This document shows positions 1 through 64,000 of a stretch of DNA of 64,000 bases, in pieces. Both the position numbers and the translations under genes were made by a program. The notes beneath the pieces were generated by a model. It was not told where the DNA came from and ran no database searches. It saw nothing but the letters and a program-made list of their open reading frames with translations. The stretch lies in the NCBI GenBank assembly GCA_017961685.1, contig JAGCWW010000060.1, positions 53 through 64,052 of the forward strand, in the 5' to 3' direction. The number at the start of each line of letters is the position of its first letter. Positions within the stretch are counted from its first letter, which is position 1. Source of the DNA: Acholeplasmatales bacterium (GTDB lineage: Bacteria > Bacillota_I > Bacilli_A > Acholeplasmatales > JAEDCM01).

Positions 1-150
1 CTGAAAGCATCTAAGCGTGAAGCCCACCTTGAGATGAGATTTCCCATCGATAAGAGTAAGACCCCTTGAAGACTACAAGGTTGATAGGCTGGGTGTGGAA
101 GCACGGTGACGTGTGGAGCTGACCAGTACTAATAGGTCGAGGACTTAACC
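1..150 (+). rRNA. rrl: 23S rRNA, 3'-terminal ~150 nt (gene continues upstream of window)
   Basis: Conserved 23S 3'-domain sequence CTGAAAGCATCTAAGCGTGAAGCC ... GACCAGTACTAATAGGTCGAGGACTTAACC, followed by 5S and a tRNA as in Firmicute rrn operons. 3' end approximate. Confidence 0.9.
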
Positions 151-194
151 TTATAATAGAAACCTTTAAGAAAATATCTAGTTTTGAGAGATTA

Positions 195-305
195 GTCTGG
201 TGACGATAGCGAAGTGGACACACCTGTTCCCATCCCGAACACAGAAGTTAAGCACTTCAACGCTGATGATAGTACCACGGTGCGAAAGTAGGAAGTTGCC
301 AGGCA
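195..305 (+). rRNA. rrf: 5S rRNA
   Basis: GTCTGGTGACGATAGCGAAGTGGACACACCTGTTCCCATCCCGAACACAGAAGTTAAGC...GTAGGAAGTTGCCAGGC. Has the universal 5S loop motifs (CCCATCCCGAAC, GTTAAGC) and its ends pair to form helix I. Ends +/- 3 nt. Confidence 0.88.
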
Positions 306-317
306 ATCTCTTTATTT

Positions 318-394
318 GCCTACATAGCTCAGTTGGTTAGAGCACCTGACTGTTAATCAGGGGGTCCTAGGTTCAAGTCCTAGTGTGGGCGCCA
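318..394 (+). tRNA. tRNA-Asn (anticodon GTT), CCA encoded
   Basis: Hand-folded cloverleaf. Acceptor GCCTACA/TGTGGGC, T-arm CTAGG-TTCAAGT-CCTAG, anticodon loop CT-GTT-AA, discriminator G plus CCA. Confidence 0.95.
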
Positions 395-407
395 TTTTTA
401 TTTAATT

Positions 408-428
408 AGGCTTTTAAAGCCTTTTTTA
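408..428 (+). terminator. Rho-independent terminator of the rrn operon
   Basis: AGGCTTT-TA-AAAGCCT hairpin followed by a T-run. Confidence 0.6.
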
Positions 429-458
429 TTTATATTTGAATAAATATTAGTACAAACA

Positions 459-487
459 AAAAAAGGCATCATTTTGCCTTTTTTCTT
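459..487. terminator. Bidirectional hairpin terminator (serves the minus-strand DegV gene)
   Basis: AAAAAAGGCA-tcatt-TGCCTTTTTT, with an A-run on one side and a T-run on the other. Confidence 0.55.
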
Positions 488-493
488 TATTTA

Positions 494-1348
494 TTATTTT
501 TCTCTTCTATCTTTACCAATGAAGAAGTACGCTCTTAAGTCTGGTCCACAGTGAGAAGCAATTGTTGGTCCCATTAAAGTAATATATAGATCTTTAAATC
601 CAACCTCTTTTTGAATTCTTTCACCTAATTCTTTAGCTTTTTCTAAGCAATCTGCATGACAAATATATAATGTTTGTTCACTAGGATTAATTGCTTTTTC
701 TTTAATATCTTCAATAATAGCTAATTCACTCTTTTTAGTTCCATGACACTTTTTATCAATATAAAGCTTACCTTCAGAATCAACCTTTAATATTGGATTA
801 ATGTGTAATAATTTTCCAATGATATATTTACTCTTCTTAAGTCTACCACCCTTATAGAAGTACTCTAATGTATGAGTAGTATAGTTTGTATTAATGAAGT
901 ATTTGTATTCGTTTAATTGATCATATACTTCTTGAAGAGAATAGCCTTTATCTCTAAGCTCTACAGCTTTAATAACTAACATACCAGTACCAACACAAGC
1001 AAATAATGAATCTAATACTTTAACTTCCTTTTTCATTTCTTTTGCTTTTATTTCGGCATGTTCATAACAATTTGATAGTCCACTTGATAAACAAATATGT
1101 AGGATTGGTTCACCTGTTGAATTCCATACTTTTTCAACATCATCACCATTATAGCATCCTGTTTTACTTAGTTGTCCTTCACGGAATCTCTTATAGAAAG
1201 CAGTCTTATCATCAAATTCCATATTATCTTCATATTCAGCATCGCCTTGAATATATTTAATTGGGACTAACTTAATGTCATTTCTTTTTATAAAGTCGCT
1301 AGGAAGATCACAACTTGAATCACATGTAATATAAAACTTTTTTTCCAT
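494..1348 (-). CDS. DegV family fatty-acid-binding protein (FakB-like)
   Basis: ORF track 494..1357. N-terminus MEKKFYITCDSSCDLP resembles the DegV family start and length fits. ATG 1348 lies behind GGTGGGTGA; alternative starts at 1354 and 1357. Confidence 0.8.
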   Translation of the reverse strand: MEKKFYITCDSSCDLPSDFIKRNDIKLVPIKYIQGDAEYEDNMEFDDKTAFYKRFREGQLSKTGCYNGDDVEKVWNSTGEPILHICLSSGLSNCYEHAEIKAKEMKKEVKVLDSLFACVGTGMLVIKAVELRDKGYSLQEVYDQLNEYKYFINTNYTTHTLEYFYKGGRLKKSKYIIGKLLHINPILKVDSEGKLYIDKKCHGTKKSELAIIEDIKEKAINPSEQTLYICHADCLEKAKELGERIQKEVGFKDLYITLMGPTIASHCGPDLRAYFFIGKDRREK

Positions 1349-1515
1349 TTCCATCACCCACCATCATTGTATAATTAATATACTAGTAATACAATAAAGT
1401 TTTCCATTAGTTTACTCTAAAGAATAAACTAATAATTCTACTAGAAAAAAATAATATTCTACTATGAGTAGAATTAATAAAAAAATACTGATATAATTAG
1501 TTTGAGGTGATTAAA

Positions 1516-2199
1516 ATGATTGATATTCATACTCATATTTTAAATGGTGTAGATAACGGTTGTAAAGATTATAATGATGCCGGAAAGGTCGTACTTAAGG
1601 CAAAATCTCAAGATGTAACTGCAATGTTTGTAACACCACATCAAACAGCTTATGCTGGCTTTGATGCTGATAGTTTAAAGCAAAAGTTTAATAAGTTTAA
1701 TGAAATCTTTCAAAAGCATGGAGTAGACTTATATTTAGGTGCGGAAATAGAATATAGTAAAGATGTTTTAGTTAAAGTATTTTATAAAAAGCTATTATCT
1801 ATGAATAACACTAAATTTGTTTTAATTGATTTTAATTCATCACAAGAAGAATATGATTTATTAAGCGTCATAAAAGATTATAAGGCTCATGGATTTAAAA
1901 TTATAATTGCTCATGCTGAATGCTTAAACTTAAAGGAAAGTGAGTATTTAAGAATTAAAAATGCTGGAGCTTATATTCAAGTAGATGCTGAAGATATATT
2001 TAATAAGAAATATAAGAAAATAATTGATTATCTATTTGAAGAAAGATTAGTTGACTTTGTAGCATCTAATATCCATTCATCTAAGGGGAATTACATAATG
2101 GATAAAGCTTTAAAAGATGTAACTAAACGTACAACAAAAGATTATGCTGATTTAATCTTTAATAGAAATGCTAAGAACTTACTTATATTAGGTAAATAA
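1516..2199 (+). CDS. CpsB/YwqE-type PHP-domain protein-tyrosine phosphatase (orphan, no adjacent kinase)
   Basis: MIDIHTHILNGVDNG N-terminal HxH metal motif plus internal PHQ and HAE motifs typical of CpsB. ATG 1516 follows GAGGTGA; the track start at 1507 is GTG. Confidence 0.7.
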   Translation: MIDIHTHILNGVDNGCKDYNDAGKVVLKAKSQDVTAMFVTPHQTAYAGFDADSLKQKFNKFNEIFQKHGVDLYLGAEIEYSKDVLVKVFYKKLLSMNNTKFVLIDFNSSQEEYDLLSVIKDYKAHGFKIIIAHAECLNLKESEYLRIKNAGAYIQVDAEDIFNKKYKKIIDYLFEERLVDFVASNIHSSKGNYIMDKALKDVTKRTTKDYADLIFNRNAKNLLILGK

Positions 2200-2249
2200 T
2201 TAAATTAATATTGATTAAATTTATAATTTAATATATAATACATAAATGT

Positions 2250-2460
2250 AGTGTTGATAAAGAAGTAGTAAGAATAATAACTAGATATAGTAGAGAATAA
2301 GTGTCACCGGCTGAAAGCACTTTGTGTATTTATATTCTGAATTCACCTTTTGAACTAATCGTATTTCTGCGTTAAAGAATTTGAGTGCTAGAATTAATTT
2401 TCTAGAATTAAGGTGGTACCGCGTTAATTACGTCCTTAGAGAAATCTAAGGGCTTTTTTT
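2250..2460 (+). promoter_or_regulatory. T-box riboswitch leader, Phe specifier (TTC), controlling pheST
   Basis: Stem I elements (AGTA, AGAGA, GGCTGAAAG). Specifier loop GAA-TTC-A with TTC at 2342-2344. T-box sequence AAGGTGGTACCGCG at 2410-2423. Terminator CCTTAGA-gaaa-TCTAAGG plus T-run at 2434-2460. Confidence 0.9.
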
Positions 2461-2481
2461 AATAGATAAGGAGGAAAAATT

Positions 2482-3510
2482 ATGGAATTAGAAAACATTG
2501 AATTAGTCGCAACAGAAGAAATTGAAAAATGTGATGACTTAGATCAACTTAATGAAACTAGAGTTAAGTATCTAGGTAAAAAGGGCTTAATTCAAGGATT
2601 TATGAGCAAAATGCGTGATTTATCTAACGAGGAGCGTCCTAAGTTTGGAGCTTTAGTTAATAAGATAAAGGCAGCTATTGAAGAAAGAATTAAAATTGCT
2701 CAAGAAAAGTTAGAAGAAAAGAAGATTAATAAGAAACTAGAGAGTGAAGCAATTGATGTAACTCTACCTGGTTATAAGTTTAATACAGGTGTAATCCACC
2801 CATTAATGCAAACAATCGAAGAGATTGAAGATTTATTTATTGGTATGGGTTATGAAATTGCTGAGGGCCCAGAAGTTGAAGAAGATTTATATAACTTTGA
2901 ACTTCTAAACTTACCTAAGGATCACCCAGCAAGAGATATGCAAGATACTTTCTATATTAACCCTAATGTTTTGCTAAGAACTCATACTTCGCCAGTTCAA
3001 GCAAGAACTATGCAAGCTAAACAAGGTAAACCAATTAAGGTTATTTGCCCTGGTAAGGTTTATAGAAGAGATGATGATGATGCAACTCACTCACATCAAT
3101 TCATGCAAGTTGAAGGTTTAGTATTAGGTAAAGATATATCTTTAGCTGATTTAAAGGGTACTTTACTAGAAGTTGCTAAGAAAGTATTTGGTAATGAAAG
3201 AGAAATTAGACTACGTCCAAGTTTCTTCCCATTTACTGAACCAAGTGTAGAAGTAGATGTATCATGCTTTAAATGTAATGGTAAAGGATGTTCTATTTGT
3301 AAGAATTCAGGATGGATTGAAGTATTAGGTGCTGGTATGGTTAATAATAACGTGCTAAAGATGAATGGATATAATCCTGATGAAATCCAAGGCTTTGCCT
3401 TTGGTATTGGTGTTGAAAGATTCACAATGCTTAAATATGGTATAGAAGATATTAGAAACTTCTATTTAAATGATCAAAAATTCTTAAATCAATTCAAGGG
3501 GGTAAAATAA
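2482..3510 (+). CDS. pheS: Phenylalanine--tRNA ligase alpha subunit
   Basis: Full-length match to PheS pattern (class II motifs [33 protein letters not shown]). Preceded by the Phe T-box. Confidence 0.97.
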
Positions 3511-3511
3511 G

Positions 3512-5869
3512 ATGAAAGCTAGTTTAAATTTTATTAAAGACTTCGTTAAAATTGATGAAACAAATGAAGAATTATACAAATTATTATCATTCAAGGTAAT
3601 TGAAGTAGAAGAATATTATAAGTTAATTGACGCAACTAATCTAACAATTGGCCATATTAATGAATGTGTAATGCATCCAGATAGTGACCACCTACATATC
3701 TGTCAAATTGATTTAGGAGATAAGGTTGAACAAATCGTTTGTGGTGCCCCTAACTGTACTGCAGGTATTAATGTAGTAGTTGCTAAAGATGGTGCCGTAT
3801 TACCTGGTAACTTCAAAATCAAAAAGAGTAAAGTAAGAGGTGTTGAATCTAACGGTATGTGCTGCTCTCTTCAAGAATTAGGTATTGAAGAAAAGTATGT
3901 TCCAGAAGAATTCAAAAATGGAATAGTTATTCTTGGTGATGATGCTAAAGCTGGAGAAGATCCACTTAAATATTTAGGTTTAGATGATACAGTATTTGAA
4001 TTAGGTTTAACTCCAAACCGTGGAGATTTACTAAGCCACTTAGGTGTTGCTTATGATATTGCCGCAGCTAAAGGTGAAACAGTTTCATTTACTGCTCCAG
4101 TAATGAAAAATGCGAAACCAAGCGATTTATCTGTTAAAGTTGAAACTGAAAACTGTTATGCATATTATGCAAGAAAGATTACTAATATCACAATTAAAGA
4201 ATCACCTTGGTGGTTAAAAGGTAGACTAATAGCTTGTGGTATTAGACCTATTAATAACTTAGTAGATATTACAAACTATGTAATGCTAGAACTTGGTACT
4301 CCACTACATGCATTTGATGCTGATATTATTGGAAACAATATCGTAGTAAGAAATGCAAAAGAAGGAGAAAAAACAACTACACTAGATGAGGTTGAAAGAG
4401 AATTAAAGCCAACTGATGTAGTAATTACTGATGGAAAAGAAGTAATTGCTATTGGTGGTGTAATGGGATGCTTAAAATCAGGAATTAATGAAAACACTAA
4501 AAACATTATTCTTGAATCTGCATACTTCGCGCCTACAGCAATTAGAAAGACTGCATCACGCTTAAATCTTCATAGTGAAGCTTCAATGCGTTATGAAAGA
4601 ATCGTTGATCCTTCTAGAACAACTCTTGCTTTAGATAGAGCAACAGAATTATTCGGTTTACTTGCTGATGGTAATATCGATAATGGTTATGCTTGTGTTG
4701 ATAACTTAAAGAAAGATGATAAAGAAATATCAATTGAACTTAATAAGATTAAGAGCTATTTAGGAATTGATATTAATGAAGCTCAAGTAGAAGAAATCTT
4801 CAAGAGATTAGGATTTAAAGTAGAAGCTAATAATGGCTCATTTAAAGTATTTGTACCTTCTCGTAGAGTAGATATTTCAACTAGTCAAGACCTACAAGAA
4901 GAAATCGCTAGAATGTATGGATATGGAAACATTCCATCAACTCTACCTAATACAAACTCTAAGGGTGCTTTAAATGAAAAGCAAAAGCTAATTAGAAGTG
5001 TTAGACACTTCCTTGCTGGACTAGGTTTAATGGAAGTAGTTAATTATTCTTTAATTAATAAGAATGATTTAAATAAGTTTGGTGAATTTACTAATGAAAT
5101 TTCTCTATTAATGCCAATGACTAGTGATAGAGAAACTTTAAGACAAACATTACTAAACAGTATTGTTGAAGATTTAAGATACAATAGTGCAAGACAACAA
5201 CAAGATTTAGCAATCTTTGAAATTGGTAAAGGTTATAACACAAATGGTGAATATGACTTACTTGCTGCTGGTATTAAAGGTATGTTTAATTCAAGCTTAT
5301 GGCAAGGTAAGAAAACACAATCTGATTTCTACCTACTTAAAGGTATTCTAGAACAATTACTTGCTTATGTAGGAATTGAAGTTACATTTGTTAAAGGTGT
5401 AAATAATGGCTTACATAACGGACAAACTGCATTCATCATGGCTGGAGATACTAAGCTTGGTGTAATTGGTGGATTACATCCATTAATCTTAAAAGAAAAT
5501 GATATTAATGAAGGATTTGTTTTTGAAATTAATCTAGATGAAATCTTAAAACTTAGAAACGCAAAGAATAATTATAAACCAATTTCTAAGTTCCCAACTG
5601 TATCACGTGATATTGCCATTCTAATTAATAAGGATGTTCCTGCAAGTGATATTATTGCTTTAATTAAACAAACAGCTAAGAAGTTAGTTAATATTAATAT
5701 CTTTGACGTATATCAAGGAGATAAGATTGATGCTAACTTAAAATCAATCGCTATATCTTTAGAATTTCAAGATACAGAAAAGACATTAACTAGTGAAGAT
5801 GTAGATAAGTTCATTAATCAAATCTTAAAGAGATTAGATTTCACTTATCAAGCAAAACTTAGATCATAG
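3512..5869 (+). CDS. pheT: Phenylalanine--tRNA ligase beta subunit
   Basis: 785 aa, tRNA-binding N-domain, B3/4 and B5 regions. Starts 1 nt after the pheS stop. Confidence 0.97.
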   Translation: MKASLNFIKDFVKIDETNEELYKLLSFKVIEVEEYYKLIDATNLTIGHINECVMHPDSDHLHICQIDLGDKVEQIVCGAPNCTAGINVVVAKDGAVLPGNFKIKKSKVRGVESNGMCCSLQELGIEEKYVPEEFKNGIVILGDDAKAGEDPLKYLGLDDTVFELGLTPNRGDLLSHLGVAYDIAAAKGETVSFTAPVMKNAKPSDLSVKVETENCYAYYARKITNITIKESPWWLKGRLIACGIRPINNLVDITNYVMLELGTPLHAFDADIIGNNIVVRNAKEGEKTTTLDEVERELKPTDVVITDGKEVIAIGGVMGCLKSGINENTKNIILESAYFAPTAIRKTASRLNLHSEASMRYERIVDPSRTTLALDRATELFGLLADGNIDNGYACVDNLKKDDKEISIELNKIKSYLGIDINEAQVEEIFKRLGFKVEANNGSFKVFVPSRRVDISTSQDLQEEIARMYGYGNIPSTLPNTNSKGALNEKQKLIRSVRHFLAGLGLMEVVNYSLINKNDLNKFGEFTNEISLLMPMTSDRETLRQTLLNSIVEDLRYNSARQQQDLAIFEIGKGYNTNGEYDLLAAGIKGMFNSSLWQGKKTQSDFYLLKGILEQLLAYVGIEVTFVKGVNNGLHNGQTAFIMAGDTKLGVIGGLHPLILKENDINEGFVFEINLDEILKLRNAKNNYKPISKFPTVSRDIAILINKDVPASDIIALIKQTAKKLVNINIFDVYQGDKIDANLKSIAISLEFQDTEKTLTSEDVDKFINQILKRLDFTYQAKLRS

Positions 5870-5876
5870 AACAATT

Positions 5877-5900
5877 AAGAGGATTAATTCCTCTTTTTTT
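5877..5900 (+). terminator. Rho-independent terminator after pheT
   Basis: AAGAGGA-ttaat-TCCTCTT followed by TTTTT. Confidence 0.75.
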
Positions 5901-5946
5901 GTTTATAATAAAACAAAAATATGATAAAATGATTTTGGTGATGATT

Positions 5947-6690
5947 ATGAAAAAAACTCTTTTTTTGATTCCATTAGTTTTAGTATTAGTATCATGCAAG
6001 AAAAAAAGTGATGATCCACTTAAGTATGAATTAAACTTAAGTAATACTTATACCGCAATCTTAGAAGATGGCTCAACTGCAAAAAAGGTTAGTGTGCCTA
6101 AAAAGTATAACGGTAAAGAAGTCACTGAACTTTCAGGATTTAGAAACAATTCATATATTGAAAGTGTCACATTTACATCAAACATCACTAAGATTGATGC
6201 TGGAACATTTACTTTTTGCGAGCACTTAAAAAAAATAAGTGTAAGTAATTCTGATACTTTTAAAACAATTGATGGAAATTTATACAATGATAAATCATTA
6301 CTAGTTTATGCATCTGGTAAAACTGATGAAACTTTTGAAACTGATTATAATATTAGTTCAAGAGCTTTTACTTGTGCACCTAACTTAAAGAAAATAAAAT
6401 GCAATGGTAATATCGTAGAAGATAATGCCTTTATGTTTTTAGAATCTATTGAGGAAATTTATATTTCAAGTAGAACTAATACAATTAGTGATAATTTTAT
6501 TTATGGTATTATGCCAAAAAGATTAGTTGTAAATAATAAAACAATTCTTGATACTTTAACTGTTAAAGATATAAAAGAAGTTTATGTTATTAAAAATGGT
6601 ATAGTTTCAGAAGACTTCTTAAGTAAATACAAATACGTTGAAGATAAAACAATTGATAAGGATACATACTTATATTATGAGGTGAAATAA
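5947..6690 (+). CDS. Lipoprotein with BspA-type leucine-rich repeats
   Basis: MKKTLFLIPLVLVLVSC lipobox. Repeats of the type ESVTFTSNITKIDAGTFTFCEHLKKISV. Start moved to the signal-peptide Met; the track ORF begins at 5899. Confidence 0.65.
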   Translation: MKKTLFLIPLVLVLVSCKKKSDDPLKYELNLSNTYTAILEDGSTAKKVSVPKKYNGKEVTELSGFRNNSYIESVTFTSNITKIDAGTFTFCEHLKKISVSNSDTFKTIDGNLYNDKSLLVYASGKTDETFETDYNISSRAFTCAPNLKKIKCNGNIVEDNAFMFLESIEEIYISSRTNTISDNFIYGIMPKRLVVNNKTILDTLTVKDIKEVYVIKNGIVSEDFLSKYKYVEDKTIDKDTYLYYEVK

Positions 6691-7709
6691 TGACTCTATT
6701 TGATTTAAACTTAGATGATTTAGAAAATTTTATAGAGTCCCTTGGTGAAAAGAAATATCGCGCTAAGCAGATATTTTTAAGTCTATATAAAGATAGAGTA
6801 ACTTCATATGATGAAATGACTACCTTAAAAAAGGAATTTAGAGACTTATTAAAAGAAAAACTTCCATTTCCAACACTTGAACTAGTTAATAGACAAGTAA
6901 GTACTGATACAACAGAAAAGTTTTTATTTAGATTAAGCGATAATAATCTAATTGAAACAGTTTTAATGCCTCATGATTATGGATATTCTTTATGTGTATC
7001 AAGTCAAGTAGGTTGTCCTATGGCTTGTTCATTCTGTGCATCTGGTGCGTTTGGCTTTAAACGTAATCTAGAAACTTATGAAATGGTTAAACAAGTATTA
7101 GATGTTGAAAAATATTCTAATAAAAAAATAAGTAGTGTTGTAATTATGGGAATAGGAGAACCATTCTTAAATTATGATAATGTCATTAAGTTCATTAGAA
7201 TAATTAATAATGATTTTGGTATTGCAATAGGTGCTAGACATATTACACTATCTACTAGTGGAATATTACCTAAGTTTAAAGATTTTGAAAAAGAAAAGTT
7301 CCAAGTAAATCTTGCGATAAGCTTACATGCATCTAATAATGAACTAAGAAATAAATTAATGCCAGTTAATAAAAAATATCCTTTAGAGGATTTAATAGAT
7401 GCAATTAAAACTTATATTGAAAATACAAATAGAAGAGTAACTATTGAATATATTTTGCTTGATGGAATTAATGATTTAGATACTAACGCAAAAGAACTTG
7501 CTAAACTTCTTAGAGGTTTAAATGTTTATGTTAATTTAATTCCATACAATGAAACATCAAATAACGATTATAAACGTAGTAAAAGAACAAATATCTTCTT
7601 TGATTTACTAAAAAAAGAAGGTTTAAATGTAACTGTTAGAAAAGAACATGGACATGATATAGATGCCGCATGTGGACAACTTAGAGGTAAAATGATAAAA
7701 GGAGAATAA
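6690..7709 (+). CDS. rlmN: 23S rRNA/tRNA adenine-C2 methyltransferase, radical SAM
   Basis: YRAKQIF N-terminus, radical-SAM CPMACSFCASG, C-terminal DIDAACGQL. Confidence 0.93.
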   Translation: MTLFDLNLDDLENFIESLGEKKYRAKQIFLSLYKDRVTSYDEMTTLKKEFRDLLKEKLPFPTLELVNRQVSTDTTEKFLFRLSDNNLIETVLMPHDYGYSLCVSSQVGCPMACSFCASGAFGFKRNLETYEMVKQVLDVEKYSNKKISSVVIMGIGEPFLNYDNVIKFIRIINNDFGIAIGARHITLSTSGILPKFKDFEKEKFQVNLAISLHASNNELRNKLMPVNKKYPLEDLIDAIKTYIENTNRRVTIEYILLDGINDLDTNAKELAKLLRGLNVYVNLIPYNETSNNDYKRSKRTNIFFDLLKKEGLNVTVRKEHGHDIDAACGQLRGKMIKGE

Positions 7710-7710
7710 G

Positions 7711-8598
7711 ATGAAGAAAGGTTTAGTTTTAAAGATTACAGGTGGAAACTATACAATTAAAGATTTAGACACTAACGAAGTAATTATGGCTAAAGCAAGC
7801 GGAAAATTAAGATATGTTAGAGTTGCTAGCGATAAAATTATAACTGTTAGTCCTAAGGCTGGAGATATCGTTAATTATGAAAATAATTATATCGAAAGTG
7901 TTAACGAAAGAAAGAATTCTCTAAGAAGACCTGATTGTGCAAATATCGATCAAGTTGTTTTAATTTTCTCTTGTAAGGAACCTGACTTTAGCTTTAATTT
8001 ATTAGATAATTTTATTCTTCATGTTGAAAAAGAAAATATAGATATAAAAATAGTTATAACTAAAATTGATTTACTTAATGATGATGAATTAAATGATTTA
8101 AAGAAAAAACTATCATATTATGAATCAATTGGTTATGAACTATATTACACATCAAGCAAGATAAATAATGGAATTGATACTTTAAAACCATTGTTTGAAA
8201 ATAAAATAAGTGTCCTATCTGGTCAAACAGGTGCGGGTAAATCAAGCCTACTTAATGCGATTGATCCAAACTTTAAACAAAACACAAATGAAATATCTAA
8301 GGCTCTAGGACGTGGGAAACATACAACACGTACAACAGAACTACTTGAATATGATAATGGATATATCGCAGATACTCCAGGATTCTCAAGTCTAGACTTC
8401 TTTGGTTTTGAAATAGATGATTTAAAGAAATGCTTTAAAGATTTCTATAAATTAAGTAATGAATGTAGATATAGTGATTGTAACCACATAAATGAACCAG
8501 ATTGTAATGTTAAAAATAACTTAGATAAAATCTTAAAATCAAGATATGAAAATTATCTAAAGTTTTATGAAGAAATAAAGAAAAATAAGAAATATTAG
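7711..8598 (+). CDS. rsgA: Ribosome small-subunit-dependent GTPase A
   Basis: Circularly permuted GTPase (TKIDL ... GQTGAGKSSL), C-terminal zinc knuckle CRYSDCNHINEPDC. Confidence 0.92.
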   Translation: MKKGLVLKITGGNYTIKDLDTNEVIMAKASGKLRYVRVASDKIITVSPKAGDIVNYENNYIESVNERKNSLRRPDCANIDQVVLIFSCKEPDFSFNLLDNFILHVEKENIDIKIVITKIDLLNDDELNDLKKKLSYYESIGYELYYTSSKINNGIDTLKPLFENKISVLSGQTGAGKSSLLNAIDPNFKQNTNEISKALGRGKHTTRTTELLEYDNGYIADTPGFSSLDFFGFEIDDLKKCFKDFYKLSNECRYSDCNHINEPDCNVKNNLDKILKSRYENYLKFYEEIKKNKKY

Positions 8599-8610
8599 GA
8601 GGATTTAACT

Positions 8611-9237
8611 ATGCAAATAGCCCCATCAATTTTATCTAGTGATTTTGCTAGATTAAAAGAAGAAATTGAATCAATCAAAAACTGTGATATGGTACATATC
8701 GATGTTATGGATGGACATTTCGTTCCAAATTTAACATTTGGTGCACCTGTTGTTAAATGCATTAGAAAATATACTGAACTTTTCTTTGATTGCCATTTAA
8801 TGATTTCTAATCCACTAAAATATGCTAAAGACTTTGCCGCAGCTGGTGCTGATTTAATTACTTTCCACTATGAATCAGATAATGATCCTAAAGAAGTAAT
8901 TGATGAAATTAGACGTTTAGGCTGTAAAGTAGGAATTTCAGTAAAACCTAAAACAGATATCAAAGAAATTGATAAATACTTAGATTTAGTTGATTTAGTA
9001 TTAATCATGAGCGTTGAACCTGGTTTTGGTGGACAAAGCTTTATGCCTGAAGTTTTAGATAAGGTAAGATATTTAAAATCATTAAAGAAGAAGTTCGTAA
9101 TTGAAATTGATGGTGGAATTGATGATAAGACAATTATTCAAGCAAAAGAAGCTGGTGTAGATATTTGTGTTGCTGGTTCATACATCTTTAAACAAAAAGA
9201 TAGAATTGAAACTATTAAAAAATTAAAGAGTGTATAA
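8611..9237 (+). CDS. rpe: Ribulose-phosphate 3-epimerase
   Basis: IAPSILSSDFARL, HIDVMDGHFVPNLTFG, MSVEPGFGGQSF motifs. Confidence 0.95.
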   Translation: MQIAPSILSSDFARLKEEIESIKNCDMVHIDVMDGHFVPNLTFGAPVVKCIRKYTELFFDCHLMISNPLKYAKDFAAAGADLITFHYESDNDPKEVIDEIRRLGCKVGISVKPKTDIKEIDKYLDLVDLVLIMSVEPGFGGQSFMPEVLDKVRYLKSLKKKFVIEIDGGIDDKTIIQAKEAGVDICVAGSYIFKQKDRIETIKKLKSV

Positions 9238-9238
9238 A

Positions 9239-10090
9239 ATGAAATTAAGTGATTCACAAAACTTTTTAGTAAACAAAGAGTTAGTTAAAAGTATCGTAGA
9301 TAAGGCTAAATTTAATAATGATTTATCTATGCTTGAAATTGGTGCTGGTAAAGGTATAATAACTGATGAATTAATGAAAAAATATAATGTTACAGCACTA
9401 GAATTAGATAATAATTTATATAATGATTTATTAAAGAAATATAGTGATAAAAACATTACTTTATTAAATGAAGATATTCTAGATTATAATTTTGATAAAG
9501 ATTATAATGTATTTTCTAATATTCCATTTAATATAACTACAAGTATTCTTACAAAACTACTTAAGGATAATCATATATATGATATATACTTAATCATGCA
9601 ATATGAACCATTCTTAAGATTTTCTACTAATAATGAATTATATTTAACATATAAATATTTATTATTTAAACCTTTCTATGAAATGAATTTGGAATACAAG
9701 TTCAAACCAGTTGATTTTAATCCTAAACCAAACGCAAGAATTATTCTAGCGTCATTTATAAGAAAAAATAAACCTGATATTTCATTTAATGATATAAATC
9801 TATACTTAGATTTTATAAGTTATTTATTTAGTAAAAAATCTAAACTATTATTTGAAAAGATAGATAAATTATTTAGTGATAAACAAAAAGAAATAATTAA
9901 GAAAGCTTTAAAAGTAGAAGATGATCATTTATTTGCATCACTAACTTATGAACAAATCATTTATTTATTTAATACATTTAATAAATACGCAAATGATAGA
10001 AGTAAGAAAGTAGTTTTAAGCTACTTTAATCAAAAAGAAAAAGAGGATAATAATCCTCATAAAAACTTTAGTAATAAGAATAATTGGTAA
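9239..10090 (+). CDS. Erm-like rRNA adenine N6-(di)methyltransferase (RrnaAD family)
   Basis: SQNFL, EIGAGKGIIT, SNIPFNITTSIL, DIYLIMQYE, FNPKPNA and C-terminal LTYEQIIYLFNTFNKY follow the ErmB/ErmC pattern more closely than KsgA. ATG lies 1 nt after the rpe stop. Confidence 0.65.
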   Translation: MKLSDSQNFLVNKELVKSIVDKAKFNNDLSMLEIGAGKGIITDELMKKYNVTALELDNNLYNDLLKKYSDKNITLLNEDILDYNFDKDYNVFSNIPFNITTSILTKLLKDNHIYDIYLIMQYEPFLRFSTNNELYLTYKYLLFKPFYEMNLEYKFKPVDFNPKPNARIILASFIRKNKPDISFNDINLYLDFISYLFSKKSKLLFEKIDKLFSDKQKEIIKKALKVEDDHLFASLTYEQIIYLFNTFNKYANDRSKKVVLSYFNQKEKEDNNPHKNFSNKNNW

Positions 10091-10120
10091 AGAAAAAGAA
10101 GGCCTGTGCCTTCTTTTCTT
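10091..10120. terminator. Bidirectional terminator between the erm-like gene and rpmB
   Basis: AAGAAGGC-ctgt-GCCTTCTT flanked by A-run and T-run. Confidence 0.75.
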
Positions 10121-10131
10121 TATGTTAAAGA

Positions 10132-10320
10132 TTAAGCTCTTTCGATGTCACACTTTTTTAATGCTCTAGCGGAGATCTTAACCTTCTTAACAGTACCATC
10201 TTCCATTTTAATGCGAACTGTTTGTAAGTTAGCTTTCCAAGTTCTTCTAGTAGCACGTAGTGAATGCGAACGAGCATTTCCTGTTGAAGTTGATTTACCT
10301 GTTAAATAGCATTTAGCCAT
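10132..10320 (-). CDS. rpmB: 50S ribosomal protein L28
   Basis: [33 protein letters not shown]. Start moved to ATG 10320 behind AGGAGGTAAGAC. Confidence 0.95.
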
Positions 10321-10651
10321 AAGTCTTACCTCCTTTTTACTATTACACTTACACGCATAAATTAGTTTATCATAAGATAAAAGAAAAAACAATACTTTTT
10401 TTCAAGTTTATTGTAAATTTTTTTTAAAGAAATCGTTAACAATTCATAAAGATTTTTATTTTTCTTGATTTTATTTCATAACTAGTATAGAATATAAAGG
10501 GTAAAAGTGAGTTTACTATATATATTTAACTTATTTTTTACTTTTTATGATATATATCATAATAATATTTATTTTATTTTAAAAATTCGCCAATGTAGGG
10601 CTTAATATATTATAGATGAATAGAAATTGAAAATTTACTGGAGGAATAATT

Positions 10652-12256
10652 ATGCCTGTTACGAAAATTAGTGGAGCTCTTCTTAAGAAGATGGTCACAA
10701 ACGGTGCAGTTAATCTTAAAAATTGCTACGCCGAAGTAGATGCTTTAAACGTATTCCCTGTACCAGATGGTGATACAGGAACAAATATGAGTATGACAAT
10801 GATGGCTGGTATTAGAGAAATTGAAAATGTCAGCAGTAAACAAATAGTTTTAATCTTAAAGAATTTATCACGTGGACTTTTAATGGGTGCTCGTGGAAAT
10901 TCAGGTGTTATACTTTCTCAATTCTTTAGAGGAGTATACGATGGATTAAAAACAGTTACAAAAGATTATATCTCATTAACTGAATTTGCTAATGCCTTAT
11001 ATTCTGGTTATAAGATGGCTTATAAAGCTGTTATGTCACCAGTTGAAGGAACAATTTTAACAGTTGTTAAGGATGCTGCAAAAGCAATTAGTGGAAAAGC
11101 ATATCAAACATTAGATGAATTAATTGATGATTACTTAAATGCAGCAAAAGAATCATTAGCTAATACACCTAAATTACTTCCTATTTTAGCTGAAGCTAAA
11201 GTAGTAGATTCAGGTGGTGCTGGATTCGTTAAGATTGTTGAAGGTATGCAAATGATGCTTAATGGTGAAAAGCTTCATATTCAAACAGAAGAAGAAAAAG
11301 CTAAAGCCAAAGAAGCAACAGAAACTGAAATCAAATTTGGATATTGTACAGAATTCATTATTGAACTTGCTGAACCAGATAAATTTATTGAATCAGAATT
11401 AAAAGATAAATTAACTGAAATGGGAGATTCATTAGTATTAGTAAGAGATGAAAACTTACTAAAGGTACATGTTCATGTTAATAAACCAGGTGAAGTATTA
11501 AATATTGCTCAATCTCTAGGTGAAATCGTAACAACTAAGATTGAAAATATGCGTATACAACATACACAATTCATTGAACCAAAGAAACAAGAACATAAAG
11601 AAATAGGTATTATTTCAGTATGCTTTGGTGATGGAATTAAAAAAGCATTCACTGATTTAGGTGTTGATTATATTATTGATGGAGGCCAAACTATGAACCC
11701 ATCAACAGAACAATTCCTAAAGGCAATGGATAATATTGATGCATCAAGCTATATCATTATTCCAAATAACTCAAATGTTATTTTAGCTGCTGAACAAGCT
11801 GCTAATCTAGTAGAAGATAAAAAAGTAGTTGTTTTAAAGGCTAAATCAATTGCTTCTGGTTATTCAGCATTAATTAATTTTGATCCTGAATTATCAATTG
11901 ATGAAAACTTTGAAAACATGAGCGATGTAATTGATACTGTTAAAACAGGAGAAGTTACTTATGCAGTTAGAGATACAGAAATTGATGGAGTAAAGATTAA
12001 CTCAGGAGATTTCATGAGTCTATCAGGTAAAAAGATTTTCTCTTCAACAAAAGAAAGATTAGATGCTATTAAATCATTAATTGATGGTTTAATTGATTCT
12101 GAATCTGAAATTGTTACATTATTCTATGGAATTGATGTAAATGAAGATGAAGTAAATGAAGTAACTGATTACATCAATGAAATTGATGATGAAATCGAAA
12201 TTGAAATCATCGAAGGAAAACAAGATATTTATTCTTATATCGTATCAGTTGAATAG
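10652..12256 (+). CDS. DAK2-domain fusion protein YloV (fatty acid kinase FakA-like)
   Basis: DhaL-type N-domain (VFPVPDGDTGTNM, GARGNSGVILSQ) plus DegV-like C-domain. Sits in the rpmB / yloV / recG synteny. Confidence 0.88.
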   Translation: MPVTKISGALLKKMVTNGAVNLKNCYAEVDALNVFPVPDGDTGTNMSMTMMAGIREIENVSSKQIVLILKNLSRGLLMGARGNSGVILSQFFRGVYDGLKTVTKDYISLTEFANALYSGYKMAYKAVMSPVEGTILTVVKDAAKAISGKAYQTLDELIDDYLNAAKESLANTPKLLPILAEAKVVDSGGAGFVKIVEGMQMMLNGEKLHIQTEEEKAKAKEATETEIKFGYCTEFIIELAEPDKFIESELKDKLTEMGDSLVLVRDENLLKVHVHVNKPGEVLNIAQSLGEIVTTKIENMRIQHTQFIEPKKQEHKEIGIISVCFGDGIKKAFTDLGVDYIIDGGQTMNPSTEQFLKAMDNIDASSYIIIPNNSNVILAAEQAANLVEDKKVVVLKAKSIASGYSALINFDPELSIDENFENMSDVIDTVKTGEVTYAVRDTEIDGVKINSGDFMSLSGKKIFSSTKERLDAIKSLIDGLIDSESEIVTLFYGIDVNEDEVNEVTDYINEIDDEIEIEIIEGKQDIYSYIVSVE

Positions 12257-12346
12257 AACCTCAAAAGAGGTTCTTTTTTTTGAAAAATTATATTTCAAAT
12301 ACAAATTGTCTATTTAATATTGTATAATATTAATTGAGGCGAGAAT

Positions 12347-14338
12347 ATGAACGTAAAAGATATGCAAATTAGAAAAAGTGATGGTATAGGTCCAAAGACT
12401 TTTCAAATTCTAAAAGACAATAACATTAATACCATTTTTGATCTAATTAATATTTTCCCAACTAGATATTTAAACTTCATGGAAACGGGACTTGAACAAG
12501 ATAATGTCTTTATCAAGTGTACGGTTTTTACTTTGCCTAAAATGACTTTTGTGAAAAAGAATTTAAGCTATATGACTTTTGATGTAACTTATAAAGATAG
12601 AATTGTTAGAGTTACAATATTTAATCGTAACTATTTAGAATATAAGATTAAAGAAAATCAAGTTATTTATGTAACTGGTAAGTTTGAAGCAAATAGAAAT
12701 AATATAATCGCAAGTAATATTTATTTTTCTTTAAAAGAAGATTCGTTTGAACCAGTATATGATTTTAATCAAATACCTTCAAAAACATTAAAAAAGATTA
12801 TTAATAACGTATTAGATAAATATAGTATTTATATTCATGAAGAACTACCTGAATATTTGCTTAAAAGATATAATCTACCTGATATTTATACAGCTTATAA
12901 GTATATTCATAATCCAAGTAGTGAATTAGAATATCAACTTGCCTATAAACGCTTTAAATACGAGGAATTTTTAACTTTTGAGCTTAAGCTACAATATATT
13001 AGACAAATTAATAGAACTAGCCTAAAAACGCCTAAAAAATGGGATATAAATGTTATAAGAGATTTCATTAAAACAATTCCTTTTGAATTAACTGATTCGC
13101 AAAAAGAAGTTAGTAATGAAATATATAAAGACTTAAAAAGTAATTATCCAATGAATAGATTAGTTCAAGGTGATGTAGGTAGTGGTAAAACTATAGTTGC
13201 GGCACTAGCTATTTATGCTGTAGCACTAGATAATTATGAAGTATGCTTTATGGCCCCAACAGAAATATTAGCTTACCAACATTACGAAAACTTAAGTAAT
13301 TTATTTAAAGATACAAAGATTAGAATAGAAGTTCTAACTAGTAGTATTAAAGGTAAAACTAGAAAAGAATTATTAGATAAGATTAAAAATCATGAAGTAG
13401 ATGTAATTATTGGTACTCATGCATTATTTACTGATGATATAATATATGATAATTTAGGTTTAGTTATAACAGATGAACAACACCGTTTTGGGGTTAAACA
13501 ACGTCAAGCCTTAAGAGAAAAAGGATTTAATCCTGATGTCTTATATTTAACCGCAACCCCTATTCCAAGAACTCTAGCTATAAGTCTATTTGGTGATATG
13601 GATTCATCTATTATTAAACAAATGCCTAATGGTAGAAAAAAGGTTAAAACAAAAGTTGTTTTAGAAGATAATTTAGATGCATGTTTAAGCTTTTTATCTA
13701 ATGAATTAGATAATGGACATCAAGCTTACGTTATATCACCTTTAATTGAAGAATCAGATAAAATGGATCTACATGATGTGTATAAAACTTATGATTTATT
13801 AAAAGAAAAATTACCAAATTATAAGATGGAAATATTACATGGTAAGATGAAACAAACTGAAAAAGATGAAATAATGAATAGATTTAAAAATAAAGAATTT
13901 AACTTACTTATTTCTACAACTGTAATAGAGGTTGGTATAGATAATCCTAATGCGACAGTTATGATGATTTTTAATGCAGAACGCTTTGGCTTATCACAAT
14001 TACACCAACTTAGAGGTAGAGTAGGTAGAAGCAACTTAGAATCATTTTGTTTTTTAATAACTGATGATACTGATAAAGCTAGATTAAAGATTATTGAAGA
14101 AACTACAGATGGCTTTAAACTAGCTGAAGAAGATTTAAAACTAAGAGGACCTGGAGATTTCTTTGGACTTCGTCAATCAGGTGTACCTAAGTTTAAATTT
14201 GGTGATCTAATACAAGATTATAGAGTATTAGAAAATGCCAAAAATGATGCTTATGATTTAGTTTTTAACATTGGCTTAGATAGATATGTTTATCTAAAAG
14301 ATAAAGTTAATAAAGAAATAAATAGTATTAAAGATTAA
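12347..14338 (+). CDS. recG: ATP-dependent DNA helicase RecG
   Basis: Wedge domain plus SF2 helicase motifs GDVGSGKT, DEQHRFG, TATPIPRT, QLHQLRGRVGR. Confidence 0.95.
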   Translation: MNVKDMQIRKSDGIGPKTFQILKDNNINTIFDLINIFPTRYLNFMETGLEQDNVFIKCTVFTLPKMTFVKKNLSYMTFDVTYKDRIVRVTIFNRNYLEYKIKENQVIYVTGKFEANRNNIIASNIYFSLKEDSFEPVYDFNQIPSKTLKKIINNVLDKYSIYIHEELPEYLLKRYNLPDIYTAYKYIHNPSSELEYQLAYKRFKYEEFLTFELKLQYIRQINRTSLKTPKKWDINVIRDFIKTIPFELTDSQKEVSNEIYKDLKSNYPMNRLVQGDVGSGKTIVAALAIYAVALDNYEVCFMAPTEILAYQHYENLSNLFKDTKIRIEVLTSSIKGKTRKELLDKIKNHEVDVIIGTHALFTDDIIYDNLGLVITDEQHRFGVKQRQALREKGFNPDVLYLTATPIPRTLAISLFGDMDSSIIKQMPNGRKKVKTKVVLEDNLDACLSFLSNELDNGHQAYVISPLIEESDKMDLHDVYKTYDLLKEKLPNYKMEILHGKMKQTEKDEIMNRFKNKEFNLLISTTVIEVGIDNPNATVMMIFNAERFGLSQLHQLRGRVGRSNLESFCFLITDDTDKARLKIIEETTDGFKLAEEDLKLRGPGDFFGLRQSGVPKFKFGDLIQDYRVLENAKNDAYDLVFNIGLDRYVYLKDKVNKEINSIKD

Positions 14339-14384
14339 AATGTGATACAATAACTTTGTATACGCGTTATAGGAGGCTTTAATT

Positions 14385-15383
14385 ATGATTAGAATTGCAT
14401 TAGATGCTATGGGTGGAGATTTTGCCCCAAAAACAAATGTTTTAGGAGCAATGCAAGCAGTAAAAAAATATGATGATATTGAAATCACTTTATTTGGTGA
14501 TGAAAATAAAATAAAAGAATATTTAACAGATTCAACAAGAATTAATGTTGTACATACAGATAAATACTTTGATATGGGTGAACATGATGCCGTAAAAGCT
14601 ATTCGTAGTAAAGAACCATATTCAATGATTTTAGCTATGCAAGCATGTAAAGAAGGAAAATGTGATTGTACAATTTCCGCAGGACCTACACAAGTGGTTG
14701 TTGTTGCTGGACATATGGTTTTAAAGAAAATCAAAGGAATGCATAGAATTGCTTTAGCACCATTTATCCCTACAGCTAACGGTAATAAGATCTTACTTGA
14801 TAGTGGTGCAAATGTTGAATTACGTCCTGAGCACATTGCTCAACTAGCATATTATGCTACTATTATGGCTAAAGAAACACTAGGTGTAGAAAAACCAAAG
14901 GTTGGCTTAATTAATATAGGTAGTGAAGAAGGTAAGGGTAGAGAAGTAGATAAAGAAACTTACCAAGTATTAAAAGAAGATGAAAGAATAAATTTCGTTG
15001 GAAATATCGAACCAAAAGAAATGTTTTTCTCTGATTGTGATATTTTCATTAATGATGGTTTTACATGTAATATCTTACTTAAAACTTTAGAAGGTACAGC
15101 TAAATATATGGGTGCTTGCCTAAAAAAGGAAATTAAATCATCATTTAAATCAAAAATAGGTGCATTATTTATGAAGAAGAGCTTAAAGAGATTTAAGAAG
15201 GTATTTGATGCATCAGAAGCTGGTGGAGCTATGCTTTGTGGATTAACTAGTTTAGTTATTAAGGCACATGGAAATAGTGATGAAGTTGCTATTTGTAATG
15301 CTATTAGACAAGCAAGAACACTAGTAAATAGTAAATTAGTAGAAAGAATAAGCCAAGAATTAGGTGATAATAGTGAAGAATGA
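14385..15383 (+). CDS. plsX: Phosphate acyltransferase PlsX
   Basis: IALDAMGGDFAP N-terminus, length and C-terminal pattern. Ends at TGA. Confidence 0.93.
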   Translation: MIRIALDAMGGDFAPKTNVLGAMQAVKKYDDIEITLFGDENKIKEYLTDSTRINVVHTDKYFDMGEHDAVKAIRSKEPYSMILAMQACKEGKCDCTISAGPTQVVVVAGHMVLKKIKGMHRIALAPFIPTANGNKILLDSGANVELRPEHIAQLAYYATIMAKETLGVEKPKVGLINIGSEEGKGREVDKETYQVLKEDERINFVGNIEPKEMFFSDCDIFINDGFTCNILLKTLEGTAKYMGACLKKEIKSSFKSKIGALFMKKSLKRFKKVFDASEAGGAMLCGLTSLVIKAHGNSDEVAICNAIRQARTLVNSKLVERISQELGDNSEE

Positions 15384-16041
15384 TTTAGAAACTGTTTTAG
15401 GAATTAAATTTAATAGTAAAAGCTTACTAACAGAAGCTTTAACTCATTCATCATATGGTAATGAACATAATGTTCCCTTTAATGAAAGATTAGAGTTCTT
15501 AGGTGATGCAGTTATTGAACTATTAATGAGTCAATATTTATATCTAAAACAAGAAACATCAGAAGGTAAGATGACTAAAAAAAGAGCTCAATCAGTATGT
15601 GAAGAAGCTCTAGTTAAGTATGCCAATAAAATAAACTTATCTGATTATATCCTTTTAGGACATGGTGAAGAACTATCTAATGGTAGAAAACGTCCTACTA
15701 TTATCGCAGATGCTTTTGAAGCTTTATTTGGGGCAGTATATCTAGATCAAGGATATTTTGCCGCATATGATTTATTTGAAAAATTAATCGTTCCAAACTT
15801 AGATTTATTAGATGATATTAAAGATTATAAATCAACACTTCAAGAATATGTTCAATCTTTTAAGAATACTCTAACTTATGAACTAATAGATGAAACTGGT
15901 CCAGCTCATGATAAAACTTATACTGTTAAAGTTATGATGGATGGTATAACTTTAGGTGTAGGTATAGGTAAGACTAAAAAAGAAGCTGAACAAAATGCTG
16001 CTAAAGAAGCACTTGATAAAAAGGTAGATATTTATGGATAA
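15364..16041 (+). CDS. rnc: Ribonuclease III
   Basis: RNase III signature NERLEFLGDAV plus a C-terminal dsRBD (GPAHDKTYTV ... KKEAEQNAAKEAL). Start is GTG 15364 or GTG 15373. Confidence 0.93.
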   Translation: MIIVKNDLETVLGIKFNSKSLLTEALTHSSYGNEHNVPFNERLEFLGDAVIELLMSQYLYLKQETSEGKMTKKRAQSVCEEALVKYANKINLSDYILLGHGEELSNGRKRPTIIADAFEALFGAVYLDQGYFAAYDLFEKLIVPNLDLLDDIKDYKSTLQEYVQSFKNTLTYELIDETGPAHDKTYTVKVMMDGITLGVGIGKTKKEAEQNAAKEALDKKVDIYG

Positions 16042-16576
16042 AATGAAGTTAGAAGAAAAAACAGTTAAAGCTAATTACGTATATAATGGTAGAGTAATAA
16101 ACGTTAGAAATGATGATGTATTATTACCTAATGGTAATATGGCTAAAAGAGAAATAGTTGAACATAGAGGTGGAGTAGGTATAATTCCTGTTGATGGGGA
16201 ATATATCTATTTAATTAATCAATATCGTTATGCATTTAAAAAAGAATTAATAGAAATACCTGCAGGTAAAAGAGAATTAGATGAAAAGCCTATTGAAACA
16301 GCAAAAAGAGAATTATATGAAGAAATAGGTGCAACAGCTAAAGAATTTATCTTTTTAGGTGAGTTTTATCCAACTGTTGGATATTGTGAAGAAATAATAT
16401 ATTTATTTGTTGCTAAAGGATTAAAATTTACTAATAGACTTCATCTAGATCCAGATGAATTTTTAAATGTAGAAAAAATGGAATATAAAAAAGCAAGACA
16501 AATGGCTTTAAATAATGAAATAAAAGATGCTAAAACTGTAATAGCATTATTGAAATGTGGTGAGTACTTTGATTGA
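16034..16576 (+). CDS. nudF: ADP-ribose pyrophosphatase (NUDIX hydrolase)
   Basis: Nudix box GKRELDEKPIETAKRELYEEIGA. Overall close to B. subtilis NudF. Confidence 0.8.
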   Translation: MDKMKLEEKTVKANYVYNGRVINVRNDDVLLPNGNMAKREIVEHRGGVGIIPVDGEYIYLINQYRYAFKKELIEIPAGKRELDEKPIETAKRELYEEIGATAKEFIFLGEFYPTVGYCEEIIYLFVAKGLKFTNRLHLDPDEFLNVEKMEYKKARQMALNNEIKDAKTVIALLKCGEYFD

Positions 16577-17198
16577 TGAATTAATTAAATATCAAGCAAT
16601 TGATTTAAATAAATTAGTGCTTAAAATCTATCCTAGATTAAACTTACTACCTCAAGAGGCTGTAATGCTAATTCATTTACTTTCAACTTATCAACAAAAT
16701 AACCAAAAATGTTTTGCCTTATCTTATGCACAACTAAGAAATAAAACAGGTGTTGATAAAAAAGAAAATGGACTTTTAATTAAAGCGTTAGAAGATAAAC
16801 AATTTATAGAAATATACTTAGAGAAAAATAAAAACGATAAGGAACAAGAAACTGTTGATATTAATAAAGCATTAATTAAAATTGAAGAATTCTTAAAGAA
16901 AGAAAAAGAAGATGATTTAAATAAACAAATTCAACTTCAACTTAAAGATGTTATATCTTTCTTTGAAATTGAACTTGGTAGAACATTATCACCTAATGAA
17001 ATTTCTTTACTAGATGAATATAAGACTTTATATAGTAAAACAGATTATGAAAAAGCTGTTATTGAAGTTTCTAAAAAGAAGAAAATATCTATTAAAAATT
17101 CTATCGATTATTTAAAAACAAATGCTTTTATTAATCAAAAGGTGAATGAAGAAGATGAAAGAACAATCCAAGCTTTCTTTGAATCAATTAATAAGTGA
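16557..17198 (+). CDS. dnaD: DnaD-domain replication initiation / membrane attachment protein
   Basis: DnaD C-terminal domain motif FEIELGRTLSPNEISLLDEY. Conserved dnaD-nth adjacency. GTG/TTG start uncertain (16557-16569). Confidence 0.7.
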   Translation: MVSTLIDELIKYQAIDLNKLVLKIYPRLNLLPQEAVMLIHLLSTYQQNNQKCFALSYAQLRNKTGVDKKENGLLIKALEDKQFIEIYLEKNKNDKEQETVDINKALIKIEEFLKKEKEDDLNKQIQLQLKDVISFFEIELGRTLSPNEISLLDEYKTLYSKTDYEKAVIEVSKKKKISIKNSIDYLKTNAFINQKVNEEDERTIQAFFESINK

Positions 17199-17778
17199 TT
17201 TAGATAAAATGTTTCCTAATGCTAGATGTGAATTAGATTACAATAATTTATTTGAGCTTATTATTGCGGTTAGTTTATCTAGTCAAACAACAGATAAAAG
17301 AGTTAATGAAGTAACTAAAGTTTTATTTTCTAAATATCCTACTTATAATGATCTGGCAAAAGCGAATATTTATGAAGTAGAAGAGATATTAAAACCACTT
17401 GGAATGAATAAGGTTAAGGCTAAAAATATTATTGAATTATCTAAGAAATTAATTATCAAAAATAAGATGCCAGAAACACTAGAAGAATTAATGGAATTAG
17501 ATGGCGTAGGTAGGAAATGTGCTAATGTTATTCTATCAGAATATTATAAAATTCCATCAATTGCGGTGGATACTCATGTGCTTAGAACATCAAATAGACT
17601 AGGTTTAGCAAGTGGAAGTGTATTAGAAGTGGAAAAAAAGCTTATGAAAAAATTTGATAAAAAAGACTGGTATTTTATCCACATCCATTTAGTTTTTCTT
17701 GGAAGATATGTCTGTAAAGCAAAAAATAAGGAATGTGCAAAATGCTTAATAAACGGCTGTCCCTCTAGATTTATATGA
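17155..17778 (+). CDS. nth: Endonuclease III
   Basis: HhH-GPD motif LMELDGVGRKCANVIL, catalytic VDTHV, C-terminal Cys cluster. ATG 17155 has better spacing to GGTG than the track start at 17146. Confidence 0.9.
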   Translation: MKEQSKLSLNQLISDLDKMFPNARCELDYNNLFELIIAVSLSSQTTDKRVNEVTKVLFSKYPTYNDLAKANIYEVEEILKPLGMNKVKAKNIIELSKKLIIKNKMPETLEELMELDGVGRKCANVILSEYYKIPSIAVDTHVLRTSNRLGLASGSVLEVEKKLMKKFDKKDWYFIHIHLVFLGRYVCKAKNKECAKCLINGCPSRFI

Positions 17779-17950
17779 ATTAATGTTTGTGATATTTATC
17801 CAAACATTTTTTTTATTATTCTTACATTTTCTTCCTCCATAAAATGTAAACTATAAAAGGGGTCAAAAAATAATGAATTATTCAAAAAAATTTTATATTA
17901 TTTTAAGACCAAAAATAGTAAAATATGTTTGAAACTAGGAGGGTGAAAAA

Positions 17951-19150
17951 ATGTCTAAGGCGAAGGAGTATAAAAAAATAATTGAAGAGAATCAAAATAA
18001 GTGCGCTAATCCACATATTGGAGTAATCATTAAGCGTAGAAGAAAAGATCTAAACATGACTTTAGAGGATGTTACTAAAGGTATATGCTGTGTAAGTTAT
18101 TTATCTAAACTTGAACATGGTACAATCGTTCCTAAAAAATATGTTTTAAATGAAGTTTTAGATAGACTTAACATGAAAGAAGAAAACTTAAGAAGTAAAA
18201 ATGAATATATCGATATTATTCAAAAATGCCTAATTGAAATCTATTATGGTAATTTTGACGTCATATATGAATACTTTGAAAATATAAGTGATGTAGAAAG
18301 TATTCATTATACAGACATAATTAAAGCTATTTATCATTTAGTTGTTGGAAATTTAAATGAATCAGAAAAATTTATTAATAAAGCATTAGTTGTAAAACAA
18401 GATTTTGCAGAAGAAGAATTAACGGCTTGTATTTTAGTTTCAGCTTTAATTGCGGAAGAAAAGCATAAATACAAAGAAGCACTTGATATAATTAAAACAA
18501 TCGAATATACATATATTAATAATATTGAAGTTGAAAAGCTAAAAGCAATCACCTTATGTAGAATTTATTTAATGCTTGGAATGTATTTATCATTATCTAA
18601 TGCTTTAATAATATATGAAGATTTGTGTATGAAAACTATTGATTATGGCGGGTTAGTAGAAGCTAAAGAACAATTTGGCTTATCCTTAGCTTATAATAAT
18701 GAAGAAAAAGCAGCTTTAAATATTTGTGAATTAGTAAAAAGAGTATTAGATAAGGATAGCGCAGATGATTATTTAAAAAATATTTATATAGCTTTAAAGA
18801 AACCAAATGAATTATTAAAGAAATGTAATCCTAAGGATTATGAAAAACTTTGGGCATATAATCTACTTAAAGAAAAGAATAAGTGTAGAGAAATATTAGA
18901 GGTTATAAGATTAGAAGATATGCCAGATACGAAAACACAATTATTTGTTCAATCAATGATGAAAAAGTATTTAGAAAATGAACATTTCTATATTATGTTT
19001 TTAAAAGAAACATATTATCCTTGGGTATTACAACATGGCTATTATGAAGAAGCCAAAATATTAAAAGATATTATAGTTGATTATTTAATAGAAGATTCTA
19101 GATATAAAGATGCCATAAAAATACTTAAAGATTTCAAGAAGATGAAGTAG
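17951..19150 (+). CDS. XRE-type HTH regulator with long helical-repeat (TPR-like) C-terminal domain, RNPP-like architecture
   Basis: HTH segment IGVIIKRRRKDLNMTLEDVTKGICCVSYLSKLEHG followed by ~320 aa of alpha-helical repeat-like sequence. AGGAGGG RBS. Confidence 0.6.
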   Translation: MSKAKEYKKIIEENQNKCANPHIGVIIKRRRKDLNMTLEDVTKGICCVSYLSKLEHGTIVPKKYVLNEVLDRLNMKEENLRSKNEYIDIIQKCLIEIYYGNFDVIYEYFENISDVESIHYTDIIKAIYHLVVGNLNESEKFINKALVVKQDFAEEELTACILVSALIAEEKHKYKEALDIIKTIEYTYINNIEVEKLKAITLCRIYLMLGMYLSLSNALIIYEDLCMKTIDYGGLVEAKEQFGLSLAYNNEEKAALNICELVKRVLDKDSADDYLKNIYIALKKPNELLKKCNPKDYEKLWAYNLLKEKNKCREILEVIRLEDMPDTKTQLFVQSMMKKYLENEHFYIMFLKETYYPWVLQHGYYEEAKILKDIIVDYLIEDSRYKDAIKILKDFKKMK

Positions 19151-19223
19151 AAAAAAAGAAGTAGCCCTTTGGTTACTTCTTTTTTATGCAAAAAAAACAC
19201 ATCTCAAGGATGTGATTTTCTAA

Positions 19224-19487
19224 TTAGTTTAATGAGTTAACTAATTTAGCAAGTTGTGATTTATTTCTAGCAACAAAGTTAGCGTGTACAAGTCCTTTTT
19301 GTTGAGCCTTATCTAACTTCTTGAAAGCAAATGTTAAAGCAGTAGTAGCTTCAGCCTTATTTCCTTCTTTAACAGCAGCTTCAACAGCTTTGATAGCAGT
19401 CTTCATAGATGACTTGAATGAGTTGTTGCATAATCTTCTCTTTTCGTTTGTCTTGATTCTCTTTGCTTGTTGTTTGATATTAGCCAT
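19224..19487 (-). CDS. rpsT: 30S ribosomal protein S20
   Basis: MANIKQQAKRIKTNEKRR... Start moved to ATG 19487 behind GGAGGTGAA. Confidence 0.95.
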   Translation of the reverse strand: MANIKQQAKRIKTNEKRRLCNNSFKSSMKTAIKAVEAAVKEGNKAEATTALTFAFKKLDKAQQKGLVHANFVARNKSQLAKLVNSLN

Positions 19488-19558
19488 GCTATTCACCTCC
19501 GGCACTAGTTATATTATACTAAAATGAATTATTAAATGCAATAATAAATTTTTTATTA

Positions 19559-20179
19559 TTAACTAAATACTGTGTTATCAGTTGTGTACTCACTAAATGA
19601 GAATGCATAATATGCATATTCAGTCTCACTATATCCTGCATCTCCCTTAGAAGTATCAGGTAATTTTCTTACATAAGAAACCTTTGCATATACTATTGGA
19701 TGACTTACCTTTACAAATGGTAAAACCTTAATAGGATAAGTTGTAGGGAAGTTTATTTGTGCTTCAGCAGTGAAGAAGCCAGTACTTGATTTAGTGATGG
19801 CATTTCCTGAATTTATTTTATGTTCTGAATCATTTGTATAATCACCTTTACTTGTCCAGTTATTGTGTAATTCAAAAGTAACAGTAACATCTCTAATTTG
19901 TGATGTTGTTTTTACTTCTCCAACCTCAGCAACTAAAGTAATTGATCCATCCCATTTAATTTTTGATGCATAACAATTAAATGTGAAATAATCGCTTTTA
20001 TTAGTGATTTTTACATTTTTATCATTCCTAAAAGCTTTAGGCTTATTATTTACGTATGTTAAGATGTAAATTAAGAAAATCATTATTATTAAGCCAACTA
20101 AAATTAATCCAGCAAAAATAAATAATTTATATTTTCTTAAAAACTCGGTAAAGTTTAATTTTTCTGTTTTTTCAGCCAT
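19559..20179 (-). CDS. Hypothetical N-terminally membrane-anchored protein with beta-rich extracytoplasmic domain
   Basis: One TM (LFIFAGLILVGLIIMIFLIYILTYV) then Thr/Ser/Tyr-rich sequence. No motif recognised. Start at MAEK behind GGGTGAGAA. Confidence 0.5.
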   Translation of the reverse strand: MAEKTEKLNFTEFLRKYKLFIFAGLILVGLIIMIFLIYILTYVNNKPKAFRNDKNVKITNKSDYFTFNCYASKIKWDGSITLVAEVGEVKTTSQIRDVTVTFELHNNWTSKGDYTNDSEHKINSGNAITKSSTGFFTAEAQINFPTTYPIKVLPFVKVSHPIVYAKVSYVRKLPDTSKGDAGYSETEYAYYAFSFSEYTTDNTVFS

Positions 20180-20295
20180 TGTTCTCACCCATTTAGATTT
20201 TATAATAAATATTATAAACATTCAATATTTTTTTATTAAATTGTATGAATATGAAAATAAATATGATATAATCATATTGTTGAGAGGTGTTTGTT

Positions 20296-20910
20296 ATGAA
20301 TTTACCTAACAAATTAACATTACTAAGGATTCTAATCGTACCTGTTATGATTATTCTTTTTTACATTCCTTGGTTAAAAGAAAATTATTTGTTTAGTTAT
20401 GAAATAGATGGACATATTCATGGTGTAACATGGTTATATTTCATTGAATTATTATTATTTGCGATTGCATCTATTACTGATTTATTAGATGGAAAAATCG
20501 CTAGAAGTAGAGGATTAGTAACAAACTTTGGTAAGTTTGCAGATCCACTAGCTGATAAGATTTTAGTATTCTCAGCAATGGCTTTATTAATGCTTGATGG
20601 TTCTGGTTTACTTCCTAAAGGACCACTAGTACCTTTATGGGTATTTGTTGTAATGTTAATTAGAGAATTTGCAGTATCAGGCTTAAGAATGATAGCCGCA
20701 AGAAAAGGCGAAACAATTGCTGCTGGTAAGGCTGGCAAATGGAAAACAGCAGTTACAATGGTTGCTATTATCGTTTTATTCTTAGGTGGATTACATGATG
20801 CTGTAATTTACGCGGGACAAGTTCTAATTTATATTTCAGCTATTTTAACTATTATTTCAGGAGTTGAATACTTTATAAAGGGTAAAGATTTCTTGAAAGA
20901 AAGTGAATAA
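20296..20910 (+). CDS. pgsA: CDP-diacylglycerol--glycerol-3-phosphate 3-phosphatidyltransferase
   Basis: CDP-alcohol phosphotransferase motif DLLDGKIARSRGLVTNFGKFADPLADK. Confidence 0.93.
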   Translation: MNLPNKLTLLRILIVPVMIILFYIPWLKENYLFSYEIDGHIHGVTWLYFIELLLFAIASITDLLDGKIARSRGLVTNFGKFADPLADKILVFSAMALLMLDGSGLLPKGPLVPLWVFVVMLIREFAVSGLRMIAARKGETIAAGKAGKWKTAVTMVAIIVLFLGGLHDAVIYAGQVLIYISAILTIISGVEYFIKGKDFLKESE

Positions 20911-21042
20911 TTTTATAAAAATTGATTAAAAATACTTAATCATTTATTATAAAATAAATGTTTTTGAAAAATAACGTGATTTTTAAAGAAAAATTATGTA
21001 CTAATAAATATTTGCGCTATATTGAAGTTGAGGAGTGATGAA

Positions 21043-22029
21043 ATGGATAAAAGAGAAGAAGCTTTAAAAGAAGCTATAAAACAAATAGAAAAACAATTTG
21101 GTAAGGGAGCCATTATGACTCTTGGTGAAGATTCTGTAAGTGGAGTTGAAGCTGTTCCGAGTGGATCAATTGCCTTAGATGCAGCACTTGGTATTGGTGG
21201 ATATCCTAAAGGAAGAATCATTGAAATCTTTGGACCAGAATCATCTGGTAAAACAACTATTGCCTTAACTGCAATTGCATCTGTGCAAAAAGCAGGAGGA
21301 ACTGCCGCATTTATTGATGCTGAGCATGCCCTAGATCCTGCTTATGCTAAAAATATTGGTGTAAATGTTGAAGATTTATTAATTTCTCAACCTGATACAG
21401 GCGAACAAGGTTTAAATATCGCAACAGCCCTAGTTAAATCTGGTGCTATTGATATTATTGTTATTGACTCAGTTGCAGCTTTAGTTCCTGAAGCTGAAAT
21501 TAATGGTGATATGGGAGATTCTCATGTAGGCTTACAAGCAAGATTAATGAGTCAAGCAATGCGTATGATGAGTGGTGCAATTAGCCAAACAAACACATTA
21601 GTAATATTCATTAACCAATTAAGAGAAAAGGTTGGTGTAATGTTTGGAAATCCAGAAACTACAACAGGTGGTAGAGCACTAAAATTCTATGCATCAGTTA
21701 GAATTGATGTTAGAAAAGGTGATTGGATTAAAAATGGTAGTGATGTAATTGGTGCTAAGACTAACCTTAAGATTGTTAAGAATAAAGTTGCATCTCCATT
21801 TAAGAGTGCATCAGTTGATATTATCTTTGGTAAGGGCTTATCTAAATATGGTGAAATCACTGATATAGCTGTAGATAATGACATTTTAACTAAATCAGGT
21901 GCTTGGTTTAGCTATAATGGTGAAAAGATTGCTCAAGGTAGAGATAACGCAGTTAAATATCTAGAAAACAATCCAGATATTGCAAATGAAATTGAAGCAA
22001 AGATAAGAGAAAAATTAGGTGTTAAATAA
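21043..22029 (+). CDS. recA: Recombinase A
   Basis: [10 protein letters not shown], Walker [10 protein letters not shown], full RecA core. ATG behind GAGGAG. Confidence 0.97.
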
Positions 22030-22057
22030 CACCTTTTTTGTATTTAAGGTGAATTAT

Positions 22058-22555
22058 ATGAAAGCTTTATTTTTGGATAGAGATGGTGTAATAAACATCG
22101 ATAAAAACTATGTTTATAAAATTGAAGATTTCGAGTTTATTGATGACATTTTTAAAGTATGTAAATATTATCAAGATAAAGGCTATTTAATTATTGTGGT
22201 TACAAATCAAACAGGAATAGGGTTAAACCTTTATACTTTAGATGATTTCTTAACTGTTAATGATTTTATGATTAAAGGTTTTAAGGATCATGGAGTTGTA
22301 GTTGATGATGTTTTTTATTGTCCACATAATCCAAATTTAAACTGTGAATGTAGGAAACCTAAACCTAAATTATTCTTTATTGCGAAAGCAAAATATAACA
22401 TTGATTTAAATGAATCAATCATGATTGGTGATAAAATAACAGATGCGCAAGCTGCGCATAATGCAGGAATAAAAGAAATATATTTAATTAATAACGATCA
22501 AGAATTTGATTTTGATTGTAATAGAATAAAATCTCTTTTGGAGGTTATAAAATGA
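22058..22555 (+). CDS. HAD-IIIA phosphatase, GmhB-like (D,D-heptose 1,7-bisphosphate phosphatase family)
   Basis: FLDRDGVIN catalytic motif, VTNQ, zinc motif YCPHNPNLNCECRKP, GDKITD. Confidence 0.65.
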   Translation: MKALFLDRDGVINIDKNYVYKIEDFEFIDDIFKVCKYYQDKGYLIIVVTNQTGIGLNLYTLDDFLTVNDFMIKGFKDHGVVVDDVFYCPHNPNLNCECRKPKPKLFFIAKAKYNIDLNESIMIGDKITDAQAAHNAGIKEIYLINNDQEFDFDCNRIKSLLEVIK

Positions 22556-23823
22556 AATATTTTGGGACAGATGGAATAAGAGGAAAAGCATATAGTGAAT
22601 TAACACTTGATCTAGCTAAAAAGGTTGGATCATCTTTATGCTTGCTTGGAATTAAAAAAGTATTTGTAGGTTGTGATACTAGAGAATCATCTGATGATAT
22701 TAAAAATAGTGTTATTGAAGGTGCTATTGAATTTGGTTTAGATGTTTATGATTATGGAGTGCTACCTACACCAGCTTTAATTTTAGAAAGCTATTATGGT
22801 AAGGCACTTGGTGTAATGATTACAGCTAGTCATAATCCTTATCATGATAATGGTATAAAAGTAATTAAATGTGGATTTAAAATTGAAGATAGAGAAAAAC
22901 AAATGATTGAAGACTATATTGATGGCATTTTAGATTTTGCTCATCCAATTAATGGTTCACTTACTCAAGCTGAAACTACTTATCTAGATTTCTTAAGCAA
23001 ATATATTCTTAGAACTAAATTAAATATTGTAGTAGATGCGGCTAATGGAGCTACATCAAATTATGTTCAAATATTAGATAAAATGGCTACTGTAAAATAT
23101 ATTTCAAATGAACCAAATGGTAAGAACATAAATGAAAACTGTGGAGCTACACACCTTGAAAACATAAAGAAGCATATTAAAGGTTTTGATTTAGGTATCG
23201 CTTTTGATGGTGATGGAGATAGAATCATGGTTGTAGATGACTCTGGTAACACAGTTGATGGAGATAAATTAATATATTTATTTGCAAAATGGTTTAAAAA
23301 ACATGATTTACTAAAAAAAGATATGGTTGTTTTAACAGTTATGTCTAATTTAGGTATTATTAATGCACTAGAAGATATAAATATTAAAACTACTTTAACA
23401 AATGTAGGAGATCAAAATGTTTTAGAATGCATGATTAAAAATGAATATAACCTAGGTGGAGAAAATTCAGGCCATATTATTACACCATTTACATTTACAG
23501 GTGATGGTTTATTTAATTCGATTATATTACTAACTATTATAAGTGAAGAGGATAAGAAATTATCAGAATTAGTTAATAGTATTGAAATGTATCCATATAA
23601 AATGGTTAATATTAAAGTTACTGATAAATCAATTATTGATAATGATGCAATAAAAGAAAAAGTTAAAAAATATGAAGAAAGTTTTTCTAAATATGGTAAA
23701 ATTATTTTAAGAGCAAGCGGTACAGAACCTCTAATTAGAGTTACTGTAATGCACAAAGATAGTAAAATTATGGAAGATTGTCTTAATGATTTAGTATCAT
23801 TAATAAATAAGGATGTGAAATAA
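22552..23823 (+). CDS. glmM: Phosphoglucosamine mutase (alpha-D-phosphohexomutase family)
   Basis: YFGTDGIRG, active-site TASHNPYHDNGIK, metal site FDGDGDR, sugar loop GGENSGH. Overlaps the upstream gene by 4 nt. Confidence 0.8.
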   Translation: MKYFGTDGIRGKAYSELTLDLAKKVGSSLCLLGIKKVFVGCDTRESSDDIKNSVIEGAIEFGLDVYDYGVLPTPALILESYYGKALGVMITASHNPYHDNGIKVIKCGFKIEDREKQMIEDYIDGILDFAHPINGSLTQAETTYLDFLSKYILRTKLNIVVDAANGATSNYVQILDKMATVKYISNEPNGKNINENCGATHLENIKKHIKGFDLGIAFDGDGDRIMVVDDSGNTVDGDKLIYLFAKWFKKHDLLKKDMVVLTVMSNLGIINALEDINIKTTLTNVGDQNVLECMIKNEYNLGGENSGHIITPFTFTGDGLFNSIILLTIISEEDKKLSELVNSIEMYPYKMVNIKVTDKSIIDNDAIKEKVKKYEESFSKYGKIILRASGTEPLIRVTVMHKDSKIMEDCLNDLVSLINKDVK

Positions 23824-23824
23824 A

Positions 23825-25159
23825 ATGATTAATGCGATTATTCTTGCTGCTGGCAAGGGTGAAAGAATGAAAAGTGATGTTCCTAAATGTGCCTTCCCTA
23901 TTTTAAAGAAGCCAATGATTAATTATATTCTTGATACTTTAAAGAAAACTAAGGTAGATAATAGAGTAATTGTTGTAGGTCATAAAAAAGAAGTATTCTT
24001 TGAAATGCTAAAGGATGAGGAATTTGCTATTCAAGAAAATCAACTAGGTACAGCTGATGCTGTTAAATGCGCAATTAGTAAACTTAAAGATGGTATAACA
24101 ATTGTCTTACCTGGTGATACACCTTTAATTAGTAATTTATTAATCAATAAACTACTTGATTTACAACTAAAAGATAATAATGATATGACTTTATGTACTA
24201 TGATTGTTGAAAATCCATTTGGTTATGGAAGAATCATTAGAGAAAATAATAAGATTAAGCATATCGTTGAAGAAAAAGAAGCAACAAAAGAAATTAAAGA
24301 AATCAAAGAAGTAAATACTGGTATTATGGTATTTAATAATGAATTCTTAAAGAAAGCTATTAAAAAAATAGATAATAATAACTCTAAGGGTGAATATTAT
24401 TTAACTGATATCATTAATTTTGCTAAAGATATTTCAAGCTATACTTTAGATGATCCTAATATGTTAATGGGAATTAATGATTTAAATGCTTTAAATATTA
24501 TTGAAGAAAAACTAGAAAAAGAAATAAAGAAGAACTTAATCAATAGTGGTGTATATATTATAAATAAGGATAGCGTAACTATTGGACCTGATGTAGAGAT
24601 TGCTCCAGGTGTTACAATTTATCCAAATTCCTTTATCATGGGTAAAACTAAAATAGAAAAGAATGCTATAATTGGTCCATCTACAGAATTATACAATGCC
24701 ACAATTAATGAAAATGTCTTATGTAGACAATCAGTAGTATATGATTCAACAATTCTAAAAGATGCAACTGTTGGACCATTCGCTCATATAAGAATGAATA
24801 CGATAGTTGGTGAAAAGGATAGAATTGGTAACTTTGTTGAAGTTAAAAATTCTATACTTGGAGTAAATACAAAAGCTAGTCACTTATCATATCTTGGTGA
24901 TAGTGAAATTGGTAATAATGTAAATATTGGTTGTGGATCTATTACTGTTAATTATGATGGTAAGAAGAAGAGTAAAACAATTATTGGAAATAATGTATTT
25001 GTTGGATGTAATTCAAATTTAATTGCTCCAATTACTATTGAAGATGATTCTTTTATTGCTGCTGGTAGTACCATTACTGATAATGTAGAAAAAGAAGATT
25101 TAGCTATTGCTAGAAGTAAACAAATTAATAAAAAAGGATATGCAAGAAAGTATAAGTAG
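23825..25159 (+). CDS. glmU: Bifunctional UDP-N-acetylglucosamine pyrophosphorylase / GlcN-1-P acetyltransferase
   Basis: N-terminal ILAAGKGERMKS nucleotidyltransferase motif plus C-terminal left-handed beta-helix hexapeptide repeats. Confidence 0.85.
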   Translation: MINAIILAAGKGERMKSDVPKCAFPILKKPMINYILDTLKKTKVDNRVIVVGHKKEVFFEMLKDEEFAIQENQLGTADAVKCAISKLKDGITIVLPGDTPLISNLLINKLLDLQLKDNNDMTLCTMIVENPFGYGRIIRENNKIKHIVEEKEATKEIKEIKEVNTGIMVFNNEFLKKAIKKIDNNNSKGEYYLTDIINFAKDISSYTLDDPNMLMGINDLNALNIIEEKLEKEIKKNLINSGVYIINKDSVTIGPDVEIAPGVTIYPNSFIMGKTKIEKNAIIGPSTELYNATINENVLCRQSVVYDSTILKDATVGPFAHIRMNTIVGEKDRIGNFVEVKNSILGVNTKASHLSYLGDSEIGNNVNIGCGSITVNYDGKKKSKTIIGNNVFVGCNSNLIAPITIEDDSFIAAGSTITDNVEKEDLAIARSKQINKKGYARKYK

Positions 25160-25209
25160 CTTTCTTGCTTTTTTCTTTGAAAAAGAGTTTCAAATCTATT
25201 TTGTAAGCG

Positions 25210-25238
25210 TTGACTTAATTTTAAAATTAATATATAAT
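25210..25238 (+). promoter_or_regulatory. Near-consensus sigma-A promoter for rny
   Basis: TTGACT (25210-25215), 17-nt spacer, TATAAT (25233-25238). Lies downstream of the glmU terminator hairpin GCAAGAAAG...CTTTCTTGC. Confidence 0.6.
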
Positions 25239-25340
25239 TATTATGTGAGATTAATCGTGTATCACATTAAAAATAGTGATATATGTTAAAATAAAGCCAT
25301 TTTTTAGGGCTCACAAATAAATATCGGAGGAAATGATAAA

Positions 25341-26936
25341 ATGATTTATGCGACAAGCAGTGAAGGCATTGTAACTATCGCAATCGTTGCTATCGTTTCA
25401 ATTTTACTTGGAGGAATTGCCGGTCTAATCGGAGGTTACTTTTTCAGAGTTAAACAAAGAGAAGGTAGCTTAAAGAAGACTGAAGAAGAATGTAAAAATT
25501 TAGTTGAAAACGCCAAAAAAGAGGGCGACAAAGCCAAAAAAGAGATGGTGCTTGAAGCTAAACAAGAAATTTTTTCGTTAAAAAAAGAGGCTGAAAAAGA
25601 AGTTAAAGCAAGAAAAACTGAAGTTTCAGAAATGGAAAACAAGCTTAATCAAAGAGAAGAACAAATCAATAAGCGTGTATCTAATCTTGATAAGCGTGAA
25701 GAATTATTAAACAGCAAAGAGAATAAACTTGACGAAAAGAAAAATGAAATTGAAGAAACAAAGAGTAAAATTGACGATGTTCTTAAGAAGCAAGAAGCGA
25801 AGTTAATTGAAATTTCTAATGTTTCAGTAGATGAAGCAAAAGAAATGATTATGAGCAAAGTTAGAGAGGATATGAGTAATGAGATTGCACTTTATATCCG
25901 TGATGAAGAAGAAAAAGCAAAAGCAGATGTTGAATCAAGAGCAAAGAATATGCTTGCTTTAGCAATCCAAAAATATGCTAGTGATACTACTAGTGAAAAG
26001 ACAGTAAGTGTTGTAGGCTTACCAAGTGATGAAATGAAAGGTAGAATAATTGGTAGAGAAGGTAGAAACATTCGTACTATTGAAGCCTTAACAGGTGTTG
26101 ATTTAATAGTAGATGATACTCCAGAAGCAGTAGTTCTATCTGGTTTCGATCCAGTAAGAAGAGAAATCGCTAGAAAAGCACTAGAAACATTAGTATCTGA
26201 TGGAAGAATCCATCCAGGTAGAATCGAAGAAATTGTTGAAAGATCACGTTTAGAAGTTGAATCTTTCATGCGTGAAAAAGGTGAAGAAGCCGTATTTACA
26301 GCGAATATCGGTAGAGTTCATCCAGACTTAGTTAAATTATTAGGTAGATTATATTATAGAACTAGTTTCGGTCAAAACGTATTAAGCCACTCAATTGAAA
26401 CAGCATTCTTAGCTGCTAAATTAGCTGCTGAAATTGGTGAAAATGAAGTATTAGCTAGACGTGCTGGTTTACTTCATGATATCGGTAAAGCAGTTGACCA
26501 TGAAATTGAAGGTTCACACGTTGAAATTGGTGCAAATCTTGCTAAGAAATACCATGAACCAAAAGAAGTAATAGATGCTATTGAATCACATCATGGCGAT
26601 AAAGAACCAGAAAGTATTATTGCGGTATTAGTTGCAGCAGCTGATGCTCTATCAGCAGCAAGACCAGGAGCGAGATCAGAATCATTAGAAAACTACATTA
26701 AGCGTCTAGAACAACTAGAAGCTATCTCTAATAACGTTAAGGGTGTTGCATCTACATATGCAATTCAAGCTGGACGTGAAATAAGAGTTATTGTTAAACC
26801 AGATGAAGTTGATGACTTATCAACATTCAAGGTAGCTAGAGAAATCAAAGAAGAAATTGAAAAGACTTTAAGCTATCCAGGTACTATTAAAGTAACTGTT
26901 GTTAGAGAAACAAGAGCAGTTGATATTGCTAAATAA
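25341..26936 (+). CDS. rny: Ribonuclease Y
   Basis: N-terminal TM, K/E-rich coiled coil, KH domain ([12 protein letters not shown]), HD domain (LLHDIGKA). Confidence 0.97.
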
Positions 26937-26971
26937 GAGCCGTTTGGCTCTTTTTGCTATAAGGAGGATAT

Positions 26972-27730
26972 ATGAGAGTTTTATTTGTTGGAGATGTTTA
27001 TGGTGAAGATGGTGTAAGTTTCCTTGCTAAAAACATTGATGAGATTAAAAAACAATATAAAATTAATATCGTTATAGTTAATGGTGAAAATGCTAGTGGC
27101 GGTAAAGGAATCACTAAGAAAATCTATAAAGACTTTATGAAAATGGGTGTATCTTGTATAACTATGGGTAATCATTCATTTTCAAATAAGGAAATAGATG
27201 AATTATTAGAGGATGGTTCAAACATTTGTATTCCAGCAAATTACCCAGCAAATACGAAAAATGGCTATATTACGATAAAATATAACAATGAAACTATTAC
27301 TGTAATTAATTTATTGGGTAGAGTTTATATGAATATACCTCTAGATTGTCCATTTAAGAAGGCTAAAGAAATTATAGATAATGTTAAATCAGATTATTAC
27401 ATTGTTGATATGCATGCAGAAGCAACAAGTGAGAAAAAAGCACTAGGATATTATCTTGATGGTATAAATGGTGCGGTACTTGGTACACATACACACGTAC
27501 CTACATGTGATGAAGCAATTCTTGAAAAAGGTACATTTTATATCACTGATGTAGGTATGACAGGACCGCTAGATGGAGTTATTGGAGTAGAAAAAGAATT
27601 AATCATTCAAAAATTCTTAGATGGTAGACAAGTTAAAAACGTATGTGCTAAAGGAAGAATGCAGTTAAATGCTGTGGTTATTGACTTTGATAATAAGAAA
27701 ATAAGTAGAATTAATATAAAAGAAAAATAA
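26972..27730 (+). CDS. ymdB: YmdB-family metallophosphoesterase (2',3'-cyclic-nucleotide 2'-phosphodiesterase)
   Basis: MRVLFVGDVYG, VNGENASGGKGIT, DMHAEATSEK. Conserved rny-ymdB adjacency. Confidence 0.9.
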   Translation: MRVLFVGDVYGEDGVSFLAKNIDEIKKQYKINIVIVNGENASGGKGITKKIYKDFMKMGVSCITMGNHSFSNKEIDELLEDGSNICIPANYPANTKNGYITIKYNNETITVINLLGRVYMNIPLDCPFKKAKEIIDNVKSDYYIVDMHAEATSEKKALGYYLDGINGAVLGTHTHVPTCDEAILEKGTFYITDVGMTGPLDGVIGVEKELIIQKFLDGRQVKNVCAKGRMQLNAVVIDFDNKKISRINIKEK

Positions 27731-27795
27731 CACCATAAAAAAATATGGTGTTTTCTTTAATTATTATGTATAATAATAAAGAAGGGATTGATTTT

Positions 27796-29214
27796 ATGGA
27801 TTTTAATAGACCCAATTTACAAAAAGCAAGAAAAAGAACTGATAAATCTATTGATATTATTAACTTTAAACTAGATGATAAATATAAAGATTTAGGTTTA
27901 AATAAGAAATATAATGTCATTACTTTTGGATGTCAAGGTAATGAGGCTGATAGTGAAGTAATGTCAGGTATTCTAGAAATGATGGGTTTTACTCATTCAG
28001 AAAAGGAAGATGCTGATGTTTTAATTATAAATACTTGCGCTATTAGAGAAAATGCTGAAGATAGATTTTATGGTACAGTTGGAGGCTTAAAGGCTTTAAA
28101 ACAAAAAAAGAAAGATATGATTATTTGCATTTGTGGTTGTATGGCTCAAGAAGAAAAAACAATCACAAAGATTTTAGAAAAATATCCTCAAATTGATGTT
28201 GTATTTGGAACACATAATATTCATATGTTACCTGAATATATTTATAAACAAATGGAAACTAATAAACGCGTTATAGAGGTTTATTCAGAAGAAGGTAATA
28301 TTATTGAAAAGCTTCCACATATAAGATTATCTAATAAAAAAGCTTGGGTTAATATTATGTTTGGTTGTGATGAATTCTGTACTTACTGTATAGTTCCTTA
28401 TACTAGAGGTAAAGAAAGATCACGTAGACCTCAAGAAATTATTAGAGAAGTTGAAGACTTAGTAAAAAATGGGTACTTAGAAGTAACACTTTTAGGTCAA
28501 AACGTTAATGCATATGGTAAAGATTTTAAAGATATAGATTATACATTCTCTAACCTTTTACTTGATTTAAGTGATACAGGAATCAAAAGAATTAGATATA
28601 CTACAAGTCATCCTAGAGACTTAGATGAAGCAACAATGAAGGCAATGCAAAGAGAAAACATTATGCCACACTTACACTTACCTGTACAATCAGGAAGTAA
28701 TGCAGTATTAAAGAAAATGAATAGAAAGTATACTCATGAAGAATACTTAGAAAAGATAAAGAGATTAAAAGAATTAAACCCTGGTATCTCTATTACAACA
28801 GATATCATTGTAGCCTTCCCAACAGAAACAGAAGAAGACTTTTTAGAGACTTTAAAGTTATGTGAAGAGGTAGATTATGAAGGTGCATTTACTTTCATTT
28901 ACTCGCCTAGAGAAGGTACACCAGCTGCTAAGTATGAAAATAATATAACAGATGAAGAGGCTCATAGAAGACTAGATATTTTACATGATAAGATCAATGC
29001 TGGATACTTAAAAGGTAATAAAAGATTTGAAGGGAAGATTGTAAAAGTATTAGTTGATGGCACTTCTAAAAACGATCCAAATACTCTTTGTGGATATTCA
29101 GAACACAATAAATTAGTTAATTTTAAAGGTAATGTAAACGCTATAGGAACAATAGTAAATGTAAAGATTACAGAAGCTAAAACATGGTTCTTAATAGGTG
29201 AACAAGTTGAGTAA
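27796..29214 (+). CDS. miaB: tRNA-i6A37 methylthiotransferase MiaB
   Basis: UPF0004 domain (TFGCQGNEADSE), radical SAM GCDEFCTYCIVPYTRG, C-terminal TRAM. ATG 27796 behind GAAGGGA. Confidence 0.9.
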   Translation: MDFNRPNLQKARKRTDKSIDIINFKLDDKYKDLGLNKKYNVITFGCQGNEADSEVMSGILEMMGFTHSEKEDADVLIINTCAIRENAEDRFYGTVGGLKALKQKKKDMIICICGCMAQEEKTITKILEKYPQIDVVFGTHNIHMLPEYIYKQMETNKRVIEVYSEEGNIIEKLPHIRLSNKKAWVNIMFGCDEFCTYCIVPYTRGKERSRRPQEIIREVEDLVKNGYLEVTLLGQNVNAYGKDFKDIDYTFSNLLLDLSDTGIKRIRYTTSHPRDLDEATMKAMQRENIMPHLHLPVQSGSNAVLKKMNRKYTHEEYLEKIKRLKELNPGISITTDIIVAFPTETEEDFLETLKLCEEVDYEGAFTFIYSPREGTPAAKYENNITDEEAHRRLDILHDKINAGYLKGNKRFEGKIVKVLVDGTSKNDPNTLCGYSEHNKLVNFKGNVNAIGTIVNVKITEAKTWFLIGEQVE

Positions 29215-29464
29215 AATAGCAAGTATATTATCTAATGACGAAATTGTTAGAAGATACATCGAATTAAGGCGTATTATTACCTCAAATGATGAATATATGG
29301 CTCTTCTAAAAAGCGAATTATCCCTTAATAACGCGAATATTGAGAGTTTTGAAGCAGTAAATATAATCAATGAGTATTTGGAACTAGAAAAAATCATTAA
29401 AAACGACCTAGATATGATTTCAAACATCATAAATGATGGTATAAATGTTAATTTTTTAGCGTAA
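29198..29464 (+). CDS. Short YmcA/YlbF-family protein (RicA-like)
   Basis: Position immediately after miaB, as for B. subtilis ymcA. Helical pattern IASILSNDEIVRRYIELRRII...VNIINEYLELEKIIKNDL parallels YmcA. GTG/TTG start uncertain. Confidence 0.5.
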   Translation: MNKLSKIASILSNDEIVRRYIELRRIITSNDEYMALLKSELSLNNANIESFEAVNIINEYLELEKIIKNDLDMISNIINDGINVNFLA

Positions 29465-29520
29465 ATTGACAAAATTAGTTAAAAAATAGCAAAAAAAGTG
29501 ATAAAAAATGGCTAAACTAC

Positions 29521-29549
29521 TTGAAATACTATAAATAATGCTGTAAAAT
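29521..29549 (+). promoter_or_regulatory. Putative sigma-A promoter for the 29593 gene
   Basis: TTGAAA, 17-nt spacer, TAAAAT. Confidence 0.4.
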
Positions 29550-29592
29550 ATTAAAGTAGATATCTAATAAAAAACATATGGAGGTATTGATT

Positions 29593-31848
29593 ATGAAAGT
29601 AATAAGTCGTGGTAGTGAATTAGAAATTAATGGACAAGTGATGAAAGTTGAAGATGTACTTGCTACATTAAAAGACCTTCCTTCAAAAGAAATTGTCGCA
29701 TTTTTTAATGAACAAGGCATGAATATGCCAAGAAAGGTACGTATGAATGCACTTCATAAAGTACTAGACAAGAGAGTTAAGAAGGAAGAATTCCAAAAAA
29801 TGTTTACTGACGAGGTTCGTTATCGTCTAAGATGGATAAAGACATTCAGTGAACATCAACTTGAAGGAACTTTAACATTAATCTCTAATGCAGAAATTTA
29901 CAATGAATATAGAGAGACATTATGGTTAATGTTTATCAAACTTCATGAAGAATTAAAGATTGATACTGAAAAACTAGCTGGCCTATATGAAACTGCTAGA
30001 GGATATAAGCAATCTCAAAAAGAAAGTATTACAGAATATCAACGTGGAATCGATTCACTTTTCTATGATGAGAGAAACGAAGTTGATGGTCTTGAATATA
30101 ATACATTTAGAGAAGTTCTATCAAAGAGCTCAACATTAAATGAATTAAGAGAAATCGGTGCTAAGTACAACATCGATGTTCCAAGAAGAATTAAGAAGGA
30201 AGAATTAGTTGACATCATCGTTGATGCATGTAGCGCTAGTGGTAAATTCACTAAAGAAGATGAAGATAAAGTTAGACGCATGAGCGTACAACAACTTCAA
30301 AGATATGCAAAACAAAATGGTGTTAAAGCATCAATTGAACTTAAGAAGGAAGATATTATTGAATATATCATTTCCCGTGTTGAAACAGAAGTTCAAAAAT
30401 CTTATGTAAACTTAGCCGTATTAGATATCCCAACAGAAGATGATGAAGTTGAAGAAGAAGAAATCATTGAAGAAGCTCCAATCGAGGAAGAAGTAGTTGA
30501 AGAAAAACAACCTGAATCAAATGCTCAAATCGATGAACTTAAGGCAATGATTCTTAACTTACAACAACAAATGTTAAATAAAGATAAGAGTGATGAAGAA
30601 AAACAAGAATTAGCTAAACAAGCTGAAGAAGCTCAAGCTAAGGCTGATGCTGCTGAAGAAGCACTTAAGGCTCAACAAGAAGCTCATGAACAAGAATTAG
30701 CTGATGCTAAAGAACAAGCTGAAGCTGAAAAAGCTCAAGCACTTGCTGATGCAGAAGCTGAAAGATTAGCTAAGGAAGAAGAAGAAAGATTAGCTGCTGA
30801 AGAAGCTGCTAAAGCTGAAGAAGAAGCTAAGGCTGAAGCTGAAAGAATCGCTGAAGAAGAAAGACTTGCTCAAGAAGCTGAAGAAGCTGCTAAGGCTGAA
30901 GAAGAAGCTAAGCAGGCTGAAATGGATGCTCTAAAAGAAGAAAATGAAACACTTAAAGAGCAAATGGCTAACATGCAAGAATCTAAGGAATTAGATGATG
31001 ATGATTTCGTAGTACCTCTATTCGATTATGAAGAAGCTGAAGAAGAAACTACTGAAGAAGCTCCTGCTGAAGAAGAAGTTGTAGAAGAAGCTCCAGTTGA
31101 AGAAGAAGTAGTTGAAGAAGTTGCTGAAGAAGAAGCTACTGAAGAAGTAGTTGAAGAAACTGAAGAAGCTGAAGAAGGCTTAATCACTCTTGAAGATACA
31201 GAAAATGAAGAACTAAAGATGTTCGATGAACCAGAAGAAACTGAAGAAGATGAAGATACAATTAAGATGGAAGAATTCGAAGATGTTGCTATGCCTGATC
31301 TAGATGATGCTCCTGCTGAAGGATATCAAAATGCTGATCAACCTACAGAAACAACAATCGAAGAAGCTCCAGCTCAAGAAGAAACTTCATTCGATTCACC
31401 ATCATATGATGATTCAGATGAATACGGAGCATTTGATACTCCATTATTCGATACACCAATTTTCGAAGCACCAGTATTCGAAGCTCCAATTTATGGAGAA
31501 GATAAGGCTGCTAGAGAAAGAAGACTTGGAAATGAAACTAGAGTAGACAAGAAGAAGAAAGCTGCTGAAGAAAAAGCTATTAAAGAAGCTCTTCAAGCTG
31601 ATTCTAAAGTTGCTAGAAGAAAGAAAAAATCAAATCCAGTTGTTACTATCTTAAAGTGGGTATTAATTATCATCGTTATCCTATTAGTATTACTAATTAT
31701 ATTAGGAATCTTAGGTGTACTTGGCGTATTAGAAAACACACCTCTTCAAGGATTATATGAAGGTGTATGTAAAGTTCTAAGAAGTATGCTAGGTGATAGT
31801 TTATACGAATCAATCACTAAGACAGTTAAAGGTTGGTTCGGTAAGTAA
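29593..31848 (+). CDS. Tail-anchored membrane protein with two Rho_N/HeH-like motifs and a long acidic E/A/K/V low-complexity region
   Basis: Two HeH-like motifs, LNELREIGAKYNIDVPRRIKKEELVDIIV and VQQLQRYAKQNGVKASIELKKEDIIEYII. About 330 aa of E/A/K and EEAPxEEEVVEE repeats, then FDTPLFDTPIFEAPVFEAPIYG, a basic patch and a C-terminal TM. GGAGG RBS before ATG 29593. Confidence 0.7.
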   Translation: MKVISRGSELEINGQVMKVEDVLATLKDLPSKEIVAFFNEQGMNMPRKVRMNALHKVLDKRVKKEEFQKMFTDEVRYRLRWIKTFSEHQLEGTLTLISNAEIYNEYRETLWLMFIKLHEELKIDTEKLAGLYETARGYKQSQKESITEYQRGIDSLFYDERNEVDGLEYNTFREVLSKSSTLNELREIGAKYNIDVPRRIKKEELVDIIVDACSASGKFTKEDEDKVRRMSVQQLQRYAKQNGVKASIELKKEDIIEYIISRVETEVQKSYVNLAVLDIPTEDDEVEEEEIIEEAPIEEEVVEEKQPESNAQIDELKAMILNLQQQMLNKDKSDEEKQELAKQAEEAQAKADAAEEALKAQQEAHEQELADAKEQAEAEKAQALADAEAERLAKEEEERLAAEEAAKAEEEAKAEAERIAEEERLAQEAEEAAKAEEEAKQAEMDALKEENETLKEQMANMQESKELDDDDFVVPLFDYEEAEEETTEEAPAEEEVVEEAPVEEEVVEEVAEEEATEEVVEETEEAEEGLITLEDTENEELKMFDEPEETEEDEDTIKMEEFEDVAMPDLDDAPAEGYQNADQPTETTIEEAPAQEETSFDSPSYDDSDEYGAFDTPLFDTPIFEAPVFEAPIYGEDKAARERRLGNETRVDKKKKAAEEKAIKEALQADSKVARRKKKSNPVVTILKWVLIIIVILLVLLIILGILGVLGVLENTPLQGLYEGVCKVLRSMLGDSLYESITKTVKGWFGK
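30799..30912 (+). repeat. In-frame 33-nt direct repeat (1 mismatch) spaced 81 nt apart inside the E/A/K tract
   Basis: GAAGAAGCTGCTAARGCTGAAGAAGAAGCTAAG at 30799-30831 and 30880-30912. Confidence 0.85.
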
Positions 31849-31865
31849 AACCGGAGGAATGCATT

Positions 31866-34430
31866 ATGGAATTTAAAGATATTGATAGAAGTCAATATAC
31901 TCCAATGATGCAACAATATTTAGACATTAAAAAAGACTATGTGGACACACTAGTCTTTTTTAGGTTAGGAGACTTTTATGAGATGTTCTTTAATGATGCA
32001 TACATTGCATCTAAGGAGCTTGAACTATGCTTAACAGGTAGAGATGCTGGAGCAAAAGAGAGAGTTCCTATGTGCGGAATACCTCATATGGCTGTTAATA
32101 CTTATATCGATAAATTAACAGAAAAAGGCTATAAAGTCGCCATTGTTGAACAGTTGGAAGAACCTGGAGTAAGTAAAATTGTTAGACGTGATGTTGTACG
32201 TTTAGTTACTCCTGGAACTAATATTGATGAAGGCAGTGTAAGTGAAAAAAAGAATAATTATTTAGTTGCAGTTAGTGAAAACAAGGGCGAATATGCTATA
32301 TGTTATATCGATTTTACTACAGGTGAATCATATGGAACTAAGATTATTAATTCTATTGATTTATTAGTAAATGAGATTTTAATTTTAAGTGCTAAAGAAG
32401 TTGTTTTACCATCAAGATTTAATAAAATTGCAATTGATGTTCTTAAAAATAAGTATCAAATAGTTATATCAGTATGTGATGATGTAAAGTTAGAAGACTA
32501 CTGGTTAAACTTAGTTAAGAATGTAAAAGATGCTGATATAATTGAATCTTTTGGTAGATTAATTAACTACATTATTAAGACACAAAAACGTGAATTAATG
32601 CATTTAAAATGCTTAGAATATTATTCATCAAAACAATTTTTAAAGATGGATATTCATACTTTAAATAGCCTTGAATTACTAGAAAATTTAAGGAATCAAA
32701 CTAGGATTGGATCCTTACTTTACTTACTTGATCACTGTCAAACTGCGATGGGTTCAAGAGAGTTAAAAAAATGGATAACTAGGCCATTAATTGATAAATC
32801 AAAAATTTTTGAAAGGTATGATATTGTAGGTAATTTAATTAATAATTTTGAGTTAAAAGAAAGCATTATTGCATCGCTTAAAAACGTCTATGATTTAGAG
32901 AGAATTGTAGGTAGAATATCTTATGGTAATGCGAATGCAAGAGATCTTTTACAACTTAAAAATTCACTTAAATATTTACCTGAATTAAAAGAATATATTA
33001 AAGAAATTAATACTAATTATTCTACAGATTTATCTAATATGTTAGACCCGCTAATTCCACTACATGATTTACTTGAAAAGTCAATTAATGTAGATGCGCC
33101 TATCACAATTAAAGATGGTGACATAATTAAAAGTGGCTATAATGAAGAATTAGATAAACTAAGAGATATTACTAAAAATGGTAAGAACTGGCTAATAGAA
33201 TATGAAGCTAAACAAAAAGAAGCAACAGGTATTAAAACATTAAAGGTATCATATAATAAAGTATTTGGTTATTATATTGAAATATCTAAAGCCGCAGCAC
33301 TAACTATAAGTGATGATTTAAATTATGTTAGAAAACAAACTCTAGCTAATGCAGAAAGATTTATCACTCCAGAATTAAAAGAATATGAATCTTTAATTTT
33401 AAATAGTAAAGATAAATCAATTGAGTTAGAATATGAATTATTTGTTGAAATAAGAAATGAATGTGCAAAGTTTATTAATAATCTTCAAATAGATGCGAAA
33501 GTAGTATCAATTATTGATTGCTTAACATCATTTGCTTATGTTTCTGATAAGAATAATTATGTTAAACCTACTATTAATGATAATTTAGAAATAAATATCG
33601 TTGATGGTAGACACCCAGTAATAGAAGAATTAAGTGATGAGGCATTTGTTTCAAATGATTTTAACATTAATAAAAACTATAATATGTTATTAATTACTGG
33701 TCCAAATATGAGTGGTAAATCTACATATATGCGTCAACTAGCAATCACTGTAATAATGGCTCAAATTGGCTGTTTTGTACCTTGTAAGAGTGCAAATCTA
33801 CCAATTATAGATAAGATATTTACACGTATAGGTGCCGCAGATGATTTAGTAAGTGGTAAATCAACTTTTATGGTTGAAATGACTGAAGTTAATAATGCTT
33901 TAAAAGAAGCTACTAAGAGCTCTTTAATCCTATTTGATGAAATAGGACGTGGTACAGCTACATACGATGGTATGGCATTAGCTCAAGCAATCATTGAATA
34001 TGTACATGAAAAAATAGGTTCCATAACTTTATTTTCAACTCACTACCATGAACTTACAGCCTTAGATAAGACATTAAAGAGATTAAAGAATATCCATGTA
34101 TCCGCTAAAGATGATAAAAATACTTTAGTATTCCTACATAAAGTAGTAGATGGTCCAACTGATAAATCTTATGGTATAAATGTTGCTAAACTTGCACATC
34201 TGCCTAATCAAGTAATTAATAGGGCGCAAGTAATTCTAAACTTCTTAGAAGAAACTAAGGGTAAGACAGAAATAGAGATGGATTTATTTAATTTTGATGA
34301 AGAAGAAAAAATAGAAGTTAAGGAAACTCCTGAAGTAATTCAAATATTAAATGATGTTGATGTAGATGACTTGTCACCTAGAGAAGCTTTAAGTTTAATC
34401 TATGAATTAAAGAGAAAAATAAATGAATAA
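31866..34430 (+). CDS. mutS: DNA mismatch repair protein MutS
   Basis: N-terminal mismatch-binding TPMMQQYLDIK...GDFYE, Walker A GPNMSGKST, DEIGRGT, STHYHEL. Confidence 0.97.
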   Translation: MEFKDIDRSQYTPMMQQYLDIKKDYVDTLVFFRLGDFYEMFFNDAYIASKELELCLTGRDAGAKERVPMCGIPHMAVNTYIDKLTEKGYKVAIVEQLEEPGVSKIVRRDVVRLVTPGTNIDEGSVSEKKNNYLVAVSENKGEYAICYIDFTTGESYGTKIINSIDLLVNEILILSAKEVVLPSRFNKIAIDVLKNKYQIVISVCDDVKLEDYWLNLVKNVKDADIIESFGRLINYIIKTQKRELMHLKCLEYYSSKQFLKMDIHTLNSLELLENLRNQTRIGSLLYLLDHCQTAMGSRELKKWITRPLIDKSKIFERYDIVGNLINNFELKESIIASLKNVYDLERIVGRISYGNANARDLLQLKNSLKYLPELKEYIKEINTNYSTDLSNMLDPLIPLHDLLEKSINVDAPITIKDGDIIKSGYNEELDKLRDITKNGKNWLIEYEAKQKEATGIKTLKVSYNKVFGYYIEISKAAALTISDDLNYVRKQTLANAERFITPELKEYESLILNSKDKSIELEYELFVEIRNECAKFINNLQIDAKVVSIIDCLTSFAYVSDKNNYVKPTINDNLEINIVDGRHPVIEELSDEAFVSNDFNINKNYNMLLITGPNMSGKSTYMRQLAITVIMAQIGCFVPCKSANLPIIDKIFTRIGAADDLVSGKSTFMVEMTEVNNALKEATKSSLILFDEIGRGTATYDGMALAQAIIEYVHEKIGSITLFSTHYHELTALDKTLKRLKNIHVSAKDDKNTLVFLHKVVDGPTDKSYGINVAKLAHLPNQVINRAQVILNFLEETKGKTEIEMDLFNFDEEEKIEVKETPEVIQILNDVDVDDLSPREALSLIYELKRKINE

Positions 34431-34457
34431 AAGAGTCGAATTTCGACTCTTTTTTAT
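34430..34457. terminator. Bidirectional terminator between mutS and the convergent ABC permease gene
   Basis: AGAGTCG-aattt-CGACTCT flanked by an A-run and a T-run. Confidence 0.75.
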
Positions 34458-36076
34458 TCTATTCTTTCTATATTTTTACTACCATATTTCATGGATATAA
34501 AGTATATTAAAACTGTTGCTGCAATTATAATTACAAATGATAATAAATAAGCGATAACTAAGCCTAAATTTAAGAACTTAAGCATAAATATTAAACCTAC
34601 TAAAACACCTGAAATTAATATCGCAAATGCCATATTAATGAATACATTATGATTACCTCTTAAGGCATTAATTTCATCATCCCAAACTAGCTTTGGATTA
34701 ACTGTATCTAAATATACTCCAAGGAAGGAAATAAATACCACAGATATTAAACTTAAAACTAAATATAATATTGTATTTAATATTCCTAAATTAAAAATTA
34801 TTGAGAATACTAAGATGTATAAGAATAAGCCAATATAACTAACTATAATACTACAAAATGCTTTTATAATTATTTGTGATTTATAAGATATTGGAACTAA
34901 TTTCATGTAGAAGAAGCTTGATCCTTCACGTGAAATAGAACTTGATGAAATAGAGTTAACGGCGGTAATTAAAATAGATAAAATAATTATACCAATGATA
35001 AATGATAGATGAACTGTATAGTTATTATCATAATATAAATCTAAGATCTTTTTAAGGTTACCTGTTCTATCATATATAAAGGCTACCAAAGCGATTAAAA
35101 ACGGCCAAATAAAGTTTATTATAACACAATTAGAGAAGAACGCAGGTGTCTTAAATAAAAGCTTAAATTCCTTCTTTAAATAACTTACATTCTTACTAGA
35201 TTTTTTATAAACTATTTCTTTTTTCTTATCCTTCTTATAATTAGATTGATTTAATCCTCTAAAATATAATAATTTCGCAAATAGATAGAATATGCCAATA
35301 CTTCCAAGTGTAATTAATAAATAAAATACAATTGAAATAGGATTAGACATACTATCAGTTAAGAAATAGACATTAGGGAAGATATATTTACATACTTCCA
35401 TAAAATTAGAATTAACTAGATTAAGTGTGAAATCTTCTAAATCAAAGTTTGTTAAGAAAATGGCCATAAGTAGTATTCCAACTACAGCTAATATTAATAA
35501 TAAACTACTAAATTTAGAAACTAAATCTTTATTTGTTATTTTTCTTGTTAGAAACATAAATACCATGCATATAATTGAACAATATACGAGTGGTAAAACA
35601 GGAAGTGAAACTAACGCTATTAAAATAATAAATAACGCATATATATCAAGTTTACCTCCTATATAAAAACCAATGAGTGAACTCAATATTAAGATGAGTT
35701 CTATAAAATTCTCATTAATAAGAGTATTAAAGAATTTTGCGCCTATTATTTGATGTTCCTTAAAAGGCATCGGTAGAATTCTTTCTATATCAGAAGAAAA
35801 GTAGAAGACATTAAATATAACATTTATACTAAAGACGAAGGAGAATATGCTTATGGCATAAAGTAAGAAGTTTATTCCTTCATTTAAATGATTATTTTCA
35901 ACTAAACTTACAGTCATTCCATAAGATATAATACCTATCATAAAAGCGGTTGGAATGAAGATAATGAGCATTGTGACAATGGCCATTACCATATAAAAGA
36001 CTTTTGATTTTTTCTTTTCAAAGGCAATCATTTCAAAGTTTTTTAGAAAAACTTTTAATAATTTAATTGTTTTCAT
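34454..36076 (-). CDS. Polytopic ABC exporter permease (putative-ABC-exporter type)
   Basis: 540 aa with more than 10 hydrophobic segments. Start overlaps the stop of the upstream ATPase gene by 14 nt. Confidence 0.6.
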   Translation of the reverse strand: MKTIKLLKVFLKNFEMIAFEKKKSKVFYMVMAIVTMLIIFIPTAFMIGIISYGMTVSLVENNHLNEGINFLLYAISIFSFVFSINVIFNVFYFSSDIERILPMPFKEHQIIGAKFFNTLINENFIELILILSSLIGFYIGGKLDIYALFIILIALVSLPVLPLVYCSIICMVFMFLTRKITNKDLVSKFSSLLLILAVVGILLMAIFLTNFDLEDFTLNLVNSNFMEVCKYIFPNVYFLTDSMSNPISIVFYLLITLGSIGIFYLFAKLLYFRGLNQSNYKKDKKKEIVYKKSSKNVSYLKKEFKLLFKTPAFFSNCVIINFIWPFLIALVAFIYDRTGNLKKILDLYYDNNYTVHLSFIIGIIILSILITAVNSISSSSISREGSSFFYMKLVPISYKSQIIIKAFCSIIVSYIGLFLYILVFSIIFNLGILNTILYLVLSLISVVFISFLGVYLDTVNPKLVWDDEINALRGNHNVFINMAFAILISGVLVGLIFMLKFLNLGLVIAYLLSFVIIIAATVLIYFISMKYGSKNIERIE

Positions 36077-36785
36077 CGATTAAAGTAATATAAATCTCCT
36101 CTAAAGATTTATCTGGATGCATCTCTTTTAATTTATCAAGAGTTCCATCATATATCTTTTTACCCTTATAAATAATAATTACCTTATCACATAACTTTTC
36201 CGCAATTTCTAGTATGTGAGTTGAAAAGAAGACGGTCTTATTTTTCTTCGCATGTTCCTTCATCATTTCTTTTAATGTATAACTACTTTTTGGATCTAGA
36301 CCAACTGTTGGTTCATCTAGAATCCATACATCTGGTTCATGAATAAGCTGGGAGATGATCATTAATTTTTGTCTCATACCATGAGAATAGCTAAGCATTG
36401 GTTTAGTTAAGGCATCAGTTAGTTCAAACATATTAGAATATTTTTCAATACGCTCTTTTCTATCCTCTAAGCTTACTTCATAAATATCTGCGACAAAGTT
36501 TAAATAATCGATTCCTTTTAAACGCAAAAAAGCATCAGGACTATCTGATATATAGCCTATTGATGCTTTTATTTTTAATGGTTCTTTATCAATATCTAGA
36601 TTATTGACAATAATTTGCCCACTATTTTTCTTAATAATACCACTAATTAATTTCATTGTTGTGGTTTTACCACTACCATTAGGCCCAATAAACCCTACTA
36701 TTTCACCTTGATTAACTTCAAAGCTTAAATCATCTACAGCAACAAAATCATTATATTTTTTAGTGACATTATTAAACTTTATCAT
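36063..36785 (-). CDS. ABC transporter ATP-binding protein (ABC-2 subfamily)
   Basis: Walker A GPNGSGKTT, signature YSHGMRQK, Walker B ILDEPTVGLD. Confidence 0.9.
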   Translation of the reverse strand: MIKFNNVTKKYNDFVAVDDLSFEVNQGEIVGFIGPNGSGKTTTMKLISGIIKKNSGQIIVNNLDIDKEPLKIKASIGYISDSPDAFLRLKGIDYLNFVADIYEVSLEDRKERIEKYSNMFELTDALTKPMLSYSHGMRQKLMIISQLIHEPDVWILDEPTVGLDPKSSYTLKEMMKEHAKKNKTVFFSTHILEIAEKLCDKVIIIYKGKKIYDGTLDKLKEMHPDKSLEEIYITLIDENN

Positions 36786-36795
36786 ATTTTCTCCT

Positions 36796-38682
36796 TTATG
36801 CTTTATCTTTATAACTATTGATTACTTCAACTGGATCTTTATTATCGTTATAAACTTTAACTAATTCAGTAAAGTGTTTCTTAAATACAGCAATAACATT
36901 TGGATCGAAGTGGTTAATATCATTACAAATTGTGTTATATACCTTTTCAGCAGGCCAAGCTGGTTTATATGGTCTTGGACTCATTAAGGCATCAAATACA
37001 TCCGCAATAGCGATAATTCTACCTAATAAATCAATTTGTGTACCACGTTTTTTCTTATAACCCTTACCATCCCATCTTTCATGGTGATCTTGAATCATTA
37101 CTTTAGCATAACGCATGATATCACCTGGACAGTCTTTAATTAAATCAGTACCATAATCAACATGTTTCTTGATTTCTTCGTATTCTGCTTCAGTTAAACC
37201 AGCATTCTTTTCCAAGATAGATTTATCGATATAGATTTTACCTACATCGTGCATCATGGAAGCAACGCTTATACGTTCAATTTTCTTTTCTGTGAAGCCC
37301 CAGAAAGGATCGGCGCATAATATACGCATATATTCACTTACACGTTGTACGTGATTTGCAGTATGCTTACTAGTTCTATCAGTAACAACGGCTAAAGTCT
37401 TAATCATTTCTCTTTGACTCTTTAAGAAGTCTTCATTTAGTGTAATATTAATTAAAGCTACACCAATGTTATTTGTCATAATCTTAATGATTTCATCTAG
37501 TGTTTCATTCATTGTAAGCTTAGCATCGATTATAACAAAATAAATTAATTTCATTTGTTTAGTTACATTATCTTTTGTATAAACAGAAATAATTGTATCA
37601 TGCATCTCACGTTCAAATGTATGAACGAAGACGTTTTTCTCTTTTTCTTTCTTATATTTTTGTTTTTCAACAGTATTATCAAATACTAATTCACCGTTTT
37701 CGTTATATTCATTTATAATTTCTTTTTCATAGTATAGTGGTAAATTAAGTTCTTTACTATTTGATTCACCAGGCTTTGCATTTTCTACTGCACATGGAAC
37801 TTGAATATCAAGAGAATATTGTGTTTTAATTGCTGGAATCATTTCATATGTTCCATTTTCATTTTTAGCACCATAACACTTAAATGTTCCATCAAAGCTC
37901 TTACCAATATACACTTTTAGTGGATCTAGAGGAGTTTCTAGGAAGTTAGAACATACATCAATACAAGTAGTTCTAATTGCATCATCTAAATCAACAATCT
38001 TAGTTGCAGTAAATAAATCTAGAGAAGATTTAATTAATGAATTCATAACATCTGCTCTATTATCAATTGTCTTAGTTTGTTCCATATTAACTAATTGCAT
38101 ATTAGTTGTCTTATCAGATAACTTATTAAAGATAATAGCAAATATGAATAGAATCGCAATATTTGGAACTAAAATCTTAAGTAACTTAGCTACAAATCTT
38201 AGATTTAATCCTTCATCTGGCCAAGTTGGATAAGATTTAAAGATGAATGCTGTAAATATTACAGCTAATATGAAACATAATATTGTACCTAATTCTGAAA
38301 ACTTAGTAAGTTTCTTATCAATAAATAATTGTGCTGCAAGAGGTGGTAATACAAATATTAACATAAAATCAAACTGCGTACATACACAAACACCCATCAT
38401 CGCAATTAATGCATATGATATGATGATATATGCCATAGGTTTTTTATTGATCTTAAATATTACAGTTACCGCTCCAAGTATAAATAGTGGCGCACCAACA
38501 GCATATAAGGCAATCGCAATAACTGTTGGATCTTTAACCGTAGCATAATTATATTCTAATATATTTCCTTTTCCAGGGAAGTCGATTAATATTGCTAGTA
38601 AAAACATGAAAATGGCGCATATCATTACACCAAATCCAAGTATCTTATAAGCAGTATTATCACTGTCCTTATAATTTCTCAT
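36796..38682 (-). CDS. Membrane-bound HD-GYP-family phosphohydrolase with degenerate GYP (GYK) motif
   Basis: About 6 N-terminal TMs, a ~230-aa central domain, then HDVGKIYIDKSIL...HHERWDGKGYKKKRG...IADVFDALMSPRPYK. ATG 38682 behind GAGGTGA. Confidence 0.8.
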   Translation of the reverse strand: MRNYKDSDNTAYKILGFGVMICAIFMFLLAILIDFPGKGNILEYNYATVKDPTVIAIALYAVGAPLFILGAVTVIFKINKKPMAYIIISYALIAMMGVCVCTQFDFMLIFVLPPLAAQLFIDKKLTKFSELGTILCFILAVIFTAFIFKSYPTWPDEGLNLRFVAKLLKILVPNIAILFIFAIIFNKLSDKTTNMQLVNMEQTKTIDNRADVMNSLIKSSLDLFTATKIVDLDDAIRTTCIDVCSNFLETPLDPLKVYIGKSFDGTFKCYGAKNENGTYEMIPAIKTQYSLDIQVPCAVENAKPGESNSKELNLPLYYEKEIINEYNENGELVFDNTVEKQKYKKEKEKNVFVHTFEREMHDTIISVYTKDNVTKQMKLIYFVIIDAKLTMNETLDEIIKIMTNNIGVALINITLNEDFLKSQREMIKTLAVVTDRTSKHTANHVQRVSEYMRILCADPFWGFTEKKIERISVASMMHDVGKIYIDKSILEKNAGLTEAEYEEIKKHVDYGTDLIKDCPGDIMRYAKVMIQDHHERWDGKGYKKKRGTQIDLLGRIIAIADVFDALMSPRPYKPAWPAEKVYNTICNDINHFDPNVIAVFKKHFTELVKVYNDNKDPVEVINSYKDKA

Positions 38683-38700
38683 AAAAATCACCTCAAGTAA

Positions 38701-39750
38701 TTACACAATAATTGGCTTTAAAAATTCTTTTCTAAATACGTTTGAATGATATTTTAGTGAATATATTTGACTTGCTCTAAGTTCAAAGTCTAATACTTCA
38801 TTAATTCCTTCTTTAACTTTACTAATTAGGTTAATGTCTTTCTTGATTGTGCTTAAATAATCTCTACCAATAGAATTCATACCTAAAACTCTAATGTATG
38901 AAGGGTATCTAGGGAAATCTAGTTTTAAATCAAGTAAAGTTTTAACTAAATATCTACTAATTCTTGATTCAGTATAGCGTTTAGAAATTAAACTTCTAAC
39001 TAAATCTTGATATGTTGGTTGATTAGGCTCTAGGGCATTTTCTAAGCCTTCATCAATAATTGGTTGATTTAATGTGATTTTATATCTTAATAAATCATAG
39101 TAATTGTTCATATGGTTGAAACCATAATTTCTATAATATTCCATAATTTCTTCTGGAACCATGTCAATTGTTGGACCAAACATTCTTATAGAAGTAGCAC
39201 TTGCATATTTTGATTCTCTTTTAACTGTATGAGGTACAATTAAGCTCTTTAAATCTTTAAGTGCTTTTAAATAACAAATATTCATTCTATCACATGATTC
39301 AAGTGTAGGTATACCTAAAGATTCTAGTGCCATACCACTTGCTTTTGGATAAGAGAAGCCTTGTCCCATAAATTCATGTAATAATTCTGAATAGCTTTTC
39401 TTTTCAGTTAATGATTGAACTTTATTTAGATAATTAATGTCATCAGATTCACTACCAAAATAAATATCTGTACAGTGTAATTCATTTAAAATTGAAACAG
39501 CAGCTGCAGCAAAGATATCAGCACTTTGAATAGCATAAACAGTAGGTAATTCAACTACTAAATCCACACCATATTTTAGAACTAAAGAAGTTTTAATAAA
39601 TTTGTCCATAGGAGATACTCCACCACGCATAGAGTAATTGCCACCCATAACAACAATTAAAACATCAGCATCTTTTTTTGCTTGTTCAATATGATATAAA
39701 TGTCCATTATGTAATGGATTATATTCTGCGACAATTCCAACAATTTTCAT
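38701..39750 (-). CDS. tmcAL: tRNA(Met) cytidine acetate ligase (YlbM family nucleotidyltransferase)
   Basis: GIVAEYNPLHNGHLYH motif. Divergent from ylbN-rpmF, as in B. subtilis ylbM. Confidence 0.8.
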   Translation of the reverse strand: MKIVGIVAEYNPLHNGHLYHIEQAKKDADVLIVVMGGNYSMRGGVSPMDKFIKTSLVLKYGVDLVVELPTVYAIQSADIFAAAAVSILNELHCTDIYFGSESDDINYLNKVQSLTEKKSYSELLHEFMGQGFSYPKASGMALESLGIPTLESCDRMNICYLKALKDLKSLIVPHTVKRESKYASATSIRMFGPTIDMVPEEIMEYYRNYGFNHMNNYYDLLRYKITLNQPIIDEGLENALEPNQPTYQDLVRSLISKRYTESRISRYLVKTLLDLKLDFPRYPSYIRVLGMNSIGRDYLSTIKKDINLISKVKEGINEVLDFELRASQIYSLKYHSNVFRKEFLKPIIV

Positions 39751-39823
39751 ATTAATCACCAATAATATTATAACATAAATGTTATTATTCTCACAATATG
39801 GATATTTTACTATATTATAGATA

Positions 39824-39852
39824 TTGACAATCTATGAATAAAAAAGTATAAT
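39824..39852 (+). promoter_or_regulatory. Consensus sigma-A promoter for yceD-rpmF
   Basis: TTGACA (39824-39829), 17-nt spacer, TATAAT (39847-39852). Confidence 0.7.
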
Positions 39853-39874
39853 TTAATAGGCTGAGGTGATTATC

Positions 39875-40324
39875 ATGAAGTGGACTTTAGGTCAATTAGC
39901 CAAAATGAGTAAGCCAATTATGGTAGATTATGAATTAGATTTATCAAACGAACTTGATAAAATGCCAGATGTAAAAGCCATTACTATGGTGAAAATAAGT
40001 GGTTCTGGTTATGAGTTAGGATTTGATGAATATGTATTCTCACTTGATATAAAGTGTAGTCTTACAATGACTTGCGCAATAAGCTTAGAAGATGTAATTT
40101 ACCCACTAGATTTTCACACTGATGAAATCTTTAAAACTGAGAATAATGATGGTGATGATGTAAATCTAGTTACAAATGAAATTAACTTAGATGAAATCGT
40201 CCTAGCAAATATTATTATGCGTATTCCGATGAAAGTCGTAAAAGAAGGCGCAACATATAATAATGAAGAAAAAGAAGAAGAATACATTAACCCAGCTTTT
40301 GCAGATCTAAAAAAATATTTATAG
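39875..40324 (+). CDS. YceD/YlbN (DUF177) large-subunit rRNA accumulation protein
   Basis: Size, acidic composition and invariant position directly upstream of rpmF. ATG behind GAGGTGA. Confidence 0.7.
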   Translation: MKWTLGQLAKMSKPIMVDYELDLSNELDKMPDVKAITMVKISGSGYELGFDEYVFSLDIKCSLTMTCAISLEDVIYPLDFHTDEIFKTENNDGDDVNLVTNEINLDEIVLANIIMRIPMKVVKEGATYNNEEKEEEYINPAFADLKKYL

Positions 40325-40337
40325 GAGGTGTTTTTAG

Positions 40338-40523
40338 ATGGCAGTACCTTTTAGACGTACTTCTAAGACAAAGAAACGTATGCGTAGAAGTCACTACAAT
40401 ATTTCAGCACCAGGTATGGTAACATGTCCTAAATGTGGCGAAATGATTTTATCTCATCGTGTTTGTCCAAACTGTGGAAACTATAACGGAAAGCAAGTTG
40501 TAGAAAAGAAGGAAGAAAAGTAA
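40338..40523 (+). CDS. rpmF: 50S ribosomal protein L32
   Basis: [19 protein letters not shown] plus zinc ribbon CPKCG...CPNCG. Confidence 0.96.
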
Positions 40524-40573
40524 TTTAGAAATAGATGCACTAGGCATCTATTTTCTATATATGGAGGATTTTT

Positions 40574-41485
40574 ATGGAGCATATCACTGTTTTACTTAAT
40601 GAAGCAATTGAATACTTAAACATAAAAGAAGATGGTATCTATGTCGATTGCACATTAGGTGGGGCAGGACATAGTTCTTTAATCCTATCTAAATTAAAGA
40701 GTGGTCATTTATATTCATTTGATCAAGATGATTATGCAATTAGTGTTGCTAAAGAAAGATTAGATAAAATATCAAACAATTACACAATTATTAAATCTAA
40801 TTTTGTAAATATCAAAGAAGAATTAGAAAAATTAGGTGTAAATAAAGTTGATGGCATATTATATGATTTAGGTGTATCATCTTTCCAATTTGATGATGGT
40901 GAAAGAGGATTCAGTTATAATTATGATGCGAAGCTTGATATGCGTATGGATCAAAGTAAAAACTTTAGTGCATATAGCATCATCAATGAATATGACTATG
41001 ATTCTTTAGTTAGAATATTTTATATGTATGGTGAAGAACCATTTAGTAAGCAAATCGCTAAAAAAATAATAGAAAATAGACCAATTAATACAACTTTTGA
41101 ATTAGTTGATGTAATAAAAAAAGCCTTACCAAATAAGGTTTTAAATAGTAAAGGTCACCCTGCAAAACGTATTTTTCAAGCTTTAAGAATAGAAGTAAAT
41201 GATGAACTTAAAGTATTTGAAAAATCGCTTAACAGTGCACTTGATTTATTAAATAAGAATGGTAGAGTAGTAGTAATTTCTTTCCATTCTTTAGAAGATA
41301 GAATATGTAAGACAATATTTAAAGATAACTCTGAAATAAAGGTTCCAAAAAACGTTCCTCTTATTATTAAGGAAACTCCTAAACTTAAATTAATTACAAA
41401 GCATCCAATAACACCTTCTGATGAAGAAATTAATAATAATAATCGTAGCCATAGCGCTAAGATGAGAGTAGCAGAAAAGAACTAA
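40574..41485 (+). CDS. rsmH: 16S rRNA (cytosine1402-N4)-methyltransferase
   Basis: [42 protein letters not shown]. Confidence 0.95.
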
Positions 41486-42105
41486 TGACAAAATTAGAAA
41501 TAGATAATTATTTTAATTTTGATTATAAAGCAAAAGATATTGATTTATTCATCAAGAATAATAAAAATATGGATGTTAGTAATTTAAGAGAGTACGTTTA
41601 TGGAAGTTATTTATATTTTAGAATTTATTTTAAAATATCTTTAAGTAAATATAAAACTAATAAAGAAAAATTAGATTTTGTGGAAAAGAATTTAGATCTA
41701 TTTAGTGATTGGTGGAGTACTGATATGATTAATCAGTTCTTAAAAAAACCATTTGATTTTGAAGATACTTTTTCACGTGCAAAACGTTATGTTAAAAGCA
41801 ATAAGGAATTTACTAAACGCTTTGCTTATGTAATGTTTATATCAGAATTAGCTAAAAATAAAAACAATCATGATAAAATCTTATCACTTATGGAAAATGA
41901 TGATAGATATTATGTGAAAATGGCTATAGCATGGCTTTTATGCGAGCTTTTAGCTTATAATGATGAAATAGCTAAATTTATAAAAGAATCTAATTTAAGT
42001 ATAGATATTAAAAGAATGACTATTAATAAAGTTAGAGATTCTTTTAAGATTAAAGATGAAATAAAGCAAGATTTATTTAATTATAGAAAGGATAATTTAC
42101 AATGA
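41485..42105 (+). CDS. DNA alkylation repair protein (AlkD-like HEAT-repeat family)
   Basis: DWWSTDMI, KEFTKRFAYVMFI and YYVKMAIAWLLCELL parallel the B. cereus AlkD motifs SWWDSVD, IWLQRAAILFQL and FFIQKAIGWVLREY. Confidence 0.55.
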   Translation: MTKLEIDNYFNFDYKAKDIDLFIKNNKNMDVSNLREYVYGSYLYFRIYFKISLSKYKTNKEKLDFVEKNLDLFSDWWSTDMINQFLKKPFDFEDTFSRAKRYVKSNKEFTKRFAYVMFISELAKNKNNHDKILSLMENDDRYYVKMAIAWLLCELLAYNDEIAKFIKESNLSIDIKRMTINKVRDSFKIKDEIKQDLFNYRKDNLQ

Positions 42106-43649
42106 GTATTTTAAGTGCAACAAATATAACATATTCAATAGGTGATAGAGTTATTTTAAAAGATGCGACTTTTAGATTACTTAAGGGTGAACATATAGGT
42201 TTAGTTGGAGCTAATGGTGAAGGTAAATCGACATTCATTAATTTATTACTTGGGCACTTAACAGTAGATGCTGGAACTATTGAATGGGCTAAGCATACTA
42301 AAGTAGGTTATCTTGATCAATTCACAAAACTAGAAAAAGGTAAAACTATTAAAGACATTTTAAAGACAGCTTTTGATGATTATTATAAGATGGAAGAAGA
42401 AATTAATGATGGCTATATGAAGATGGCTGAAATCACTGATGAGGCTGAAATGAATGCACTACTAGAAGAAATCGGTGAAATGCAAGCTATACTTGATAGT
42501 AGTGGTTTCTATTTAATTGATAGTAAAATAGAAGAAACAGCTAGAGGTTTAGGTTTATTTGAAATAGGGCTAGATAAAGACGTTTCTGAACTATCTGGTG
42601 GACAAAGAGCAAAGGTATTATTAACTAAATTATTATTAGAAAACCCTCAAATATTAATACTAGATGAGCCTACTAACTTCTTAGATGTCAATCATATAAG
42701 TTGGCTTAGAAATTATTTACTTAATTTTGAAAATGCCTTTATATTAGTAAGCCATGACACAGAATTTATGAATGCGGTAACGAATGTCATTTATGCAATG
42801 GATAATACAAAGCTTACTCGTTACACTGGTAATTATAATGATTTTATGAATGCCTTTTTGATGAAGAAAAAGCAAGTAGAAGATGCTTATAATGCACAAC
42901 AAAAAGAGATAGCTAAAATGGAAGATTTCATTGCGAGAAATAAAGCTAGAGTAGCTACTCGTGGTATGGCAAATTCAAGACAAAAGCAATTAGATAAAAT
43001 GGTTCTAATTGATAAGGGTGTAGAACATAAGAAAGCAAACTTCATCTTTAGGTTTTCTCATCCTACAGGTACCCTTGCATTTGAAACTAACGATTTAGTT
43101 ATAGGTTATGATAGAGCATTAACTAAACCAATAAACTTAGCAATCAAAAAGGGTGAAAAGATTGCGATAGTTGGTATAAATGGTGTTGGTAAATCAACAT
43201 TAGTTAAGACATTACTTGGTATTATTAAACCATTTAGTGGTAAAGCTATAATGAGTTCAACAGTAGATTTAGGTTACTTTGAACAAGAAGTGAAAAGTGA
43301 CTTAATTACGCCATTTAACTATATCCTAGAAGAATTTAGAACATTAAATAATGGTGAGATATTTGCGGCACTATCTAATAGTGGTATCAAACGTGATTTA
43401 GTAGATAATCCTATGATGACTTTATCAGGTGGTGAACAAGCAAAGGTTAGAATGTGTAAGCTTACAATTAAAGAAACAAATGTAATTGTACTTGACGAAC
43501 CTACCAACCACTTAGATGTTGCTAGTAAGGAATCACTTCATGATGCTATTAAAAATTACCAAGGAAATATTATATTAGTGTGTCATGAACCTGACTTTTA
43601 TAAGGACTTAGTTGATAGGGTAATTAATGTCGAAGATTTTAGATTATAA
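42102..43649 (+). CDS. ABC-F family ATPase (two NBDs, no TM; translation factor or ribosome-protection type)
   Basis: Two Walker A motifs (GANGEGKST, GINGVGKST), two signatures (LSGGQRAK, LSGGEQAK) and a charged inter-domain linker ...ARNKARVATRGMANSRQKQLDKM. Confidence 0.88.
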   Translation: MSILSATNITYSIGDRVILKDATFRLLKGEHIGLVGANGEGKSTFINLLLGHLTVDAGTIEWAKHTKVGYLDQFTKLEKGKTIKDILKTAFDDYYKMEEEINDGYMKMAEITDEAEMNALLEEIGEMQAILDSSGFYLIDSKIEETARGLGLFEIGLDKDVSELSGGQRAKVLLTKLLLENPQILILDEPTNFLDVNHISWLRNYLLNFENAFILVSHDTEFMNAVTNVIYAMDNTKLTRYTGNYNDFMNAFLMKKKQVEDAYNAQQKEIAKMEDFIARNKARVATRGMANSRQKQLDKMVLIDKGVEHKKANFIFRFSHPTGTLAFETNDLVIGYDRALTKPINLAIKKGEKIAIVGINGVGKSTLVKTLLGIIKPFSGKAIMSSTVDLGYFEQEVKSDLITPFNYILEEFRTLNNGEIFAALSNSGIKRDLVDNPMMTLSGGEQAKVRMCKLTIKETNVIVLDEPTNHLDVASKESLHDAIKNYQGNIILVCHEPDFYKDLVDRVINVEDFRL

Positions 43650-43708
43650 GATAACAATTTGTTATCTTTTTTTCTTTATGATATAATAACTAATAGTGGG
43701 GTGATAAC

Positions 43709-45907
43709 TTGATAAAGTTAGAACGTGTAAGTAAGTTCTATTCAAGTGGCGATAATAACGTAAGTTTAGGCTTGCATAATGTATCACTTGAAATGAGCAA
43801 GGGAGAAATAATTGGTGTAGTAGGAGAATCAGGTAGCGGAAAATCTACCTTTTTGAACGTGGTAAGCATGCTTGATACGTTTGAAGATGGTGAGATCTAT
43901 TATAATGGAATACCTGCATCTAGCTATACACAAGAAGAAATAGGAGAATTTAGAAAAAATCATATTGGTTTTATTTTTCAAAACTATAATCTAATAGATT
44001 CATATACAGTCTTACAAAATGTATTAATGCCCTTAATGATTAAAGGTATAAATCCTAAAGAAGCAAAAGAAAGAGCAAAAGAAATAATTAAGAAGGTTGG
44101 ACTTGAACATAGAATACACCATAAAGGAACTAAACTTTCTGGTGGTGAAAAACAACGTTGCGTTATTGCTAGAGCCTTAGCAAGTGATTCAGAAATTCTT
44201 GCTTGTGATGAACCTACAGGTAATTTGGATAGTAAAACAGGACGTGAAATAATTGAATTAATTAGAGATGTTGCTAAAGATAAATTAGTAATCATAGTAA
44301 CACATAATTATGATGAATTAAAAGATATCATAACACGTAGATTAACATTTGCGGATGGTAACTTAATAGAAGATGTTAAATTAAAACCAAAAGACAATGT
44401 AAATGACGAGCTTAAGCCAAATTCTGAGTTTAAGTTTAGTTTTAGAGATAAGGTAAAATTATCTGTAAATGATACTTTTTCAACACCTAGAAAATCATTT
44501 ATATCAATGCTTATCTTTTTAGCAATATCAGCTATTGTTGCGTATTTATATACAGGTTTAATTACATATCAAAATTCCTATTCTGATCCTGGTATTTTTA
44601 ATAACATTGAAAAAGATAGATATGTTATATATGAAAAAAATGATCCAATGAATTATGATGATTTTAAAAACTTTGATTATCATAAGGATGCCTTCTGTGA
44701 AGATAGTGAATTCACTTTCACAACAACTAGTATTGATAGAGGAGCAGTCCTTCCTAGATTTGATTTAAGTAATATTAAATTAAGTAAAGGTAGAATGCCT
44801 GAAAATGAATATGAAGTAGTTTTAGGTGTACCTGAAGAAGGATTATCTACTTGCTATAATGAAGACATTACTTTCAATTTTGGTGTAGCTTATAGAAGAT
44901 ATAATAATATAACAGTAGAAAATGTTCCATACGATCATTTTGTAGAACAAGTTGGTGAAAAATATGAATATGTTAAATATCATGTTGTAGGTTATTACAA
45001 CATTAAAGATACAACTGTTAATACATATTATGTTTGTGGAACAAAAGAGTTTGAAGAAAAAGTTATTGAAACTACAAAGAATTCTTATGCTTTATCATTT
45101 GTTAGTTTTGAAGCATTTAATAGTTATAATTTCAATACACGTGTAGACGTAAATGCAGATATTCCTGATAATGTAATTAAAGTAAAAATGCCTGAAAATC
45201 TTGAAGGAAAATTCACTAATATAGAACAATTCTTTAAAACTTATTATGATGATGAAGCAATAAATATTAGCGATTTAGGTATAACATATGATTTAGTATA
45301 TCAAGGAGTAGTACTTGAATGCCAAGCTAATATTTCTACACTACGTAAGTTATGTAAGAATAATAATTATGTATCAATCTACTTAAAAGAACAAGTTAAA
45401 ATTGATGAAATGACTAACTCACTAGAAAATAAAGGATATGGAGTATGTAACGCAAAAAGTGCTTATATTCATGAAGATATAAGTATGGCATCTATTTTAA
45501 ATACCATTCTTTATGCCTTCTATATTACAGGTGTAATATTTGCGTTTGTTGTTATATTCTTAATTTCATACTTTATTTTAGCTAGAATTTATTCAATTAA
45601 GAATAAAGATTATACCGTATTTAGAACTTTAGGTATGAGTAAAAAGGATATGGCAAGCTTGGTTAGAATTCAAACTGTAATTCAAAGTATGACTTCAACA
45701 TTTGTTGTCTTACTTGCTGTATTAATTTCATATATTGTTGGTCATCCACTTATTAAAGGATTCCATAGAATAGGAATCTTTGGAATAATTGTATACATCG
45801 TCTTTATGTTCATTTATTCACTATTCTTTGCTATTAGATTTAATAGGAAGTTATATAAATTTAGTGTCCAAAAGACATTTAGAGGAGGTGTATTAGGAAA
45901 TGATTAA
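43709..45907 (+). CDS. Fused ABC ATPase / FtsX-type (MacB-like) permease, subunit 1
   Basis: N-terminal NBD (GESGSGKST, LSGGEKQR, ACDEPTGNLD), TM1, ~300-aa extracytoplasmic domain, 3 C-terminal TMs. TTG start behind GGGGTGA. Confidence 0.8.
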   Translation: MIKLERVSKFYSSGDNNVSLGLHNVSLEMSKGEIIGVVGESGSGKSTFLNVVSMLDTFEDGEIYYNGIPASSYTQEEIGEFRKNHIGFIFQNYNLIDSYTVLQNVLMPLMIKGINPKEAKERAKEIIKKVGLEHRIHHKGTKLSGGEKQRCVIARALASDSEILACDEPTGNLDSKTGREIIELIRDVAKDKLVIIVTHNYDELKDIITRRLTFADGNLIEDVKLKPKDNVNDELKPNSEFKFSFRDKVKLSVNDTFSTPRKSFISMLIFLAISAIVAYLYTGLITYQNSYSDPGIFNNIEKDRYVIYEKNDPMNYDDFKNFDYHKDAFCEDSEFTFTTTSIDRGAVLPRFDLSNIKLSKGRMPENEYEVVLGVPEEGLSTCYNEDITFNFGVAYRRYNNITVENVPYDHFVEQVGEKYEYVKYHVVGYYNIKDTTVNTYYVCGTKEFEEKVIETTKNSYALSFVSFEAFNSYNFNTRVDVNADIPDNVIKVKMPENLEGKFTNIEQFFKTYYDDEAINISDLGITYDLVYQGVVLECQANISTLRKLCKNNNYVSIYLKEQVKIDEMTNSLENKGYGVCNAKSAYIHEDISMASILNTILYAFYITGVIFAFVVIFLISYFILARIYSIKNKDYTVFRTLGMSKKDMASLVRIQTVIQSMTSTFVVLLAVLISYIVGHPLIKGFHRIGIFGIIVYIVFMFIYSLFFAIRFNRKLYKFSVQKTFRGGVLGND

Positions 45908-48539
45908 GGTTAGTAATTTAAACAAATACTATAACAAGAATAAAGATAATGAAATTCATGTTATAAATAACTGTAATTTAGTATTACCTAATACAGGCTT
46001 CGTTGTGTTCTTAGGAGCTAGTGGTAGTGGTAAGACAACACTTATAAATGTTTTAGCTGGTCTTGATAAGGCAAAAGGTGAAATATCCTATGATGATGCG
46101 ACTTTTAAGAATTATAAGATGGGTAAAATTGATAAATATAGAAGAAAAAATATAGGTTATGTTTTCCAAAACTATAATTTATTAAACAATATGACAGTTT
46201 ATGAAAACTTAAGAGAAGTATTAGATTTGATTGGTATTACAAATGAAGAAGAAATTGATAATAGAATTAATTATGTTTTAGATATCTTAGGTATTAAAAA
46301 ATACAAAAACAGATTAGCATCTAACCTATCTGGTGGACAAATGCAAAGAGTATCTATCGCTAGAGCTTTAGTAAAAGATTCTAAGATTATTATTGCGGAT
46401 GAACCAACAGGAAATCTTGATAGTGAAAATACTATCGCTGTAATGAATATCTTAAAATCACTAAGTAAAGATAGATTAATTATCATGGTTACTCATGATA
46501 GAAAAAATGCAAGCTTTTATGCAGATAGAATTGTTGAAATTAAAGATGGGGTTGTAGAATCTGATTATGAAAATACAACAACTGATCAATTAGATAATTT
46601 TGATAAGTCTAAAATCTATTTAAAAGATTTAGAACAACAAACTTTATTTATTGGAAATGTTAAAGTTAATTTATATCTTCAAGAGGGTGAGGATATTGAT
46701 GACTTAGATTTAACTATTGTTAAAAAAGATGGAACAATATATCTTCAAAATGATAAGGTTAAATTCTTAGATAAGGATTCTAAAATTAAATTAATTGATG
46801 ATAACTATAAAGCAATCAAAAAAGAAGATATAGAATCCCTTGATTATAATCCAACACCATTTAGTGAACAAAAGAAAAGAAATGTAATAAAACCAATGAT
46901 GCATTCGCTTGCTAATGCTTATAGATCTCATAGAGCATCAAGTAAGAAAATGAAAGGACTTCATGCATGCTTTGTAATTATTGGTGTAGTTATGGCTGTA
47001 TGTGTTTTAATGCTAAGTGTTGGTACATATGTTAAGTCTAATCAAATTGAATTCTGCGATATTGGTTTAACATTTAAAAAATCAGACACATCAACTTATC
47101 CAAAAGTTGCAAAAAAGTGCGTAGAAGAGGGATATATTACAGATGTAACTTATGAAGGAAGTGCCTCATACTTATCTAATATTGCAGGTAATGTAAGGTT
47201 AGATAAAACAATATATTTACTAGATGATAGTTATATTAATGATTCATTAGTTATTGGTAGTAAAGAAATCAAAAATGAAGATGAAATTATTATAACTTCA
47301 AGAGTAGCTGATGAAATTGCTAAAAAGATGGCTAATATTGAAAATATATCTTATAGCAAATTAATTGGTCAAAAGCTATCCTTATCAGCTAAGCAAGCAA
47401 CTATTGTTGGTATCGTTAATTCTGAATCAACAACAATTTATCATAATGGACTACCTAACTATGTTTTAAGAACAACTAATACAAATACTAATGCTTATTA
47501 TGAAGATTATAAAAACCCAACTATGGAATACTATCAAAACATTGAATATGAAATTGTTAGTGGTAGAGATGTTTTAGCTAGTAATGAGTGTATAGTTGAT
47601 ATTAATGCATATCTTTATTCATACAGTAGCTCTCCAGCAATAAGAATTACTTATAATAACGCAGAAGTTGTTTTAGATGTAGTAGGTGTTTATAAGTGTA
47701 GTGATAAATCAGTAGTAATACCACCTAATATTCTTACATATGAAGTTGATTATCCAAAAGCTAATTTCAAGAACATGTCAGGTGCATCAATTTGGGCAGA
47801 GGACTGTGAATTAGTTAGTGGTGTTATGCCTAAAGAGATGGATGAAATATTAGTTAGTGAGTGGTATGAAGAAGGCAATAACCCTTATATTGATATGATG
47901 ATTGAAAGAAACAACTATAAGATTGTTGGTCGTTTTAAATCTAACTTTAGTATGAGAGCAGCTTGTATTGCTTATTCATCTAAAGCATTATTATATGAAT
48001 GCATTAAATGGCCTATTAGAGGAACTACATTTATTACAAGTAATGAAGCTGAAGTTTTAAAGTTATTTAATGAAAGTGGCACACAATTAAAAACTTCATT
48101 TGATTATGAACATGATTTAAGAGTTAAGCAAAAGAAAGAAATGTTTGGCTCAACTATTACTGTAAGTATGATTTTCTTAGCAATAATCGTTATTTATACA
48201 TTCTTTATGATGCGTAGTAAGATGATTCATAGAATTTATGAAATTGGTGTTTTAAGAGAAATAGGTGCATCACGCGGAAAGATTTATAGAATATTCTTTG
48301 TTGAATTATTAGTATTAATCTTTATGACAACAATGATAGGATATTTTGCAAGTCTAATACTGTGTCACTTCGCAAATAAGAAGATTGGTGGATTAATTGG
48401 CTTATTTAGATATTCACCACTTTATGCCCTAGGTGGATTTGTTGTTTTACTTTCAGTAAGTGTAATAGCTGGAATGCTTCCAATATTCACTTTACAAAGA
48501 AAAACACCAGCCGAAATTGTGGCTAAATATGACTTATAA
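45900..48539 (+). CDS. Fused ABC ATPase / FtsX-type (MacB-like) permease, subunit 2
   Basis: NBD (GASGSGKTT, LSGGQMQR, IADEPTGNLD), ~130-aa linker, TM1, ~365-aa extracytoplasmic domain, 3 C-terminal TMs. Overlaps subunit 1 by 8 nt. Confidence 0.8.
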   Translation: MIKVSNLNKYYNKNKDNEIHVINNCNLVLPNTGFVVFLGASGSGKTTLINVLAGLDKAKGEISYDDATFKNYKMGKIDKYRRKNIGYVFQNYNLLNNMTVYENLREVLDLIGITNEEEIDNRINYVLDILGIKKYKNRLASNLSGGQMQRVSIARALVKDSKIIIADEPTGNLDSENTIAVMNILKSLSKDRLIIMVTHDRKNASFYADRIVEIKDGVVESDYENTTTDQLDNFDKSKIYLKDLEQQTLFIGNVKVNLYLQEGEDIDDLDLTIVKKDGTIYLQNDKVKFLDKDSKIKLIDDNYKAIKKEDIESLDYNPTPFSEQKKRNVIKPMMHSLANAYRSHRASSKKMKGLHACFVIIGVVMAVCVLMLSVGTYVKSNQIEFCDIGLTFKKSDTSTYPKVAKKCVEEGYITDVTYEGSASYLSNIAGNVRLDKTIYLLDDSYINDSLVIGSKEIKNEDEIIITSRVADEIAKKMANIENISYSKLIGQKLSLSAKQATIVGIVNSESTTIYHNGLPNYVLRTTNTNTNAYYEDYKNPTMEYYQNIEYEIVSGRDVLASNECIVDINAYLYSYSSSPAIRITYNNAEVVLDVVGVYKCSDKSVVIPPNILTYEVDYPKANFKNMSGASIWAEDCELVSGVMPKEMDEILVSEWYEEGNNPYIDMMIERNNYKIVGRFKSNFSMRAACIAYSSKALLYECIKWPIRGTTFITSNEAEVLKLFNESGTQLKTSFDYEHDLRVKQKKEMFGSTITVSMIFLAIIVIYTFFMMRSKMIHRIYEIGVLREIGASRGKIYRIFFVELLVLIFMTTMIGYFASLILCHFANKKIGGLIGLFRYSPLYALGGFVVLLSVSVIAGMLPIFTLQRKTPAEIVAKYDL

Positions 48540-48630
48540 AAAAATATTTCGAAAACGTTTTACATTTTCTTTACATCTATGATATAATATAAACAATATG
48601 TGAGAACATTTGCTGAAAGAAGGATTTAAC

Positions 48631-49665
48631 ATGAAGGAATTAATCGAACAAATTAAAAGTAAATACACAGGAGATAGAGAAAAAGATACTGAATATCTTC
48701 TAGAAGAAATGGATAAATATAGAGATAATATTCCTGTAATTAAAGAAATTACAAAGCTTTTATATGAATTATTACCTCAAGACTTAAAAAATAACTTTAT
48801 TAGTCAATTAAACCAAGGTAAGTTTGGTGAAAGACTAGGCGAAATAAGAGAATTCTTAGCAGCTAAGAACTATAAAGGTGCTATGAAGGTTATCGATATT
48901 ACAATGGATAAGATTGAACCAGTATTTGAAGATGAAAAGCATCTTTATATGACTTTCCATGATCCATTTGAAGCATATTTCTATGCAGTAACAAGAGATG
49001 ATAAAACTAAATTCATCAAGAATGCTAATTTAGATTACGGTACATATTATAAGTTTAAAGGTATCGCCTTATTAAACTTAAAGAGATATGATGAAGCTAT
49101 CGTTTCATTTAATGAATCATTAAAGTGGAATCCACTTGATTTTGAATGTATTTTTAATTATGCTGAAACATTATTCCAAATGGAAAAATATGAAGAATAT
49201 TTAGATTTAAATATGAAGACAATGAAGAAGGCATACACAAATTATGTAATTGCTCAATGTTATCATAATGTTGGTAAATATTACATGACTAAGAATACTG
49301 AAAAAGATGATAAGTTCGCATATATGTTAATTAGCTATTCCTTATCTTTCCAAGAAACAGAATACGCTTATAAGAATTTAAATACTATTTGTGAAAAATA
49401 TAAGTGGAAGAAAGAAATTGCTAAATCAGATGATGTATTTGAAGCTTTAAAGAAAAAGAAATTCCCAACAGCACCAGATGAGGATTTAATTAGATTATTA
49501 ATTCAAATCGCTAGAAGATTCATGGGTGTTCATGATGAATTCTCACTTCAAGTATTCAGATTAATTTATCATTTAACTCATGATGAAATTACTTACCAAT
49601 ACATTAAAACTGGTGAAAGAGTAATCGCTGAAAAGAAAGCAAAAGCTGAAGAAAATAAACAATAA
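48631..49665 (+). CDS. Cytoplasmic TPR-repeat protein
   Basis: TPR-like units, e.g. YYKFKGIALLNLKRYDEAIVSFNESLKWNP. Own extended -10 promoter (TGATATAAT) upstream and a terminator hairpin at 49666-49690 downstream. Confidence 0.55.
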   Translation: MKELIEQIKSKYTGDREKDTEYLLEEMDKYRDNIPVIKEITKLLYELLPQDLKNNFISQLNQGKFGERLGEIREFLAAKNYKGAMKVIDITMDKIEPVFEDEKHLYMTFHDPFEAYFYAVTRDDKTKFIKNANLDYGTYYKFKGIALLNLKRYDEAIVSFNESLKWNPLDFECIFNYAETLFQMEKYEEYLDLNMKTMKKAYTNYVIAQCYHNVGKYYMTKNTEKDDKFAYMLISYSLSFQETEYAYKNLNTICEKYKWKKEIAKSDDVFEALKKKKFPTAPDEDLIRLLIQIARRFMGVHDEFSLQVFRLIYHLTHDEITYQYIKTGERVIAEKKAKAEENKQ

Positions 49666-49744
49666 ACTTGGAATTTTTCCAAGTTTTTTATTTTATATTA
49701 TTATATATTTATGGTATAATTTATACGTATTATGGGGTGATTAT

Positions 49745-51616
49745 ATGGAAACAAAGAATAAGAAATTATTAACAAGTATAATATATTCGATTATTATTAC
49801 TCTTTTTATGATTTTAGTTATGGCAACAAATATGTTTAAAGGGTTAGATAACCTAACATATGACCATATATATGAAAAAGAAAATACTTATAGTGAAGAG
49901 ATAGTAATTGTAGGTATTGATGATAAAACATTATCTAACCTTGGTGCTTTTACACCAAGCTATAGATCTTATTTTGCGGATGTAATTGATAAAATTAATA
50001 CTTATAATCCAGCAGTAATAGGTGTCGATATATTATTTACGGGGGTAAATGTAGATAATCCTGAATATGACACAAAATTAACTACAGCCGCAACAAACAC
50101 AAAAAATATTGTCTTTGCAGCTGAATTTAAATCAGGTGATAAAATCGTTGATGATATGCATGAAAAAGATATCACATACACACTACCATATGATGAGTTG
50201 TATAATGAGATAGGGGATGAATCATTAGGATTTGTTAATGTTATATCTGATGGTGATAGTGTAGTTAGACATGCTAGAGTTAGTGCAAAACTAAACGATA
50301 CTTATTATTCATCATTTGGTGAACAAATTTATAAAAAATATGCAAATGAAATGGATTTAGATTATTCAGGTTATGTCGCTAATAGGGAATACTTAGTTAA
50401 CTATAATGGATATCCTGAACAAGGTTATGAAGTAGTATCTTTCTATGATGTTTATAACAACATTAACCTTTATAGTGATTTATTTGAAGATAAAATTGTT
50501 TTAATTGGCTGGTATGCAACAGGTAATGCATCTAAGGATAGAACCGATGAATATTACACTCCAATTGCTCATAAGACTCATATGTTTGGAGTAGAACTAC
50601 ATGCTAACGTGATAAATAATATTATGAATGATATGTTTGTACAAGATGCTGCTAAAACAGGTCAATATATTATAAATATAATCATAATGCTTGCTATAAT
50701 CTTTATCATTTCAAGATTTGGCTTTATGTGGGCTAGTATTACAGCTGCCGCATCCATTATATTTGAATTCTTGTTTGGTTTAATAATGTATAATGCCTTT
50801 GGTATATTCTATCCAACTACAGGAATAATGGTAGTTATTGCAATAGGCTATGTTGTAATAGTTGTCTATAACTATGTAAGAGAAAGATTAGAAAAGGGTG
50901 CTGTATTAAAGACATTTAAACAATATATGGCTCCACAAGTAGTAGAAGCTTTCTTAAAGGATAATAAACAATCATCTAACTTAGTAGGTGAAAGAAGAGA
51001 TGTAGCTTGTCTATTTGTTGATATTAGAGGATTTACTCGTATGAGTGAAACTTTAGTAGATCCAGTTAAAGTAGTTAAAATCTTAAATGATTATCTAGGT
51101 ATGACAACAAAACAAATCTTTGATAATGATGGTATGCTAGATAAGTTTATAGGTGATGCTTGTATGGCTATCTTTAACGCTCCATTTGATATTGAAGATT
51201 ATGAATTTAAAGCAATTAAAGCAGGTTTAGGTATTGTTAAATACGGTGAACCTATTGCTAAACAAGTATTTGAAGATTATGGAATTACTATTGGCTTTGG
51301 TGTTGGTGTAAACTGTGGTGAAGCAATTATTGGTAATATAGGTTGTGACTTTAGAAAAGACTATACAGGTATAGGTGATACAATTAATACCGCATCTAGA
51401 CTTGAAAGTAATGCTAAGGGCGGACAAGTAATTATTAGTGAAGAAACTTTAAATAGAGTTGATAGTAATGGTAAATATAAATTAAAGAATAGATTAATTG
51501 TTGAAGAAAATGGTTACTTAAACTTAAAAGGTAAAGCTAAACCAGTCTTAACATATAATGTTATCGGTATAAAGGAGGGAAACAATGAAGAAACTGTTAA
51601 TGATTCCAAGGATTAA
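49745..51616 (+). CDS. CHASE2-sensor class III nucleotidyl (predicted adenylyl) cyclase
   Basis: TM, then extracytoplasmic CHASE2-like IVGIDDKTLSNLG...VIGVDILF, then 3 TMs. Catalytic domain has the motifs FVDIRGFT, DKFIGDACMA, GVNCGEAIIGNIG and DYTGIGDTINTASRLE. Confidence 0.85.
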   Translation: METKNKKLLTSIIYSIIITLFMILVMATNMFKGLDNLTYDHIYEKENTYSEEIVIVGIDDKTLSNLGAFTPSYRSYFADVIDKINTYNPAVIGVDILFTGVNVDNPEYDTKLTTAATNTKNIVFAAEFKSGDKIVDDMHEKDITYTLPYDELYNEIGDESLGFVNVISDGDSVVRHARVSAKLNDTYYSSFGEQIYKKYANEMDLDYSGYVANREYLVNYNGYPEQGYEVVSFYDVYNNINLYSDLFEDKIVLIGWYATGNASKDRTDEYYTPIAHKTHMFGVELHANVINNIMNDMFVQDAAKTGQYIINIIIMLAIIFIISRFGFMWASITAAASIIFEFLFGLIMYNAFGIFYPTTGIMVVIAIGYVVIVVYNYVRERLEKGAVLKTFKQYMAPQVVEAFLKDNKQSSNLVGERRDVACLFVDIRGFTRMSETLVDPVKVVKILNDYLGMTTKQIFDNDGMLDKFIGDACMAIFNAPFDIEDYEFKAIKAGLGIVKYGEPIAKQVFEDYGITIGFGVGVNCGEAIIGNIGCDFRKDYTGIGDTINTASRLESNAKGGQVIISEETLNRVDSNGKYKLKNRLIVEENGYLNLKGKAKPVLTYNVIGIKEGNNEETVNDSKD

Positions 51617-52349
51617 TGAACTAGAAGAAAATCTTAAACTAAGGGATAAACTTAACATTGGCTTTGAATATAATGACTTCTTTATCCCCGATTTATTAGA
51701 TGATGAAAAAGCATTAAAAGAAAGAGTTAATGCTTATAAAAAAGTAGGTGGATTTAATACAATCCATGGTGTATTCTTTGATATTTGTTTTAATTCTAGT
51801 GATAAATTAATTAAAGATGCATCTTATAAAAGAGCAAGACAAACACTAGATATTGCTAAAGAATTAGGTTGTAAAAAAATAGTATTTCACACTAACTATA
51901 TTATTGGATTTAATTCTAATGATTATAAAAAGATGTGGGTAGAAAGAAATGCTTTAGCTTATAAAGAATTCTTAAAAGAATATCAAGATATTGAAATTCT
52001 AATTGAAAACATGTTTGATAATAACGATATACTAATTAGAGAATTATTAGATATGGTTAATGATAAACGTTTTAGGATGTGCCTAGATATTGCACATGCT
52101 AATCTATCAGATGAATCTATAAGTGAATGGATTAAAAATTGTAAGAAATATGTATCACATATTCATATTAATGATAACTTTAAAGACGTTGACTCTCACC
52201 TTGCTATAGGCGATGGTAATATGGATTATGATTATATCATTTCAGAACTTAATAAGATGGATGATATATCGATTTTAATTGAAGTAAAAAATACCCCTGA
52301 CTTCATTAAATCTTATGATTATTTAATAAGTAGAGGATTAAAACTATGA
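51585..52349 (+). CDS. Xylose-isomerase-like TIM-barrel protein (sugar phosphate isomerase / AP-endonuclease-2 fold)
   Basis: KKIVFHTNY, ILIENMF, CLDIAHANL and HIHINDN resemble the metal-ligand strands of this fold. AAGGAGGG RBS lies inside the cyclase 3' end (32-nt overlap). Confidence 0.6.
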   Translation: MKKLLMIPRINELEENLKLRDKLNIGFEYNDFFIPDLLDDEKALKERVNAYKKVGGFNTIHGVFFDICFNSSDKLIKDASYKRARQTLDIAKELGCKKIVFHTNYIIGFNSNDYKKMWVERNALAYKEFLKEYQDIEILIENMFDNNDILIRELLDMVNDKRFRMCLDIAHANLSDESISEWIKNCKKYVSHIHINDNFKDVDSHLAIGDGNMDYDYIISELNKMDDISILIEVKNTPDFIKSYDYLISRGLKL

Positions 52350-53875
52350 TGTTAGAAAAGATATTAGAATTAGGTAAAAACATCGCTAAAGAAAATGATT
52401 ATAATAAACTTTTTGGTATATTCTTAAAAGGTACTACAGATATTGCTAATTGTGATGCAGGTACTTTATATATCTATAAAGAAAGAGTAGAAGATGGAGA
52501 GTTAAAAAAATATTTATGCTTTGCTTCAACTATCAATCATACTCTAAAACAATATGGTGGTTTGGAGGGGGAAAAATTAAACTTACCACCAGTAATCTTT
52601 AGTGATACTAATGCATCTAGTTATGCTGGTATTCATAGAGTAATCTTAAATGTAGATGATGTTTATAAAGATGATCACTCTATTTGGATGGGACCACGTA
52701 AATATGATTCTATTACAGGCTACCATACACAAAGTGTATTAGTAATACCTCTAATTGATAAAAAGGATGATTTAATTGGTGTCCTACAATTAATTAACTG
52801 TATGGATAAGGATAATAATGTTATTCCATTTAGTAAGGAAATAGAAAAGATAATTTTCTCACTTTCTAGTCAAGTAGCAATGATTTTATCAAATATGTTA
52901 CTAACTAATGACATGGAAGAATTATTAGATTCGGCAATCAATTCATTAGTTAACGCAATCGAAGCTAAAACACCATTTAATGCACTTCATACTAATACAG
53001 TTACAGGCTTATGTGATTTATTTGTTGATTACTTAAATAAAAATAGTAGTGAATATAAGTTTAGTAGTGATGAAAAAGATGTGCTTCATATGGCTGCTCA
53101 ACTTCATGATGTTGGTAAGATTGGTATTAATGATGATATCTTAAATAAACCAACAAGATTAGCAACTCGTATTGATTATATTAGAAGTAGATTTGAAAAT
53201 TTACGCTTACAACTTTTAGTTAATAAATATGAGAAAAATGATCCATCTATGGATAATCTAGTAACTGAATTAAACAGTGATTTAGAATTCATTGAAAATG
53301 TGAATAATGCGCCATTTATCGATGATGCGAAGATGGAAAGAATTAATGAATTATGTAATAAAAAGGTACTTGGTGTAAAGCTTTTAACAGATGAAGAAAT
53401 AGAAGACTTACATATTGTTAAAGGTACACTTACATCAAAAGAAAGAGAACATATTCAAGAACACGTTGTTAAAACAGTTAATATTCTAAAAGATGTTAAA
53501 TTTGGTAAGAAATATCATGATTCACTTATTATAGCTGGACAACACCATGAACTACTTGATGGTTCGGGTTATCCTAAACGCTTAAAGGGTGATGAATTAA
53601 ACACTCAAACAAGAATATTAACTATTATGGATATCTTTGATAGTTTAACAGCATCAGATAGACCATATAAAGCAACTATTCCTGTTGAAAAGGCTTATGG
53701 CATTTTATGTGCTATGGTTAATGAAGGAAAATTAGATCCAAAATTAGTTGGATACTTAAGAGGATTTATTGATGAATTACTAGCTAAATATGGTAATTTA
53801 GATGGTAAGATTGCTAAAACAGTTCTACAAATTAAAAAAGAAGAAAAAGAATTAAAAGAGAAAGAGAAGTTCTAA
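52346..53875 (+). CDS. GAF-domain HD-GYP phosphohydrolase with an insertion in the catalytic domain
   Basis: GAF (CDAGTLYIY...SVLVIPLIDKKDDLIGVLQLIN). HD-GYP (LHDVGKIGI...HHELLDGSGYPKRLKG...MDIFDSLTASDRPYK). ATGA overlap with the upstream gene. Confidence 0.85.
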   Translation: MMLEKILELGKNIAKENDYNKLFGIFLKGTTDIANCDAGTLYIYKERVEDGELKKYLCFASTINHTLKQYGGLEGEKLNLPPVIFSDTNASSYAGIHRVILNVDDVYKDDHSIWMGPRKYDSITGYHTQSVLVIPLIDKKDDLIGVLQLINCMDKDNNVIPFSKEIEKIIFSLSSQVAMILSNMLLTNDMEELLDSAINSLVNAIEAKTPFNALHTNTVTGLCDLFVDYLNKNSSEYKFSSDEKDVLHMAAQLHDVGKIGINDDILNKPTRLATRIDYIRSRFENLRLQLLVNKYEKNDPSMDNLVTELNSDLEFIENVNNAPFIDDAKMERINELCNKKVLGVKLLTDEEIEDLHIVKGTLTSKEREHIQEHVVKTVNILKDVKFGKKYHDSLIIAGQHHELLDGSGYPKRLKGDELNTQTRILTIMDIFDSLTASDRPYKATIPVEKAYGILCAMVNEGKLDPKLVGYLRGFIDELLAKYGNLDGKIAKTVLQIKKEEKELKEKEKF

Positions 53876-53876
53876 A

Positions 53877-54380
53877 ATGAAAAAAGATTTAAGAGATAAA
53901 GTATTTAGTATAATTCTACTAATCTTTTCTATAATTTATCCATTAATGCTTTTCTTTGATGTTTATGAATATAAGCATAAAGAAATTGATGGAGATACGA
54001 TTACAAAAGTAGTAGATAGATACAATTTAATAAATATAAAAGATATATCAACATTTATGTTAGTATTCTCACTAATATTTATTGTTTTATCTCTTACTGT
54101 AGCTATTTTTGCTATTTTAGAAATTAGGAAAAATAACTATTATTCGCTTAAATATAGAATTATCTTTTCAATATACACAGTAGTATCAGCAACATTTGGT
54201 TTTTATGCAAGTTTCTTCATATTAAGTATGTTATTTATGATAATTGCAGCACATATGTTCTTAATTTACTATGACATTAAAAGAAACAAAAGAAAGCTAT
54301 CAAATGCTCTAATTTATGCTATAACATATGTAATGTTTATGGTTATGATGATAATATCATTTGGAGCATTACCTAAATAA
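53877..54380 (+). CDS. Small polytopic membrane protein (4-5 TMs), unknown function
   Basis: Hydrophobic segments throughout. Starts 1 nt after the HD-GYP stop and is followed by a terminator hairpin at 54382-54407. Confidence 0.55.
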   Translation: MKKDLRDKVFSIILLIFSIIYPLMLFFDVYEYKHKEIDGDTITKVVDRYNLINIKDISTFMLVFSLIFIVLSLTVAIFAILEIRKNNYYSLKYRIIFSIYTVVSATFGFYASFFILSMLFMIIAAHMFLIYYDIKRNKRKLSNALIYAITYVMFMVMMIISFGALPK

Positions 54381-54381
54381 G

Positions 54382-54407
54382 AAAGCACTTGGTGCTTTTT
54401 TATTTTT
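54382..54407 (+). terminator. Terminator ending the cyclase operon
   Basis: AAAGCAC-ttg-GTGCTTT followed by a T-run. Confidence 0.6.
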
Positions 54408-54456
54408 ATTTACTATATTTCAAAAATATGTTATATTTAAAGCGTGGGGTGATTAT

Positions 54457-56964
54457 ATGAAGAAAAAAATAATATTATTTTCTTCAATTGGCGGAGCAGT
54501 GCTAATTGCTGCTATTGTTTTAATAATTTGTTTATGTCTTCCAAAAGGAAGTAAAGCGTATAGAACAATTAACGTTCATAGTGTTACTGGAACAGTTAAC
54601 GTTAAAAGAAAGAATGATACAATTAGTGCAACACAAAATATGAAACTTAAAAATGAAGATGTAGTTGAAGTAAAAGAAGCTTCATCAACAGTTTTAAAGC
54701 TTGATAGTGATAAGTTTATAATGGCTAAGGAGAATACAACATTTAGACTAATAGCTACAGGTAAAAAGAATAACACTAAAACAAGAATTGTTGTTGAAAA
54801 TGGTGGGGTAGTAGTTGAAGTTAAAGAAAAACTTAAACAAGATGAAGCATTTGAAATTGCCTCATCAAACTCTGTAATGGCTATTCGTGGTACACAAATA
54901 AGTTTTAATGTAAGTGTTGTTGAAAATAAGATTACTACAAGTGTAGCCGTACTTGATGGTGAAACTGAAATCATGTTATATAAGGATGAAAAATTAAGTA
55001 CAACAACTCTAATCAAGGATTTCAAATTAAGCTATACAACTGATTTAGATGATGTTGCTAATGATATTTCTAAACTTATTGATGAAGGAGAAAAACAACA
55101 AATAGCTGATGCTGACCTACAAACAATTTATAATGTTATGAAGGTTGCCTTAACAAGTGAAGAAATTGATGAAATCGTAGATGCAATCAACACATTTGAA
55201 AGAGATGACAAAAAGGTTAATGGTGTAATTAAATTTAGCTTTAGTGGAACTCCAGAGTATATGTCTGATCCAAAAGACTACATTGCTGTTGAAGATGCAT
55301 ATGTTTCAATTGTAGGTTTACAATACTTATATAGCCAAACTATAGATGGAGAATATGAAGAATTTGATTCGAATAATCCACTTGAAATTGGCACTTGGTA
55401 CTGTAAATTAATAGCTGGTAATGCTTATAGATCAGATCCACTTGAATTTACTATAGGTAAAAAGCAAATGGAATTAAATTATACATTGAGTCAAGTTGGC
55501 GCAAAATATGAAAATGAATCAAGTATTTTATTATCATTTAATGATGATGATTTCTTCAATAGTGAAGAAGCATTAGAAAGAGATGAACTTGGTTTATTAA
55601 AGTATTATGTAATTGCAACAAATGGCGATATGAGGGTATATATTGATGCTCAAAACAAGGAAGCAATCTTCCCAAGCGTTGAAGTAGAAGAAAACAAATA
55701 TGGACAATATTTCATGTTTGAATGTTACCTACCAGAATACTATGAAGTAACTAATGTTACTGATGAACCAGTATTAAAAGAACTTGAAAATTCATTTAAA
55801 GTTTCTGATTTAAGAGTAAGTGTTGAATATCAAGATAATATACCTTATTATGCCTATATTGATATGGTTGTTGAAAGACATATAGATAATCCAAACGTTA
55901 ATAGCATTATTTATTCAATTGAATATTCAAAAGATGATCCAGATAGAAAGAATACAACTGAATATGAATCTTATTCAGATGGAGATTTTATTAATATAAC
56001 TGTTTCTACAGGGCTAAACTATGAAGCTGGAGTAGTAATTGGTGATAGTAATACATTCTGTTTCTTCTTAGGAACTGGTTTAATTGATGAAGAAAGTATG
56101 ACTACGCAAGAAGGATATCTATTTACAACAGAAATATTTGAAATAGATTTAACACCATATTATGAAGATGCTGGTGATAATAGGCCAAAAGAAATTGATG
56201 CTGATGCAGCTGACAATTACTTTGTAACTATTAATGAAGATAATACATTCAATGTTTATATGGATTTACTTGCTGATGCTCCAATTTTGGAAACAAATAG
56301 AGAATTAGAATACTTAGTAGTTTATGATGAAATTGATACTAACCCAATAAATAATGAAATACTTCGTCCATATAAATTCTTAACTGGTACAGGTAGATAT
56401 GCTGTAATAGAAAATATTACATCACAATCTCTTAAGATTTATGGTGTATATTCATTATATGAAATTAAAGATGGTATTTATTATATATATTCAGGCACAA
56501 CTAATATTGATGATGGTGCAGCAGAAATTAATGTTGGTAATGTAGTAGCTTCTGTAAAATATCAAGAAAATGAGTATAATTATGTAGCAAATCTAATCGA
56601 TAGATATATTCTTGAAGAAAGCAAAGTATATGTATATGATGGATCAGGAAAATTACTAGATACATTCACTGAGGGAGATTATAGTGATTTCCAAGATGGA
56701 ATGGGTATGCGTTCATGTTTATCTGATGATCCAAATAATCAAGAATTCATTGTTAAAGCAACAATTAATACAATGATTTCAACACGTTATTGCTTAATAA
56801 TAACAGGATTAGAAGCATCAAATGATGGTAAAGTTGATAGTGAGTTAGAAACATCTATTAGAGAGTATGTAAAATCAGTTACTAATAATAAATTAACTAT
56901 TAAAGGTGATTTTATTGGCTCATATACTTATAGAGCAACTCAACTATTATTCTCTGATAACTAA
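54457..56964 (+). CDS. Membrane-anchored FecR-domain protein with ~640-aa uncharacterised extracytoplasmic region
   Basis: Signal-anchor KKKIILFSSIGGAVLIAAIVLIICLCL. FecR-like block VTGTVNVKRKNDTISATQNMKLKNEDVVEV...VLKLDSDKFIMAKENTTFRL...ENGGVVVEV...FEIASSNSVMAIRGTQISFNV. ATG 54457 behind GGGGTGA. Confidence 0.7.
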   Translation: MKKKIILFSSIGGAVLIAAIVLIICLCLPKGSKAYRTINVHSVTGTVNVKRKNDTISATQNMKLKNEDVVEVKEASSTVLKLDSDKFIMAKENTTFRLIATGKKNNTKTRIVVENGGVVVEVKEKLKQDEAFEIASSNSVMAIRGTQISFNVSVVENKITTSVAVLDGETEIMLYKDEKLSTTTLIKDFKLSYTTDLDDVANDISKLIDEGEKQQIADADLQTIYNVMKVALTSEEIDEIVDAINTFERDDKKVNGVIKFSFSGTPEYMSDPKDYIAVEDAYVSIVGLQYLYSQTIDGEYEEFDSNNPLEIGTWYCKLIAGNAYRSDPLEFTIGKKQMELNYTLSQVGAKYENESSILLSFNDDDFFNSEEALERDELGLLKYYVIATNGDMRVYIDAQNKEAIFPSVEVEENKYGQYFMFECYLPEYYEVTNVTDEPVLKELENSFKVSDLRVSVEYQDNIPYYAYIDMVVERHIDNPNVNSIIYSIEYSKDDPDRKNTTEYESYSDGDFINITVSTGLNYEAGVVIGDSNTFCFFLGTGLIDEESMTTQEGYLFTTEIFEIDLTPYYEDAGDNRPKEIDADAADNYFVTINEDNTFNVYMDLLADAPILETNRELEYLVVYDEIDTNPINNEILRPYKFLTGTGRYAVIENITSQSLKIYGVYSLYEIKDGIYYIYSGTTNIDDGAAEINVGNVVASVKYQENEYNYVANLIDRYILEESKVYVYDGSGKLLDTFTEGDYSDFQDGMGMRSCLSDDPNNQEFIVKATINTMISTRYCLIITGLEASNDGKVDSELETSIREYVKSVTNNKLTIKGDFIGSYTYRATQLLFSDN

Positions 56965-57031
56965 AATATAAATTAGAAAAATGAGTTTGTAGGATTTCTA
57001 CAAACTTATTTTGCGGATAGGAGGTGTAATT

Positions 57032-57757
57032 ATGACATTTAAACAAGGCTTAAAAGATGGAATACCTATTTGTCTAGGTTATTTTGCGGTTAGCTTTGCC
57101 TTTGGTATCTTTTGTATAACAAATGGCCTAACTCCTTTAGTTGCTATAATTACATCCTTAACTAACCTTACAAGCGCAGGACAATTTGCGGGTGTAAAGC
57201 TTATGATTGCTTTAGCACCTTATATTGAAATATTACTTACTGTTTTATTAATAAACTTAAGATATTCTTTAATGAGTATAGCCTTAACACAAAAATTAGA
57301 TGATAATGTTAAAACATATCAAAAGCTAATCTTTGGTTTTGGCGTAACAGATGAAGTATTTGCTGTATCGGTTCAAAAAGAAAAATTATCTGCAAGATAC
57401 ATGTATGGTTTAATTATCCTACCAATTGTTGGTTGGACTTTAGGTACAGCATTTGGTTGCCTAGCTTCAGAAATCTTACCTAGTAGAGTTTTACATGCCT
57501 TAGGCATATCACTATATGCGATGTTTATAGCAATAATCATACCAGAAGCTAGAAAGAAGTTATCAGTATTCTTAGTAGTATTATTTGCGGCAGGTTTAGG
57601 AATATTATTCTATTACACTCCTTATTTAAAAGAAATATCTATAGGTTTCCAAATAATTATATCAACAATTGTTGCATCTTTATTTGGAGCGCTAGTCTTC
57701 CCAATTAAAGAAGAAGAAAAGAAGGAAGAAGGTGATGATGATGTACCTAGCAATTAG
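57032..57757 (+). CDS. azlC: AzlC-family branched-chain amino acid exporter subunit
   Basis: GLKDGIPICLGYFAVSFAFG N-terminus, multi-TM, followed by azlD. Confidence 0.85.
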   Translation: MTFKQGLKDGIPICLGYFAVSFAFGIFCITNGLTPLVAIITSLTNLTSAGQFAGVKLMIALAPYIEILLTVLLINLRYSLMSIALTQKLDDNVKTYQKLIFGFGVTDEVFAVSVQKEKLSARYMYGLIILPIVGWTLGTAFGCLASEILPSRVLHALGISLYAMFIAIIIPEARKKLSVFLVVLFAAGLGILFYYTPYLKEISIGFQIIISTIVASLFGALVFPIKEEEKKEEGDDDVPSN

Positions 57758-58043
57758 TATCATCATTATGGCCTTAGTAACTTACCTTTTAAGAGTTATA
57801 CCTCTAGCATGTTTTAAAAAGAAGATTGAAAATAAATATGTTAAATCATTTTTATATTATGTACCTTATGCTGTATTAAGCTGTATGACTTTCCCTGCAA
57901 TATTTTATTCAACTAATAATACATATACAGCTATAATAGGTACATCAGTTGCTTTAGGCGCATCCTTCTTTAAATTAAAGCTAATATATGTTGTAATTAT
58001 TACAGTATGCATTGTATTTGGCTTTAGTTTCATATTCTATTAA
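57732..58043 (+). CDS. azlD: AzlD-family branched-chain amino acid exporter subunit
   Basis: ~100 aa, 3-4 TMs, LLRVIPL motif. Overlaps the azlC 3' end. Confidence 0.8.
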   Translation: MMMMYLAISIIIMALVTYLLRVIPLACFKKKIENKYVKSFLYYVPYAVLSCMTFPAIFYSTNNTYTAIIGTSVALGASFFKLKLIYVVIITVCIVFGFSFIFY

Positions 58044-58154
58044 TAAAATATCGCTAAATTTGGCGATATTTTTTATTTTTGAATAATTTATAAATTAATA
58101 AATAAAAGGGTAAAATTTAATCATTTTTACGTATTATATAATGGAGGTGTAAAG

Positions 58155-58817
58155 ATGATTAAAGAAATACCTAAATATGAAAGACCAAGAGAAAAATTAC
58201 TTAAAAATGGTATTAAAACTTTATCAAATACAGAACTTTTAGCTATTATTTTAAAGAGTGGTACTAAAGGTAAATCAGTAATAGATTTATCAAATGAAAT
58301 ACTTTATAGTATTAATTCACTAAAAGATTTAAACGATTTAGAATTGCTTGAAATAACAAAAATAAAAGGAGTAGGTAAAGTAAAAGCAATGGAGATATTA
58401 GCATCCATCGAGTTAGGTAGAAGAATCTATTTAGAGAAAAATGATAAAATAAGATTTAAAACATCAAAAGAAATCTATTTGATTTATAAAGATATCTTAA
58501 ATTATAGTGTTGAACATTTTTATGTTTTATATTTTGATTCTAAACTAAATTTAATATGTGAAAAAGATTTATTTACAGGTGATAGTAACCTAGTTATTCC
58601 TAAACCAAATGAGATATTTAAATATGCGATAAAAATAGGTGCACAATCTTTTGTTATAATGCATAATCATCCATCAGGTGATCCAAAACCATCAAAAAAA
58701 GATATCATTTTTACTTCCGATATTAAAATTATGTCAGAAACTATGAATATCTTACTTTTAGATCATATAATCATTGGAGATGATTATTATTCTTTTCTAG
58801 AAAATGGTAAAATTTGA
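58155..58817 (+). CDS. radC: RadC-like JAB/MPN-domain protein (UPF0758)
   Basis: ERPREKLLKNGIKTLSNTELLAIIL, HhH KIKGVGKVKAMEILA, JAMM motif MHNHPSGDPKPSKKD. Confidence 0.9.
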   Translation: MIKEIPKYERPREKLLKNGIKTLSNTELLAIILKSGTKGKSVIDLSNEILYSINSLKDLNDLELLEITKIKGVGKVKAMEILASIELGRRIYLEKNDKIRFKTSKEIYLIYKDILNYSVEHFYVLYFDSKLNLICEKDLFTGDSNLVIPKPNEIFKYAIKIGAQSFVIMHNHPSGDPKPSKKDIIFTSDIKIMSETMNILLLDHIIIGDDYYSFLENGKI

Positions 58818-58879
58818 AAATATCTACCTATAAACTAATAATTGTGGTATAATATAGTTTGTATTGAGTGGTGATTTAT

Positions 58880-59818
58880 ATGACAAAAAAGAAAAAAGGA
58901 TTTTGGATTACCGTTGGCTTAGGTGCCTTAATTATTATGTTATTATTAATCGCAATGGCTATAATAACAGTAGGAGATAAGCTAGGTAAAATTAATCAAT
59001 ATGTTGAAATAGGATTTTATGTAGTTGCTCTAATATTACTTTGGATATTCTTCTTAAGACCAATATTCATCATTGTATGTGCTCCAACATTATCTGTTGA
59101 AACAGTACTTGAGCGTGATACTAAGAAGTATAGAAGAAAGTTTAAGAAGGTTGCTAAAAACCTACTTAAAGATAACATGCTTGATGAAATTGATAAGGAA
59201 GCAATCCGTGATTCCTTAAATCAAAAAGAAGAATTATATAATGAAGTTAATAGAGTATTCAATAAATCAATCAAAAAACAAATTAATAAAATTATCATTA
59301 AAAATGCATCAACTGTAATGGTTTCAACTGCTATATCACAAAATGGTAGATTAGATGCTATCATGATTATGTCAGTAAACTTAAAAATGATTAAAGAAAT
59401 AGTACTTAAGTGCGGATTTAGGCCTAGTTATGCCAATTTAGGTAAGTTATCAGTTAATGTTTTAGGAACAGCTTTAATAGCTGAAGGTATTGAAAACTTA
59501 GATATTACAGATATCCTTCCTGCAAGTGCTACACAATTTTTAGCTGAAGTTCCACTACTTAAACCAATACTATCAAGTGTTACTCAAGGTATTGCAAATG
59601 CATTACTTACAGCAAGAATTGGTATACTTACAAGAAAGTATTTATTTGCTGATACACCAATAACTTCTAAAACACAAATGAGAATAGAAGCAATTAAAGA
59701 ATCTGTTAAAATGATTCCAGTTATTTTAAAGGATTCAGCTGCTGTGCTTCCTAATAAGATTTCTAAATTCTTTAAGAAAGATTCTAAGAATGCAGATGAA
59801 GCTGAAGCAGAATTATAG
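58880..59818 (+). CDS. Membrane protein, YcjF/DUF697-like
   Basis: Two N-terminal TMs, then a segment ISQNGRLDAIMIMSVNLKMIKEIVLKCGFRPS resembling the DUF697 core. Assignment from memory only. Confidence 0.45.
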   Translation: MTKKKKGFWITVGLGALIIMLLLIAMAIITVGDKLGKINQYVEIGFYVVALILLWIFFLRPIFIIVCAPTLSVETVLERDTKKYRRKFKKVAKNLLKDNMLDEIDKEAIRDSLNQKEELYNEVNRVFNKSIKKQINKIIIKNASTVMVSTAISQNGRLDAIMIMSVNLKMIKEIVLKCGFRPSYANLGKLSVNVLGTALIAEGIENLDITDILPASATQFLAEVPLLKPILSSVTQGIANALLTARIGILTRKYLFADTPITSKTQMRIEAIKESVKMIPVILKDSAAVLPNKISKFFKKDSKNADEAEAEL

Positions 59819-59825
59819 GTGAATT

Positions 59826-60932
59826 ATGAAGAAAAAAGATAAAGAAGAAAAGATCATAAGAGAACATATTCATTTGTTAGTTGAACCAATAATTGATAGC
59901 TTTAATGTAGATAAAGAATTCGTATTAAAAATAAGTGATATTATTGAAAAAGATCATTTACAAATGATTTTAGATAATTATAAAATAAAAAGCTTAAATG
60001 ATAATCCATTATTAGCATATAATATTACATTATCAATTTGCTTAAATATGGTTTTTGATAGTGATAGATTAGATAGAATTGAATATAGTGATGAATATAT
60101 TAATAACTTTGTAGGAAGAGTTGTTGCTCAAACAATTTATTCAGACTTAGATTATAATTTATTACATACATCCCCTATTCTAAATCATCCTATTGTTAAA
60201 TCTATTTTAGCATTATCTAGCTTAATAAAATATCGTTCGGCTTTTGATTCATTAGTAGTAAGAAAAACGCTAAATAAAGACCTTAATCCAATCTTTATAT
60301 TACTTAAAGAAGCAATGGAATCGCTAGAAGGTACTTATTTATTAATTGCAAATAAATCATTTAGTCAAGCAATGACAGTGTTTAGATTATACTTAGAACA
60401 AATTATAAATGTAATAGCTTTAATTAAGAATCCAAAATTAATTGATAAATATATTGAATTCCAACATCTTGCAACTAAATATGCATTAGATACACAAGAT
60501 AAAGATATTGAAAAATTAATTGAAGAGAATAAGATTCCACCACGTGATATTAAGAGCTATCTTAACTATGGTTGGATTGAAAATATGAAAGGCTTTGATG
60601 AACTTCCAAAAAGAAGATATAGCATTAAAATCATGGCAAAGCTTTGTGATATGGAAGCTATATATGAATTATATTCTGATTCAACAAACTATGTTCATAT
60701 GAATTTCTTATTAGCTAATATTGATTGGATAAGTGTTATAAATAAAATGCTTGAAACATCTTTTGCAACAATAATTGGTATTATAACTAATTATAAGATG
60801 TTTACAGGATTTGATTTTGTTTATAAAGGCGTAGATTTAGTAAATGAAACAAAGACAATCTTGAATGAATTCATCCATGTTACATCTTATAAGGGTGATT
60901 CATATGATGTATTAAGATTAAAAAACGCATAA
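59826..60932 (+). CDS. Hypothetical cytoplasmic protein (368 aa), no recognisable motif
   Basis: Long uninterrupted ORF that starts 7 nt after the upstream stop. Terminator AACGCAT-aaca-ATGCGTT plus T-run at its end. Confidence 0.5.
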   Translation: MKKKDKEEKIIREHIHLLVEPIIDSFNVDKEFVLKISDIIEKDHLQMILDNYKIKSLNDNPLLAYNITLSICLNMVFDSDRLDRIEYSDEYINNFVGRVVAQTIYSDLDYNLLHTSPILNHPIVKSILALSSLIKYRSAFDSLVVRKTLNKDLNPIFILLKEAMESLEGTYLLIANKSFSQAMTVFRLYLEQIINVIALIKNPKLIDKYIEFQHLATKYALDTQDKDIEKLIEENKIPPRDIKSYLNYGWIENMKGFDELPKRRYSIKIMAKLCDMEAIYELYSDSTNYVHMNFLLANIDWISVINKMLETSFATIIGIITNYKMFTGFDFVYKGVDLVNETKTILNEFIHVTSYKGDSYDVLRLKNA

Positions 60933-61098
60933 CAATGCGTTTTTTTATTACTCTAAATGTAAAAGTAGAATTTATGCATTATTATTTTTTATAATTAAAA
61001 TAATAAATTCTAATACTATCATTTTTTAATTTTATTGTAATTTAGGCCTTATAATGCTATAATCTAATATGTATATTGTTTATGAAAGAAGGCTTATT

Positions 61099-62106
61099 AT
61101 GAGTAATGTAATTATTAAAGAAGGTTACAAATCAAAATTAGATTTAATTGAAACTGAAATCGCAATTAAATTTGTAAAAGATACATTTGAAAAGGAATTA
61201 GCGAAAGCTCTAAACTTAACTAGAGTATCCGCGCCACTTTTTGTTTTACCTGAAACAGGATTAAACGATGATTTAAATGGTTATGAAAGACCAGTTGGAT
61301 TTGACATTCATGATTTAAAGAAGAATGCTCAAATCGTTCAATCACTAGCTAAATGGAAAAGAAATGCTTTAAGAAGATATGGCTTTAATGTTGGTAGTGG
61401 CTTATACACTGATATGAACGCTATTAGACGTGATGAAGAATTAGATAACTTCCATTCAGTATATGTAGATCAATGGGACTGGGAAAGAATTATCACTAGA
61501 GAAAATAGAAATATGACATTCTTAAAACAAATTGTTAAAAAGATTTATAAAGCAATTTGTGCTACACAAACAAAAGTAATGAAAAAATATCCTGTTTTAA
61601 CTAATAAGCTTCCAAAAGAAATCAAGTTTATTAAGTCAACTGATTTATACAAACAATATCCTGATAAGACTCCAAAAGAAAGAGAAACACTTGCTTGTAA
61701 AGAATATGGTGCTATCTTTGTAAGTCAAATCGGATGGCCTATTGATGGAAAACAACCACATGATGGTAGAGCCGCGGATTATGATGATTGGAAATTAAAT
61801 GGAGATATTTTAGTATACTTTGAAGTACTTGATTGTGCATTAGAATTATCAAGTATGGGTGTTAGAGTTGATAAGGATTCTTTAACTAGCCAAACAGGCT
61901 TTAAGAAGGAATATGGAAAACTAAGTTCTCCATACTCACAAGATATTTTAAATGACAGATTACCTTTAACTATTGGTGGAGGAATTGGTCAATCTAGATT
62001 ATGTATGTTTATGTTAAATAAGATGCATGTTGGTGAAGTTCAAGCATCATTATGGACTGACGAAGATATGCAAATCTTAAGCGAAAATAAAATTGAAATT
62101 TTATAG
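61099..62106 (+). CDS. asnA: Aspartate--ammonia ligase (asparagine synthetase A)
   Basis: SLAKWKR, HSVYVDQWDWE, LNGDILV, ELSSMGVRVD and GGGIGQSRL match E. coli AsnA. Confidence 0.93.
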   Translation: MSNVIIKEGYKSKLDLIETEIAIKFVKDTFEKELAKALNLTRVSAPLFVLPETGLNDDLNGYERPVGFDIHDLKKNAQIVQSLAKWKRNALRRYGFNVGSGLYTDMNAIRRDEELDNFHSVYVDQWDWERIITRENRNMTFLKQIVKKIYKAICATQTKVMKKYPVLTNKLPKEIKFIKSTDLYKQYPDKTPKERETLACKEYGAIFVSQIGWPIDGKQPHDGRAADYDDWKLNGDILVYFEVLDCALELSSMGVRVDKDSLTSQTGFKKEYGKLSSPYSQDILNDRLPLTIGGGIGQSRLCMFMLNKMHVGEVQASLWTDEDMQILSENKIEIL

Positions 62107-62114
62107 GTGATATT

Positions 62115-62597
62115 ATGAATAAAGAAATATTAAAGGTTTTACAACAAAACGCTAGAATAGATCTAAAAGATCTAGCTGTAATGGTTAATCTAAGCGTTGA
62201 TGAAGTTAAAAAAGAAATAGAAGAAATGGAAAAGAATAGAATTATCTGTGGTTATCATGCATTAGTTAATTATGATAATACAGATGATGAAATTGTTTCA
62301 GCTTTAATTGAAGTTAAAGTTACTCCACAACGTGGATTAGGTTTTGATAAGATTGCTGAAAGAATTTATAACTTCCCTGAAGTTTCAGCAGTTTACTTAA
62401 TGAGTGGTGCTTTTGACTTTACTGTAATGCTTGAAGCTAAAACAATGAAAGAAATATCTAAATTTGTTTTTGAAAAATTAGCTACACTTGATTATGTACA
62501 ATCAACAGCAACTCACTTTGTTTTAAAGAAATATAAAGATTATAAAGTTGTATTAGTAGAAGAAAAGAAAGACTTAAGAGAAATGGTGAATATATGA
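62115..62597 (+). CDS. Lrp/AsnC-family transcriptional regulator (AlaR/YugG-like position)
   Basis: HTH_AsnC N-domain (ILKVLQQNARIDLKDLAVMVNLS) plus a RAM/ACT-like C-domain. Overlaps the aminotransferase gene by 4 nt. Confidence 0.85.
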   Translation: MNKEILKVLQQNARIDLKDLAVMVNLSVDEVKKEIEEMEKNRIICGYHALVNYDNTDDEIVSALIEVKVTPQRGLGFDKIAERIYNFPEVSAVYLMSGAFDFTVMLEAKTMKEISKFVFEKLATLDYVQSTATHFVLKKYKDYKVVLVEEKKDLREMVNI

Positions 62598-63754
62598 GAA
62601 AGTTTATAACAGAAAAGGTTGAATCAATTAAACCTTCTGGTATAAGACGTTTCTTTGATATTGCTAGTGAAATGGAAGGTGTAATCTCACTTGGTGTTGG
62701 CGAACCCGACTTTGATACTCCTTGGCATATTAGAGAAGAAGGTATTTATTCACTAGAACGTGGTAATACATTCTATACATCAAATTCTGGTTTAAAGGAT
62801 TTAAGAATAGAAGTATCTAACTATGTTAAAAGAAGGTTTAATTTAGAATATGATCCACTAACTGAAGTATTAATCACTGTTGGTGGTAGTGAAGCTATTG
62901 ATGCTTGCTTTAGAGCATGTCTAGAAGAAGGCGATGAAGTAATCATCCCTGAACCATGCTATGTAAGTTATTCTCCATGCGCTAAGCTAGCTGGAGCTAA
63001 AGTAGTAACAATTAACTTAAAAGAAGAAAACAATTTTAGATTAACTAAAGAAGAATTATTAGCTGCAATAACTCCTAAAACTAAGATTTTAGTACTTGCT
63101 TTCCCTAATAATCCTACAGGATCAATTATGGAAAAGAAAGACTTAGAAGATATCGCAAAAATCGCTATAGAAAAGGATATTTTAGTATTATCTGATGAAA
63201 TCTATGGTGAATTAACTTATGGAGTTAAACACTATTCAATATCTCAATTTGAAGGTATGAGGGATAGATGTGTTGTAGTTAATGGTTTCTCTAAAGCTTA
63301 TGCTATGACAGGTTGGCGTTTAGGCTTTGCATATGGTCCAAAAGAAATCATTAAGCAAATGCTTAAGATTCATCAATTTGCTATTATGTGTGCACCTACA
63401 ACAAGTCAATTTGCCGCAATAGAAGCTTTAAAGAATGGCGATAACGACATTCAAGAAATGAAACAAGAATATAATCAAAGAAGAAGATATTTAGTTAATG
63501 CGCTTAGAGAAATGGGCTTTGATTGTTTTGAACCTCTTGGAGCATTCTATGTCTTCCCATCTATAAAGAAATTTGGTTTATCAAGTGAAGAATTCTGTGA
63601 GAAATTACTAATGGAAGAAAAGGTAATGGTAGTACCAGGTACAGCATTTGGTGAATCTGGTGAAGGATTTGTAAGAATTAGTTATGCTTATTCACTTGAT
63701 CAACTTAAAAAAGCAATGGATAGAATCAAAAAGTTTGTTTCAAAATTAAAGTAA
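62594..63754 (+). CDS. Class I PLP-dependent aminotransferase (AlaT/YugH-like)
   Basis: PSGIRRF, NNPTG, PLP-lysine motif SKAYAMTGWRLG, VRISYA. Regulator-aminotransferase pairing as in B. subtilis alaR-alaT. Confidence 0.85.
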   Translation: MRKFITEKVESIKPSGIRRFFDIASEMEGVISLGVGEPDFDTPWHIREEGIYSLERGNTFYTSNSGLKDLRIEVSNYVKRRFNLEYDPLTEVLITVGGSEAIDACFRACLEEGDEVIIPEPCYVSYSPCAKLAGAKVVTINLKEENNFRLTKEELLAAITPKTKILVLAFPNNPTGSIMEKKDLEDIAKIAIEKDILVLSDEIYGELTYGVKHYSISQFEGMRDRCVVVNGFSKAYAMTGWRLGFAYGPKEIIKQMLKIHQFAIMCAPTTSQFAAIEALKNGDNDIQEMKQEYNQRRRYLVNALREMGFDCFEPLGAFYVFPSIKKFGLSSEEFCEKLLMEEKVMVVPGTAFGESGEGFVRISYAYSLDQLKKAMDRIKKFVSKLK

Positions 63755-63800
63755 AAGGCGTAGTTATGCGCCTTTTTGTATAAATAAAGGGGAGGGTTTA

Positions 63801-64000
63801 ATGAAGAAATTATTTAGATTTATTCTATCAATATCACTATGTATAATGCTTTTTGGATGTTCTAAAAAGGTTAATGATAAAGATATTGTTATAATAAATA
63901 CAACAGATGTACACTGTGCTATAAGTACTGATGAAGAAAAGAATAGATTAGGCTATACTAAAGTAATGGCTTATAAAAATGAGCTTAAAGAAGATAATTA
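63801..64000 (+). CDS. Lipoprotein, probable 5'-nucleotidase/metallophosphoesterase family (5' fragment, runs off window)
   Basis: Lipobox LFGCSKK, then IINTTDVHC resembling the N-terminal metallophosphoesterase motif. GGGGAGGG RBS. Confidence 0.5.
   Translation, partial: MKKLFRFILSISLCIMLFGCSKKVNDKDIVIINTTDVHCAISTDEEKNRLGYTKVMAYKNELKEDN

Follow-up and report, generated by a model that had tools for sequence, protein, structure and literature searches.

An endonuclease IV-like TIM barrel as a candidate cyclic nucleotide phosphodiesterase in a CHASE2 cyclase operon

The DNA analyzed here is a 64,000-nucleotide stretch of an Acholeplasmatales contig (the window), in which four forward-strand genes, encoding proteins of 623, 254, 509, and 167 amino acids, are packed between two terminator-like hairpins (Table 1). 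The original prediction had described this packing correctly: the first two genes overlap by 32 nt, the second and third share an ATGA at 52346, and a single nucleotide (53876) separates the third from the fourth. The bracketing hairpins that it proposed were also borne out; the region contains 8 terminator-like sites compared with 1.2 expected. An AGGAGG lies 8 nt ahead of the ATG at 51585, where the second gene starts. At 0.22–0.29, against 0.284 for the window, the GC content of the operon is that of native DNA. All four gene identities suggested earlier, a CHASE2 cyclase, an AP_endonuc_2 TIM barrel, a GAF-HD-GYP protein, and a polytopic protein, hold up, whereas the idea that they form an undescribed, self-contained circuit does so only partly.

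Table 1. Features of the locus, with positions in the window
Feature	Position	Strand	Evidence and remarks
TPR-repeat protein, 344 aa, ATG 48631	48631..49665	+	Weak TPR Pfam matches, ~1e-5; mechanical ORF from TTG 48610
Terminator-like hairpin, then T-run	49664..49686	+	-10.4 kcal/mol, z -3.9; upstream boundary of unit
Promoter-like site, TTTATA-17-TATAAT with extended TG	49692..49720	+	Consensus match only
CHASE2 sensor fused to predicted class IIIb adenylate cyclase	49745..51616	+	Pfam, TM scan, alignment to solved cyclases
Endonuclease IV-like TIM barrel (AP_endonuc_2), candidate cAMP/cNMP phosphodiesterase	51585..52349	+	Fold, metal ligands, synteny, fusions, MBL replacement
GAF-HD-GYP protein, PmGH architecture; predicted cAMP-gated c-di-GMP phosphodiesterase	52346..53875	+	Pfam GAF 4e-7, HD_5 4e-27
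167-aa membrane protein, 4 TM segments	53877..54380	+	TM scan; lineage-specific
Terminator-like hairpin, then T-run	54375..54405	+	-13.2 kcal/mol, z -5.2; end of four-gene transcription unit
Promoter-like site, TTTACT-17-TATATT with TG	54409..54437	+	Consensus match only; ahead of FecR-domain gene
FecR-domain protein	54457..56964	+	Pfam FecR 1e-5; one N-terminal TM, large extracytoplasmic part (TM scan)

The first protein matches the Pfam families CHASE2 (3e-44, residues 19–317) and Guanylate_cyc (4e-22). A scan for transmembrane segments found one at residues 8–26 and a cluster of three at 309–327, 337–355, and 360–378, with CHASE2 between them; in this predicted topology CHASE2 is extracytoplasmic and the catalytic domain, which starts at about residue 400, is cytoplasmic. 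The motifs FVDIRGFT, DKFIGDACMA, DYTGIGD, and NTASR are all present, and in alignments CyaB (3r5g) and CyaC (1wc0) share the two metal-binding aspartates and the transition-state Asn and Arg. The Lys of DKFIGD and the Thr of DYTGIGD had been proposed to specify ATP. Indeed, they match the Lys/Thr pair of Pseudomonas aeruginosa CyaB and Spirulina CyaC, and the guanylate cyclase Cya2 has Glu and Gly at these positions. We predict that the enzyme is an ATP-specific class IIIb cyclase and that its product is most likely 3',5'-cAMP.

Two further genes lie just beyond the hairpins, and the unit is not self-contained. Downstream, the FecR-domain gene, whose real start is the ATG at 54457, has the leader GGGGTGATTATATG in common with the cyclase gene. 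It is part of the cluster at 19 of 44 fully assessable loci among the best 80 of at least 560 genome loci, a synteny set whose counts are biased toward relatives of the query, and it is found at every cyclase-centered locus with enough flanking sequence. Its protein is a likely co-sensor and conserved partner of the CHASE2 cyclase. The upstream TPR gene is conserved, among the best 80 of at least 560 loci, solely in the closest relative (L003), and its product is a possible accessory partner. Similarly, the 167-aa membrane protein, which gave no family match in Pfam, NCBIfam, or PADLOC, has a homologue only in L003 among the same loci, at 34% identity. It falls outside the conserved set, and we do not retain its suggested role as a circuit effector. 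Both the TPR and the membrane protein were considered as conserved members of the module and rejected on this distribution.

The GAF-HD-GYP protein has intact catalytic motifs: HHELLDGSGYP is present, and no substitution occurs among 19 homologues at H215, H254-D255, H373, H400-H401-E402, G406, G408-Y409-P410, or D429. Its predicted model matches the fold of PmGH (4mcw) at 1e-18, and the HD-GYP domain carries a conserved insertion of three helices, about 85 amino acids long (residues ~273–355). All solved relatives of the GAF domain, by PDB matches, are cNMP-binding GAFs (among them those of PDE5, CyaB2, and PmGH). The idea that it is a cyclic nucleotide receptor is thus upheld by its relatives, although it has no clean NKFDE motif. 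The window encodes a second HD-GYP protein (36796–38691, minus strand). As had been stated, it contains no GGDEF gene that tblastn with two GGDEF queries could find in the 64 kb, a result that says little about the genome.

The TIM barrel, which the original prediction had left unexplained, proves to be the most conserved and most novel component. It matches AP_endonuc_2 in Pfam at 2e-30. This superfamily includes isomerases and epimerases, and databases annotate the protein as a sugar phosphate isomerase/epimerase. We rejected that annotation: all the NCBIfam models concerned score 18–33 bits against cutoffs of 254–465. Endonuclease IV-like proteins, rather than sugar epimerases, are its nearest relatives of solved structure; in a PDB profile search MJ1311 matched at 8e-25, against only about 1e-3 for epimerases. 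A literature search on MJ1311 found no functional data. The protein does not qualify as Nfo proper (TIGR00587, 28.8 bits against a cutoff of 129.65; NF002198, 31.9 against 244). Its top NCBIfam match, the phosphodiesterase CbiR, at 41.7 bits, is below the NF041277 cutoff of 105, and no cobamide genes are among the commonest neighbor clusters at the 80 loci, so that it was also rejected as CbiR proper. Relatives of the TIM barrel occur in at least 560 species-level genomes and form 372 representative clusters at E ≤ 1e-30.

Nine residues, H61, H102, E141, D168, H171, H194, D203, H205, and E233, are invariant in the family. Escherichia coli Nfo has nine metal ligands, and MAFFT aligned the last eight of our residues, in this order, with its H109, E145, D179, H182, H216, D229, H231, and E261; the remaining ligand, H69, was misaligned in this comparison, and a local hmmalign reached the C-terminal half only. 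In MJ1311 and TTHB071, the His at the equivalent position lines up with H61. By these alignments, the TIM barrel keeps the metal-ligand set of endonuclease IV, with eight ligands aligned and H61 as the putative ninth. CbiR is a precedent within the AP_endonuc_2 superfamily for an enzyme able to hydrolyze a small-molecule, nucleotide-type phosphodiester. A literature search found no TIM-barrel or AP_endonuc_2 enzyme tied to cyclic nucleotides and, to our knowledge, no member of the superfamily is known to hydrolyze one.

Gene neighborhoods link the TIM barrel to the cyclase. Within the best 80 of at least 560 loci, the gene immediately before TIM encodes a cyclase at 55 of the 75 that are assessable; these loci span Acholeplasmatales, Lachnospiraceae, and Oscillospiraceae, so that the co-conservation sought for the original prediction does exist. 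Cyclase and TIM genes are adjacent in 57 of 64 pairs, with a median gap of 9 nt. GAF-HD-GYP is directly next, or fused, at 22 of 68 assessable loci in the same best 80 of at least 560. The conserved core of the module is therefore the cyclase with the TIM barrel, and GAF-HD-GYP is a frequent accessory. What comes third varies, but at these loci it is invariably GAF-HD-GYP, GGDEF, cNMP_binding, or cNMP_binding-SpoIIE, all of them cNMP receptors or c-di-GMP enzymes. Fusions repeat the theme: TIM+GAF+HD-GYP is found in 16 of the top 120 clusters, others are TIM+GAF+GGDEF and TIM+Guanylate_cyc (a class III cyclase domain), and the TIM-cyclase fusions adjoin cNMP_binding genes.

In sister operons of two lineages, the only ones on which this displacement argument draws, a metallo-beta-lactamase (MBL) protein with an HxHxDH motif and Apyc1-family similarity fills the slot after a homologous CHASE2 cyclase. 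Either it has a gene of its own, ahead of one for GAF-GGDEF, or it is part of an MBL+GAF+GGDEF fusion, in the position that the TIM barrel takes in its own GAF-GGDEF fusions. MBL and TIM were never together in the loci examined. For Apyc1, YhfI, and related enzymes of the MBL type, cNMP phosphodiesterase activity is proven; their fold is unrelated to the TIM barrel, and the likeness is one of analogy by displacement, not homology. The metal ligands, the fusions, and this replacement of one protein by the other lead us to propose that the TIM barrel is the cAMP-degrading enzyme of the circuit.

On balance, we lean toward a model in which the module is a cAMP-to-c-di-GMP signal converter, with the TIM barrel as its own cAMP phosphodiesterase. 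An extracytoplasmic cue would be sensed by CHASE2, probably jointly with the membrane-anchored FecR-domain protein, and would activate the class IIIb cyclase domain to make 3',5'-cAMP. This would bind the GAF domain of GAF-HD-GYP and switch on c-di-GMP hydrolysis, as in Tlr0485, and the translationally coupled TIM barrel, through a multinuclear metal center, would hydrolyze cAMP and so reset the signal. Cyclic nucleotide phosphodiesterases are grouped into HD (class I), metallo-beta-lactamase (class II), and calcineurin-like (class III) enzymes. We further propose, as a tentative idea with a little less than an even chance of being right, that the TIM barrel founds a new structural class and serves many Firmicutes and Mollicutes-like bacteria of the gut as the dedicated cAMP terminator of their CHASE2-cyclase circuits; in its fused forms, one GAF domain would control both this enzyme and c-di-GMP turnover.

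The TIM barrel might instead be a phosphoesterase for another nucleotide, such as pGpG or another linear dinucleotide from HD-GYP, a 2',3'-cNMP, or pyrophosphate. Some TIM genes are paired only with GAF-HD-GYP, with no adjacent cyclase; a protein with a cREC_REC “cyclic-phosphate processing” domain is encoded directly ahead of TIM at two loci (L044 and L032); and an endonuclease IV-type site cleaves phosphodiesters generally. We nevertheless think this unlikely. In the best 80 of at least 560 loci the link to the cyclase is tighter than that to HD-GYP, and TIM also occurs in modules that have just a cyclase and a cNMP-binding protein. It is fused, moreover, to GGDEF synthases and cyclase domains, neither of which yields pGpG, and the enzyme that replaces it is an MBL phosphodiesterase of the cNMP type. 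It is improbable that the barrel has a sensory or regulatory role, perceiving for instance a metal or a phosphosugar, and controls the cyclase and GAF enzymes rather than degrading the messenger. Its N-terminal place in every fusion found is the usual seat of sensor domains, and the database annotation could be taken to point the same way, but the nine endonuclease IV-type metal positions, invariant across the family, imply catalysis, every NCBIfam isomerase/epimerase model is far under its cutoff, and a true phosphodiesterase fold takes the same slot in sister operons.

We see a similarly small chance that GAF-HD-GYP is itself the cAMP phosphodiesterase, like the eukaryotic GAF-PDE enzymes, in an operon with no c-di-GMP link. 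The GAF domain is most similar to those of PDE5, PDE2, and PDE6, the window contains neither a detectable GGDEF gene nor, by Rfam, a c-di-GMP riboswitch, and one locus (L088) has the order cyclase, HD-GYP, FecR with no TIM or MBL gene. The notion that the HD-GYP domain degrades cNMP, which the original prediction had also entertained, is nonetheless disfavored because sister operons have GAF-GGDEF or other GGDEF proteins at this position. In addition, the motifs and fold match c-di-GMP-specific PmGH and c-di-GMP-bound DvhD, and the characterized Tlr0485 hydrolyzes c-di-GMP under cAMP control. Finally, a Pycsar-like anti-phage system, in which a cyclic nucleotide made on infection would act through the membrane protein, would account for the PycC matches of the catalytic domain in PADLOC, the small 4-TM protein, and the Apyc1-like protein of sister operons. 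We reject this reading as highly improbable because the PycC matches reflect only generic class III homology, no other gene matching a defense or effector model in PADLOC. The Lys/Thr pair predicts ATP, the CHASE2 and FecR sensors and the c-di-GMP enzymes indicate environmental signaling, the membrane protein is not conserved, and the GC content is native.

In the model that we favor, in which the TIM barrel degrades cAMP, a membrane sensor whose product is most likely cAMP would feed a cAMP-sensing, c-di-GMP-degrading enzyme, and circuits of that kind are known. The new part would be the TIM barrel, which is carried by hundreds of gut bacteria and may represent a further structural class of cNMP phosphodiesterase. 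cAMP signaling is poorly understood in Firmicutes and uncultured gut Mollicutes-like bacteria, and little has been learned of how these bacteria end the signal. Should the TIM barrel prove to be a cNMP phosphodiesterase, a new enzyme class would join the textbook list and hundreds of “sugar phosphate isomerase/epimerase” annotations would need correcting. The module would, in that case, stand as a small, portable cAMP-to-c-di-GMP converter with parts that are reshuffled, either as individual genes or within fusions.

The original suggestion of an undescribed circuit holds only in part; much of it is on record. A cluster of CHASE2 adenylate cyclase, cAMP phosphodiesterase, FecR-domain, and TPR genes was already reported in Campylobacterota, where it is known by synteny only (Mo et al., 2022; PMC9239204), and a cAMP-activated GAF-HD-GYP enzyme, Tlr0485 of Thermosynechococcus vulcanus, which hydrolyzes c-di-GMP in a cAMP-dependent manner, has been characterized (PMC8846402). 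Our window has the cyclase, FecR-domain, and TPR genes of that cluster, and its phosphodiesterase member would be the TIM barrel and/or HD-GYP. The hosts of our module, in contrast, are low-GC Firmicutes or Mollicutes-like gut bacteria, the candidate for the phosphodiesterase slot is a TIM barrel of the endonuclease IV type, and a GAF-HD-GYP output enzyme is added.

Other known systems resemble single parts of the module. Tlr0485 and PmGH share with our protein a GAF domain followed by HD-GYP with full catalytic motifs, PmGH (4mcw) being the best match in both sequence and fold, but they differ from it in the three-helix insertion, in the operon linkage to a cognate cyclase, and in the linkage to a TIM barrel, by operon here and by fusion in relatives; cAMP binding is predicted for our protein. 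Nfo and CbiR share the TIM-barrel fold and the metal-ligand set, although our TIM barrel is shorter (254 versus 285 amino acids) and its family, in the loci examined, is found among cNMP and c-di-GMP signaling genes, without a DNA-repair or cobamide context. cAMP-gated GAF-GGDEF (Lcd1, Leptospira) and cNMP-EAL (Bd1971, Bdellovibrio) enzymes are also known (PMC8846402); in both, as proposed here, a cNMP sensor at the N terminus puts a c-di-GMP enzyme under the control of cAMP. Our output domain is HD-GYP, unlike theirs, and their cyclase is not reported to be operon-linked. Sister operons of the window cyclase carry a GAF-GGDEF gene, the architecture of Lcd1, in the slot occupied here by GAF-HD-GYP.

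The new element of the unit is its TIM-barrel gene (TIM), which belongs to a widespread endonuclease IV-like family that accompanies class III cyclases. One genome per species was scanned; at least 560 genomes carried a relative of TIM, and the best 80 loci, a sample biased towards relatives of the query, were fetched and analyzed by tblastn and ORF clustering. Among these best 80, a cyclase gene lay immediately 5' of TIM in 55 of the 75 loci that extended far enough upstream. Of 64 cyclase-TIM pairs, 57 were direct neighbors; the median gap was 9 nt, and in many pairs the genes overlapped. GAF-HD-GYP followed TIM directly, or was fused to it, in 22 of 68 assessable loci, and a FecR-domain gene lay within the cluster in 19 of the 44 that were fully assessable. 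The cyclase and GAF-HD-GYP counts bear out the original prediction that the genes belong together. The 167-aa membrane protein, which had been proposed as a further part of the circuit, drops out: among the 80 loci it was present in the nearest relative only, as was the TPR protein. A literature search found no AP_endonuc_2 protein linked to cyclic nucleotides, and we regard the family as a candidate new class of cyclic mononucleotide (cNMP) phosphodiesterase.

The neighborhoods of TIM vary in composition, and their domains were verified by Pfam. Besides the window's own type (cyclase, TIM, GAF-HD-GYP, FecR), we found the order FecR, cNMP_binding-SpoIIE, cyclase, TIM, RsbW-like kinase, STAS, GGDEF; cNMP_binding, cyclase, TIM, in Roseburia and Agathobacter; Fic, cyclase, TIM; and TIM followed by GAF-HD-GYP, with the cyclase located elsewhere. 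Even "orphan" TIM genes adjoin cyclic-nucleotide genes. In Anaeroplasma bactoclasticum ATCC 27112 (L039 6002-7653, minus strand), genes for a channel-like RCK/TrkA_N protein and a 162-aa cNMP_binding protein diverge from TIM; this species has been cultured. Immediately 5' of TIM in two Lachnospiraceae loci is a gene (L044 3568-3882 and its counterpart in L032) for a protein with a cREC_REC domain (PF20274, 8e-21), described as a "cyclic-phosphate processing receiver domain". The L044/L032 region also contains HTH and sigma-factor-like genes and has the appearance of a mobile element. Four Lachnospiraceae/Clostridia loci (L014, L015, L016 and L019) each carry two GAF-HD-GYP copies (at roughly -3600 to -2100, counted from TIM), one free and upstream of the cyclase, the other fused to TIM downstream.

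What might TIM do? E. coli Nfo, an endonuclease IV, has nine established metal ligands. In a MAFFT alignment with the MG1655 sequence, Nfo H109, E145, D179, H182, H216, D229, H231 and E261 correspond to TIM H102, E141, D168, H171, H194, D203, H205 and E233. The ninth ligand, H69, was misaligned by MAFFT; in HMMER alignments, TIM H61 falls on the His that MJ1311 and TTHB071 have at this position. All of these TIM residues, together with H192 and D197, are invariant in a family alignment of 22 sequences with identity down to 40%. A PDB profile search placed MJ1311 (8e-25), TTHB071 and endonuclease IV chains on top, with sugar epimerases only at about 1e-3, and the structures nearest to the AF2 model of TIM (pLDDT 95) were TTHB071 and MJ1311. 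Every NCBIfam model scored far under its cutoff, Nfo and each isomerase and epimerase model among them. The endonuclease IV-like matches, the metal ligands and the sub-cutoff isomerase and epimerase scores together mark TIM as endonuclease IV-like rather than as a sugar isomerase. By these comparisons TIM is a distinct subfamily with what is predicted to be a phosphoesterase-type metal center. Its best NCBIfam match, again far under cutoff, was the phosphodiesterase CbiR, an oxygen-sensitive enzyme of the AP_endonuc_2 superfamily; it shows that members of this superfamily can cleave small-molecule phosphodiesters of the nucleotide type.

The main argument for TIM as the phosphodiesterase of the circuit comes from what replaces it. 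Homologues of the CHASE2 cyclase number 4,516 at E<=1e-10; those looked up, at 37-40% identity, fell into four kinds of context plus one lineage with a metallo-beta-lactamase-fold (MBL) protein. The four were cyclase, TIM, GAF-HD-GYP, FecR; cyclase and TIM with GGDEF and FecR genes upstream; FecR and TIM at a distance of a few kb from a divergent GAF-GGDEF/cyclase pair; and cyclase, HD-GYP, FecR without TIM. In the MBL lineage, the gene for a 239-aa protein overlaps the cyclase stop codon and is followed by GAF-GGDEF. This protein has the motif THTHSDH and matches the Pfam Apyc1 family (precomputed) and PDB entry 7t28 (2e-6); Apyc1 and its B. subtilis relatives YhfI and MBL-PDE, with an HxHxDH site, are experimentally proven cNMP phosphodiesterases. 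A metagenome scan gave a second MBL lineage, 43% identical, in which genes for a CHASE2 cyclase and two FecR proteins are followed immediately by one for an MBL-GAF-GGDEF fusion. Among the loci examined, MBL and TIM did not co-occur. Thus, in two MBL lineages only, a bona fide cNMP-phosphodiesterase fold takes the place of TIM, both in its operon slot and in its position within fusions (X-GAF-output), and by analogy TIM would be the circuit's phosphodiesterase.

Fusions tie TIM to cNMP and c-di-GMP signaling independently of gene order. TIM, GAF and HD-GYP form one polypeptide in 6 of the 80 loci and in 16 of the 120 top-ranking GAF-HD-GYP clusters, and single-polypeptide fusions of TIM with GAF and GGDEF, and with a class III cyclase domain, also exist. 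Both TIM-cyclase fusions examined for context (P0454, L099 980-2827; P0482, L100 834-2600) have a small cNMP_binding gene just before them. The fusions P0454, P0471 and P0482 have Met/Gly or Glu/Gly, not Lys/Thr, at the two substrate-specifying positions, so these proteins may make cGMP or another cNMP.

The window cyclase itself does have Lys (DKFIGD) and Thr (DYTGIGD) at these positions. In alignments to its nearest solved structures, which are bacterial class III cyclases, it shares this pair with the class IIIb adenylate cyclases P. aeruginosa CyaB and Spirulina CyaC, whereas the guanylate cyclase Cya2 has Glu/Gly; it also keeps both metal Asp residues as well as Asn and Arg. ATP specificity is, from these residues, a well-founded prediction. 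Hydropathy puts CHASE2 on the outer side of the membrane, flanked by TM1 and a cluster of three TM segments, and puts the catalytic domain inside the cell.

The GAF-HD-GYP protein is best matched, by sequence and fold, by PmGH, a solved protein of the same architecture, and its HD-GYP metal and signature residues are all invariant across 19 homologues. Unlike PmGH and V-cGAP3, it has an insertion of ~85 aa (residues ~273-355) between the HD and HHE...GYP parts, modeled with high confidence as three helices and found in 31 of 31 operon-linked homologues examined. The solved relatives of its GAF are all cNMP-binding GAFs (PDE5, PDE2, PDE6, PDE10, CyaB2 and, by fold, Lcd1), and in a sister GAF-GGDEF protein the GAF is similar to those of CyaB2 (2e-23) and Lcd1 (7e-10). 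The protein might instead be a cAMP phosphodiesterase, a reading disfavored by the GGDEF proteins that occupy its slot in sister operons and by known cAMP-dependent c-di-GMP enzymes: Tlr0485, a GAF-HD-GYP with cAMP-dependent c-di-GMP hydrolysis, the cAMP-dependent GAF-GGDEF Lcd1 and the cAMP-sensing EAL protein Bd1971 (PMC8846402). With these precedents, the slot is best read as that of a cAMP-controlled c-di-GMP enzyme. The 64-kb window contains no GGDEF gene and no c-di-GMP riboswitch. It does encode a second HD-GYP-type protein, whose N-terminal 440 aa are without assigned function and whose gene neighbors an ABC ATPase gene and a 540-aa ORF without family match; the presence of two such genes in 64 kb suggests use of c-di-GMP or a related signal by the organism.

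The circuit is not wholly undescribed, contrary to what had been proposed. It is predicted to combine a CHASE2-cyclase cluster with cAMP-gated c-di-GMP turnover, and two reports (PMC9239204; PMC8846402) already describe both kinds. According to Mo et al. (2022; PMC9239204), Campylobacterota adenylate cyclases all carry CHASE2, and most share a cluster with genes for a FecR-domain protein, a TPR protein and a phosphodiesterase that hydrolyzes cAMP. Counting the flanking TPR and FecR genes, all four gene kinds of that cluster are also in the window, the phosphodiesterase putatively. The unit as originally noted is real and its genes belong together; the TPR and FecR genes lie outside the extent originally drawn.

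Direct reading of the sequence bears out the original description exactly, for the four ORFs and their junctions as well as for the hairpin on either side.

Features of the unit and of other regions of the window
Feature	Position	Strand	Basis or remark
23S rRNA gene 3' end, 5S rRNA gene, tRNA gene, T-box leader	within 1-2440		T-box leader at 2245-2440
ORF after T-box leader	2482-3510		
ABC ATPase gene	36063-36785		
Second HD-GYP-type protein	36796-38691	-	631 aa; HD_5 1e-21 at residues 440-599
TPR gene	48631-49665		
Terminator-like hairpin	49664-49686		z -3.9 vs shuffled controls
14-mer, first copy	49734-49747		
CHASE2 cyclase	49745-51616	+	ORF call; CHASE2 + Guanylate_cyc
TIM barrel	51585-52349	+	ORF call; AP_endonuc_2
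GAF-HD-GYP	52346-53875	+	ORF call; GAF + HD_5
167-aa membrane protein	53877-54380	+	ORF call; no Pfam match
Terminator-like hairpin	54375-54405		z -5.2 vs shuffled controls
14-mer, second copy	54446-54459		
FecR gene	54457-56964		

The first 32 nt of TIM lie within the cyclase gene, and AGGAGG stands 8 nt 5' of the TIM start codon; TIM and GAF-HD-GYP share an ATGA, and 1 base separates GAF-HD-GYP from the small membrane-protein gene. Both flanking hairpins, which fold well beyond shuffled controls, are among 8 terminator-like sites in 7 kb (1.2 expected). Each of the cyclase and FecR genes follows a terminator hairpin and an extended -10 promoter-like site, the two sites being similar, and each is introduced by the same 14-mer, GGGGTGATTATATG, which spans the ribosome-binding site and start codon and has no other copy in the window (0.02 matches expected by chance). 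This shared leader may reflect co-regulation or duplication. The mechanical FecR ORF begins at TTG 54361 and thereby takes in part of the gene before it as well as that gene's terminator; the ATG at 54457, giving 835 aa, is the plausible start. The genes of the unit are native in composition (window GC 28%), and the relatives are MAGs from gut and rumen labeled Acholeplasmatales or "bacterium". Elsewhere, the window opens with rRNA and tRNA genes and a T-box leader preceding an ORF.
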